NCBI RefSeq assembly: GCF_963921235.1
Contig: NC_086102.1
Location: 152,768,001 to 152,832,000, forward strand
Direction of reading: 5' to 3'
Source of the DNA: Mobula hypostoma
Taxonomy: Eukaryota
Length of the DNA: 64,000 nucleotides
Part shown: piece by piece, positions 1-64,000 of the stretch
Position numbering within the stretch: position 1 is the stretch's first letter
How the letters are laid out: every line of letters begins with the position of its first letter
The notes under the pieces: model-generated
Seen by the model: only the letters and a program-made list of their open reading frames with translations
The model's database searches: none
What the model was told of the DNA's origin: nothing
Made by a program: the position numbers and the translations under genes

Positions 1-49
1 TTCCAAATTTTTACGAGCTCCATGAGTTATCGCTAACTCTAATCATTCT

Positions 50-2775
50 GTAATGGGCTTAACTTCTAAATGCCCTCTGAAATAGCCCGTTAAGCCACTC
101 AAAGGAAGAATAAAACCAGATGGATATCATAGCACTGACCTAGGCACCAACTTCAGACACAAAATATTACTCCCAGCCCAGTCTATTTGCAAAACTCTCC
201 TCATGAAAATCTGGGGTGTGATGTATAAATTGGGACAGCTGTACCACAGACTAGTCAACCAACAGTCCAACAAGTCTTTTTTTGGAGAATCATACCTTGC
301 AACCATAGTCCCTGGTATGGATTAATCAGTGAAGACAACACATGAGTAGAAAAGAGCAGCACTGAGAGTTTGTAACATTGACTGCTGACCACATTATGCA
401 GTATCTTTACTCATCCATGTTGAAGTTCACCTGGAAAATTGATTGACTGATAACAGCAAAGACATAGAATGTACTATGGTTGATGGACCCTAATGTCACT
501 CATCCAGCACACCAATGACCAAATTGTCAAAGTCCCGAAGAACTTTGTTGTCAGACTAGGTAGGGGTTGAAATAATCTTCTTTTCCTCATCTTCACTGCA
601 GCTGTGCATCATACCAATAAGAGAAGTCACTACCATGAAGACCTATGTGGTAGTGATTTCTCTTATTGCTATCATGGTCCTTGTAAAGACAAAATTCTAT
701 ATTCATACGATACCTTCCACCATTTTGTAGAGCACTGTATTCATCCTAAATTAGATGGACTCAAAACTGTGACCTTAAAATTTACATCCATGAGACTCTG
801 AATCCATTAGCAGCAGAAATGTGCACCAATACAATCTAATCTCATAACCCATCTTATCTCTCATTCTATCATTACTATGAAATTAGGAGAGTAACCTTGG
901 GTCAATTATGGTGCAGGACTTGCAAAAGTAAAAAAAATGTTGATGCCAGTTTAGTGAAGCTGCAAGTAAACAGCAAAAATCAGTATGCAATAGATAAAAC
1001 TAAATCATCTCATAACCAACAGATCTGATTGAAACTCTGAGGTCCTACCACCTCAAGACATGAATCGTGGTGGACAGTTTGGTAGCTATTGGGAGTGTAA
1101 TGTTCCAATAATAAAACCATATTCACAGGTAGTGGGGACTAGTCTGTGAGTGCTAAAGGTGAGGTTACAGGATTTGCAATTACTGTCAGTTGGATGTATT
1201 GACTTGATTATTTATGTTAGCTTCATTATGAGATCTTAACATTGCACAGTCAATTCTATCCATTGAGTGTGATACCTTGAAACACCACAGAACTCTGGAT
1301 ACAGCAGAGGCTATTGAATCAGACAATATTACTGTAGTAGTACTGAAGACCTGTGCTCCAGAACTAATTGTGCCACAAGCCCAGTTGGTGCTTTACAGTC
1401 AATACATTAACATCTACCAACAATGTGAACAATTGCCTATAGAGGTTCTGTTCATGGAAATTCAATCCACAATCAGTGTGCCCTCATTTATCAGCCAAAT
1501 TAACTGAAACTGTGATATAGTTATAAAGTGGTCCCTACCCACCAATAGCCTTCTCACCACTTCCAGATTTGCATTTCCTGAGGACTACTCTGCTCCAGAA
1601 CAGATCATAGTCTTGGACCAAACATAGAACAAGGAGCTGATTTCTAGTGGCCAGATGTGAGTGATAGCACGTGACATAAAGATAGCATTTGACTCAGTGG
1701 CATCAAGAAACCCTGAGAACACTTGAATCGATGGTCATCATAAGGGAACACTCCACTAGATGGAGTCATACATCATACAAAGGATTGTGGTTGGTTAGTT
1801 TGAGGTTAATCATCTGAGTCCCAGGGCATCTCGAAAGGAGTTTCTCAGGAGAATACCTTAGGCACTACACCTTTCAGTTACTTTATCAATGATCTTCCTT
1901 TCATTGCACAGTCAAAAATGGGAGACTTTGCTGATGATTACATAATGTTGAATTCTAATTGCAACCTGTCAGAAAACGAAACGGTCTACAATTACATACT
2001 GTAAGATCTAAATAACATTTAAGCAACAGATGGTAAGTAGCAGTTAAAATTAAAGCGCTAGGCAATGACCATCCCTGGCAAGAAGGGATGTCAGGGATTC
2101 TTTCAAAATCAGTGGCATTACCATTATCAAGTCCCCTATCACCAACCCCCTGGTGTCACTATTGATGAGTAGCTCATTCAAACCAGCCACATAAATACTG
2201 TGGCTATAAGAACAGGTCAATGGTGGTTGATATTCATCAAGTGGCTCACCTCCTGGTAGCCTAAAGCCCATTCATTATCTGCAAAGCAGGTTAGGTGACA
2301 GAACCCGTTCCACACATGAAAGTCTTTACCTACCTGGATGAGTGCTACTCCACCAACTCTCAAGAAGCGCATTGCTATCCTGATCAAAGCAGTTTGCCTG
2401 ATTGGTTCGTCATCCACCACTTTGAACCTCAATATTGCTAGATACTGACTGCAGTGTGTACCTTCTATAAAATGCATTACACTGCAATTACTCACATCCA
2501 TTACACTAAAAGAGCTCTCCAAACCTATAAGTTCTACCAATAAGAAGCACAAGGATAACAAGTGCATGGAAACTGCAGGTTCCTCTTCAAATCATATACC
2601 ATTTATAAATAAGTTGCTCATTGCTAGGTCTAATTCCTGGAATTACCTACTCAACAGGGCCACAGGAATACCTTCAACAAGACTGTGGTGGTTCACAAAA
2701 GCAGCTATCACCTTCTCAATGACAATTAGGAATGAACAATAAATGCCACTTTGTCAAAGTAGCCCATTCCCCCCC
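50..2775 (+). mobile_element. Degenerate CR1/L2-group LINE (ORF2 remnants and 3' end)
   Basis: Decayed RT motifs at ~1835-1940 (GVSQ..LG...FINDLP...FADD); many stops. Boundaries approximate. Confidence 0.7.
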
Positions 2776-2992
2776 ACCCCCAAAATTTAAAAACTATCAT
2801 TTTCATCTATGTATGGCTAGCATATGCTTTTGCCAACTGAGCATTATGCATTAACCCAAGATGCAAGAAACAAATTTCCTATATCACCTTAGAAGTATTT
2901 TTAATATTATGTTGTCTTAAGTTTACCAACATAATAGTTATTCAAATCTTCCTCGATAGAACTGTTATAAATATTACACAACGCAATAGCAT

Positions 2993-3130
2993 ACATAGTC
3001 ATAGTCATACTTTATTGATCCCGGGGGAAATTGGTTTTCGTTACAGTTGTACCATAAATAATAAATAGTAATAGAACCATAAATAGTTAAATAGTAATAT
3101 GTAAACTATGCCAGTAATTTATGGTATATT
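2993..3130 (-). mobile_element. 3' tail of Rex1/Babar-like LINE with (GACTAT)n end
   Basis: Reverse complement of the 3' end seen at ~52075-52160. Confidence 0.7.
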
Positions 3131-4573
3131 ATGATGAATAGACAACATTCAGTTTTGGAAGTAAATGCATTTTATACCTAAGTTGACATTGTTTTAAATT
3201 AAATGAGGAATATTATATCAATATTGCAGGACAGTTTGTTCTAATATTCCTTAGCTCATGTCTTAAAATAAAACATTTTTATTGAGCAAAAATGCATTAC
3301 TTTTAAAACATAGAGACAGATATTTAAACTGTCAAAAATTTAATCTGGAAGTAAATTTATCTAAAGAAAAATAGGTGATATTTTGGTTACTTAGATGTTT
3401 CAATTATAAAGTAAACAATTGACAAACTATAACGTAACTGCTGTCTGTTGTGTGTTTTATTAAAGCCTTAAAGTATTGAGCCAAATCTTAATGGTAGGTA
3501 CCAGCAGTTCCACAGTAAACTGCTGGCAATTACCCCTGTAAATGTCAGCAAACTTGGGACTTCAGTGCATGTAATTCAAATACAGAAATCCTGAATGCTG
3601 ATGGATTTCAGCTGGTGAATTCTGAGGTACTGCAGCTACTAGACAGCACATGTGGAATCTGCTCACAGATATTGAGCGGGGTTAAATATGCATAGGATCT
3701 GTGAATCCATGATTGATTTCAATAGACATAACAGGGGCAAAAAAGAAAGGTAAAGGAAGGTGATAATTAGTTAATTATTTGTTATTGAATAATCATTTTT
3801 AAATTATTCAAATGTGTTTTGGATACTTTTGAGTTTAATTTATTTATTAAAAGTTTATTTCCTTTCTTAAATTTTAGATTACCTCTGAACATCAAGAATA
3901 TTCACAATCATTCCAAAAGTTTGGGGGCATTGACAGATATTGGGCACAGGGCTTTGGATAGGAAGAATTGTCTTTGCTGTTTACTGGAAGTTTCTTACAG
4001 TTTCATTATGGGATACAATTATACCATACAAGTCTCTGTTTTCTTGCAGTGCATCACTGACAGGGTCCTGACAGGTCAGTAAACTAGTTTGGATCTTGGG
4101 TCTAAACCTCATAAGTCTGAGCCCACTCCACAAAATTCTGGTTATTAGTACAAACCACATAGATGTCTTCCAATAATTTTCATTATTATTACATTTCTGA
4201 CAAAATGTTCCAAAATTCTTTATAAGGAACCAAGCTGTAAAAAAGTGGTAATGCACCATGAAGCTGGGTGCCAACCACCGTAAAACAAGACGGAGAAGAA
4301 GCTGTAAAAAAAGGTCATATGGATCAAAGGTGACATCAAGTTTTGAAGTTGCTTTTATATTTATAATAAAGGTCTAAAACAGTGACATAGTACATTTATG
4401 ATAAATGAAGACTTGCCAGCATCAACAGTTAGGAGAAAAGTACTTCTGCGGAAAAAAAAACAGAACAAAGGGTGAAAGGTGGTAACAGGTGTGATTTATA
4501 AGTAGGGACAATGGTTTAAAAATTATGTTATTAATTGCATTGGGTTACTACCTGCCATTTTGTCCATTCTCAC

Positions 4574-4678
4574 CTGCGGAATGAATTGCTTCCCAGTACT
4601 GCTTTTTCATCACACTCAGAACTTCAAGTGATCTTGCCCCCATTTCCTGTTTTTGATAGTCATTGCTCTGCAACATCC
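4574..4678 (-). CDS. ANKAR: ANKAR exon (105 nt), start of armadillo region; not in ORF track
   Basis: ttttag|GG ... GCAG|gtgaga; GMLQSNDYQKQEMGARSLEVLSVMKKQYWEAIHSA. Confidence 0.9.
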
Positions 4679-7600
4679 CTAAAAAGGTAATAAATGATGA
4701 GCCTGATTTTTAATCAAAGTTTTGTTTAGATGCAGTGAAAAAGTTTGATACGTTTTTTATAAATTTTTCAATGCTGATAAGAACTGGCCTCATTTAGTGA
4801 TACATTAAAATTGATTTTAATAAGAAATCTATTTCTTAATGCATCATTTACTTTATTTCAGTTAATTTTATGTCTTAATCATTTTGGGTGTGAAGTCAGT
4901 CTGGCATTAAAATGGTTTAGGGATGATCAACAAAGAAATTACGTTGCAAGTTAGAGCAGAAAAGCAGAGCTTGTGCAGACTCTCGGTGGTGTCAAAACAT
5001 AATTAACTTCCTGCTCCAAATATTTTTGTAGCTTTGTACCTTTGGGTTTACTCTCCATTGATAGCAAGGAAATGCTACTCTCTTGATATCAAGTAGTATT
5101 TTACAATAAATCATCATCTTCCATCTTTTCTTAAAAGTTGGTTTAAACACCCTATGTTATTATTTGAATAAAAGCAGAGAACTGTTCTGAATTATATTTA
5201 TCTGCCAAGCAACATCAGCAAAATACATTATCTAGTTCCTTACTTTATTATCATCCGTCGACCCCTTCTGTGTGGAAAATAGCTGCTGCTTTTCCTACAT
5301 CAAATATTGATTTCATCTCATCTAATAGTATTTCAGTGACTGCGAAGCTATAAAAATAGAATTATTTTAGCTATTAACCACACTTCCTGCTTGGCCAGAT
5401 TGTTCTCCTTCATGTTGACACAGTTCCAGTGGGCCCATGGTGGGCCAACTACACCCAGCGCTCTTTGGAATCGAGGCCAACCAGTCTTACATGCATTCGC
5501 ACAACCTGGACTGCTACCACAGGGGTAAAAATGCATAGAAGAAGGAAAACTGACTAACGAGAATCACTATGGACTCTGCAGTATGAAATATGCAGCAAGT
5601 TGAGATGAGGAAACCCTCAGAAGTGATGAGCAGCTCATACAAAATGCTTATGTACCAGCATTTTGTATGAGGTGTTCTGTCACTCATACAAAACACTTTT
5701 CTGGGAAAGGTAAGGATCATCTATGAAGGTGTTGTGTATTTAATATTTCAGTAATATTTGAGTGATATTGTAAATATATTATTTGATCAAGCATTCTTTG
5801 TTAGTTACATAACTCATTATGGATTATATGTAAAAGTATGTGAATGGCACCCATCATTACGCCACCATGTCACAAGTGTGCACCACACTAAGGTAAGAAC
5901 AAAGTACACATTATCCTCGAGTTCCAGTGTTTTCCTTTCGGTTCTTTTTGGAATTAGAAAACGTGACAGTGGCGACAAGTAAATTTAAAAATGAACTTGA
6001 GATGACTACCTACCTATTGAAGCACAGCAAGATGTTTGAGTTTTTTAAAAAAAAGCACCACACATTTTTTCTTCAGAAAAGGGACAGAGACGCTCCACTT
6101 AAGAATAAAGTGTGGTATGTGTCTCTTTGAAAGAGGACAGAGATGGTTGAGACAAAAAAAGCAGAAAACAGATGAATTTCATGGGTTCATAAACAGTGAG
6201 TATTGGGTGATAATAATTTTTTTTTAAAAAGTAAAAATGGCTGGCTACATTGGAAAGATAGATACATTCAATTGCACAAAAGATAACTGGCTGATGTATA
6301 CTGAACGAACTGAGCAGGATCTTGAAGCAAATAAAATAGCCAGTGAGAGATGAAGGCCAGTTTTGCTGAGTGCATTTGGTGAAAGAGCATACAGTTTGCT
6401 TAGAGGTTTGACTGGTCCAACCAAACAAGCCAAATTGAGCTTTGCTGATATCATGAACATAATGAAACAACATTTAGAATGGAAACCATTGTTGATTGCA
6501 GAATGCTTTAAGTTTCATAAGCAGAAACAAAATGCAGGGGAGTCCATTACAGCTTATGTAAGTGAATTGAAGAGATTGTTCAAGCATTGTCATTTTCATG
6601 ATGGGCTTAACGATGCTCTGAGAGGTCACTTAGTTTGTGGAAACTTACAAGAAAGCATTCAAAACAGGTCCTCAATAAAGCACAACTCACATTTAAAAGA
6701 GCAGTTGGAATTGCTGTATCAACGAAAGCAGCAACCAGAGGCACAATTTAGTTGCAGTCAGAAATAACAGTAGACGTGAACAAAATTGCAACATCTAAAC
6801 AGAGTGGCCAAACAAATTGTGTTACCATTGCGGCTGGGGCTCACATACACCAGACCAATGCAGGTTTAAAGGTGAAACTTGCAGAAAATGTAATGAAGTA
6901 AGACTCATACAAAGAACATGCCAGGCAGTCAAAAATAAATGGATTGCACAGGAAAGAGAAAAGGATAAAAGTCAAGTTACAGTATCAAAAAGAGCACTAA
7001 TCAGCATGCTGTTGATGAAAAATCTGATAATGATGAGAGTAATGAGGGTTGGGTAGCCTTGAGGTTTACAAAGTGAAAACTAACGAGAGACAAGCAATAT
7101 GGCTTACACCAGAACTGAATGGTGACTTAATTAAAATGGAATTGGACACTGGCTCAGCTGTTTTAACCATTACAAAAAAATGAATTTGAATGGCATTTCA
7201 AAGATACCAAACTGAAGACTGCAGATATTTAATTGAGAACTTAGTATGGAGAAAAGATAACTCTTGTGGTAATGACATTCAAAACAGTGAAATACAACAA
7301 CCAGAAGTTACATTGGACTTATATGTGGTAGAAACAGGACGGCCAGCAATGTGAGGCCATGATTGGCTGAGAGAACTACGACTTGATTGGAGACCATCCA
7401 CCAGTTGCATGCCATATCCCCTGCAACAGAGTCAACTGAAAGCAAATTAAGAAAAGTACTGCATGATGCCACAGCAGTGTTTAAGGATGGCAGTGGAAAA
7501 CTCAAATGCCACACCCAAGGTTTACCATCTGTGATAAAGTAACTAGTGAGTTAGATTGCATGGAGGGAGAAGGAATTCTTCCTTTGAGTGGAACGCACAG

Positions 7601-10600
7601 TCAATGCCAGTGGTCCCAGTAGCCAAGAATAATGGGTCTGTCAGGATCTGTGGTGATTTTAAGGTCATCATCAACCCAGTACTGAAAGTAGATCAATACC
7701 CTCACTTCAACAAAGCGGACTTAGCCAAGGCCTACCTACAGATGGAGATGGAAGAAGAGTCCAAAGTGATTCTCATCATAAATACTCACAAAGGGCTTTA
7801 TCACTATAATACACTTATTTTTGGAGTAGTATCTACACCTGCAATCTGGCAGAAAACTATGGACCAGGTACAGCAAGGCTACCTAGGCACTCAGTGCTAC
7901 AGTGGTAACATCATTGTTACTGGTGAGGATGATGAGAAACATCTCCAAAATCTCAAGATGGTGTTAAAAAGATTAGAATATTATGGTCTCAGAGCATGAT
8001 GCGGTAAGTGCTGTGCTCTGCTTAAAATCAAGCATCGCTTACTGTGGTCATACCATCGATGTACAAGATTTGTAAGATTTGTTAATTACTGTAACAGGTT
8101 CTTGCCAGACGTGGCTGCTGTGCTTCACCTCTTGAACTCATTGCTACAGATCAGAAAGAAATAGCAGTGGACAAAGTAGTGTGATGTGGCTTTCCAAAAG
8201 GCAAAGGAAATGGTGACATCAGACAATGTACTCACACATTATGATCCACATCATCCAGTGAAGCTTGCCTGACCTCTTGCCTTGTGGTATAGGTGCAGTC
8301 ATGTCACATGTTATGAGTGATGGAAGTGAACACCTCAATATTTTTGCATCACGTTCTTTTACTGCTGCAGGGAAAAATTATGCACAGATTGGAGTGCAAC
8401 ACATTTCCAACCAATACTTGTATAGGAAAGAGTTTACCTTCATTACTGATTGTCAACTACTAGTGTCCATTTTCAGTCCACAGAAGGGTATTCCACTAAC
8501 AGTAGCAGCACGAATGCAGAGATGGGCTCTGTTCTTTTTGGAGGGCACAAATTACAAGATCAAATTCAAGAGGACAACTAATCATGTAAATGCTGATGGA
8601 TTGTCCTATTTACACTTGGAAAAGGAAATACTTTAAAAATTTGCAAATGAAGACACTCCTCTGGACGTATTCTCCCTAACACAAATCAAAAGTGACCCAA
8701 TTAAGGTAGAGATGATCTGAAGGGAAACCAGAAAAGATCCCTCACTATCTCAGGTCACGTGGCCACCCAAAATGGCTAGAATGTGAAGCAGAACTTCCAA
8801 GTTTCCCATTTTTACCAGTGCCAGGAGGAACTTGCCCTTTGACAGAGGTTGCCTTATGTGAGGATTGAGAGTTGTTGTACCATTCAAGCTAAGAGCTAAA
8901 CTGTTGGAGAAACTATGTGGCAGTCATCTAGGATGGTCAAAATGAAAGAGTTGGCTCGAAGCCTTGTCTGGTGGATTGGAATATATTAGTAGATTGGGCA
9001 GCCTGCCGTGCACTGTTCAGAGTGTCAACGTGTCCAGAAGATGCCAAGAGAGGTGCCTCTCCAACCCTGGGAATGGTCTGCATTGCCTTTACGGAGGATT
9101 CATGTGGATTTTGATGGACCATTCAGGGCTACAAGTTTCTTGGTAGTAGTGGATATAACTAGAAAATGTCCAGAAGTCCCTTGCACTCATGCTTGAATCT
9201 CTTCTAAACCCAATTTCAGAAGGAGTATGCAGGACAAACAGCTGAGATAAATTAAAGGCTCCCCAAACAAGGAGGTCTGATGTTTCACTCCTGGATAAAC
9301 AGTACTGGCAAGGGACTGGAGAGGTGATCAAAAGTGGGTACTTGGAAAGATTAAAGACAAAACTAGACCACACTCTTACTCAGTGGAAATTACATCCAAT
9401 TTCATCTGGAGACGTCACATCAATCAGTAGAGGACAACAGTCAATTGTTAGAGAAGAATAATGTACAAAGCTGTCAGAACCACTTCCTGCAATCCCAGAG
9501 TCAACTCCTACAACCATCACAGAGGAGACTCCAGATCCTGAGATTGTTTCACAGCCACAATTATGTATCTAATACTTAAGCAATATTGTAAATATATTGT
9601 TTGATTAAGCATTCTTTATTATTTACGTAATTAATATGGGTTTTATGTAAAGTATGTGAATGACATACGTTATTATGCCACCATGTCCTAAGTGCGCACC
9701 TCACTAAAGTAAGAACTTAGAACACATGTTATCCTGGGCTCCCATGTTTTTCTTTTGATTAGTTTTGGAATCACAATGCATAATAGATATTTTGGGCTGA
9801 GATCCTTCATCAGTGCATGGATCACCTTTAGGCTTTGACAATGAACGGAGTGACTCTGAATGTATCACTGAGTTGAGCTCAGATAATTCCCCTTCTATAT
9901 CTACACGAAGATTCTGAAGATGGACATTAATCTGTAGAGACTAATCAGTAGTCTATCTTTTTCATAGACAGAATCATTTGCAAGGTTAGAATCAGTGCTA
10001 GATATTCTGCTGACAGCTAATGAGCCTCAAGTATTTAGCTGGGAGATATGATGGCCATGGTCCTCCAAAATATCTGCACATGGACTATAAATACTGCTCA
10101 TGGCTTGGATAAACAAGTACAGGTGCTGTCTACTGCACTTGTAGTTAATGTACTCAGAGAAAAAATATACTACTGCCAAAATAATTTAGTCATAGAATCC
10201 CATAGCCGCATGACACTGATACAGACCATTGAGGTCTAAATTATTTACTGCCTGTCTGTGTGTAGAAACAATGGACTGAGAATCTGTTGTGCACCCTAGC
10301 AGTATGCTTTAGGACCTCCACCAACAACCTACTCCTCTTCTAATTCCTACTACATTAAATCTAAATCCATCTCGATGGCAAGGATAAGGAGCATGCAGTG
10401 TATAAGAATAAGTACCCACCCTTTCCTGGATAAAATTACAGCGAGTTCCAGATCAGTCTAAGCAACAGAATGAGGAATCTTAAGGTATACTGCAGTATGT
10501 TCCTGTGACAGAGGTTATATCATCCTTAATACAAAAATAATATTTATCTAATCCAGTAATATTATTGTGATATACAAAATATAGAAATAATTAGACAAAG

Positions 10601-13600
10601 CAGCAGATACATGCCTTTAAGAAGATTCCAAACGTGTAGCTCTGGGATATTCTGCTCAATTATGAATGTAAGAATATTAGTGTTGAAGTAGAGTGCTGCT
10701 AAATGAACAACATTGTTCCCTTCACTGTCAGTCTTTAATATATTGGCTCCTAGAGATAGTAGATATTGAAGTGCATCAAATGCACCAGCCATTGTAGCAA
10801 GTAATAATGGAGTTGCATGGTATCTAAACCAAGAAGCAATAAAATTAAATAATTTAATTTGGAGAAATCAATATCTAGCTTAATATATTTATAACTTAAC
10901 AACACAGATGTTCTTTTGGACGGGGGTGTACCAAGGGAGTGGTAGAGGTTGAGGACATATGCCCTCAATTCAGCTCTCATTTTGAAAATACCATCCTGTT
11001 TTGATCTTTGAACTATCCTTCATTCCACCACTCCAATTATACTACATTTGCAAACCTGCTGTATTTGATCAGGAGATGAGCTCCCATTTAATTGCATTGA
11101 TTAATAAACGGTATCCGCTCCTTCCACCTCATTAAAATCACCAGTTCCATTTTTGCCTCAGCACATCTACAGCCTTGTTAGCTCCAAAAAAAACTATTCT
11201 ACCACTCTCCTGGCTGGCGTCATATTTTCTACATTCTATAAATAACCTCTTCAAAACTCTGCCAACCATGTTCTAATTTGTATCATATTACTCCATTACT
11301 CTTAAATTCACTAATTTAAATTAGCTCCAGTACACAATTTTTAAAAGTGTTTTTTTTGGTTCCTTAAGATTGTTATAGCCAGGGCTGGTAACGGGAACAA
11401 GCTCCCACTGCCTATTAAATGTTCCCAATGGCGTGCGCCTCAAATAACCTCGACGACCAAATCCAGCTCCTGGTCTTCATGTGTGGCTTAGCTACTAAGC
11501 CCGGCAGAACCGTTCCTACTGACAAGGCAAAGCCAGGTTAGTGGCGCCTTAAAAACAGTCGATTCAGGCAGATGGGGCTTGTCAGCTGTGGTTGGCAACT
11601 CATCTAGGAGAAGGAAAACTCCGATCTCAAAGCTCCGCTGCCTTGTGGCTATACCCACTCATGGGGACAGTTTGGGAGTAAACTCCAAGGGAAAAATCTG
11701 GAGCTGGAGTCTCTAAGGCAGTTCTACATTAAATTCAATGCTGACTGACGATTACTGCGATGCTTCTGGTACCAAACTGTATCGGTTTCTGCCATTCCTT
11801 TGGGTTCATCCGATGCAGGGAGAGGAGCTTGCAACATGGGCAACAGCTTGCTCTCCATATCATACTGCCCAGGCTTGCGTATCTAGACAGCTAGGACACA
11901 ACACCCACGGTCAACTCTGACCGACGGCTGCCTCTACAACACAACTTTAAAGCTGTTATTTTGTAATCCCACTTTGGCTTTACCGCTTCCTATATCTGTA
12001 GCCTCCCCTACATCACTCTTCCCCTCATTTTGCCTTAACCTTCTGAGGTATCTGCATTCATCTAATAGTGGGCTCTTGCACATCCCCAATAGTAAAGCAC
12101 ACCACCTACAATAATTATATTTATTGCTGCCCATCGTCCCCACTCTGGAACACCTTCATTTAACTGTTCTTATTCAATTTTCACGTATAAACTGATCCTT
12201 AAAACCTATTTCTTGATTAAGTTTGTTGTTGTTTTTCCGAATAGCTCCAAATGTGGTTCATAGTCAATTTTTGAAATATAATGCTCTTATAAAAGCACCT
12301 TGGTGTACTTATTACAGTAACGATAATTGCTTAGAAATTCATCCTCTAATGGAACTGCTAAACACTATATTGATTTCAAAAGAATGAATTTCAGTGCAGA
12401 TATCACATCCTGATATAGTTAACATTACTAACTGAGGATGAACTTCCAATCAACTTTATAAATGTATTGTTACAGAAATAGCTAGGAGAGAACATCTGTT
12501 TTATTACTTTTGCCACCACTCCACCCAACCCTGCTGGTGATTGAGATCAAAAATACACAGTATTTGAAAATTTGACATCTGCGCAAGCGCATTTCTATTT
12601 TATAACAATGTTATGTTCGTGTTTTGTGAATCTAGACTTTTTATTCCATTTGTTCCAGAATCATCCTATATTGAGTATAGAGTAAGAATGTATTTACAAT
12701 TCTAAAGCGAGCACTACAAATGCAAAATAAAAGAATGGACATCACTCCACTTCAGTACATTGTCTCAGCCTTTGAAATACAATGATTCATCAATATTATT
12801 GTTGGTGAAAGCCAGACATTGACAGAAAAAACATTACTGATGTTTCACTCATAATGTAATGTACAAAAGGCACAAGCAATTGCAAATAAACATAGTCACT
12901 TTGTTTTTATTATTTAAATATTTAAATTATTTAATTTTGTGTTCTTAATTATTTGTCTCCAATATATAGGCAACGTAACACTTACTCAGCTGATGTCTCT
13001 AGCTCTAACAGTTTGGGATCCTTTCTATGCAGAACTCTAATGCAGGAAATGTTGTCAAAAAATGCGGCAAAGTGCATTGCTGTCCACCCTCGTGCATCAG
13101 TCATGGTATGTTCTGCCCGCAATGCTATCAGGCAATTCAGAACACCAAGTGAACCGCACTTTGCTGCCAAATGCAAACCTGTTTGACCTACAAGCGAAAC
13201 AATTACAAGTTGAAACAGAAAATAACCTTGATACTTTGTTAGTTAGATTACAATAGAATCTTAACAGATTTTAAATAACAGGCTGAGGTTGTGGAGCCAG
13301 GTTCTATCAGCAACGCAAGTGCTGGGTGAGGCGGGAACTGCAGCAGCTAGTGAACTTGTCACTCAGAGCTGGACCAATATCTATATGACAAGGTTTGCTC
13401 ATGCTTTGGGGATGATTTAACTAATTTGGCATGCGTTTGGAACTAGAATGTAGAATCAGGATGGAGGAAAATATATCCAAAAGAATACACAGCACCATAG
13501 GAAATAGTGCTGTATTACATAGGAGTAGACAAGATGTAATACAGGAAGACCTTGGACAAATCCACTAAGCAAGGTATGTTAATCTACTGAACTGCAAGTG

Positions 13601-16600
13601 CAATTGATAAATAGGATTATGATGTTTATGTAATAACAAAGACCTGCTCAAAGCAGGTCAGGATAAAGTAATAAACATTCCTGGAGACCAGGCGTTCTGG
13701 AAAAATAGGGGAGGGGAGTTCAGGGAGGAGTGGTGAATTGGCAATACTGATTAAGAATATTGAAGAAGAAGAATATTCTGAAGTCCACTGACTCAAGCAA
13801 TCCCAAATTCACTTTTGAAACAGGCGGGAAGCTCAGACCACTGTGAGAGTGAGAGTTTGAAGATATTCTTGAACATTCCAGCCAGTTGGAGGCATAGGTT
13901 TCAGCACCAGCCCCATTGGGGCCTGATGCTTCATAATGGTTTACCCTCTTGTAGATGTTCTGACATTAGTCTCTGAGACAGAGATCACAGGGTCACTGGA
14001 TGCTGTGGGGATTTGGGGATTCATACAGGTATGGTGTTACTCTTCCTTTTTAAGTGTGCATAAAAGGCCTTGAACTCATCGAGGAGTGAAGCATTTATGC
14101 AATTTATGCATTTGGGGTTTGCCTTATAGCAAAGTACATTAACTGTATACTATTAAATGTTTTGTTAATTCAGTAATACAAAACATTAAAATAATATTTT
14201 CTAATATTATTTGCAATGTAAAATCTTAGAACTAAAGCACAAATATACATTGGTTTTGAAAGCATTAATGAATTGAAAAATGCTAGTCACAGAAAATTAA
14301 TCCCTATATATCCTGCTTTTACATGTTTAATAGCTTTAGGAGCCCACCTGAATTCACAAAATTAACACTGCGAGGCTGATTGAATTTCAGACGTATTGTG
14401 GTCAGCTGACAGATAATTGGCACATGGTTATGTATCGCAGCATGATGAACAAGTCCATAGCCAGCTTCATCCACAACTCCAAGTTGTGACATTGGATTTT
14501 GCTGACAATATGAATAAAGGACAGCAGCAAGTCCACTGTCAGTTACGGATAGTAGACCAAAGGGTAAATTCTGCATTGAAAAAATATAGAAACTAGCACA
14601 ATTTCATGACATCCATATTTCAGCACAGCACTCTTAAAAATGAGATTTCTGGATGTTTATAAAATAACTTTTGAATAATATGTTTATAATACAGATATAG
14701 CATATTGATGTCCAGGTAAATTATGGCTCATTCCATGTAAGGATCACTGTGCACAGCTTTCTAAAAATAACTGCACAATTAATATAGAGGAAGATATGAA
14801 AAATGACAGCACTAAGTCTCAGAATATATGTATGATTGGGAACAGGATAGAGAAATGTGCAAATATTCTAGGCTTGTTGAATTGTGAATTTCTGTGAAAA
14901 ACCTATATTTCATTTCTAGAACTGTTGGCAATAATGAAGAATAGTTGGTGCTTTGAAATTTCTTGTCACATGTTCAACTTTGCAAAGTTCATGCTCAAAG
15001 TTCAAAGTAAACTTATAATTAAAGTATGCATATGCCACCATATACTACCTTGAGATTCATTTTCTTGCAGGCATTTGCAGAGCAAAGAAATACTATATAA
15101 TCAATGAAAAACTACACACAAACACTGACAAACAACCAATGTGCAAAAAGACAAACTGTTCAAATACAAAAATAATAATAATAAAATAATATTGCGAACA
15201 TAAATTGTAGAATTTTTGAAAGTGAGACCACAGGTTGTGGAATCAGTTCAGTATTGAGGCAAGTAAAGTCATCCACAGTAGTTCAGGAGCTTGATGGTTG
15301 AAGAGTAATAATTGTTCCTGAACCTGTGGTGTGGGAACTAAGGCTTATGTATCTCCTTCCCAATAGCAGAAGTGAGAAGAGAATATGGCTTAGATGGTGG
15401 GGGTCCTTGATTATGGATGCTGTTTTCTTATGGTAGTGCTTCTTGTAGATGTGGGGGAAGGCTTTCGCTGTGATGGAAAACCACATCTAGGATTGTATTT
15501 AACATTCAGTACCACAGATTAAAAATCCAATGAGATGAAGATTTGCACTGAAATGCCAAACTGAGAGATCTCCAATAGTTTCTCTTACCGCTACATAACT
15601 GGAAGTATAACCAAATATTTAAACAGTGGTAATGGCATTGTCTTTTAACTTCTGTATGGAGCAATTTCTGGTGCCCTGTACATCGATTGATTTCATGCCT
15701 AATCTCTTAAAGGGGAGATGTATACTGGCTTCAGCCACTGCTGGAGGTCGTTAGACAGCTTAGAGTGCCTTCCTACCACACATGAAAACAAATATTAGAC
15801 ATAGATAGAAAACATAGAAAACTTACAGCACAATACAGGCCTTTCGGCCCACAAAGCTGTGCCGAACATGTCCCTACCTTAGAACTACCTAGGCTTTACC
15901 CATAGCCCTCTATTTTTCTAAGCTCCATGTAGCCATCCAGGAGTCTCTTAAAAGACCCTATCATTTCCGCCTCCACCGCCGCCGCCAGCAGCCCATTCCA
16001 CACACTCACCACTCTCTGCATAAAAAACTTACCCCTGACATCTCCTCTGTACCTACTTCCAAGCACCCTAAAACTGTGCCCTCTTGTGTTAGCCATTTCA
16101 GCCCTGGGGAAAAGCATCTGACTATCCACACAATCAATGCCTCTCATTATCTTGTACACCTCTATCAGGTCACCTCTCATCCTCTGTTGTTGAAAGGAGA
16201 AAAGGCCGAGATCACTCAACCTATTCTCATAAGTCATGCTCCCCAATCCAGGCAACATCCTTGTAAATCTCCTCTGCACCCTTTCTATGGTTTCCACATC
16301 CTTCCTGTAGTGAGGTGACCAGAACTGAGCACAGTATTCCAAGTGGGGTCTGACCAGGGTCCTATATAGCTGCAACATTACCTCTCGGCTCTTAAACTCA
16401 ATCTCATGATTCATGAAGGCCAATGCACCGTATGCCTTCTTAACCACAGAGTCAACCTGTGCAGCAGCTTTGAGTGTCCTATGGACTCAGACCCCCAAGA
16501 TCCCTCTGATCCTCCACACTGCCAAGAGTCTTACCATTAATGCTATATTCTGCCATCATATTTGACCTACCAAAATGAACCACCTCACAGTTATCTGGGT

Positions 16601-19600
16601 TGAACTCCATCTGCCACTTCTTAGCCCAGTTTCATATCCTATCAATTTCCCATCGTAACCTCTGACAGCCCTCCACACTATCCACAACACCCCCAACCTT
16701 TGTGTCATCAGCAAATTTACTAACCCATCCCGCCACTTCCTCAACACAAAATACTCTGCAGATGCTGGGGTCAAAGCAACACTCAACACGCTGGAGGAAC
16801 TCAGCAGATCGTGCAGCATCCGTGGAAACGTTCAGTCAACGTTTTGGGCTGGAACCCAGTCAATGTTTTGCCTCCATTTCCTCATCTGGATCATTTATAA
16901 AAATCACAAAGAGTAGGCGTCCCAGAACAAATCCCTGAGGCACACCACTGGTCACATGTTCTCAAACTTTGCATTGGATGTCTGTGCAGAGAAAACATAC
17001 AACTGTGCACCAGGTGGCAAATAAATCTTTAAGATCGGAGATGACGCCTCATTGGTAAATGAGGAAGGTGACTGATGAGCATGCACAAGAATTTGAATTT
17101 GACCACATTTTATAGGAAATTTAAACAGTTGCATATTATATGCATTGATATGATTGACCATTATTGGTAGAGAGGGGTGTAGGGAGCCTACACAGACATT
17201 GGACATCTCTGTGCATGGTTCTGACAGGAACCGTGCCTAGTGACCCCATCCATTGCTATTAGAAGTGTAATAAAGTCATCTGAATGATGAATTTCAGCGA
17301 GTGTAAACAACCCATTCATAAGTGACTGTACAAATAGATTCACACACATTGCTCCATGCACCACAGCTTCAGTCTCTATTTAACAACAGTCTCTATTGAT
17401 CATTTCTGACACTCATATTTTACAATATACTTACTTACCACAACTTTTAGACTCATAGAAAAAGATCTCACAATCTACAAGACCGATCTGAGTCATTGCA
17501 AGCACATCTCTCAGACACATTGTAACCTACTTTGCTCTCCATAGGCTAAATGATTTTGAAGAGGGTGCTGCTACTTACGGGACCAGATGCTACAAAGACA
17601 CATGCTAGCAATGGAGAGGAGATTGTGTAAATCACATTAATTCTTATTCTCACATCCCATTTCAGAAGGTTCTAAAGTTGACCTTGTTGAACTCAATAAG
17701 CTCTCCATAAACTCATGCTTGCTAAAAATTATGATCCTTTTGAACAGTCCTTTCTACTGACTATATTGTGTTTATTTCTAGATTTGAATATGGTAGGACA
17801 GGCATCAAATTAATTATCGCAAAAACTGATGTCACCTCTGCACACTTTTGTCATGCATATGTGATTTGCAACAAATTTCACAGTTTATGGCACAGTGTAT
17901 CACCTGCAATGGTGATATTGCACTCATCTGCATTAAATATGTAACATCTTGTGATTTTCTATCAATGTCACTGGGACAATCCTTTAAACTACTTACAAAC
18001 TCACTGCATTGATCACAATAATCCAAGGAAATATTTCACCACCAACTTTCCCTTGGCAACTATTAATGCAAAATAAATACTTCTCATTGTTCTAAATAAT
18101 TTTATGGGATCTTTACATGTGCATTAAATATGCAACATTTTTAGGCCAATATCTTGTGATTTACTATCAATGTTACTGGGACAAACCCTTAGAAACTACT
18201 TACAAACTCACCGCATAGATCACTGTAATTCAACAAAGTGTTTCCAAGGCAACTATTGATGTAAAATAAATACTTTTCATTGTTCAAAATAATTATATGG
18301 CATCCTTACAGGTACTTGAGAAAGCAGACTTGACTGTTTAAAATCTCATCCAAAAGACTACTGTGCAATACACTCCCAGTGCTGAACTGGATTGTCAACC
18401 AGAGCTTTCTGCTTAAGTCTTTGGAGTATGACATAAAACTACAATCCAGATGTAAAAATACTATTAATAGACAATACAAAGAAGTGATATATCTTAGCAC
18501 CTTGCATTTTGCAGCTTTTTTAGGACCAAATTTTTTCTTTAGTCGTTCAGTTATCTGTCCTTCATTTAATGGTAGTTTGCTAGATTTGAACATATGAACT
18601 GCTTCACTCATGGCTCTCCACCACCGAAATTTCTGAGCTTTCTGAAGGAGATTTTCTAGTTCTATACAGATTACATAATAACTGTAAAAAATAATGCAAG
18701 ACATTTCAGAACATGAACAAAATTTGAAACAGAAATAATCTTGTATAGATCAAAGTAAAATTTAAAAGAAAAGCAAAACACTGCATATGCCAACTTCAGA
18801 AATAGAAGTAGAAAGCACTGAAAACATTCAGCAGATTAAGCAACATCTGTGGAAAGAAAAGTGATGTTAACAGTTCAGGTGAACGATTGAATCTTGTTCA
18901 TCAAATCAATGGCCTGTCATGTTCTTACTTCTCTCTCCATAGATACTGCAGTACCTGATGAGAATTTCTAGTATTCACTGCATTTATTTTAAAAATTAAA
19001 AGATATCAGCAAATAAAATTGTTGCACATAGATTCTTTAAATTACTTAAATCAGGAAATCATATAGTACTGTGCAAAAGTCTTAGGCAAATATATATATA
19101 GCTAGGATGCCTAAGACTTTTGCATATTATGGTATTTGTCAACATTGGGTGGAGAGTGAGTTTCCAGGAACAAAAGGTGTTAGGAATGGCTAAGGTTGAG
19201 CACTGGGGAGGCGTGTAGAACAGGTAGCAGAGAAGCAATGCTGGGGTGGGAGGAGGGCAGGCATGGCACAGGTGCAGACACACTCAGCCCTGAGACACCA
19301 GGCAAGGTAATTTAATTCCAAATGACTGGTTTACTCATCATTACAGAATGTCTCTCTAGTGTTTTCTGCTCCCTCCCCTCTCCTTTCTCTTTTCCCAATC
19401 ATGGTTCCCCTCTCCCTGCCTCCTCCCCACCCTCAGTCCACAATAGAGACCCATATCAGAATCCTCTTTATCATCACACACTTATGTCAACAAATTTGTT
19501 TTTTTTTCCCCGGCAGCAGTACAGTACAATACATAAAATTACTACAGTACTATGCAAAAATCTTAGGCACCCTAGCTATTTAAAATCACAAAACCTTTGC

Positions 19601-22600
19601 TGGAATAAAAATTACAAAACTACTGTTAGCTTTAGTGCCCTGGGCTATAGAAGATGCAAAAGAATCAACATTACGTCCCATGATTATGTTTTGAAATACA
19701 GAGAACTGATGCTCACTACATGTTTTTTTTTGTTTTTCGCACCATTCGCTGTAAACTCTAGACTGCTGTGTGTGAAAATACCAGAAGATCAGCAGCTTCT
19801 GAGATACTCAAACCACCTTATCCGGCATCAACAATAATTCCATGGTGAAAGTAACTTCAATCACATTTCTTCACCATTCTGACATTTGGTCTGAACAATA
19901 CTGAATCTCTGGACCATTATCTGCATGCTTTTATGCATTGAGTTGCTGCCACATGATTGGCTAATTAGATATTTGCATTAATGAGTAAGGGTACAGACGT
20001 AGCTATTAAAGAGGCCTCTGAGTGCATAACTACATTTATTATTCAGTTATGCTCTTCATCAATATTGAAGAACCTTAAACTAGCAAGCTCATTAAGTTTG
20101 GTGACATTACAATAGTCATCTTCCAGAGATATGACATTGAGTTAGTAGTGAACAATGAATAGGATCAAACTAGCATTCCCTAGATTTCAAATTTAATTGA
20201 AAGCATATACAACCTGATACTTTGTCACCAAGTGCATGTGCAGACTTCGACAACATTATTTCTGGAGTTCAGTTTAGACAGCAAGGCAATGAGCAACACA
20301 ATCTGATAGAAAAAGGTCTACTCATCTTTAAAGATTCCAAAGACCACACAGCTTAATTATTATCTTTTAAGGTTTCTCTGAGGTGGAGGAACTGACAAAT
20401 TTGTTCTGCATAATGCACCAATCTTCCATTTTTTTTAAAGAAAAGATTGTCTCCTCTCCTAATGAACAGGATAACGAACAGGATAACAAGGCAGAGCAGG
20501 TACAAGCTGAGGGCCAAGAGCAAAGTGGAGTACATGTAGAAGCAGATCCCTTGCTTCCAATAAATAGATGACAAATATGTATATGTATGTGAGTCTATGG
20601 GCAAGCCACATCATTTCCTAATGTTGAATCTCAGCCAAAAATATTGACCATTCCTTTGCTCCTACAGATGCAGCTTGACCCACTGAAATGTTCCAGCAAC
20701 ACAAAGACATTTCTTCTCACCTCAATTATAAGTGACTGCTTCTTTATCCTGAGAGTATACCCAGCAGTTCCAGAATTAATGTTACAAGCTGAAGACTTTC
20801 CATTAGTACATATTGTAGCTGTGGGTAACTATAAGACTAAAGAAACTGAGTCGCACAGTCTTCAACCTGAAATGTAAATTCTACTTCGTGTTCCAAAGAT
20901 GCTACCTCACATGCTGAATGTTTCAGCATTTTCTGATTTTTTTTAGTTAACATTTCAATTTTTCAATTTTCATTCATAGTCAATCTCCTTTTAAAATATA
21001 GCCTCTTCATTCCAAGAATCAATTATCGCACCCAGTTCAAAATGCCTCCAACGCAAATACATCCTTCTGTAGGTAATCCAAATGAAGCTTCACCAAAGCC
21101 CTCTAAGATTTCAGCAAGACTTACTTTTGCACTCCAACCCAATTGTACTAGAGGTCAATTTACAAGTTATACTCAAAATTGCTTGTTGTACCCACATCCG
21201 CTCCCTGAGGAACAGCACGCTAAGGTTCCTCCAGACATGAGCACTGTCATAACGGGGACGCTGGGAGCAGACCCAAATGCAAGACACAGACACTGAAGTA
21301 CTAGGAACAGGACAGGACTAGAGACTAGAGTTAGGGACGTGACTGGATGCAGACTAGGAGCTGGGACAAGAACACAGACTTGGGCCAGGACATTGGCTAG
21401 GCAAGCGGGACCAGACTAGAAACTGGAAACTAGGAGCCTGGGCTTGCACTCTGAGCCAGAGACTGGACAAGGACCCAGAACCTGGGTCTTGACTTGGACT
21501 CGGACCCTGGAACTAGGTGAGGACATGACGTGACTACAGGACTGGACATGGCTTAGGTTCTTCATGGCTTGGGTACTTCATGGCGAGGTCATGACAAGGC
21601 TTGAGTTTGGACTCCGAGCCAGAGACTGGACAAGGACCCAGAACCTGGGTTTTGACTTGGGCTCTGACTCCGGAACTAGGCGAAGACATGACATGGTCTT
21701 GGGAGACAGGAACCTCGGAACACAAAGCCAGAAGCCTTGACTTGGTCTTGAGGAGGACAGGAACACAGAGCACACAGCCTTGGTCTTGAGAAACAGAAAC
21801 ATGGAACACAGAGCCGAGACCCCTCCTTGGGAACAGGACGTAGGGCCGGGACTCATACACAGAATGTTGAACACGACGAGACGGTTCCCAACACTAGGTA
21901 GTGGCAGTCAGACCTACTTAGCGAAGGTGTGGACACAGAGATGGTTCCCAAAACAAGGTAGCGGCAAACGACTAGACTTACCTAGCGAAGGCGTGGACAC
22001 AGAGATGGTTCCTAACACTACGTAGCAGCAAACGGCCGGACCTACCTAACGAAGGTATGGACACAGAGACAGCTCCCAAAACTATGTAGCAGCAAATGGC
22101 CGTACCTACCTAGCGAAGGTGTGGACACAGAGACAGATCGCAACACTAGGTAGCGGCAAACGGCCAGACCTACCTAGCAAAGGTGTGGACACAGAGACAG
22201 TTCCTAACACTAGGTAGCAGCAAACAGCTGGACCTACCTAGCGAAGGCATGGACATAGAGACAGTTCCAAACCAACGATAGACAGTTCCTTATCTTGACA
22301 CAGCAAGGCTCCGGTCTCGCTCTGGTGGTTGAACTTGACAAGGTTGCAAGCAAGGCTCCAGACACAGGTTGCAGGCAAGGTTCCAGAAGGAAGGGGAAGG
22401 GAAGGGAACAGTCCAGCCTCAGGGTAGCAGCAAAGACGGCCTGACTTGCGCAACAGAGGCAAGGACAGGAAGGGACAGATCCAACTGCAGGATAACGGCA
22501 AAGACGGCCTGACTTATCCCACAGAGGCAAGGACGGGATACTGACGAGACGAACCAGCAACTACACTCGAACCCAGGGCCACTTATATTCCCAGCCCCAA

Positions 22601-25600
22601 GACGAGCCTCAGGTGCCTATAATTAAGCCCAACTGAAACAAGGGACAGCCGGAAGACCTGGTGTCCCGAGTCCACAGACCGGAACGTGGACTATATGGAC
22701 CGGACCATGACAAGCACTGATTAATTTCTTGCTGTTTAGAAGCTACACTGATTTTCTGTTCTTACCAAAGCGTATAACCTCACATGTTCCTACCATATTT
22801 TCCATTTGTAACCTTCTCACCTAATCATATCCCTTTATGGACTCTTTTAATGTTCTTCACAATTTACTTACAGACCCAGTCTTGGAAATTTGGATAGTGT
22901 ATTGCTTAAGGCTTAATACTGATTTCTGAAGCTCCCCGCAGAGAGCTCTATCAACCTGACAAATGACCCGTTTAGATTATTTCCACTTCTATAAGTTCTT
23001 TATCTATATTAATATGTTAGCCCAACCCCATGAGGTCTTAATAATGTCACAGTTGTACTTTCAAAGTTGCTATAAAGGATTCAAACACATTGTACATGAT
23101 GTTTGCAAAATCAGTAATCGTTTTTGTCTGAATAAAATTTCGAAAATGATATTAATCTGAAATTTGAAGGAAACCTTTACTTTCAGCCCTACCAAATTCA
23201 CTGACCTAGTCATTTGAATGAATGAGATTGCACAACATGGAAAATGGTCATTTAGCTAGGGTGTCAATGTCAACTCTCTGAAAGAGGTATTAAAATCATA
23301 CTGATAATGCATTTGCATCAATTTCAGGTGACTCATCTTTCTGAACTGCTGTACTCTGGAATGTGCAAAGGCTCCCATCACATCATTTTATTCTAAACTT
23401 TTATCTGTGATATATATATTTTCAAGTAAAAATGGTGTATATCGAGAACTAAATAATATTCAATTTTAAAGGAAAAAAATGTAGATGGTGAAGATCCGAT
23501 ACAAAAACAGAAAATACTGTAAATATTGAACAAGTCAGGCAACATATGCGGAGGAGCAGTTAATACCAATGATTTTATTAATCAAAGTAGAAAGAGTTAG
23601 AGAGCAAAAATGCTTTAAATACAGAAAAGAGGAAAGAATGGAGAGACTAAGAAAAATATGAATAAAAATTCCAACTGGTATAAAAAGTGAGAGTTGATAT
23701 TTCAATCTGATTTATCTGGAGCAGATGTAAATAGAAGGAGATAAATGATAATAAAGGGAAAACAAAAATAAAAATCCTAGAACTGTGAGATCCAGACACT
23801 GAAGTTACGAGAAATCTGAAATACAAGAGAATATTTGAAATACACATCATGTCAGACAGTGCCTGCAGGGTGAGGAGAATTGACAATGTCAGAGGGGTTA
23901 GAGTTTAGAACTTGGGACACTTTGTTACAATTATACAGGACATTGGTGAGGCCACACATGGATAATTGTAGACAGTTTTGGTCCTCTTACCTAAAAAAGA
24001 ATATGGTAGCATTGGAGGCAGACCAAAAAAGATTAACTAGACTGATCCCAGGGATGAGAGGGTTGTCCTGTAAAAAAGGTTGTTAAGTGGGTCTCCATTC
24101 TTTGGTGTTTAGAACACAGAACAAGGATCTAATTTAAACATAAGATTCCAAGAGGAAATAACAAATAGATGGCTCATCACTAGTAAGAAATTCAAATTGG
24201 AGCATAGTTTCAAGAATTTTAAACTGGAGAAGAAATTTCTTCATACAAAGATTAGTAAACCTCTGAAATTCTCTGCCCCCAAGAATTGTGAAGGGTAGCT
24301 CATTAAAAGTATTTTAAAATGGAGGTAAATAATTTTTGTAAGACTTACAGATTGAGAGCTCATGAGCATCTGCTATAAAGGAAGAATTGAGGCGTAGAGA
24401 AGATCAGCTATGATCATATTGAATGGTCGGGGTGGGGGGTTAGATGACCTGTTCTTTCTCCTGTTTTCTTATATTATTATGTTCTGCCCGTGCTGATAGA
24501 CTTCAATGATGAATTATTTTAATTGACTGAATTCAGCATTCATGGCTGTAATGTGCCTAAATAGGAGGTGAGGTGTCCCTCAATTTACATTTAGTTTCAG
24601 TGGAACACCATTACATGCTGAATGAAAAATCATAATTGTAGGATCAGGATTGAGGATTAAAGTAGCAAGTGAGTGGAAGCTCAGGTTCTCACTGAGTCTG
24701 AATGTAGTTGTTCTAAAAAGTACCCACACAATCAACATTTTGGCATGTCCAAAACTGAATAGCTCACAATGTAAGCACAAACTGCATTGCACTAAATTGA
24801 AAGGAGTACGAATAATTTACTGATTTACCTGGAAAGAATATTGGGTCCCTGTATGGGGGTGGGGGAGGAGGAAGAGATAAAAGGACAGGTTGTACATCTC
24901 TCACAGTTACGTGTTGTGAAGCTGTGAGACAGGATTTTAATGGAGATAGAAGAATAACCTAATTTTTTAAAGAGCAAAATTATGAAGAGTGATCCATTGA
25001 ATGCGAGGATTGGCTGGGTGGAAGGTGAGGAGAAGGGAAATCTGTGCTTACTTTGGAGAGAGGAGAAAGGCTGAGGGTAGAAGTGCAGGATATATAACAG
25101 ATGCAGTTAACAGCACTGCCAATTATGGTGGAGGGGAAGTCATAGTTAATTTAAAGGGGAGACATTTCAGATTGTGGAAACTTAAAGCTTTAAGTTCCTT
25201 GAGGTCAATATCACAAATGACCTGACTTGGTCCAACCAAGCAGAGTCCACTGCCAAGAAGGCCCACTAGCGCCTTTACTTCCTGAGAAAGCTAAAGAAAT
25301 TTGGCCTGTCCCCTAAAACCCTCACTAATTTTTATAGATGCACTGTAGAAAGCATTCTTCTAGGGTGCATCACAACCTGGTATGGAAGTTGTCTGTCCAA
25401 GACTGGAAGAAGCTGCAGAAGATCGTGAACACAGCCCAGCACATCACACAAACCAATATTCTCGCTTGGACTCACTTTACACCGCACACTGTTGGAACAG
25501 TGTTGCCAGGATAATCAAGGTCATGACCCACCCAGCCAACACATTTTTCGTCCATCTTCACTCCGGGAGAAGGCTCAGGAGCTTGAAGACTTGTGCGGCC

Positions 25601-28600
25601 AGATTTGGGAACAGCTTCTTTCCAACTGTGATGAGACTGCTGAACGGATCCTGACCCAGATCTGGGCCGTACCCTCCAAATATCCGGGCCTGCCTCTCGG
25701 TTTTTTTGCACTACCTTACTTTCCCTTTTCTATTTTCTATTTATGATTTATAATTTAAATTTTTAATATTTACTATCGATTTGTACTCCAGGGAGTGCAA
25801 AGCGCAGAATTAAATATCGCTGTGATGATTGTACATTCTAGTATCAATTGTTTGGCGACAATAAAGTATAAAGTAAAGATATAACATCACTGAAAACTAG
25901 GAGAAAGATATGAATGCTCACAGAAAGTACAGTAGAAGGAGAAAAATGCAGATGAATAGATGTGAGAGTTTGTGGGCTTGTAACCCATTGTCTGTGATAA
26001 AGACACGGAAGTTAGAATGGGTAGTGAAATACCGGACAAGAACCATTTAAAGAGTAAGAGTAGGGTAGAAATTAGCAGTACGAGCAATATGACTTTTAAG
26101 CTCAGCGATCTTTAAATTTTCTAGAACAAAAGTACTTAACTTCACTGGAAGTGGAATCCCCTGATTCCAAAATAAATCAACAATTAGGACAAATTGTCCT
26201 GGGAACATCTAATCAATCACTTATTCAATTCAGTCACTGAGCTGTGTGATTTCCCTTATATCCATTTATGTAAGTTTTGCAGTGGGAATACTTGAAGGTC
26301 TTTCTCTTCTAGGATGTGACATCCTTTTGATATTACAATAAGATGCTGTATCATTATAATACTTTTAAGATTCCCCATAAGCCATGGAAATCCATAATAA
26401 TTCTTATGGTCAGTTCATTCTTCAAAACAGCACCCAGAATGTATTAGAATCTCAGGAGAATCAAGTAACAACACAGAAATGTCTCCAACAAGCATCATAA
26501 GATCTTATTATAATGCAATCAAAGGTATCATTCATGAACTCAAGAGAATATCTGCAGATGGTAGAAATCTGAGCAACACACACAAAATGCTGGAGGAACT
26601 CAGCAGACCAGGTAGTATCTATGGAAAAAAGTACAGTCAACGTTTAGGGCCGAGACCCTTCGGCAGGACTCATTCAATTGGGAATCTGACGGTGTTCATC
26701 CTAAAAGATGGGTTATTGAAAAATGCACACGTCTACAAATGTTTAACTAAAAGACAGATTATATAAAATTTGGCAGCTGTGCATTGGTGGCAATATTCAT
26801 TTTCTGAAATCTGTATTTGTGAGTGCAACTTATATTTGAAGAAATGATTATCTCCTTGAACTTCAAACTAAATCTGAATTGAGTCTTCTGGGATGCTAAA
26901 TAGAATTACATTGATTAGAATTGACTTAATTTTAATGTAGCTATGATGGAATATAAATCATGAAATTAGTGAAATTTTCCATTAAACGTAAATTTACATA
27001 GATAGCTTTAATGAGTTAATGCAGTCCCAGTAACAATTAGGATTAGACAGAAACAGATATAATTTATAAACAATACATGATAAATAGACCAATTCAACAG
27101 AATCAGAATTAATATCATCAGCATATGTCGTGAAATTTGTCAACTTTATGGCAGCAGCAAAATGAAATATATCATATGATAAATAGAGAGAGAAACAACT
27201 GAGTTACATTAAAAAAATATATATCCATTAAATAGTTAAGTTAAAATAAGTAGTTAAAGTAACAGAAATAGAAAAGTAGTGAGTAGTAATGGATTCAATG
27301 TCCATTTAGAAATCAGATTGTAGAGGGAAAGAAGCTGTTCCTGAATCTTTGAGTGTGTGTATTTAGGTTTCTGTACTGAATTCACTTTATCAATAATAAC
27401 GTTATTGAATTTTGTTCATTATAACATATAGCACGTATAACATGATGGATCACCACAGAAGAGATATTCTATCAATATAAACTTTAATAAGTAAGTGAAA
27501 TATATATGAAAGTGCCACACAATTAAAAAATATACATCAACTTTATATTTTCATATAATATTTATATTTTCATTATAAACTTTATATTTTCATATAATCC
27601 TGATCCGGTTCTGGGCCGTATCCTCCAAATATCTGGACCTACCCCTCGGTATTTTTGCACTACCTTACTTTCCATTTTTCTATTTTCTATTTATGATTTA
27701 TAATTTAAATTTTTAATATTTACTATCGATTTGTAATCCAGGGAGCGGGAAGCGCAGAATCGAATATCGCTGTGATGATTGTACAATTGTATCAATTGTT
27801 TGGCGATAATAAAGTATAAAGTATAGTAATCTATTGTATCATCTGTCTAAGCTGAAAAATAACACTATCTGATTCTTTTTTTGAATTGTGTGCACAATAC
27901 CAGAACAAAATTTATATTTAAGATAGTATTAGGAGAGAAAAGAATTAGAGAGAAAGTAAACTAAAAATGAATTGATTAAACATGATCAACCTTTGTAAAC
28001 ATTTCAGTATGTACATTTCAGTTTTTACAATAAAATGAGAATTATTTTCTTGTCAGTTTCCCACCTACCTTTTCCCATCAAACTGCATAATTGGCATGGT
28101 ATATTGGCCTCTGAGTAACATGTCAGGATTGAATAATTGTTTCAGATAGTGTACAGCCTGGGAATGGATATCATCAAAGGCAAACTGTAATAAAAGAGTA
28201 ATGATTATAAAATATACATATTGAAATTTTATTTGTAGTATTCTAAACATAACTTTGCAGTATTCTAAGTATAACTCAAAATTCAATCACATTTATATAC
28301 ACATTATATTCCTTTAACATTATTCTCTCCATCACATTTGATAATCATTAAATGGGTAAATAGATTAAATATAAATTTCCTTGGCACAAGCTCAATTCAA
28401 TTCAATTTCAAATTCAGTTTATTGACATCAAACTGTACACATGTATACTGCTAAATGAAATAACATTCCTCCAGACCAAGGTGCACAACACAGTATATAT
28501 AATTCGCACACATAATGCATAAAGTAATATTACCACAAATAATAATGTCAATATACCATACAAGTTGTGCTGCACTTTTGATAAATATCTCTGACGGGCG

Positions 28601-31600
28601 GAAGAGAGACCGACCCCAATGATCCTCTCAGCCGTCCTTGCAATCCTTTTCAAGAGGATTGGGGCCAGATGCCTTTCAATTCTGTTATCAGCTGGTCAGT
28701 TCTTCTTTGGTACAAAATCTAGTATTTAAATATTCATAATCCAATACATATTGGTGGATAATGACCAGAACTGGGACCATTTTTTTCACTCTGGTCATCA
28801 CTTTTTATTTGATCCTTTGAAGCCAGCTGAATGAACCAGTGGGAAAGTGAGCAATTATATATGACAAGCAACACACATCAAAGTTGCTGGTGAACGCAGC
28901 AGACCAGGCAGCATCTCTAGGAAGAGGTAAAGTCGACGTTTCGGGCCGAGACCCTTCGTCAGGACTAACTGAAGGAAGAGCTAGTAAGAGATTTGAAAGT
29001 GGGAGGGGGAGGGGGAGATTTTTGGCCTCACTGTGCCTTACTAAGAAAGAGGTTTATGGTGTGCATCACAGCTTCACAGCTTCCATTAATCATACATCAG
29101 GACTTCCTTATTTGTGTTACATTAAAAATAGATCTGAGAAAGTTTGTGGCATTATACAGTAAATACTAGTTAAATATTTCACATAAAATGGAAAAGTTTA
29201 AAGTTTTCACTCCTGACACAAAAAAAAGCTCTAGTTTTTCCACCCACGTCTATATAGACAGAATCGGGAAGCATTTTAATTGAGGGTCAATACAACCTAA
29301 ATTGCTTGATTTCACACTTGATAATCATAGTATATGAATATCAGCAAGGACCAGTGAATAGCAATTGGGACTGAGATGACATTTCTCAACCTCTGCTCTA
29401 ACAAGAAACCTTATAGTTCGACATGTTAGATCAGTTAAGTGAGCATAAAGCACAATTTGAACCTGGAATAGGCCAAGATTTCTTGCAGCTTTGCAGTCAA
29501 GGTTTAAGTCAAGTTTATGATTATATTCATGGGTACATGTAAGCACAGAAGCAATTAAAAACTTACTTGCAACAGCATCACAGGCACGTAGCATCATATA
29601 AGAACTTGTCACAAGAAAAATATAAATTACACACAAACTTTTTCAAGAACAAAAAAAAGTCCATTTTGGAGCAACTTGTCAAAATGGCCATAGTGTTGTT
29701 AAACTGTAGAGATTAGAGTTGTCCCAGTTAATTCAACAATCAAAAGGTTGAAGGGAAGTAACTGTCCTAGAATCTGGTGGTCTGGGATTTCAGGCTTCTG
29801 CCTGATGGTAGCTGGGGAATGACAGGTATCTTTGATGATAGATGTTGCCTTCCATTGGTGGGGATGGATGTAACTGTATTGTCTTAAGCAGAATCCACTA
29901 CTCTCTGCAGCTTCTTATGTTACTGCACATTTGAACTGCTGTAGCAGAACATGACAGACAACCAGTCAGGATACATTCAACAGTACATCTGCAGAATTTC
30001 TTGTGTTTATCATCCAATATGTTAATGCTCAAGAATTTAAAGCTGCTGATCTCTCTGCAATGGAATTCCTAATGAATTCTGGAATGTTTGTCCTCCTTCC
30101 CCTTCCTAAAGTCAACAATCAGCTCTTTACTTTCACTGAAGTTCAGCGAGAGATTGTTTTTGCAATACCACTCAACCAGATGACCTGTCTTACTCTGGCA
30201 ATCTGACTCATCTCCTTTAGTGGTTATCCAGCAGCAGAAGCACCACGAGTGCATTTGAACATGTGTGTACACAGAATACAAGGAGTTAAGCACACAGCCC
30301 TGAGGTGCACCTATTTTAATGGTTAGTGAGGAGATATTGTTACTAATCTGCAATGATTGAAGTCTTTAGACAGGGAAACTGAGTATCCAGTTGTAGGGGG
30401 AGGTACAGAGGCTAGTCTTGAAGCTTGATAATGACCTTCGATGGGATGATTGTGTTGAACACTGAGCTGTTGCCGATGAATGCCTGTATGAACACCTGGT
30501 GTCCTGGTGAACCAGAGCAGAGTAAAAAATCAGAAAAATAGCATCTGCTGCTGACATGTTATGGCTGTAGGAAAACTGGATTCAGATGGAGTTGATCTGT
30601 GCTATAACCATATGCCTTTTTGAACCAGATTGGAACCTCAGACCACAGAAGAGATAGATTGAATATGTCTGCAAATACCCCAGTCAGTTTGCCAACACAG
30701 ATGTTTAGCACTTAGCCACATACACCATCTAGACCAGACTTCTTTCATGGATTTACCCTCTTGAAGAAAGCTCATATGTCATTCTCAGAGACTGAAATTA
30801 CAGGGTCATCTAAAGATGTGGGGGCTGGTATGAGTGTGCCTTATGTCACCCTGTTAAAATGTGCATAAAAGGCATTGAGCTCACGCTATCCAATCTCATC
30901 TTGTAGGAAGATGTATCATACAAGCCCTCCCACAGCTGTTGAACATCCATCTATGATTCCAGTTTAATCCAAAAGTGCCTTTTTGCACTCTGAAAGTAGT
31001 ACTGGGATTTCTTATAAAACTTTCTCGAGTCACAAGACCTACGTACTACAGATTTAGCCATTAGCAGATTACAGATCTTCTGGTTCATCCAGGGCTTCTG
31101 ATTGAGGAAGACTCGGAATGTTTTTGTGGGTGCACATTTATCCACACATATCCATATAAAGTCAGTGACAACTATGGCATATTCATTTAAGTCCACTGAT
31201 GAATTCTTGAACATATTCCGCTCATTGACTCAAAGCAATCCTGCATTTACTCATTTGCTTCTGCTGTCCAGTTCTTTGTGGTCCTTCGCACTGATGCCAT
31301 GCTTCTCAGTTTCTGTCTGTATGCAGACAAGAGAAGCACAGTGGGTGAGAGATGGAGTGGTCAGCATTGTTGATGGTGGTATAGCAGTGGTCAAGTGTAT
31401 TGAGTCCTCTAGTATTGCAAGTGATGTACTGATAGTTGTTAGGCAAAGACTTCTTCAAGACTTATTAACCATGATGTGACAGGCTATGTTGCTTTGTCTT
31501 GTTAATCACAGCAATTAGTTCCTCAAGTGCAAGCTTGATGTCTACCTGAGGTGAAACGTAGACTGCAGTTAGGATGATGAAGAAGAGTTCCCAAGTAAGG

Positions 31601-34600
31601 TAGAATGGTCAGCACTTTCCTGCAAGGTGTTCCAGTTCAGTGGGAGCAAGAATGGGACAAAAGCACAAGTCAGTGGACTAGGGTGAGTTACTCACAATGT
31701 ATCAAGCCAAATGATGCAGTTACCCACTGAACTACAGGCTCTCCCCAGGTCACAGTCAGAAATCTGGCCAAGAACTGAGTTCCCACATGGTAGAGGATCC
31801 ATGCAAAGGTCAGTTATTCCCCAGGAGTAGATAGTCTAGATCTCAGACTATTAATGATATTATTTTAAAACATTTTAATCCATAAGGTTTTAAATGCTGT
31901 TGACAGCTTTAAATAGAATACTACTGCTAGCCCAGATGCTATATCACTAAATTGGATTCAAAAATTGAATATCAATGTGTTAACTAGAATGTGCTCTTCT
32001 TGGGTTCTGTATGGCAAAATTCCAGCTAGTATCAAGTAGAGTTTCCAGCTGTTCACGGCAACTGGCAAATCCATCACATCTGTCTCTCAAATGCTCATTT
32101 GTATGTATGGACTGTACATAAGTCGGGTGTTTGTAAACTGGGAAGAACCTACTATATGTGTATTGGTAAATTTGATACGTGTAAATCATATGCTTCTATC
32201 TGCTTTCTTTCTTTAGAAAAAGAAATACAGAAGTACCTTTATAGCACTAGGCATATCGTCAACTGCAGGAGTTCCTATATCAAATTCAATTCCACCATGC
32301 AAATGGAAATATTCATTTGTTTTGTACTGAAAATGTCTACATTTGAAGCCTGGGCCCAGAAGAAGGGGTGGAAACTCACGTTCTGTTTTTAACTTTTCAT
32401 CTGTAACAAAGAAAGGAGATATAGTGAATGGTGATAGCATTTCTAGCACATCAGTTCAAATGATAATTGTGAAGAAAGCCCGTGAATAACGTTGAAATAT
32501 CACATTGTTGTTTTAAAATTAAACTGTCTTCATGTGGTTCAATGACATTAAAGACAAATAATTTTGTAAGTTAAAAATGCCTTCATTCTTTTAAACTATT
32601 TAATTCTGCAACTGTCAAACTGCAACCAGTTCATCATAAAATTTGCAAGATCAAATCATTATCAGTTGAAAAATGATTTTGTCTATTTTAATTCATCTAG
32701 TTAAACTCTAAAATGACCTCCATTATAGCAATTACCTGCTTTTAAAATGTTTTCCAGGATTCTTGCATCCTCTATTCAGTCAGAAAGTTTATTCTATGTA
32801 GGGTTCACCCATAAATGATTTTTAAAAATGGCCAGAGTGCTTTTAACATTTTGCACCTTTCATAATTTTCATTTTACTTTTAGAGTTAACTTAATGTAGT
32901 GCTTTAACATTATCAGTACTTAATCAGATTGTACCTTGATTACTTTGAGTTATGGTTAGCAAAATTAAAGAAAAACATTCACACTCTGAAGTAGGTAAAA
33001 TGTTACATGCCCGAGTTAAAAGCTTGCCACTGCTAGGGGTCTGATTTATGACAAAAGTACTGAGGAGCTTCAGCCCAGAAATCAGGTTAAGCAGCATTGA
33101 TCTGTTAGGAAGGTAGCTCTTCTCAGAGCAACTATGGATGCATAGTTGACTCTTGCTTTTGCCCGAATTCTGTGAATGAATAAGAAGTGGCACTGGGACA
33201 GACAAAACTCAGAATGGATCCAAAAACACGTGCAGGATCCTAGTTTAATTAAGAACTTCCATCTACAATTTTCTGCCAAATGCTCAATACCACTAGAAAA
33301 TACCAATCCAATACGAGCAGTATACAGTAATCACAACTACAATTATACACGTACTTCTTGCCTGTCAAATAGGAAGAGGTTATTTATGTCTAAAAATCTG
33401 GTGCTATACAAATATATGACATAAGTATATAAAATATATATCTTAAAGGTATGCCTTATTCAGAAAGAGTACAGTATTTATAGAAAGTTTGTACCTCATT
33501 GAGGGTAGTTGTGGCATTTGTGGTGACAGAGGTTAGGGGAGTAGCTTCTTTCTATCTGTGAAAAGAAATTGTCTCCTCAGCAAATGAAGCAAGCTCTTGA
33601 AAATAGAGCTGAGGGTATACAGCTTTGGAGGAGCCTAAAATACTTTCTTGTCAAAAAAAATGATGGAGTCAACATTTAAGTTTTTGGAACACGTGCTTCT
33701 TCAGAGCTAGCCACATACTGGCTATACAGAAATTCTACGATGGTCAAGGCACTCAGAAAACTAAGGTGGGTGTTACAAGTGGCTCACACTCTGAGATTGC
33801 GCAGGGTTGCCTTGGAAGAGCAATTCGAATTTGCTGTTTACAAACTTAATGTGCTCAATGGATTAGTGCTCTAGTTTTAGAAGTTTTGGTAAATAAATAC
33901 AAAAAAGATTAAATTTGACTCATGATATTAATAAGAGATTATTTGAGAAGCAACTTTATCAGGCTGCCTTTCTAATATAAAAAAAATGAAGAAATCTAAT
34001 GAGGTTTGAAAACTTTCTTTTTAACTTTGTTTTCTATTTAGATTAGGTTTGAATGGGGACAATTATCAATATCAGTGAACTGAAAGATTCATCAATATAG
34101 CTTGGATGTACTTTGGCTTGATACGCTGGATTATGAATTGCAATGTAAGAACAGTGAAATACAACTTCAGTTTCCTCAATTAAATGGGATTAGAATTAAC
34201 ATAAATGTTGCTTGATGGTTGGCTTCGAGTTGGGCTGTAGGGTCTATTCCTGTTTGACTCAATGACTTGTCTATATTCTTGCTCTTAGCTATTCTGGTGC
34301 AGAAAACAGAGAAGAGAAGGCAAAATTATAGGATAATTATAGGATAAAATTTTTTGCTAAATTGTTTTCTTGCAATTTGTTTTGATCTGGGTCCCGGGCA
34401 GCTTGTTCTATTTTCTGAGAGAAAGATGTAACACAGGACTCAAGTAGAATGAAGGGATTAAAATATACTCAAGTAATACAAATATTATTAATCTGTAAAA
34501 CATTATTAATATTATCATCTGTATGCATTAATTAATTTTCTTTCCTTTAAGGCCAGTCTTTTAAATGATCTAGGAAAATAAATTCACAGAAAAAGGTATA

Positions 34601-37600
34601 TATGCATACCCTTTTATAACGTTATTTATAAAGTTTTCAGATTCGGCAAACATGATGTTAATGGTAACCTTTACCAGAAAATGGAGGTAGAAGTCTGCTC
34701 AAATCTGGAATTTTCCTCTTCTCCTTCAGTGCGATAAAAAATGGCACAAGGAAGGCAATTAACTTGAGATAAGTGATGTCTCTGTGGACCTCTGCTTTCC
34801 TTGTCAGATACTTTTCAACAAGCTTCTTGTGAAGAATCAGTCTCTGCTGTAGTCTCTGATATTTTACTAGATCAATTTCTTCTTCTGTAAGTCTAACAGC
34901 ATTACCAAGAACAAAATCTGCATCATATGTGAACAAATTTTGATGTTGCTTAACACTTATGATGTAGGGGTTGATTTGAAGTAAAACATTGTTCACATAT
35001 TTCATAAATAACTCCACCTCTGCACAACTGTTGGGATCATATGTTGGATCCGTGTGTACATCAGTACTGTAGATTCCTTCAAAATCATGATCAGTTGAAA
35101 TATCTATAAGTCCTATTTTGCAAAGAATAAATTCTAAATTAGAAATATTATTTTATTATGCTTTTAGAACATAAAATCTATAGATTATAAAACTATTTCT
35201 CATTTGGTATTTACATGGTATTGCCAGACATATTATTAATTTAATCGTGACTGAATCATAATATATAGCATAGACAGATCCACAGTAAAGCTTTTCCCAC
35301 TGTGCTCCAATCTAAAAGTGTTCCTCTAACACATCTACATGAAACTTTGATCTTCCTTGTGGGCATTGAGCTACACAGGCCACGAAAAACCGGGTTCACG
35401 GAGTAAAAACTACCCAAAAGCAGCTTTACCAGAGCAGCAGCTGAAGGGCTCAATAGTCAGCATGAACCATAGGGCCTGTTTCTGTGACTCTATATCTCAC
35501 AAGATAGGTCTGGGGCATGAGGTTGAAATAACAGATCATGAACATTAGGTGACAAGTGAACCGGCATCAAATTGTGCAGACGAAACAAAGTAATGAAAGC
35601 ATCATTGACAAAAATTTCAGCACTTTTGTATTGCTAATGATTCAGCAGTCTGTCAAAATAAAAATTAAAACGCTCTTCTTCTTCAGCTAGGGTCATTAGA
35701 GGAAAGATGAGTATTTTGTCAACTCCACAATGGTGAATCTTGAAATTGGTACAGTGTTGATCATACATAATCTATTTGAAATGTTGATGGCTTTCCTGCT
35801 AGTTTCTTTCTACCAAAGCACATGTAATCATCATACTATGTCAGATGGAAACAAGCTAAATACCTATCAGGACATGAGATAAGCCTGGAACATCAGAAGT
35901 GGACACTGTGGTAAATACAATATGCAAAAGCAATGGTCATCGTAGATGCAGAACAAGGATAGCAATTTCAATCAAAACATCACAAATGGAAAGATGTTCC
36001 TTAAAATGTTATGATAATTAACAAGTTCTTTATTGAGCATGGATTTGCATTCCACAGAGGTAATAAAGTTAGGATCATCATATTCCAGAGACTATTTAGA
36101 GACTTTTATACTCGTAGACCTGGGACTCACTACTTCCCTTTACAACTGGATTCTTGACTTCCTCACCAACAGACAGCAATCAATATGGAGAGGTAGCTGC
36201 ATCTGCGCCACAAGTATCCTCAACATTTGTGCTCTATAATGCTGCGTCCTCAGCCCCCACTTTACTCCCCAAACACTCACAACAACATGAACAGATTCTG
36301 CAGGTGACATGACCTTAGTGGGCTGACTCTTTAATAACAATGAATTGGAGTACAGGAAGAAAATAAACCTTTCCTTTGATGTCAGCGAAACAAAAGAATG
36401 AGTCATTTCCTTTAGGAAGTGGGCGCGATGTACATGCTCCTATTTACATCAAGATGGGTTGAAAGCTTCAAGTTCCTAGGAGGGAACATTATCGATAGCC
36501 TGTCCAGGTCCAACCACGTAAACACCATGGCCAAGAAAGCGCTCCAGTGTCTTACCTCCTAAGGAAATTTGGCAAGTCCTCTTTGACCCTCACTAATTTC
36601 TATCAGTACTTTGAAGAAAGCATCCTATATGCATTGCCGTTTGGTCTGGCAACTATTGTGCCCAACAGAAGGCTGTGGACCCAGCTCAGCAAATCATGGA
36701 AATCAGCCTCTCCTGTCTACACTTCACATGTCCTCAGTAAACCAGACAACATAATCAAAACCCCCACCTACCTGGATATTCTCTCTTCTCCCACCTTCCA
36801 TTAGGCAGAAGATACAAAATACTGAAAGCATATACCACCAGGCTCAAGATCAGCTCCTAATCTACTGTTATAAGACTATGGAAGTGTCCCCCGTCATGAT
36901 AAAATGGACTCGACCTCACAGTCTTGTTATGGCTTTGCACCTTACTGTCTACTTGCACTGAACTTTCTCTGTGACTGTAGCACTTTATTCTGCATTCTGT
37001 TATTGCTTTCCCTTGTACACTGTTGTAACAAAATGATCTGATGGATGGGATTCAAAACAAAGGTTTTCACTGTACCTTGGTACGTGACAATAATAAACCA
37101 AATTACTATTTACTTCAGCACCGATTACTCAACTTCATCGACTCTTAGCTGATCGCACAGGAGAGCAAAGGTAATGCTTAATCTTTCATCAAATACTTGT
37201 AAAATTAAATTCATTAATATGGTAGGACAGAATGTGAATGTTAAACACACAAAAGCAGCTGAATAGCAGAGTAAGGTTTTTTTCAATGACTATGGACTTA
37301 ACATCAGGTTTATGAAATGTATCCAGATTTTTAATGAGACGGTGAATTGTAGAACTATGGGATTTGAGTCACTGCAATACATTAATATCTACACTGTTCA
37401 AGCCAAAAGACCTGACAATACAAAGATAGGCGGAGAATAAATTAATAGAGAACAAAAATTGTAAAATATGCATTAAAATATTCATATTATTAATTATGTT
37501 CCTGCATTCGTTGTTTTATTCAAACGTGTATTGCAAAATTCAAAATTGCATGTTAGGTTTTATTTATTAATCATTGTGTAAAATATTTAATGGCCTACTT

Positions 37601-38964
37601 AATATTGTGGTTTGATATTTTCATGTTTTATTGTGGTTACAGTGTCTACTAACTTTCTGTCTTTCCTGAGCTGCAATATATCTTAATCTGTCTCTGTGTT
37701 TTTCTATATTAACTTTGTGTTATATCTTAGTGAGAATTTTTACTTAGTGTAAATGCATTATGAACTCAAAGCTAATACTCCTTAAAATAATTTTCCAGGG
37801 CACCCATTCATCTGAATTCCAGCTTATCTGAAAATGAAAGAAATGTAAACCGAACTATTTCTGTACTTTCTAAAATAAAAATTACATAATTGTTTGCATG
37901 TATTAAAGATTATCCAGAACAGATCTTTCCATATTTATTGCTACACATTTTCCAGTATTTGTCAGAATATTATAGATATAGAGAGGTATAGATAGGGTAC
38001 ATGGAAGTAGGTTTTTTCCACTGAGGTTAGGTGGGACTACAACCAGAGGTCATGGGTTAAGGGTGAAAAGTGAAAAGTTTAAGGGAATATAAGGGGAAAC
38101 TTCCTCACTCAGAGAGCCGTGAGAGTGTGGAATGAGCTGCCAGAACATGGGGTGCATACAAGTTCAATTTCCAATGCCTAAGTGAAGTTTAGATAGGTAC
38201 ATGGATGGTTGCAGTCCGGAGGGCTATAGTCCCAGTGCAAGTTGTTGGGAGTAGGCAGTTTAGATGGTTTCAGCATGAACTAGATGGGCCAAAGGGCCTG
38301 TTTCCGAGCTGTACATCATCATACGATTCTATATAATGCTCAACAATTGCAAATAATTACCTGCTTTAAGAAACTCAGAAGATATATTTTCCTTTGTCTC
38401 AGGAGTTCCATCAACATTTGTATTGATATTGGAGCGCCAGGACTCTGAAAAGAGCATCCTTTTTTCCTTTGGCATGTAAGCTCCATGCCACAGTGCTTTC
38501 ATTGTGTAGTCCACATTTATCAACATTTGCCCAATTAGTGTATCATGATAAGCAGGTGACAGAAGGCATGAGGAACTATGATCAAAGTTGCCATCTATAT
38601 AAATAGATGGAAGTTGATTCATAACATAAATACCTATCACTAATTCCCTCAAAATTTGCTGGAATTCTTTATAATTAAATGGAGCATTTGGTATCACTGG
38701 AGCAAGAACAATAGCGTTGGAGTAATTGAAGTCTTTCATTTGGCTTGACAATCCAGTGGGGAGTTGGATTGGATACTGAAATTCTTCAATAGGCTGAAGC
38801 CAGCTGCAGGTGGCTGTGGCAAGCAATTCTTGTAAATCATTCAAATTATATTTGCTAAGGTTAATATTTGCATTCATTTGCTCTTCCAAATTGGCTTCCT
38901 CATTATTTTGCTTGCCCTGTTTTACTTTCAAGGAAGTCAGTTTCTGATTTCTATGAGAATACTC
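4574..38964 (-). CDS. ANKAR: Ankyrin and armadillo repeat-containing protein, 5' part (multi-exon; 3' exons lie left of the window)
   Basis: Nine exons join in frame: 38964-38361, 35112-34675, 32400-32237, 28184-28069, 18681-18501, 14570-14348, 13187-12986, 10823-10615, 4678-4574. Peptides match remembered ANKAR (QILRELVIGIY, PAYHDTLIGQMLINVDYTMKALWHG, DPTYDPNS, KTEREFPP, YFHLHGGIEFDI, ankyrin repeats). Gene order next to ASNSD1 is as in human. Confidence 0.95.
5730..9785 (+). mobile_element. Degenerate Ty3/Gypsy LTR retrotransposon (both LTRs, gag-pro-RT-RNaseH-IN remnants)
   Basis: 5' LTR 5730-5968 (TG..CA), PBS-like TGGCGAC at 5970, 3' LTR ~9561-9785. Gag CYHCG..H....C knuckle, protease ELDTGS, RT SVRICGDFK, RNase H FASRS/TDCQLL/NADGLS, integrase RRIHVDFDGP. 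Frameshifted and internally deleted. Confidence 0.92.
10615..10823 (-). CDS. ANKAR: ANKAR exon (209 nt), ankyrin repeats; GC donor
   Basis: gtttag|A ... AAAG|gcatgt; YHATPLLLAT...GNNVVHLAAL...VWNLLK. Confidence 0.9.
11380..11945 (+). mobile_element. Non-autonomous interspersed element with RTE-like 5' UTR motif
   Basis: GC-rich block in AT-rich intron. GGCAACTCATCTAGGAGAAGGAAAACTC resembles remembered RTE-clade 5' UTRs; CAA-rich end. Confidence 0.5.
12986..13187 (-). CDS. ANKAR: ANKAR exon (202 nt), ankyrin repeats
   Basis: ttgtag|GT ... GA|gtaagt; GQTGLHLAAKCG...GWTAMHFAAFFDN. Confidence 0.93.
14348..14570 (-). CDS. ANKAR: ANKAR exon (223 nt), first ankyrin repeat
   Basis: atgcag|AAT ... 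TCAG|gtgggc; NLPFG...DEAGYGLVHHAAIHN. Confidence 0.92.
14995..15485 (-). mobile_element. Rex1/Babar-like LINE 3' fragment
   Basis: SIIKDPHHLSHILFSLLLLGRRY C-terminal motif plus tail. Confidence 0.7.
15797..16955 (-). mobile_element. CR1 LINE 3' portion, interrupted at 16744-16873 by a Penelope-derived insert
   Basis: LYRTLVRPHLEYCAQFWSPH...RGDLIEVYKIM...TRGH motif; (TTCTATGT)-like tail. Confidence 0.92.
17930..18310. repeat. Diverged tandem duplication, 2 x ~190 bp
   Basis: gcattaaatatg..tcttgtgattt..ctatcaatgt.actgggacaa..aaactacttacaaactcac..ggcaactatt..aaaataaatactt occurs twice. Confidence 0.85.
18501..18681 (-). CDS. ANKAR: ANKAR exon (181 nt)
   Basis: ttacag|T ... AAG|gtgcta; SYYVICIELE...KKAAKCK. 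Confidence 0.92.
19064..19580. mobile_element. Tc1/mariner-like MITE palindrome(s) within a composite repeat
   Basis: TGCAAAAGTCTTAGGCA...TGCCTAAGACTTTTGCA at 19071-19124; a further copy of the same terminus at ~19545-19575. Confidence 0.6.
19735..20027. mobile_element. Tc1-like transposon terminal fragment
   Basis: Ends in attaaagaggcctctgagtg, a decayed Tc1-type TIR; internal sequence typical of fish Tc1 ends (from memory). Confidence 0.6.
21245..22712 (-). mobile_element. Solo LTR (1468 bp) with internal tandem arrays
   Basis: TGTCAT...ATGACA termini; 5-bp TSD AGCAC at 21240-21244 and 22713-22717; TATA-like motif on minus strand near 22585 (orientation inferred). Confidence 0.85.
21875..22270. 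repeat. 64-bp minisatellite, ~6 units, inside the LTR
   Basis: GGACACAGAG-type anchor recurs at 21931, 21995, 22059, 22123, 22187 and 22251. Confidence 0.92.
23880..24480 (+). mobile_element. CR1 LINE 3' fragment, degenerate
   Basis: LLQLYRTLVRPHMDNCRQFWSS motif. Confidence 0.8.
25185..25878 (+). mobile_element. Rex1/Babar-like LINE 3' end
   Basis: RIIKVMTHPANTFFVHLHSGRRLRS...NSFFPTVMRLLN; AATAAA plus (AAAGT)n tail. Confidence 0.85.
27598..27825 (+). mobile_element. Short 3' UTR copy of the same Rex1-like family, preceded by a short AT-rich tandem repeat (27538-27597)
   Basis: Near-identical to 25648-25875. Confidence 0.8.
28069..28184 (-). CDS. ANKAR: ANKAR exon (116 nt)
   Basis: ttacag|TTT ... 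AG|gtaggt; FAFDDIHSQ...MPIMQFDGK. Confidence 0.88.
28866..29020 (-). mobile_element. Penelope pseudo-LTR fragment with intact hammerhead core (28931-28966)
   Basis: Same sequence family as 55225-55380. Confidence 0.85.
29500..31650 (-). mobile_element. Degenerate Rex1/Babar-like LINE
   Basis: IGAPQGCVL, EWYCKNNLSLNFSESKEL and NQKPWMNQ remnants. Confidence 0.75.
32237..32400 (-). CDS. ANKAR: ANKAR exon (164 nt)
   Basis: ttacag|AT ... AAG|gtactt; DEKLKTEREFPP...MPSAIK. Confidence 0.93.
34675..35112 (-). CDS. ANKAR: ANKAR exon (438 nt)
   Basis: aaatag|GA ... TCTG|gtaaag; GLIDISTDHDFEGIY...LLPPFS. Confidence 0.93.
36050..37100 (+). mobile_element. Degenerate Rex1/Babar-like LINE 3' portion
   Basis: LYNWILDFLTNRQQS and LLRKFG..LTNFY remnants; aataaacc tail. 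Confidence 0.75.
37980..38325 (+). mobile_element. CR1 3' fragment
   Basis: accagaggtcat..ttaaggg and gatgggccaaagggcctgttt CR1 3' end motifs. Confidence 0.7.
38361..38964 (-). CDS. ANKAR: ANKAR large N-terminal coding exon (604 nt)
   Basis: ttgcag|GAGTAT acceptor, GCAG|gtaatt donor. Frame open throughout; first in-frame ATG at 38877. Confidence 0.92.
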
Positions 38965-39114
38965 CTGCAAGAAAACATACAACTTTAGTGCACTTTTATC
39001 AAAATATTATTTTAATATTAATGTTTATTGATAATGCACATCTATTCCTAAACCATTATTTTGCTATCTTCTGTAGATTGTAATAGGCCTTTGTGAAAAA
39101 AGGATAATTATTTA

Positions 39115-39335
39115 AAAACACGAGAAAACCTGTGGATACTGGAAATCCAAAGCAATGCACACAAAATGTTGGAGGAACTCCGCAGAAAACACGAGAAAAC
39201 CTGTGGGTACTGGAAATTCAAAGCAATGCACACAAAATGTTGGAGGAACAGTCGACAGAATGTCAACTGTTTACTCTTTTCCATAGATGCTGCCTCACCT
39301 GCTAAGTTCCTCCATCATTTTGGGTGTGTTGCTAA
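39115..39335. repeat. Old Penelope-tail derivative with a ~70-bp tandem duplication and inverted arm
   Basis: aaaacacgagaaaacctgtgg..actggaaat.caaagcaatgcacacaaaatgttggaggaac occurs twice, then an inverted catagatgctgcc arm. Confidence 0.7.
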
Positions 39336-39490
39336 TTATTTTAAAAGTCTATTTATATTTTTGTTCACTTCTCCTGATGTGACCATTACATTTATTCCAT
39401 TATGCACAAATATTGTGAAATTTATACAGCAGATACCACCATCAGTATATTTGAATGGATTGCACTAAACTCACTGAATACAAAACTAAC

Positions 39491-39517
39491 CCTTAGCTTC
39501 TTGTCACTGTTCGCCAT
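39491..39517 (-). CDS. ANKAR: Candidate first coding exon of ANKAR (MANSDKKLR; whole exon 39582-39491)
   Basis: Strong Kozak context AAGATGG, phase-0 donor AGG|gttagt matching the phase-0 open frame at 38964, and acceptor ttctttag at 39583. Confidence 0.5.
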
Positions 39518-40589
39518 CTTCTTTTTTCACATTATTTTGCTCTGCTCATATCTTTGTTGCTTTCAACAGATGTAATGAGTTCCTAAAGAATCCTTCATCA
39601 ATTTAGCAGCATCCTTGCCCACCCCATTCAACATTTACCTTTCTACCCAAGGTTTCTCAAAGTAAGCTCAAAATTCTTGAGATTCTCACCTATGTCCATC
39701 CCCTCATAGACTTTCTAAAGTCATTTTTTATCAGCACTATACCTGGCATGATACTATCTTAATTCTCTACACACTCAATTGCTGTCCTTCCTAGCCCTCA
39801 TACCAGCTGGTATTATAAATAGTTCCCTCTCCCTTTGTACTTTAGATAGTATAATTGAAACTGATAGTGTTCTGACTATTAGCGTCAATAAGGATAGAAG
39901 AGTTCTTCTAAGGTAAGTAATATTACTGAATTTGGCACAATTTTGTTGTGAATGATAGTGTAAACTTAAGTTAATGGAGCAATGCCGAGGTTTGTTAGTT
40001 GGAATTACTCTCAGGAGAATTGATAAGATTAGTAAAACTGGAAACTGTCAAAGATTTTGGTAAAGTTGAAGATTGAAAGAGAAATGTTTTAGAAGTAGTG
40101 AGTTGGTTCTGATGTTGCTAGATATGAAACTGAAACTGTGACTAAGATTGGTAAAGTTAGAATATTGTTGGCTTGTTTGAATAAACCAAGGTTAGTATAA
40201 TGCCACTCTGATGTAACCAGAGAGATTGGTAGATATACTGAAATATTCTATCGCCAGGAGTAACTGTCACTTAATTTGGTAGACTGTTAACTGAGCTTGA
40301 CGGACTTGTAAGGCGGCCTTTATGATTGGGAAGCTGTAAATAAAATTAGTAGTTTATACTATAAGATCGTCAATGAAAATACTATAGTTAAACTTGTGAG
40401 GTTGCCCCCGACGATGATCGACAGTCACTGAAGTCAGACGATTGTCACTGAGGAAAAGGCGTAGAGCTGTCTTTGAGTCAGGCAGAGTAAGCCGGCCAAA
40501 GATGAATGAGTAGTTACACCCGTGAAAAACCGAGGCTGATAGTAGCCGCTAATTTTAGTAAAATGCTCAGGATTTGGCTGTAGATCCTC

Positions 40590-41045
40590 CAGCTTGCAGC
40601 AATGTAGGAGCCAACACGGTTGCGGAGACCCACAGCGTTGTCAGCCGGACAACTCACACCTCTCCTCCTGCCCGTTACCAACGAGCGCCGTCTCCTTGAC
40701 AACAGAGCTGGCCGACCATGAGCCCCTGCGCACCCAGCCACTACTTCCTCTTCCGGTTTCTGTCACTTCCCCACGACCACCGCCGAGCAGCCAATGGAAG
40801 GTAAAGCGGTGTGGGGAGGTGGTCTCAGTCCCCCAGCCATATCATCCCCCTCCACTCAACAAACGGCTCTTAGTCGACGCCTTCTTCTTGGCTGGGCTGC
40901 TTTCTGCCTTTGCAAGTTCTTTTGCAGCCCGTATCTTATCCCAAACTGGGCTGCATTCACTTCATGGTTGTGACACGAGTTCAGTTCCCACCAGAGCAAC
41001 GGGCGAACTCGCATTAAGTCTTAAGGAAAAAAAGCTTCGCTGAGC
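40590..41045. promoter_or_regulatory. CpG-rich bidirectional promoter region; likely non-coding exon 1 of ANKAR
   Basis: Local GC/CpG enrichment between divergent genes. ETS-type CTTCCGG at 40750-40756, CCAAT at 40791, X-box-like GTCTCCTTGACAAC at 40690-40703, minus-strand donor gtgagt near 40657. Confidence 0.7.
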
Positions 41046-41736
41046 AGCAATGATCATAATTAAAATTTATCCAAAACACTAATGTATTATGTCTAACTCT
41101 GGTAATCTATGACCCCACTAGTATCATTGGCTCTTCCAAAGAAATCTAGAAAGCTACTCCTTCCAATGGTAATTATTGAAGAGGAACTGTCAGCCAAATT
41201 GGTGAAACAGATATCCCGCGAATCTCTATGCGCAGGGATTCTTGACATATATACCTCTTTCCAGACACAAGAGATTGTGTAGATGCTGGAAATCTTAAGC
41301 AATACACACAATGTTGGAGGAACTTAGCAGGTCAGGCCAGGCCTCATCTCTGGAGGGAAATGAACAGTCGATGTTTCGGGCTGAGACCTTTCATTTCAGC
41401 TCAAAAGGTCGGCTGATCATTTTCTTCTATAGATGTTGCCTGACCTGCGGAGCTCATTCAGCATTTTATGTGTGTTGCTACACTTCTTCCCACCTATGGT
41501 TTTCGAATGTCACCCGAAGCAGGACTATTTCCGCGTAGTGTACTAACAGTGGCGAGATGTCGGGAGGATTTAAGAAGTCGGTTTTTGCATTTTATAAGTG
41601 AGATAAATCGGAAAAGCCTTTATAGAATAAACGTCTTCGAACCTTTCTGAAAAGTAACAACATTGCTTAAAATATTGGTGACATCGCATAATCGCTGTGC
41701 TTTAATTTCTCCAGTAGGATAAATTGCACGGATACT

Positions 41737-41928
41737 ATGAAGGCTATTATTCTAGCTGCTGGCTATGGCACAAGATTCAATCGTGATCTACAGAACGATA
41801 ATAGTGGAGATTTCAAGCATCTCCATGGCATCCCTAAGCCCCTTTTACCAGTAGGCGATCAACCACTCATCAGTCATTGGATGACGACGATAAATAAAAT
41901 CAAGTCCATCGACGCAGTTTATGTTATT
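41737..41928 (+). CDS. Nucleotidyltransferase coding exon 1
   Basis: ATG...VYVI|gtacgt; glycine-rich nucleotide-binding loop LAAGYGTR. Confidence 0.93.
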
Positions 41929-44900
41929 GTACGTCTACATACTGATTTTTTTTCTGAAGAAAAACTATCTTTTCGGACTAGAAGAGTTTGGCTAAAATAA
42001 TGACCTGACTACCTAAGGCATAATTTCAACATTTGCAGATGACACAAAACTTGGAAATATGGTAAAAATCAAGGAACATAATAAAAAGCATGATATGGAT
42101 GTCAAAACTGTTGATATTGGAAGATAGATTGTTTATGGCAGAAACTGAACGCATTGTTACAAACAGAAAAGGCAATAAAAATGAAATGTACAATTCTGGA
42201 AGGTGTAGCAACATGAAGCCTGTGGGCATAGAAAGCCTTCAAAGGTAGTAAAATGTCGAAAAAACCACTATAATTAAGATGAATAGAATACAAAGTAAGG
42301 TTTATACAAAATAGGCCTCACCTTAATAAAGTTCCATCTTGGATGCCAGACTTAAAAATATCAAGGAAGGGTGGAAAAATGAGATTTATCTCCTTTAAGC
42401 AAAGAAAGTTAAGGAGAGTTTGAAAAACTAGAACAAAACTGGTTATAAATAGCAGATTTGGGAGTTACAGATAGAAGATAACTAAAATAACTAGAGGTGA
42501 CAACATATATATGCTCTGAATTATTGGCATTTCAGAAAGGGGTTGGAAGCAAATTCAATAACTTCCCACAGAGAAGTGGTGGATAACTGAAACAGAGAGA
42601 AAAAAAAACAGTTCTGAAGTGAAAGAAAATAACTCAAAAAGTTTCTCTTTTTTGGTCTGCAGAAAACATTTGTTGCAAAATTAAATGTATTTTCAATGTT
42701 TACATTTATAATCTGGGTCAGTTAGAACTTTCTTCTGATTTTTTATAACCTATTGAATAAGTAAAAATATTATCCTTGCAACTTGTCACTGGTTGCCAAT
42801 GATCTTTGCAGACCAATGATGTCTATTATGCAAAATTTGAAGATTGGGCAAAGGAGTTCCAACTAGTCACAGTCCTAAGTGATGGAACAACAAGCAATGA
42901 GGTGGGTATTCTCTGCTGTATCCAGGATTTTCAATCAATGATTTGAAATTGATGACTTTCAAAAATACTGCATCACTATGGAAATTACAATTTGGATACA
43001 GATAAGCTTCAATTCCAATGTAAAAGTGAAAAATACTTGTTCAGAAAATAGCTATTTATGATGGGGATAAAATTACTTTATTCATGAATGGTAAATGCAA
43101 TTATTCATTTGTTTCCTTTTTTTACTATTAGTATTCAGGTAATGCTTAGAGAGAACATTAGAAGGTTGTAACAGATCTACGTGTATAGATTAGGTTATAA
43201 TCAAGAATGATAATCAGCTAATTTATTGATGTCTTTGATCTGTTTCTAAATGCTAGAACTTCCTGCCAGTATCTACATACATTCTAAGTTATAATTTAGC
43301 TCCTTGTGCATGCTCCACCATTCAATAAGATCAGATTGCCTTTATACTTCATTGCCACTTTTCAGTGCTAACCAATTCTGCTCAATATCTAAGACTATAT
43401 TAACTTCCATCTTAAGCGTAAAATGATAAAAACTTTAGTGTACAGAAAGAAATTTTTCTGGGCCCTCCGAAGATTATATATTGAGACAGGATCCTGTTTC
43501 TAGATACTCAAACCAGGGAAGTATAGTTACAAACTTATATTAACCATATTTCTTGATTGGAGACTATAATTGCAATGAAACCTGACACAAATCTTGGGTT
43601 CATACCATTATGCATAGTGACCATCTGTAAATTTTAAATACAGCAGGTATTTTACAAATCTTAATTATCCAAGGGACCTCTTTGCAAAGTGCCAAGGAAA
43701 GAAACATAAGGGTGTCCCCACATTTACAAGATTTTTGTTTATGAAGTATTATTGTGATTAAAATGTTATATGATGTGTAAATTTTATAATTTATAATTTT
43801 TTGGAAAAATTTTCTTGCCTGTTTAAAATCAGCTTGTTCTCTTTATAGAAACGTTTAGGTGCAGTTGCTTGTCTTCAGCTTGTCATTACTCAGTTTAACA
43901 TCAATGATCATATATTGGTTCTTGGCGGGTAAGCAATAATAAAGAGCACAGTAAGGGTTTTAATATAAAATAATGATTTAAAATATGCAATATTTAACCT
44001 CAATTTTAATTTTAATTAACCATGTAAGCTTTTTACAGAATATATTGATATTTAACATCAATTAGTCTATAGCTGCTATTATTCTATGGTATTTGCTTAT
44101 AACAGTATTACTCACTGATAAACAATTCAAAGAACAAAATAAGTTAGTCAACAAAATGTAATTTGTTTTGTATTTCTTCACAATTTAACCTTTAACATAT
44201 CTGTCTGGTCTTTAAATAAGACTGTCTCTTATATTTCTGAACTGTAGAAAGCACAGACAGAGTTTTCTTTACCTGTGCAAATATTACTTAAAGACTGACA
44301 TTCATTGCTATCATAATCTATCTACCATTCATTTTCCTTTGTTAGTTCTATTTTCATTTGGAGTCTCTAGGGACCTGGAACCAATTTAGGCCATGGTTAG
44401 GCCATGAACCTGGTCCAAGTCACAACATGGGCTTCAAAATTTAACTTGAGCTGAAATTTATGCAAGGAGGAGAAGAGTAAAATCTTGCAATAGTTAAATT
44501 TGGAGATGACAAAATGGTTTCAATCAATTTAACCTTTAACTTTTTAAATGAATTGTTCCAGCTTTCACTTTGACTACTTTTCTTTTATATCAGGGACACA
44601 TTGTTCTATGAGGACTTCAGTCTTTCGGATATCCTTGCAAAATTTGCTGAGCTGCAGAATATTAACTGTGAAAGCAGTTTGGTTTTGTCATACCCATGCA
44701 AAGATGAAGGTCAATTCAAAAATTTATTACAAAGATTATTTCTTTCCTGAACCAATCTTTGAGAAAACTAACATAATTTCTCTCCACAGAAACCACAAAA
44801 TTTGGCATCTTGGAAATAAATGAAAAGTTGCAAGTCACTGGATTTAAAGAAAAACCCAGCTCTACCGAAACAACATCTCGCAATGCAGTAAGATTTTTGA

Positions 44901-46036
44901 TTTCTAACATGACATTTCTGTCCTGACGAAGGGTCTCGGCCTGAAACGTCGACTGCGCCTCTTCCTATAGATGCTGCTTGGCCTGCTGCGTTCACCAGCA
45001 ACTTTGATGTATGTTGCTTGAATTTCCAGCATCTGCAGAATTCCTGCTGTTTGCGTTTAAATTTCTTGGTCACATCATTTTTCTTTTAAAAGCTTCTTTT
45101 GGAAAATGTTACTTCAAAAGCATCACTTCCTGCTAATGCTGTCTTGTGGAACCAAGTTTATATTCTCATCTTTGAATTCTTTAAGTTTAAAAATTAGATT
45201 CAAAACTAGTCTAGTTGAATATTGATAAGAGTTTTTTATTCACATCAATTTTCTATTTTCCAGTGCCCATGCTTTTACATATATTCAAAAAATACAGTTC
45301 CATTGATTGCAAAATTTCTTCAAGAGAAACAAGTAAGTGTCAACATCAATAAGATTAAGTTCAATCTATTCTTTTTAAAAAGTATGTTTAAGTCATGTTG
45401 TAACTAGAGAAATGTTCAGCATTATTATACCACTTAATTATTAGTACATTTAAGCATTTTAGTGCAAATCCAATTCTACGTTACCTGTGTAGATTTAGTA
45501 ACATATTAACAGTTAGTAACATATTTGAACAGTATTTATATTTTAAATTACCACAACATGGTTCAAATATTCAATGTGTTTTTAAAGACAATTAATTACT
45601 ATTATTTTGATGGGAAGACTATATTGAAATTATTTGCTTGAATCAAATATGTTGGCAGCTATACCTAATCAAATGGCCCAAAAGTTCCCAAGAATATATT
45701 TTCCTTTCAATCAATTTATAATTCCTTGGAAAAATATAAGGATTATTTATTTCAGTAATTTATACAAAACACTTCTTTTAAATTATTTATTTTCATTAGA
45801 ATTCACCATTGGAAGAGAGAGATGCGCCTGGAAATTTTTTGCTTTGGGTCTACACAAGGTAATAATGTTTATTTTCAAATTAATTTAAAATATTTATGCC
45901 ATTTTGCTACTTCTGCTTTTTATATTGCAGGAAACCAGTGTTTGTCCATCATGTATGTGGCCGATTTGATGTTGGAAATCTTCCATCATACATTGCATGT
46001 ACTAAGTATTTCCAGAAGTCTTGTGGTGCAATCTGA
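41737..46036 (+). CDS. Uncharacterised sugar-1-phosphate nucleotidyltransferase (NTP_transferase family, RmlA/GalU/GMPP-like catalytic domain only), 269 aa, 8 coding exons; resembles zebrafish zgc:136439 from memory
   Basis: Exons 41737-41928, 42812-42901, 43849-43928, 44594-44709, 44790-44887, 45264-45332, 45800-45858, 45931-46036 total 810 nt, all GT-AG and in phase. Motifs MKAIILAAGYGTR, PKPLLPVG, GGDTLF, FGILE, FKEKP, RFDVG. Confidence 0.93.
42812..42901 (+). CDS. Nucleotidyltransferase coding exon 2
   Basis: ttgcag|TNDVYYAKFEDWAKEFQLVTVLSDGTTSNE|gtgggt. Confidence 0.9.
43849..43928 (+). CDS. Nucleotidyltransferase coding exon 3
   Basis: ttatag|KRLGAVACLQLVITQFNINDHILVLGG|gtaagc. Confidence 0.9.
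44594..44709 (+). CDS. Nucleotidyltransferase coding exon 4
   Basis: tatcag|DTLFYEDFSL...SYPCKDE|gtcaat. Confidence 0.88.
44790..44887 (+). CDS. Nucleotidyltransferase coding exon 5
   Basis: ccacag|ETTKFGILEINEKLQVTGFKEKPSSTETTSRNA|gtaaga. Confidence 0.9.
44920..45056 (+). mobile_element. Penelope-derived mini-element beginning with a hammerhead core (44920-44953)
   Basis: GTC CTGACGA AGGGTCTCGGCCT GAAAC GTC GAC followed by pLTR end and tail. Confidence 0.85.
45264..45332 (+). CDS. Nucleotidyltransferase coding exon 6
   Basis: ttccag|CPCFYIYSKNTVPLIAKFLQEKQ|gtaagt. Confidence 0.9.
45800..45858 (+). CDS. Nucleotidyltransferase coding exon 7
   Basis: cattag|NSPLEERDAPGNFLLWVYT|gtaata. Confidence 0.9.
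45931..46036 (+). CDS. Nucleotidyltransferase coding exon 8 (terminal)
   Basis: ttgcag|RKPVFVHHVCGRFDVGNLPSYIACTKYFQKSCGAI*. Candidate AATAAA signals at 46637, 46826, 46940 and 47154. Confidence 0.9.
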
Positions 46037-47810
46037 TTGTAAAGTTATTATTCATTCCGATTAAGTTCTTCTTAAACTTGTGACCATTTCTTTTGTTAGT
46101 GTTAATAGAGAACATGGTCTGGCACCAAACATTTAATGAAGCCTAGCAATTACGTGTTCTGAATTATTGTTTAAACTAAATGTAGCACTGAACAACTACA
46201 AACCAGAAATACACTTTTGTAGACTTCTCACCTTAGTTAAATTTAAAGGAATGCATTTCTTCCTCAGTTGAACAGTGATAGAATGTCAGAAGAATGATGA
46301 AACATCCTCAGCTTTTAAAAATTTTCCATAAAATTTCTCAAGTGTTTATATAATTTTTACTCTTTTTGAATGGCGCGATGAAAATGTATTTGTAAATTAT
46401 AAACTTTAAGGCAATTGTTTTGGAGAACATGAGGTGAGAAAGGAACTTTTACTGATCTTGCAATCAAGTATAGGGCTCATGTTGGAAGAGTTAATCTATT
46501 CCAGTCCTACAAAAGCCAAAGTGTCTTCCTCTGAGATGTACTTTCTATTATGCACAAGATTATAAAAATTGAAATTATTATTTTAATTGTTATGTTACTT
46601 TGGAACAGATTTCATACTGACATTAGAAGTGAACTTAATAAAATGAAATTCAGAATATTGTTTAGGTAGAGTTGACTGGAAGACTTATAGAACTGAGGCA
46701 TATTGATAGAATTTCAAACAACCTTTTATATCAGACAAATAATAAGATTTATATTTATACCTTGCTGGCAGTGAACTGTATATCGTTAAAGTAACCATAC
46801 ATGACTATCACCAGTATTTTGTTTTAATAAAATAATATACATTTTATAACTACAAAGAGAGATTTATATTTTGCAGGGATGCTTAATGTATTTAGGACAA
46901 CTTAGAGGTGCCAAATTTCATGTAATTTTTTTTGTATCAAATAAACTGGTAGCACAACATTCATGCTGTCTGCTCTCTTATCCTTTAGTATCCATTTGAA
47001 ATTGATGGGAAACAAAGTGATGCAAATGATCTTGAAAATGATCATTTAATATTTTTAATTTCCACAAGACCATAATTATTGAAATATTTTGATTATTTTT
47101 ATAAACAGTAATACATTAATTAGTTAGCAATTCCTACCTGCAGCTCTTTTGCTAATAAAGTACTATTGACACAATATTTTTTTAAACTACTGACTATAAA
47201 GCCCCAATTACTGAAAATGCTTTTATTATATCTGAGTCAGCACCCTTCTCAGATATTCTACCTTATTCAAAAATCACAACAGAAAATATTTCATAGTACA
47301 TTATTTCCATTTTCTTTTGATGGATTAAGAATTTGAAAGATAGAGGTTACAATATTGTGTCCTTAAGATCATCTTCTGAGCAGATTCATAGAATCACTAC
47401 TATTAAATTTTAAATGCACTGGCTCATATTTTGAGGAAACTGCTGAGTGACATCACTTACCACAGAACTTAGGGGAGAAAAACGGTAGAGATGTAGCAGT
47501 CTCTGAGACAAGAATTTCCTGTATGTGATGCCCCCTGCTAGCAATTTTATTGAACTTCAAGGCCAGGCAGCTGGTGATATTGAGCTGGCTGGGTAATCAT
47601 TTTCACTAGATCTCATGGACAGGAGATCAGAAAGAAAATTTCAGGTATGTCTAAACAGAAACATACACTCAATTAAAGCAGAAGATAAAATAAATGTTTT
47701 ATTTTAAATTTGTATATGAAACATTTCAGAAAATTAACACTACACAAAAGAAAATCTATTTTTAGGATTCAATAATTTGCGAAACTATTGAGGATATCAA
47801 AAGTTTCTTT

Positions 47811-48670
47811 TGTTACGAGAATACACATAAAATTAAGATGTTTGCTGGCCTGGGCTAGCATCAGTGGCATCAGCAGTTGGTCTGCCACCTGCCCTCAGGG
47901 GAAGGAGAGATAAGGAACAATGGAGCAGCGTCTGGGGATGTGTAATGAGGGGATGTGGGAGGAAGAGCTGTCTGGAGCGGCTCCCCCCTTTGAACCCTGA
48001 ACTGTTTGAAGTGATGGACAGGCGATACCCCAGCAGGGGGATAAAAAGGGACAGGTTCGCTAAGACAGACACACACGCCACCCGAGGTAACGAGACCCTG
48101 GAAGCGGTACGCTTCTCACGAGTGGGTGAGAAGTATCAGACAACGACCAGGGTGGAAAGGTACGATCAGCGGGAACCCGGTGTGTGTCCGCCCTTGCCTG
48201 GGTGCCGGGTTCACTGCAGAGGATCGACCGCATCTGGAGGAGGGGTCACAGTCGGTGACCTCAGGTGACATCACCAAGGACCCGCCCAAAAGCTGTTTGT
48301 GAGCCTTATCGCCGGTCTGTGAGTGAAGCCGTTCTGAATGATGAGTTGTTCCTATTCTATCTCTCTCTTCCCCCACGTTGTCCACCGCCATGGCAACGAT
48401 TACTGCGAACTGAACTACTAAACTGGACTGAACTTTGAGTCATTTTGAAATTGGTCATTTACCCCTAGACAACGATAGAGCTTGATTGATGCTGTTATCT
48501 TAATTCTGTGCACATGTGTGTTTATCATCACTGAACGGTTGCATTTATTATCCTTTCGATTACTGTGTTGCTTGTTTCTTTAATAAAACTTTCTTAGTTC
48601 TAGTACTCCAGACTCCAACTGAGTGATCCATTTCTGCTGGTTTGGCAACCCAGTTACGGGGTACGTAACA
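47811..48670 (+). mobile_element. Solo LTR (860 bp)
   Basis: TGTTACG...CGTAACA termini; 4-bp TSD CTTT at 47807-47810 and 48671-48674; AATAAA at 48582. Confidence 0.85.
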
Positions 48671-48689
48671 CTTTGAATACACAAAGTGT

Positions 48690-51305
48690 AAAAGAAACGA
48701 GTGTGGACAGCTGGAAAATAATGCTGGAGAGGTAGTAATGGGGGACAAGGAAATGGCAGACGAACTGAATAAGTATTTTGCATCAGTCTTCACTGTGGAA
48801 GACACTAGCAGTATGATGGAAGTTTCTGGTGTCAGGGGTCATGAAGTGTCTGAAGTTACCATTACTAGGGAGAGGGTTTTTGGGAAACTGAAAGGTCTGA
48901 AGTCACCTCGACCAACTGGCGTACACCCCAGGGTTCTGAAAGAGGTGGGTGAAGAGATTCTGCCTTAGTAATGATCCTTCAAGAATCACGGGATTCTGGA
49001 ATAGTTCCAGAAGACTGGAAAATTGCAAATGTCACTCCACTCTTCAACAAGAGAGAGGCAGAAGAAAGGAAACTATAGGCCAGTTAATGGTTGGGAAGAT
49101 GTTGCAGTTGGTTATTAAGGATGCGGTCTCGGTATTTGGAGATACATGATAAAATAGGTTGTAGTCTGCATGGTTTCCTCAAGGGAAAATCTTGCCTGAC
49201 AAATCTGTTGGAATTCTTCGAAGAAATAACAAGGAGGATAGACAAAGGAGAATCGGTTGATGTTGTGTACTTGGATTTTCAGAAGGCCTTTGACAAGGTG
49301 CCACACATGAGGCTGCTTAACAAGTTATGAGCCCATGGTATAACAGGAAAGATTCTAGCATGGATAAAGCAGTTGCTGATTGGCAGGAAGCAAAGAGTGG
49401 TAATAAAAGGAGCCACTTCTGGTTGGCTGCCATTGACTACGGTGTTCCACAGGTGTCTGTGTTGGGACCGGCTCTTTTTGTTGTATGTCAATGATTTGTA
49501 TTATGGAATTAATAACATAGATAGAATCCTATGGTTTACAGGAAAGATACTGCCTTGGATAGAGGAATGACTGCCAGGCAGGAGGCAGCGAGTGGGAATA
49601 AAAGGGGCCTTTTCTGGTTGGTTACCAGTGGCTAGTGGTGTTCCTTAGGGAGTCAGTAGTGGGACCGCTACTTTTCACAGTTTGTCAATGATTTGGATAA
49701 TGGAATTGATGTTTTTGTGGCAAAATTTGTGGATGATACAAAGATAGATGGAGGGGTAGATAGTGCTGAGGAAGCAAAGACATTGCAGCAGGATTTCGAC
49801 AAATTGGAAGAATGGGCAAAAAAGTGGGAGATGGAATACAGTGTTGGGAAATGAATGATAATGCATTTTGGTAAAAGTAACAATACTGCAGACTATTCTC
49901 TAAATGAGAAGGTTCAAACATCAGAGGTACAGAGGGACTTTGGAGTCCTCATGCAAGACTCCAAAAGTTTAATTTACAAGTTGAGTATGTGGTAAATAAG
50001 GTAAATGCGATGTTGGCATTTATTTCAAGGAGAATAAAATATAAAAGGAGATAATGCTGAGCCTTTATAAGACATTAGTCAGGCCGCACTTGGAATATTG
50101 TCAACAGTTTTGGGTGCCGTATCTCAGAAGGATGTGTTGTCATTGGAAAGTCCAGAGGAAGGTCATAAGGATGATTCTGGGAATGAAGGAGTTAACATAT
50201 GAAGTGCATTTGGCAGCTTTAGGCCTGCACTCACTGGAATTTAGAAGAATGCGTGAGGATCTCATTGCAACCTACCGAATGTTGGAAGGACTAGCTAGGT
50301 GGATGTGAAGATTGTTTCCTTTGGTGGGGCTATCCAGAACTAGAGGGCACAGCCTCAAAATTGACGGGTGGCCTTTTAGAATGTAGGTAAGGAGGAATTT
50401 TTTGGCTAGCAAGTAATGAATTTGTGGCAAGAAGGCAGAAATATGGGTTTGAGTGGGATCTAGAATCAGCCATAATGTAATGGTGGAGCAAACTCAATGG
50501 GCTGAATAGCCTAATTCTGCTCCTATGTTTTATGGTTACAAAGTTTGCGGATGATATGAAGATCAGTGGAAGGGCAGGTAGTTTTGAGAAAGTAAAGAGG
50601 CGACAGGAGAATGGACAAAGAAGTGGCAGATGGAATACAATATTGAAAAGTGTATGATCATGCAATTTGGTAGAAGAAATGAAAGGATTGACTATTTTCT
50701 AAATGGAAAGAAAATGCAGGAAAAAAACTGTGGCACAAAGGGACTTGGGAGTCCTTGTGCAGCATTCCCTAAAGGTTAATTTGCAGGGTGAGTCAAAGGC
50801 AAATGCAATGTTTGTATTCATTTCAAGAGGACTAGAATATATTAATTCAGGGATATAAAGCACTGGTGAGACCTCACTTGGGAGTATAGTGAGCAGGTTT
50901 GGGCCACTCATCTTAGAAAGGATGTTCTGAAACTGGAGAGGGTTCAAAGGAACTTCATGAAAATGATTCCAGGATTGAATGACTTGTCATATGAGGAGCG
51001 TTTGATGGCTCTAGGCCTGTGTTCACTGGAACTCAGAAGAATAAGGGGTAACCTCATTGAAACCTGTCAAATGGTGATAGCTAGACAGTGATGAATCTGT
51101 GGAGTTCTTTGCCACAGGCAGCTGTGGAGGCTAAGTCTTTATGTATATTTAGGGAAGAGATTGTTAGATTCTTGATTGGTCAAGTATTATGGGATATGGG
51201 GAGAAGGCAGGAGATTGGGACTGAGGAAAATTAGATCAACCATGATGAAATGGTGGAGAAGATTCGACAGGCCAAATGGCCTAATTCTGCTATCTCTTAT
51301 GGTCT
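48690..51305 (+). mobile_element. Stack of CR1 LINE ORF2 fragments (at least two 3' ends, ~50535 and ~51305)
   Basis: HGFLKGKSCLTNLLEFFE, DVVYLDFQKAFDKVPH and LYKTLVRPHLEYC motifs. Confidence 0.9.
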
Positions 51306-51327
51306 AAACAGCAGTTAAAAATTGGTA

Positions 51328-52401
51328 CAGGTTGAGTACCCCTTATTCAAAATGCTTGGGGCCAGTAAGTGTTTTGGGTTTTTTTTCAGATTTTGGAATA
51401 ATTGCATCTATAATGAGATAGCTTTGGACGGGACCCAAGTCTAAACACAAAATCCATGTACACTACATATACAGCTTAGACATATACCCTGAAGATAGTT
51501 TTATAAAATATTTTGTGCATGAAACAGTAGTGTGCAGATTGAACCATCATTACCTTGCCTATACAGGTGGGCAATCAGTGGCTGGGCAGCATTTCCATTA
51601 TCCGTGACTCTGAATTTATGTGCTATCAGTACACAATCTTTGTCATACACTTGTTCATTACACATTTGCACTAATGCAGCAGTTCAGTGTACGATTTTCA
51701 TCAGTAGTGATCTTGACAAACTTATCAATGGATTTATTTGTTGCTTCATGATTAGTCGATGTCTTATCACCACAAATCTTTAAAAATTTAATGCTGTGCC
51801 TATTCTGAAATTTTTGCAACTGGTTTGCTGAATATTCAATTACCTTCAATGTTCAGTGCGTTGTGATAGATCTTTTGCTTGTTTCATGATCAACAAACCG
51901 TCAAATGGCATGTGTTGAGGAGTACATTCAGCCAGAGACTCATTCCACTGAGATGCAACACTGAGCATCATAGGAAGTCATTCCTGCCTGTGGCCATCAA
52001 ACTTTACAACTCCTCCCTTGGAGGGTCAGACGCCCTGAGCCAACAGGCTGGTCCTGGACATTTTCTGGCATAATTTACATATTACTATTTAATTATTTAT
52101 GGTACAACTGTAACAAAAACCAATTTCCCTCGGGATCAATAAAGTATGACTATGACTATGGATGAATCCATTCCTTCAATACACGATCAAGTCTTCATTT
52201 TTCACTTTATGCAGTGTTTTCCTATTAATTCCTGTTCATTATATATAACAGGTCACTTCCCAGAACTGTCTGTGTGGGCAGAGACCTGTGCAGCACCTGA
52301 GAACCTTCCCAGCACTTTGTGGAATTTTCCATTTGTGATCTCATGTCAACACTCAAAAAATTTTTGGATTTCGGAATTTCGGATAAGGGGTGCTCAACCT
52401 G
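51328..52401. mobile_element. Tigger/pogo-type non-autonomous DNA transposon (Tigger4/MER46-like TIRs) containing a Rex1 3' insert (~51915-52160)
   Basis: TIRs CAGGTTGAGTACCCCTTATTC and GGATAAGGGGTGCTCAACCTG, each flanked by TA. Confidence 0.85.
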
Positions 52402-52406
52402 TATAT

Positions 52407-53580
52407 CAGCGGTCCCCAACCACCGGGCCGCAAAGCGTATGCTACCGGGCCGCGAGGAAACTATATGATTTGGCGCTATGAGTCAGCTGCACCTTTCCTC
52501 ATTCCCTGCCATGCACTATTGAACTTGAACGCACGTGAGGTCATTACCCATCTTCCATGTCAGCGCGGGAAGATCAACTCCTCGAGCTTGCAAATGACGA
52601 CGGGCTGAGAAGTATGTTTGACATAACATCTCTGCCGGCATTCTGGATCAAAGTCAAAGCTGAATATCCTGAGATAGCCACGAAAGCACGGAAAACGTTG
52701 CTTTCATTTCCAACATATCTCTGCAATGAATGCAACGAAAATTAAATTGCAGAATAGACTGGACATAAGGAACCCCGTTCGAGTATCGCTGTCTCCCATC
52801 ACCCCTCGATAGGACCGTCTTGTTGCGGGGAAGCAAGCCCAGGACTCCCACTGATTCAGCGATATTGGTGTGTTGCAATGATTTTATTATGTTCATACGG
52901 AGAAAATATGTGCTGTGTGTTTAATATCCAAACGTTACTTAAAACGCTATTGACTGACTTATATAACCATAGAATAACTACAGCATGGAAACAGGCGATC
53001 TCTGCTCTTCTAGTCTGCGCTGAACGCTACTCTCACCTAGTCCCACCAACCTGCACTCAGCCCATAACCCTCCATTCCTTTCCTGTCCACATACCTATCC
53101 AATTTTTCTTTAAATAATAATATCGAACCTGCTTCTGTCACTTCTACTGGAAGTTCGTTCAACACTTACTTGAAGCTCCCCTGATAATTGACTTATCACT
53201 ATATTCATGCGTGGAAAATATGCACTGTGTGTTTAATATTAAATTCGTTAGATAAACCCTTTTAGAAACGAAATTGAGTATATTAACCACTTATCACCTA
53301 TATTCTGGTCATGATTAACACCCCCCCCCGAACAGAACCGCCGAAAACGATTTGTGGGGGGGGGGGGATATCAGTAGGTCATGCATGCGCACTGGTGCCC
53401 GCGCAAGGCTTCATGGTCATTGTAGTCTTTCTTGGGGTAAACTCAATGTATTTGACTGCTACTCTTGTCCGCTGGCAACCCTACACGCCCCCCCACCGCC
53501 CCCAGCCCCGGTCGGCTGGTCAACAAGATTATTGTAAATATTAAACCGGTCCGCAGTGCGAGAAAGGTTGGGGACCCCTG
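52407..53580 (+). mobile_element. hAT-Charlie non-autonomous element with transposase C-terminal remnant; contains a CR1 tail (~52965-53150, minus)
   Basis: TIRs CAGCGGTCCCCAACC and GGTTGGGGACCCCTG; perfect 8-bp TSD CTGTATAT; FWIKVKAEYPEIATKA..LLSFPTYLC dimerisation-domain motif. Confidence 0.92.
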
Positions 53581-54847
53581 CTGTATATCACTGAAACTCA
53601 CTCAGACTTAATGTACCTTTACACAAGATTTTCAGAAATGATAGTGTCATAAGTTCATAAGAAGCTGAAGTTCATGTAAATTATTGATTTTGGCTCACTC
53701 CAATTAAAGTTGTAGAGTGGGACCTGCAAAGGTATGCTGAATTGCCCATAAATGATTCGGTATTTCTACACATCTACATGAAACTTCCATTATCTTTAAG
53801 GACAGATAAACATGCAGGCCACACGGAACCAGGTACAAAGGGCACGGATCTACCTGAAATCTGCTTCACCAGAGAGAGCTCAACGGACAGTACAAGCCAA
53901 AAACCCTGAGTATGTGCTCACAAGATAGAACTAAAATATGAGGTTGAAACAGCAGACTACAAACAGTGGGTAACAGATGAATCAGGACCAAGTTGTGCAG
54001 ATCAAACAGAATAAATACTAATGTTTGTCAGTTCCACAATGTAATAATGGCAAACACCAATATATTGTGATTACTTCTGCAATATCTAAAACAACAGTTC
54101 ATGCACGATTGGTTTTGTAAATTAGTATTTGTATTAATATTGCAAAGTAATACAGCTAATAGTTGTAAAATAAACTCAGCAATATAACACTAGTTTGCAC
54201 ACTAGTTAGAGCAGTAAGTGCTGGAAATCTTACATTTAATTCCCAGCACAAATTGTGTGTCAGAGAATATTTTTAATCCCCATGTTTTCTTCTTGTATCT
54301 GTTAAACAGTGGAAATATGAAACTGGGTCACTCAATTAACTGACATTAATGTTAAAAGGTAACATTAGAGATACCAAATGTATATGTAAGTTCTATTAGA
54401 AATTCACTGGGATATCCATGTCATTAATGTATTAAAATATTGAGGTACCTTGACCATATTTAAAAACAAAGTGCCAGATTTAGCACTTATTCAAATCAAA
54501 TGTAAAGGCACACACATTGCTGAATAAGACCAACTGCTTCCCTTAGCCTCAAGGAGTTTCCTTAGCATATTTAATTACTTTCTGTCCAAATCAGTTTGAA
54601 GTAGGGTGCAGCTAATATTTTCCGGTTGCTTGACTGGAGAAAGGAAAAATATTGAAAGATAAAAAATGCTCCTATCTTTTTTTAACAACCAAGTATTCCA
54701 GAATATCTCAACACCTGTTTAAATTATTCACTTAACTACATAATTATGTATTATAATAGAAGTCTCAAGCAAAAACAACTAATCCTCCAATTTTTGCTGT
54801 GTTTTCAGTTAATGGAGTAAATATTTACTGTTAAACAGCAAAGACAA

Positions 54848-55103
54848 CTAATCCCCCATGTTTTGCAGTAATCTGCTACATTTGTCAGAGGCCTTTTCCT
54901 TATGATTTTCCATCTTTGAGATTCTAGATCCAAACTGCATTGCTCTCTTTGGCAGAGTGGCAGATGCCGAGAGGCCCAATTCTTTTGCAGCCATTCGCAG
55001 GAGTAGCTTTTCGCCAATCCCATGAGGCAGAGTCAAATCTGCTTTATCCCACACAGGAAGTGAGTTTAGAAAGGAAACCACAGCTTCATCCAAAAATGGA
55101 AAC
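54848..55103 (-). CDS. ASNSD1: ASNSD1 last coding exon
   Basis: cttcag|G FPFLDE...LLQNMGD*. Confidence 0.95.
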
Positions 55104-58100
55104 CTGAAGTGATACAAATACAAGAATTATTTTTAGTACTTTTATTCCAATGGCAAATAGAATTTCCTGGTAATTTTGTAACTTGTACGCAAACAACAGG
55201 AATTCTGCAGATGCTGGAAATTCAAGCAACACACATCAAAGTTGCTGGTGAACGCAGCAGGCCAGGCAGCATCTGTAGGAAGAGGTGCAGTCGACGTTTC
55301 AGGCCGAGACCCTTCGTCAGGACTAACTGAAGGAAGAGTGAGTAAGGGATTTGAAAGTTGGAGGGGGAGGGAGAGATCCAAATTGATAGGAGAAGACAGG
55401 AAGGGGAGGGATGGAGCCAAGAGCTAGACAGGTGATAGGCAAAAGGGGATACGAGAGGATCATGGGACAGGAGGTCCGGGAAGAAAGACGGGGGGGGGGG
55501 GACCCAGAGGATGGGCAAGAGGTATATTCAGAGGGACAGAGGGAGAAAAAGGAGAGTAGAGAAAGAATGTGTGCATAAAAATAAATAACGGACGGGGTAC
55601 GAGGGGGAGGTGGGGCCTTAGCGGAAGTTAGAGAAGTCGATGTTCATGCCATCAGGTTGGAGGCTACCCAGACGGAATATAAGGTGTTGTTCCTCCAACC
55701 TGAGTGTGGCTTCATCTTTACAGTAGAGGAGGCCGTGGATAGGCATGTCAGAATGGGAATGGGATGTGGAATTAAAATGTGTGGCCACTGGGAGATCCTG
55801 CTTTCTTTGGCGGACAGAGCGTAGATGTTCAGCAAAGCGGTCTCCCAGTCTGCGTCGGGTCTCGCCAATATATAAAAGGCCACATCGGGAGCACCGGACG
55901 CAGTATATCACCCCAGTCGACTCACAGGTGAAGTGTTGCCTCACCTGGAAGGACTGTTTGGGGCCCTGAATGGTGGTAAGGGAGGAAGTGTAAGGGCATG
56001 TGTAGCACTTGTTCCGCTTACACGGATGTGTCAGGAGGGAGACCTGACGTAATCCCTTACTCACTCTTCCTTCAGTTAGTCCTGACGAAGGGTCTCGGCC
56101 TGAAACGTCGACTGCACCTCTTCCTACAGATGCTGCCTGGCCTGCTGCGTTCACCAGCAACTTTGATGTGTGTTGCTTTGTAACTTGTACGTTTTTTTTC
56201 TCCTTGCTTACTTGGACCAGTGTTAATTTGGACATATCTCTAGCCCCAAAGGCCTATCATTATTCAACGGGCAATGCCGGTTGAATTCCTGACTATGGCA
56301 GTTCCATCCAGCTTTCTTTCTTAATACTGTTGAATTCAGCAGTCTGATCTTATGCCTATCCACTCATATCAATGCTACTTATTATGCTATCAAGTATTGT
56401 TTACTTCATTATGTAAGGTTAAGTTGTATTCATTTAATCCAAGTATGAAAGCTGTGAAAAATTTGAGAACCAGATTGATAGGGAGAATTAAAGTTGCCTT
56501 TCACTGACATAACTAGGCCCAATGGAAGCCTGCGGAACAGCACCCATTTCTGACGACAGCATATCCCTTCTGAAAGACCTGAACTGCATGTTTTGAAGAG
56601 GATTGGTATGTCACCATCCACTCTGACAACCTCCTATTTTACCTTGCGCTACCTTGATACACTGAGTAAGGAATTGCTCTGCATTAACAGTACGCAAGAC
56701 ATTTTCACTCTTCCTTAGTACACGTGACAATAATAAACCAATTCCAATGTAACCTTCCAGACTCAATAATGAATTTTCCATCTTCAAGTAATTAATTTAA
56801 GATTTCCAGCACCTGCAGTTTTTTTTTAAAAATTTTCAGGCAACTCACTTATTCTCTCCTTCATCAGAACTGGTCATGTCTTCTGTAATGTATGTAAGAT
56901 ATTAGCTCAGTTTTTCTTTCTCCTATAGCAAAATTTTACTTTAATGCATATCCCACACCCCTGCAAGACATTAAAGTTACTTTGTTTGTAATATCACTCT
57001 CCATCTGTCCTCTTTAACCATTTGACCAGAGGACAGCACATATTTCCCCTTGACAACCCTGTCTTCATTCATGGATACTCACTTGCTCTTGTGCATCTTC
57101 TCCTCACCTTATCTGAAGCTCAAAACTAAATATTTTTCTTTTTCCCAGTCTTATGAATCAACCTGAACAGTATCACGATTTTTGCAAGCGGAACAAGTGC
57201 TTCACCTGCCCCTACACCTCCTCTCTCACTACCATTCAGTGCCCCAGACAGTCCTTCCAGGAGAGGCCACACCTCACCTGTGAGTCTGTTGGGGTTATAT
57301 ACTGTGTCCAGTGCTCCCAGTGTGGCAACTCATATACTGGTGAAGCACGACATAGACTGGGAGGCTACTTCGCCGAGCATTTACACTCCATCCGTCAGAA
57401 CAAGCAGGATCTCCCAGTGGCCACCCATTTTAATTCCACTTCCCATTCCCATTCTGGTATGTCCATCCATGGCCTACTCCACTGTCAGGATAAGGCCACA
57501 CTTCGGTTGGAGGAACAACATCTTGTATTCCATCTGGGTAGCCTCCAGCCTCATGGCATGAACATCAATTTCTCAAACTTCCAGTAATGTCTCCAGCACC
57601 CCCATCACTTCACCATTTCCCATCACCTTGCTTCTTTCCCGTGGTCACCAATGACTCTGTCGTCTCTTCCAAGATTACGTGAGGAGATGCGATCAAGTTC
57701 CATCTCCAGTTCTTTGACCAGGCCTTCAAATCCTGATGTTTTGTAGCGGATGCGGTGACGGGAGTAACCTGCAAGTTGTTCATCAGCGCCAATCCCAGTC
57801 AACACCACCTAGAAGCAAATATTTATACAGCTTTTCATTCCCAAGCCTGCTAACACCAGTTAAATGAAAACGCAATGTACTACCCAAAACCAATTTTGGT
57901 TAATACAGCTTAAGTTAACAAAGTATTACATTTCAAACAGAAGTTAATTCTAACATAACTGGGTTAACATTAACACAAGGAAATCTGCAGATGCTGGAAA
58001 TTCAAGCAACACACATAAAAGTTGCTGGTGAATGCAGCAGGCCAGGCAGCATCTCTAGGAAGAGGTACAGTCGACGTTTCGGGCTGAGACCCTTCGTCAG

Positions 58101-60501
58101 GACATTGGGTAAACATTAATCTGATTAATGTTTACAGCATTTTCTGTTTTTAGTTCATATTTTTATCATTTACAATAATTTGTGGTCTGTGTTACGGGCA
58201 AAGATCAATGTGACTCCGTACTTGGAGGCATTTGGAAAATAAATAGAATGCAGAAGTTGGTTAAAAATTCATAAGATAGAAAGTAAAGGTACTTCAAAAC
58301 AAGCAGCATTTGCTTTAAGGATACGTGGGTATACAATAAGAGATGGAAGCAAAAATATCACAATAAGGATAACTACAACTTAAGAGAAAAGATCACTGAC
58401 TAATGAATGCAGGGATAAGAAATCAGAAGAGATTAGGTCAGCAGCAACATAGGACTTAGTAGTAGATCAACTCAACCTTACAGGATGTAAAGTTTTTAAA
58501 GGTCCAAAGGTAACCTTACACCAGGAAATGTGGTTTTTGAAAAACAATGGGAAATCTGCAGAAGACAACAATATGTGTTCTAAGCGCAAAAGTACTCAAC
58601 CAATTTATTCCAATTCTATTTCTACGTCAGGCCACAGTTGAGGTTAGAATTATTTTAAAGTGAGGGTACTTGAATGTGCTTTTCAGGGAAGTTACAACAC
58701 CCAGGTCAAGCCTTATTCTCATTGCTACCCTCAGGAAGGAGGTAAGAGAGGCGCAAGGACACACTCGGTAATTCAAGAACAGCTTCTTCCCTTCTGCCAT
58801 CCGATTTCTGAATGGACATTGAAACCATGAACACGACTTCAAAACTTACTTATTTATATGATTTGCACTACTCATTTAACTATTTTATACACACACATAT
58901 ATATATGTATATATGCAGTAATATTAATCCTGACTCTGCCATTCTATTTAAATGCAGTTAAGTAATAAACAACAATGACTTCTTCATTAAAATATGCATC
59001 TGATCAATGTTTATACTCCAAATAGTGTGTGCAAAAATAAAACTTTAAGAATTTAACTCCTCACCTTAGCAGTGCTGATATACTGCTGGATGTCTTCATT
59101 GCTGGTGTTAATACCAATACCTCTTGCTGCAAACCATACCGCACAGCCAATGCTGTCATCCAAAACAGTGTCCAGGGGTTGTACCAAATGGCTAATCCGG
59201 TGTTGTCTCATTTCTTTCAGCTCTTCTAATGTGATATTGATTTCTACAAAATTCCAATGTCTGGAAGGATTTATAATTTGTAATTCTTTTAAACCAGCCT
59301 GGCCAGTGATCCGATCAGGCACATTAAAAGCAGTTTTCTCCTTAATAGTAACACTGTCATTTTTTGAAGTCTCCATTTCTGATGCATCAGCAGTATTGTT
59401 TTGTCGCTGCTTTTTCTTTGAGATTTTTTGCATTTTCCTTTCTCGCTGCTCAAAGGCTACATTCAGTAAGTCAATAGGTTCATCTGCAGGAACATGTCGG
59501 TCAGCCAAGGCAGAGAGGACCATAGAATCAACACCTCCAGAAAAAAGAATTGCTACTTTTGCTTTATCAGAATTCATTTTATGCACTGCACAATCAGATG
59601 GATTTAGGTTCCTTGGTAAAAAAAGCACTCGTCGTCTAACAGATTCATTCAAAATATCAATAAATTGATGAACAATTTTTTTCTTGTGTTCATCTGAAAG
59701 ACACATGTCAACATTTGTCAAATTTCTTGCAGAATAATTACTTTCTGTACATGGATCTGGAATACTGCAATTCATAGGAATGATGGGGGCTCTGAGGAAA
59801 ATCCTTGATTCATTCAAAAGCACAGAAACAAAATTAGGAAGTTCTTCACTGAACTGAGCTTGTAAGTGAGAAGCCATTTCACATTCAGTCGAAACATGTT
59901 TCCAAGGGTACCACGTTAGTGCCAGACAGCTGGGATTGGGCTGTTTTTGTAGGTCAATTTTATAAAGTCCACGTGCTGGTACCTCATACCAAGGGACATT
60001 TAGACAGTTTGGGAGAGAAGCACTCACTGATACAAGAGTAAGGTAGGGATTTTTAAACTGCCATAGTAAACTCCGGCGACCAAAATAGTCTCGACCAAAC
60101 CACAAACAATGAGTGGATGGTTGGTAATAGATAAAAGCCCAAGGTCCTCGAATAGCTGAAAAGACAGATAGAATGTCTTCTTCACTGTAACATGAAGACA
60201 AATGCTGAAGAATAATCTGAGTGTCATTGTCTTCAGGTTTCATTTCAATACCCCCAAACACCTCCCCATTCCAAAGGAGGAGATTTCCTTGAGCATCCTG
60301 CATGGGCTGTGGATTTAGGCTTCCTCTCATATGCAGCACATGACCAGAAAAGCTACAACTATAGCCCAGATCAGGCACCACTTTGGATAACTGTTGACTA
60401 TAGTTAGGACCTCTTCGTCGAAGGCATTCAAGCATTTCCTCTCCCAAAATAACAGGAGCATTTTGGGGGGACAAAACTAACATACAGCAAATTCCACACA
60501 T
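54848..60501 (-). CDS. ASNSD1: Asparagine synthetase domain-containing protein 1, 624 aa, 3 coding exons
   Basis: Exons 60501-59065, 57808-57627 and 55103-54848 total 1875 nt in frame. N-terminal Ntn-amidotransferase [23 protein letters not shown]; synthetase motifs [42 protein letters not shown]. Confidence 0.97.
55289..55324 (-). ncRNA. Minimal hammerhead ribozyme motif (sense to ASNSD1 pre-mRNA)
   Basis: Same core. Confidence 0.75.
56078..56113 (+). ncRNA. Minimal hammerhead ribozyme motif
   Basis: Same core. Confidence 0.75.
57180..57622 (+). mobile_element. Older Penelope GIY-YIG fragment
   Basis: CKRNKCFTC...[19 protein letters not shown]...MNINFSNFQ*. Confidence 0.9.
57627..57808 (-). 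CDS. ASNSD1: ASNSD1 second coding exon (182 nt)
   Basis: ttctag|[15 protein letters not shown]...HGKEA AG|gtgatg. Confidence 0.95.
57974..58105 (-). mobile_element. Penelope-derived ~130-bp mini-element with hammerhead core (58070-58103)
   Basis: 14-bp TSD with one mismatch, TGGGT(T/A)AACATTAA, at 57960-57973 and 58106-58119. Confidence 0.85.
58720..58885 (+). mobile_element. Rex1-like 3' fragment (a related copy lies at ~63580-63805)
   Basis: ttcaagaacagcttcttcccttctgccatccgatttctgaa ([14 protein letters not shown]). Confidence 0.65.
59065..60501 (-). CDS. ASNSD1: ASNSD1 first coding exon (shared with 3' end of ASDURF; exon starts at 60616)
   Basis: 479 codons; donor AAG|gtgagg. Confidence 0.96.
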
Positions 60502-60551
60502 TTCATGCTTTTTATTTATCCATCCATGTCAATCAACAGCACTAATGTTCA

Positions 60552-63500
60552 TTACTTCTTCACTTCCTCAGTATTTTCCAATTCCTGGTATTCCCTTCTC
60601 ATCTCATCAAGGGAACCTGTAAAATTACATACCAATAATTAGATTCTTTGAGAGTCCTTTGTATTAAATTTGCTATGAAAGTGAAGGCTGCTGTGTTTTG
60701 CTTTGCCAGAGAAGGTTCAAAGTAGTACCAAATTGATTTGAACTTCCTCATGCTTTAAGAATACCCAATTTTAAAAAAACTTTTGAAGATAGAGACTGCC
60801 ATCTTATTAACTTTATGATTAATAGGCAAAACATGCATTATTTTCTCCTCATAGGTAAAAGAATTGAATAATGGATAGAATAATAAATATATTTAGTAAC
60901 CAATCATAATATTATTAATATCTTCATAATTGTTAATTAATTAATTGGGAGAAAATAATTCTCTTGCCAAATATTTTAGTAGTGTTTGTTCCAGATTGGG
61001 ATATTTAATCACATTCAAGCTTTTAAAGTCCAATAAGTTCTAAAAGTATAACTATAACAGTTAAATTTTCTGTTAAAATGTCCAATTTGACACACATCAT
61101 GTTTCAGAACCATCTGACACAAAAAGTACCACTGAGTAACAAGTTGGTGAATTTTACAAGCACTGTCAATGGCTATTTGTTTCTGACAGATGGAAGAAGA
61201 AGAAGGATATTATTAAATGACCTCATTCCACCCATGTAGATAAAATACTACTCATGAAGGTAAACAACAGGAATTCTGCAGATGCTGGAAATTCAAGCAA
61301 CACACATAAAAGTTGCTGGTGAACGCAGCAGGCCAGGCAGCATCTGTAGGAAGAGGTGCAGTCGACGTTTCAGGCCGAGACCCTTCGTCAGGACTAACTG
61401 AAGGAAGAGTGAGTAAGGGATTTGAAAGCTGGAGGGGGAGGGGGAGATGCAAAATGATAGGAGAAGACAGGAGGGGGAGGGATGGAGCCGAGAGCTGGAC
61501 AGGTGATAGGCAGAAGGGGATACGAGAGGATCATGGGACAGGAGGTCCGGGAAGAAAGACGGGGGGGGGGTGACCCAGAGGATGGGCAAGAGGTATATTC
61601 AGAGGCTCTACTGTAAAGATGAAGCCACACTCAGGTTGGAGGAACAACACCTTATATTCCGTATGGGTAGCCTCCAACCTGATGGCATGAACATTGACTT
61701 CTCTAACTTCCGCTAGGCCCCACCTCCCCCTCGTACCCCATCTGTTACTCTTTTTTATGCACACATTCTTTCTCTCACTCTCCTTTTTCTCCCTCTGTCC
61801 CTCTGAATATACCTCTTGCCCATCCTCTGGGTCACCCCCCCCCGTCTTTCTTCCCGGACCTCCTGTCCCATGATCCTCTCGTATCCCCTTCTGCCTATCA
61901 CCTGTCCAGCTCTCGGCTCCATCCCTCCCCCTCCTGTCTTCTCCTATCATTTTGCATCTCCCCCTCCCCCTCCAGCTTTCAAATCCCTTACTCACTCTTC
62001 CTTCAGTTAGTCCTGACGAAGGGTCTCGGCCTGAAACGTCGACTGCACCTCTTCCTACAGATGCTGCCTGGCCTGCTGCGTTCACCAGCAACTTTTATGT
62101 GTGTTGCTACTCATGAAGGTGACCAGTATGAACACGAGTTAATAGACAAAGCAAAGGGAACATGTTTTGAAAATCAGTAAGGAAATTAAAAATAGAAGGA
62201 TTAAGTGTCTAATACAGAAATAATACAATAGAGCTTCTTATGAATATAGAAAACAAAAACGTTGAATCTGATAACTTACACAACAGATTCACCAACCATA
62301 TTTTACAAAATATTCTTTCAAAATAAATAACTTACATTTACTTTCACTTAGAGTCTGTGTTTGATCTGCTGTAAAAAATATATAGCTATTCGGCTGCTGC
62401 TTATAAACTTTCTGAAATAGAATGGTTAACAATTATTGTAAAAAGGAGAAACAATTAATGTATTAAAAAAGCAAAGCATTTGGCTCTATGCATGCATTTG
62501 GTTCATTAAAGTGTTTTTATTAAATTTTATTCCCTTCATTTTCACCAAATCATATTTTGAACTACTTTCCAACTTTAAATAAAATAAAGGAAATTTGGTT
62601 TATTGTGAAATTATTCTACACTATTTCTGAAGGAAATTCCATTAGCTGCATGCACAGTGCTAATACATTTACCATTACAAATGGATATTCAATAACCTTG
62701 GAGTGTTTTTCCAATATGCAATTTATTAGAATATAACCCTGCAGGCAGCAAAACTCTGGGCTGATAAGTGGCAAGAATCAGTTGAACAACACAAGTATAT
62801 TGCAACAATCATCTCTAGTAATCCAATTTAATCATGTACTTGCAATCAAAGCATCAGATTAAGAAACTCTCAGAAGCCATCACTGAGCACAATGCAAATT
62901 GTGATAACAAGACTAGGTCCTATGCTGGGAAAGTAACCAACTTCCTGACTCCCTGAGTTTGTTCCACAATCCAGAAAGATCATGTAGCCAAACACTATTC
63001 AGCACTAACTCACATGACGAGCACATCATATATCACCCTAAGACTTTAGCTTGTAGTGGGCAAGGTGTTGATTCTGGTGATGAGAAATTTGGAAAATGTA
63101 AAGAGCAAGGCAAAGTTATAGCACAAGGTACCAAAAAAAAAACCAGGTAATATTAACCAGAGCTCGTCAGTGTAGGACAGTACACTGCATGTGTTTATCT
63201 TCACTTGAGTCACAGTAAAGAAAAAAGGCAAAAATAGTAGTATTTGCAGCTAATTGCACATCATATTTATAAATCCACAGGCAGATTAACAACACAGAAA
63301 TAAATGTGTATAATTTTATAGGCAGCATTCCAAAGGTGTGCCTGTAAAGTGACCATGGTTGGGAACTGAAGTTTACAGGATGCGTGACCTCTAGAAGAAA
63401 TAGGCCAAGATGACAAAAGGTAAGGTGGCCCTTACAGTACAAAGTTAAAAGCTTAGTATTGAAAATTTGTGAAATAGAATCAATTTAGATGGATGTAAGA

Positions 63501-63949
63501 AACAGCAAAAGCTGGGGAAGTAGAACTGAAAGTTGTACAAAAGCAGCTACAACAGAGTGGTAATGTAGGGTATAATCTCTATCAGAACAGCTTCTTGCCC
63601 TCTGCCATATGATTTCTAAACCCAGGAACACCACATCACTTTTTTTATATATATTATTTCTACTTTGTGCTAGTTTTAAATCTATTTATATATATATTTA
63701 GTACCACAGACTTATTTATTTTTTTCTTTTTGCATTGCATTGAACTGCTGTTGCTAAGTTAACATATTTCATGTCACATTCCAGTGATAATAAACCTGAT
63801 TCTGATGTGAATAGCAACAGAAGATTCTATGATAACATTAATGCCATTTAAGCGTCACTAGTTACAGGAAAGTGTCTTGGTTACAGGCAACTTACCCGAT
63901 TTTTCTTCAAGTTGGAGAGTTCATCAATGAGAACAATTTGTTCCTTTAT
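60552..63949 (-). CDS. ASDURF: ASNSD1 upstream ORF microprotein (prefoldin-like PAQosome subunit); exons 2-4, first exon beyond the right edge
   Basis: Exons 63949-63896 ([18 protein letters not shown]), 62411-62336 (KVYKQQPNSYIFFTADQTQTLSESK) and 60616-60552 (CSLDEMRREYQELENTEEVKK*). GT-AG, in phase; closely matches remembered human ASDURF [31 protein letters not shown]. Confidence 0.93.
61360..61395 (-). ncRNA. Minimal type I hammerhead ribozyme motif (sense to ASDURF/ASNSD1 pre-mRNA)
   Basis: AGUC CUGACGA AGGGUCUCGGCCU GAAAC GUC GACU. Confidence 0.75.
62009..62044 (+). ncRNA. Minimal hammerhead ribozyme motif
   Basis: Same core on the plus strand. Confidence 0.75.
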
Positions 63950-64000
63950 CTATAAAAACAAAATGATATTGCACATTGGAAAGGCATTTGGAAAAAAAAT

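What the first reader, a model, noticed from the sequence alone, without database searches (positions are those of the whole stretch)
41737..46036. Intact orphan sugar-nucleotidyltransferase gene between ANKAR and ASNSD1
Seen: a clean 8-exon, 269-aa ORF that the ORF track only catches in fragments. It has the full NTP_transferase motif set (LAAGYGTR, PKPLLP, GGD, FGI, EKP, DVG) and no C-terminal beta-helix, so it is not GMPPA/GMPPB. Known: in human, ASNSD1 and ANKAR are neighbours on the same strand, and I recall no such gene between them. Inference: an ancestral vertebrate NDP-sugar pyrophosphorylase of unknown substrate, lost in mammals. It may be related to the pyrophosphorylase half of the fish glucuronokinase fusion protein and may define an undescribed sugar-salvage step.
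Basis: partly seen in the sequence, partly recalled or inferred. Interest (0 to 1): 0.75.

Follow-up and report, generated by a model that had tools for sequence, protein, structure and literature searches.

The report
Orphan sugar-nucleotide enzyme gene, mammal-lost
This is a real, expressed gene for a small enzyme that most likely attaches a nucleotide to a sugar phosphate; it sits between ANKAR and ASNSD1 in cartilaginous fish and frogs (beside ASNSD1 in a bony fish), was not found in amniotes, and may be the missing enzyme of an animal glucuronic-acid recycling pathway.

Summary
On the + strand at 41737-46036 there are 8 coding exons (269 aa, all GT-AG). RNA-derived contigs from two related organisms show all seven coding splice joints. 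They also show an unnoticed non-coding 5' exon ending at 40800 and a 3' UTR running to about 46955.

The protein is the elasmobranch orthologue of the annotated but uncharacterised fish gene zgc:136439. It is 81-85% identical to shark copies, 74% to Callorhinchus, 55-64% to amphibians and 57-60% to teleosts. The order ANKAR(-)/gene(+)/ASNSD1(-) is the same in Callorhinchus and Xenopus. In tilapia the gene is also next to ASNSD1. No amniote orthologue appeared.

The family is older than vertebrates (sponge, annelid, crustacean, tunicate, ichthyosporean).

New here: 203 of 212 standalone proteins keep the catalytic set R13, K34, D122, K181, D248. All animal GKUP N-domains examined have lost R13 and D248. 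That fits the near-zero activity measured for zebrafish and Xenopus GKUP in 2014.

The gene most likely encodes an active UDP-sugar pyrophosphorylase. The substrate is untested; UDP-glucuronate salvage is my favoured guess (about 0.3).

The scan holds a duplicate first-stage note of this finding on this same stretch (s1-142634); nothing was noted on other DNA.

The parts
40500..41000 (.). GC-rich island (GC 0.52-0.61 against about 0.35 around it). It lies between the 5' end of ANKAR (- strand) and the first exon of this gene (+ strand), so it is probably a shared bidirectional promoter.
   Evidence: composition profile; position of the 5' exon joint. That it acts as a promoter is inferred.
40766..40800 (+). 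Non-coding exon 1, minimum extent. The true start lies further upstream. The GT donor is at 40801.
   Evidence: X2 contig joint 40800->41715, GT..AG, with 35 nt on the 5' side; sequence.
41715..41928 (+). Exon 2: 22 nt of 5' UTR, ATG at 41737, codons 1-64. It holds the G-x-G-T-R loop (R13) and PKPLLP (K34).
42812..42901 (+). Coding exon, residues 65-94. It includes N93, which by register is equivalent to the base-contacting Gln83 of RmlA.
43849..43928 (+). Coding exon, residues 95-121 (last codon split). It carries RLGAV and the start of GGD.
44594..44709 (+). Coding exon, residues 121-159, including D122 of GGDTLF.
44790..44887 (+). Coding exon, residues 160-192: FGILE, EKP (K181) and the TTSR motif.
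45264..45332 (+). Coding exon, residues 193-215 (CPCFY).
45800..45858 (+). Coding exon, residues 216-235 (ERDAPG).
45931..46036 (+). Last coding stretch, residues 235-269 and TGA. It carries GRFDVG (R246, D248).
46037..46955 (+). 3' UTR, with AATAAA at 46940-46945.
   Evidence: The X1, X2 and X5 contigs continue unbroken from 45929 past 46599. The X2 contig extends about 356 nt further; sequence.

Best explanation
This is a functional, transcribed gene and the cartilaginous-fish orthologue of zebrafish zgc:136439. It encodes a 30-kDa single-domain sugar-1-phosphate nucleotidylyltransferase (NDP-sugar pyrophosphorylase) with the GalU/RmlA fold. Shown: the gene structure, splicing and expression; orthology; conserved position beside ASNSD1 (and ANKAR); the fold; and retention of every canonical catalytic residue. 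These are the G-x-G-T-R loop Arg, the PK(P/A)LLP Lys, the GGD Asp, the EKP Lys and the RFDVG Asp. Inferred mechanism: Mg2+-dependent attack of a sugar-1-phosphate on the alpha-phosphate of an NTP, releasing pyrophosphate and an NDP-sugar in the cytosol. The nucleotide is most likely UTP. Three lines point that way: a relative is fused in one reading frame to UDP-glucose 4-epimerase; the closest archaeal relatives sit beside UDP-glucose dehydrogenase; and the paralogous GKUP makes traces of UDP-GlcA. The sugar is not known. My favoured reading (about 0.3) is glucuronate-1-phosphate, with this enzyme supplying the pyrophosphorylase activity that the catalytically degenerate N-domain of animal GKUP lacks. 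A UDP-Glc/UDP-Gal or broad UDP-sugar salvage enzyme is about as likely. The gene was inherited from a pre-metazoan ancestor, and no amniote copy was found.
For: Gene model and splice joints. Between organism B and the window, coding differences are 5 in 810 nt (3 synonymous). The 3' UTR shows 13 in 563 nt. Pfam NTP_transferase scores 70 bits on orthologue P0059 against a cut-off of 21.2, and exons 1 and 5 of the window hit it individually. Orthology rests on three things. Identity is 81-85% to sharks, 74% to Callorhinchus and 55-64% to amphibians. The vertebrate clade has 98/97 support and the chondrichthyan clade 100/99. Eight exon breakpoints are shared with Callorhinchus, Xenopus and tilapia. 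Synteny. The AlphaFold model of the 85%-identical Heterodontus protein has pLDDT 96.5. Its best structural matches are GalU-type UDP-glucose pyrophosphorylases, RmlA, AGPase and GMPPA/B at TM about 0.7. Alignment with E. coli RfbA and GalU places R13, K34, D122, K181 and D248 on their catalytic residues. This pentad is intact in 203 of 212 standalone proteins but in only 11 of 112 N-terminally fused proteins of 540 aa or more, nearly all kinase-fused. For UDP: P0131 is a GALE domain (E 1e-131) joined to this domain in one uninterrupted ORF on a eukaryotic contig, and UGDH and epimerase genes flank the closest archaeal relatives. For the GKUP link: at least 15 named species carry both genes. 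In addition, 89% of 43 hallmark positions are kept in kinase-fused protist enzymes with an intact pentad. Gangl et al. 2014 found no standard-assay pyrophosphorylase activity for zebrafish or Xenopus GKUP and proposed a missing protein factor (PMC3938481).
Against: No enzyme assay exists for any member, so activity, nucleotide and sugar are all unproven. Structural neighbours are equally distant (17-23% identity) from UDP-, dTDP-, ADP- and GDP-forming enzymes. The residue at the base-contact position is Asn, not the Gln of RmlA, GalU and GlmU. One sea-star gene model fuses the domain to an L-galactose-dehydrogenase-like reductase, which points to other sugars. The Omnitrophota operon context (CofD, HPr, PtsI, MetK, AhcY, Pfk) says nothing about uronic acids. 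Co-occurrence with GKUP was seen only among named hits and was not tested statistically. The interaction test could not be run. Loss in amniotes rests on absence from capped protein searches, not on genome searches.
Confidence: 0.8

Rival explanations
1. It is a GalU-like UDP-glucose/UDP-galactose (or broad UDP-sugar) pyrophosphorylase that works on its own, has no functional tie to GKUP, and is redundant with UGP2. That redundancy would explain why amniotes could lose it.
For: The top structural matches are GalU-type enzymes. The C-terminal RFDVG motif resembles the HD-CG motif of GalU. A real single-ORF fusion with UDP-glucose 4-epimerase exists in a protist. UGDH is a neighbour in the closest archaeal relatives.
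Against: GalU and RmlA NCBIfam models score about 30 bits against cut-offs above 320. The family shares 89% of its hallmark positions with glucuronokinase-fused enzymes. Its phyletic pattern mirrors that of GKUP.
Confidence: 0.3
2. It activates a different sugar or uses a different nucleotide, for example GDP-, CDP-, ADP- or dTDP-linked sugars, or L-galactose, L-fucose or arabinose-type sugars.
For: The fold is equidistant from ADP-, GDP- and dTDP-forming enzymes. The base-contact position holds Asn rather than Gln, and solved RmlA Gln83 variants sit with other nucleotides (PDB titles 3PKP and 3PKQ). The sea-star model P0124 carries an L-galactose-dehydrogenase-like domain (E 1e-89).
Against: The P0124 fusion is a single predicted gene model. 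The GALE fusion, the UGDH neighbours and the GKUP product all point to UDP.
Confidence: 0.15
3. It is a non-catalytic regulatory or scaffolding subunit, like GMPPA or eIF2B-gamma.
For: Paralogous pairs of active and inactive subunits are common in this superfamily (GMPPA/GMPPB appears among the structural matches).
Against: Here the standalone protein is the one that keeps all five catalytic residues (203 of 212), and the GKUP domain is the one that lost them.
Confidence: 0.04
4. It is a pseudogene, or a chance ORF assembled from fragments.
For: None found.
Against: Seven exact GT-AG joints are seen in RNA-derived contigs of three runs from two organisms. The frame is open. Exon structure and synteny are conserved across jawed vertebrates. 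The coding sequence is more conserved than the UTR.
Confidence: 0.01

Closest known systems
zgc:136439 (zebrafish and teleost 'uncharacterized protein zgc:136439'; Xenopus XB5749127). NCBI's automatic names for the same protein vary: glucose-1-phosphate adenylyl-, thymidylyl- or uridylyltransferase-like, or mannose-1-phosphate guanyltransferase.
   Same: It is the orthologue. Length is 265-275 aa and identity 55-85%. Eight coding exons have the same breakpoints. The position next to ASNSD1 is the same, and the gene tree follows the species tree.
   Different: Nothing essential differs; this is the elasmobranch copy. No function has been published. The only mention found is a goldfish microarray line reading 'Novel protein (zgc:136439), no homolog' (PMC3487223).
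N-terminal 'UP' domain of GKUP, glucuronokinase with putative uridyl pyrophosphorylase (Gangl et al. 2014, PMC3938481)
   Same: The fold and length are the same (about 260 aa) and the family-specific motifs are shared (PKxLLP, DGT..N..RLGA, EKP..T.SR). The two are sister clades within one eukaryotic family (96/83 support for the union). The phyletic range is the same: fish, amphibians, many invertebrates, and no amniote seen.
   Different: The window protein has no GHMP kinase domain. Identity to animal GKUP is only 31-33%. Intron positions are not shared. Animal GKUP has lost R13 (to L, V, I, Q, K, H or S), N93, D223, R246 and D248 (to Q), while the standalone protein keeps them all.
Bacterial GalU (UTP-glucose-1-phosphate uridylyltransferase) and RmlA/RfbA (glucose-1-phosphate thymidylyltransferase)
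   Same: The fold matches at TM about 0.7. The catalytic Arg, Lys, Asp, Lys and Asp align. It has a single domain with no beta-helix tail.
   Different: Identity is 17-22%. NCBIfam scores are about 30 bits against cut-offs of 327-361. There is an 11-residue insertion between the G-x-G-T-R loop and the Lys. Asn stands at the Gln83 position.
GMPPA/GMPPB, the active plus inactive paralogue pair of GDP-mannose pyrophosphorylase
   Same: The catalytic domain fold is the same (7D72 among the structural hits). It offers a possible analogy for an intact enzyme paired with a degenerate paralogue.
   Different: There is no left-handed beta-helix C-terminal domain. No sequence match to 7D72 chains appears at E <= 0.01. 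No evidence of a complex was obtained.

Membership tests
Sugar-1-phosphate nucleotidylyltransferase superfamily (Pfam PF00483 NTP_transferase, GalU/RmlA fold) | Profile match above the curated threshold | tested here: met
   Orthologues P0059 and P0028 score 70 bits against a cut-off of 21.2. Window exon 1 alone scores 20.0 bits (and 27.6 for PF12804 against its cut-off of 27), and exon 5 alone scores 19.4.
Sugar-1-phosphate nucleotidylyltransferase superfamily (Pfam PF00483 NTP_transferase, GalU/RmlA fold) | N-terminal G-x-G-T-R loop followed by a conserved Lys | tested here: met
   AAGYGTR (R13) and PKPLLP (K34) align with GGSGTRL and SKQLLP of E. coli RfbA and with GLGTRM and PKEMLP of GalU.
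Sugar-1-phosphate nucleotidylyltransferase superfamily (Pfam PF00483 NTP_transferase, GalU/RmlA fold) | Two metal-binding Asp residues and the EKP Lys | tested here: met
   D122 (GGDT), K181 (EKP) and D248 (RFDVG) align with LGDN, EEKP and WLD-TG of RfbA. That these are the catalytic residues comes from published RmlA and GalU work, recalled from memory.
Sugar-1-phosphate nucleotidylyltransferase superfamily (Pfam PF00483 NTP_transferase, GalU/RmlA fold) | Rossmann-like alpha/beta fold | tested here: met
   The AlphaFold2 model of Heterodontus P0443 (85% identical to the window protein) has pLDDT 96.5. Foldseek gives TM 0.67-0.76 to GalU, RmlA, AGPase and GMPPA/B.
Sugar-1-phosphate nucleotidylyltransferase superfamily (Pfam PF00483 NTP_transferase, GalU/RmlA fold) | NTP + sugar-1-P -> NDP-sugar + PPi activity | not testable with these tools
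   This needs recombinant enzyme.
zgc:136439 orthologue group | Groups with vertebrate members in a tree that follows the species phylogeny | tested here: met
   Vertebrate clade 98/97, chondrichthyan clade 100/99, window sister to Heterodontus 100/91.
zgc:136439 orthologue group | Conserved genomic position and exon structure | tested here: met
   The order ANKAR(-)/gene(+)/ASNSD1(-)/ASDURF is found in Callorhinchus and Xenopus tropicalis. In tilapia the gene(+) is followed by ASNSD1(-). Exon breakpoints are the same.
GKUP (glucuronokinase with putative uridyl pyrophosphorylase) | C-terminal GHMP sugar-kinase domain | tested here: not met
   The ORF stops at residue 269, and the RNA contig continues into the 3' UTR without another coding exon.
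GKUP (glucuronokinase with putative uridyl pyrophosphorylase) | N-domain falls inside the kinase-fused clade | tested here: not met
   The kinase-fused clade (99/96) excludes the window protein, which lies in the standalone clade (94/83).
GMPPA/GMPPB | C-terminal left-handed beta-helix domain | tested here: not met
   The protein is 269 aa and the model is a single domain. No sequence hit to 7D72 chains appears at E <= 0.01.
GalU (TIGR01099) and RmlA (TIGR01207) equivalogs | Score at or above the curated NCBIfam cut-off | tested here: not met
   30.6 against 326.8 for GalU, and 32.6 against 360.65 for RmlA, on orthologue P0059. No NCBIfam model reaches its cut-off for five diverse members.

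The most novel reading that the evidence does not exclude
The 'pyrophosphorylase' domain of animal GKUP is a pseudoenzyme. It has lost its NTP-loop Arg, its base-contact residue and a metal-binding Asp. The standalone zgc:136439-type protein encoded here would then be the real UDP-glucuronate pyrophosphorylase of the animal myo-inositol/glucuronate salvage route. It might work as a GMPPA/GMPPB-like heteromer with the degenerate GKUP domain. Both genes would have been discarded together in amniotes.
Probability: 0.3. Interest if true: 0.7.

Novelty: new member of a known kind. Interest (0 to 1): 0.5.

Why it matters
Animals are textbook-described as making UDP-glucuronic acid, the donor for glycosaminoglycans and glucuronidation, only by oxidising UDP-glucose. 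A 2014 study found a glucuronokinase in fish and frogs that implies a second, salvage route. However, the attached 'pyrophosphorylase' domain was almost dead in every assay, so the pathway was left without its second enzyme. This analysis gives a concrete reason: the attached domain lacks two canonical catalytic residues in all animal sequences examined here. It also gives a concrete candidate: a conserved, catalytically intact paralogue found in the same animal groups, and in at least 15 of the same named species. One recombinant enzyme assay would settle the question. Independently of that, the gene is a clean example of an ancient metabolic gene removed from a conserved interval (ANKAR-ASNSD1) in the amniote lineage. 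It also shows that the mixed automatic names given to this protein in databases (ADP-, dTDP-, UDP-glucose or GDP-mannose enzyme) have no support.

Tried and rejected
1. Complex prediction of Xenopus GKUP residues 1-262 with the Xenopus standalone protein was NOT FOLDED under a tool rule. There is no verdict either way.

2. Intron positions were compared between the standalone gene and Xenopus GKUP. At most one of about 8 coincides. This neither helps nor hurts, and it is consistent with a very old split.

3. A PDB sequence search gave only weak RmlA and GalU hits (E 3e-4 to 8e-3), so no close solved relative exists.

4. NCBIfam gave no model at its cut-off.

5. AlphaFold DB Swiss-Prot gave no reviewed member of the family.

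6. The Omnitrophota/Planctomycetes operon context is conserved (CofD-HPr-PtsI-gene-MetK-AhcY-Pfk) but uninformative about substrate.

7. Rfam found no match at gathering score in 40-48 kb, and no hammerhead even at E <= 1 in intron 5.

8. Literature searches for ASNSD1/ANKAR plus nucleotidyltransferase, for zgc:136439 and for a UDP-GlcA pyrophosphorylase follow-up found no characterisation.

9. The spliced 269-aa window protein could not be submitted whole to the database tools, because it has no single reference. Exon 1, exon pieces and the closest orthologues were used instead.

10. Two encoding-contig look-ups failed for lack of a free slot and were repeated successfully (then 45, 46).


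Full report
**1. The observation**

Reading 41500-46300 on the + strand and joining the candidate exons gives a clean model. The exons are 41737-41928, 42812-42901, 43849-43928, 44594-44709, 44790-44887, 45264-45332, 45800-45858 and 45931-46036. This gives 810 nt, 269 codons and a TGA stop. All seven introns begin GT and end AG.

**2. Expression**

A search of public runs found 14 holders. Several hold 0.24-0.41 of the sampled words, roughly the exonic share of the stretch. I laid four of them on 40600-46599.

- Runs X1 and X2 (organism A) and X5 (organism B, a close relative with scattered differences) each carry contigs that skip exactly the seven predicted introns.
- One X2 contig of 1788 nt covers the whole transcript.
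- That contig adds a joint from 40800 to 41715 (GT..AG). So there is a non-coding first exon in the GC-rich island at 40.5-41.0 kb, and the exon with the ATG begins 22 nt upstream of it.
- The contig also runs about 356 nt past 46599. It ends just after AATAAA at 46940.
- The runs' RNA status is a guess in their records. However, intron-less contigs with GT-AG borders are what spliced RNA gives.
- Organism B differs from the window at 5 of 810 coding positions (3 synonymous). It differs at 13 of 563 positions in the 3' UTR. This is a modest sign of purifying selection.

**3. What the protein is**

- Exon 1 alone hits NTP_transf_3 and NTP_transferase, and exon 5 hits NTP_transferase.
- Exon 1 searched against 1.84 billion representative proteins gave 300 hits, many about 265-275 aa long.
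- The spliced model aligns end to end with them.
- A homologue search with the best full-length hit returned 2752 proteins. The best 120 are all teleost, many labelled 'uncharacterized protein zgc:136439'. Others carry contradictory automatic names, such as ADP-, dTDP- or UDP-glucose or GDP-mannose enzymes.
- An amphibian query listed salamanders, caecilians and many frogs. It also listed five chondrichthyans: Stegostoma, Hemiscyllium, Heterodontus, Cetorhinus and Callorhinchus.
- The window protein is 81-85% identical to the shark proteins, 74% to Callorhinchus, 55-64% to amphibians and 57-60% to teleosts.
- No reptile, bird or mammal appears in either list. An amniote orthologue should have ranked with the sharks in the amphibian search.
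- Outside vertebrates the standalone protein occurs in Capitella, Sycon, Oikopleura, a crayfish and the ichthyosporean Chromosphaera.

**4. Synteny and gene structure**

- In Callorhinchus the order is ANKAR(-), this gene(+), ASNSD1(-), ASDURF.
- Xenopus tropicalis has the same order.
- In tilapia the gene is followed tail-to-tail by ASNSD1 and ASDURF, with CNOT9 upstream.
- In the window, the minus-strand ORFs at 34.6-39.0 kb match the first ANKAR exons of Callorhinchus and Xenopus. The ORF at 59053-60501 is ASNSD1.
- The eight coding blocks break at the same residues in Callorhinchus, Xenopus and tilapia.
- That human ANKAR and ASNSD1 are adjacent with nothing between them is from memory and was not tested here.

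**5. Relation to known enzymes**

- By sequence, the PDB offers only weak RmlA and GalU matches (E 3e-4 and worse).
- No NCBIfam model comes near its cut-off.
- An AlphaFold2 model of the Heterodontus orthologue is very confident (pLDDT 96.5).
- It superposes on GalU-type UDP-glucose pyrophosphorylases, RmlA, ADP-glucose pyrophosphorylase and GMPPA/GMPPB at TM about 0.7 and 17-22% identity.
- Reviewed UniProt models give the same picture, with no reviewed member of the family.
- The protein therefore has the canonical fold but forms its own uncharacterised subfamily.
- Aligning it with E. coli RfbA and GalU puts R13, K34, D122, K181 and D248 on their G-x-G-T-R Arg, conserved Lys, GDN/PDV Asp, EKP Lys and WLD/HD Asp.
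- N93 lies, by register (five residues before the conserved Gly), at the Gln83 position of RmlA. That residue contacts the base (recalled knowledge). Solved Gln83 variants carry other nucleotides (titles of 3PKP and 3PKQ).

**6. The GKUP connection**

One exon-1 hit, P0147, is a protist protein with this domain fused to a GHMP kinase. Searching with it brought in GKUP proteins of fish, sharks, frogs and many invertebrates.

- The window protein is 31-33% identical to animal GKUP N-domains and 41% to the protist fusions.
- I built a tree of 67 sequences with IQ-TREE (LG+C20, rooted on E. coli GalU and RfbA).
- Prokaryotic relatives are basal, and one eukaryotic clade has 99/98 support.
- Inside that clade, a kinase-fused clade (99/96) is sister to a standalone clade (94/83) that holds the window protein.
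- The two are therefore ancient paralogues.
- Intron positions are not shared between them.

**7. The main new point**

In the alignments, animal GKUP reads AGHGT-L-L where the standalone family reads AGYGT-R-L. It reads TGF-Q-LIG where the standalone family reads GRF-D-VG.

- Across 333 domain sequences, the pentad R-K-D-K-D is intact in 203 of 212 standalone proteins. The rest are mostly gaps.
- It is intact in only 11 of 112 N-terminally fused proteins of 540 aa or more. Ten of these are kinase-fused; the eleventh is the sea-star fusion P0124.
- Every animal GKUP examined has L, V, I, Q, K, H or S at the Arg position and Q at the second Asp position. A basal protist group of fusions keeps all five residues.
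- There are 43 positions conserved at 85% or more in a non-redundant standalone set. The intact protist fusions keep 89% of them, and the degenerate fusions keep 66%.
- The losses cluster in the NTP loop (Y10-R13), N93, D223, R246 and D248. The EKP and sugar-side motifs persist.
- This matches the biochemistry of Gangl et al. 2014. The zebrafish and Xenopus domains gave no activity in standard assays, whatever the buffer, cation or nucleotide tried, and no activity in yeast. Only a trace of UDP-GlcA appeared after 70 h.
- Those authors raised the possibility of a missing protein cofactor, and stated that BLAST found no other homologue in zebrafish (PMC3938481).
- The standalone paralogue co-occurs with GKUP in at least 15 named species across my hit lists. 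Examples are Capitella, Cherax, Xenopus tropicalis, Spea, Discoglossus, Rana, Gymnothorax, Clupea and Gasterosteus.

**8. Clues to the substrate**

- P0131 is a bona fide UDP-glucose 4-epimerase (E 1e-131 to GALE structures) joined to this domain. It is one uninterrupted 612-codon ORF on a compact eukaryotic contig.
- The closest archaeal relatives (39-41% identity) lie beside UDP-glucose dehydrogenase and epimerase/dehydratase genes.
- Both clues favour a UDP-sugar product.
- A sea-star model fuses the domain to an L-galactose-dehydrogenase-like aldo-keto reductase. Another protein fuses it to DJ-1/PfpI. Neither is explained.
- The Omnitrophota operon (CofD, HPr, PtsI, gene, MetK, AhcY, Pfk) is conserved but not telling.

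**9. Verdict**

- The gene is already annotated elsewhere as zgc:136439.
- It predates animals.
- The loss looks amniote-wide, though it is shown only by absence from searches.

The protein is best read as a catalytically competent NDP-sugar, probably UDP-sugar, pyrophosphorylase. Its sugar is unknown. I give about 0.3 to the reading that it is the working UDP-glucuronate pyrophosphorylase that complements a degenerate GKUP domain. An interaction prediction could not be run. No publication characterising the protein was found.

Noticed in passing
window 44900-45060 (intron 5) and 41200-41480 (intron 1); similar ORF translations at 28884-29162, 55142-55420 and 61293-61589: Copies of a very abundant interspersed repeat. 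Summed RNA-contig depth reaches 1e5 and more, and many spurious 'joints' link the two copies. The element contains a CTGACGAAGGG...CCTGAAACGTCGAC core that looks hammerhead-like, but Rfam gives no hammerhead match even at E <= 1.
   Followed up: partly
window 43881: The window has T where contigs of all three RNA-type runs (X1, X2, X5) have C. The change is synonymous (Leu105), so it is a polymorphism or an assembly base.
   Followed up: partly
P0438 (Anomaloglossus baeobatrachus, 382 aa): A frog RefSeq model named after OSGEPL1 (tRNA threonylcarbamoyltransferase, isoform X7) carries this whole nucleotidyltransferase domain at residues 110-373. It is probably a read-through or mis-joined model. 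OSGEPL1 lies beside ANKAR in human (from memory).
   Followed up: no
L001 6001-6789 and L002 6001-6786 (Nanoarchaeota and Woesearchaeota MAGs): These DPANN archaeal copies are 39-41% identical to the animal protein. They branch inside the eukaryotic clade rather than with other prokaryotes. P0116 has the same domain sequence as the L002 protein (zero branch length). Either there was a eukaryote-to-archaeon transfer or the bins are contaminated.
   Followed up: partly
L003-L037 (Omnitrophota and 'Planctomycetales' MAGs), e.g. L027 2737-10299: A strictly conserved same-strand gene row: CofD/YvcK-like, HPr, PtsI, the nucleotidyltransferase, MetK, AhcY, phosphofructokinase.
   Followed up: partly
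L085 1895-3733: A single-ORF fusion of UDP-glucose 4-epimerase with this nucleotidyltransferase, in an unidentified compact-genome eukaryote. Its neighbours are Ras, SRP14, Beclin and HSP70.
   Followed up: partly
P0124 (Patiria miniata, 641 aa) and P0072/P0169: The domain is fused to an L-galactose-dehydrogenase-like aldo-keto reductase in a sea-star gene model. It is fused to a DJ-1/PfpI domain in metagenomic proteins. The meaning is unknown.
   Followed up: partly
window 6363-8636 and 15896-16447: Retroelement-like ORFs (a zinc-knuckle-like CX2C motif and reverse-transcriptase-like stretches, judged by eye from the translations) lie inside ANKAR introns.
   Followed up: no
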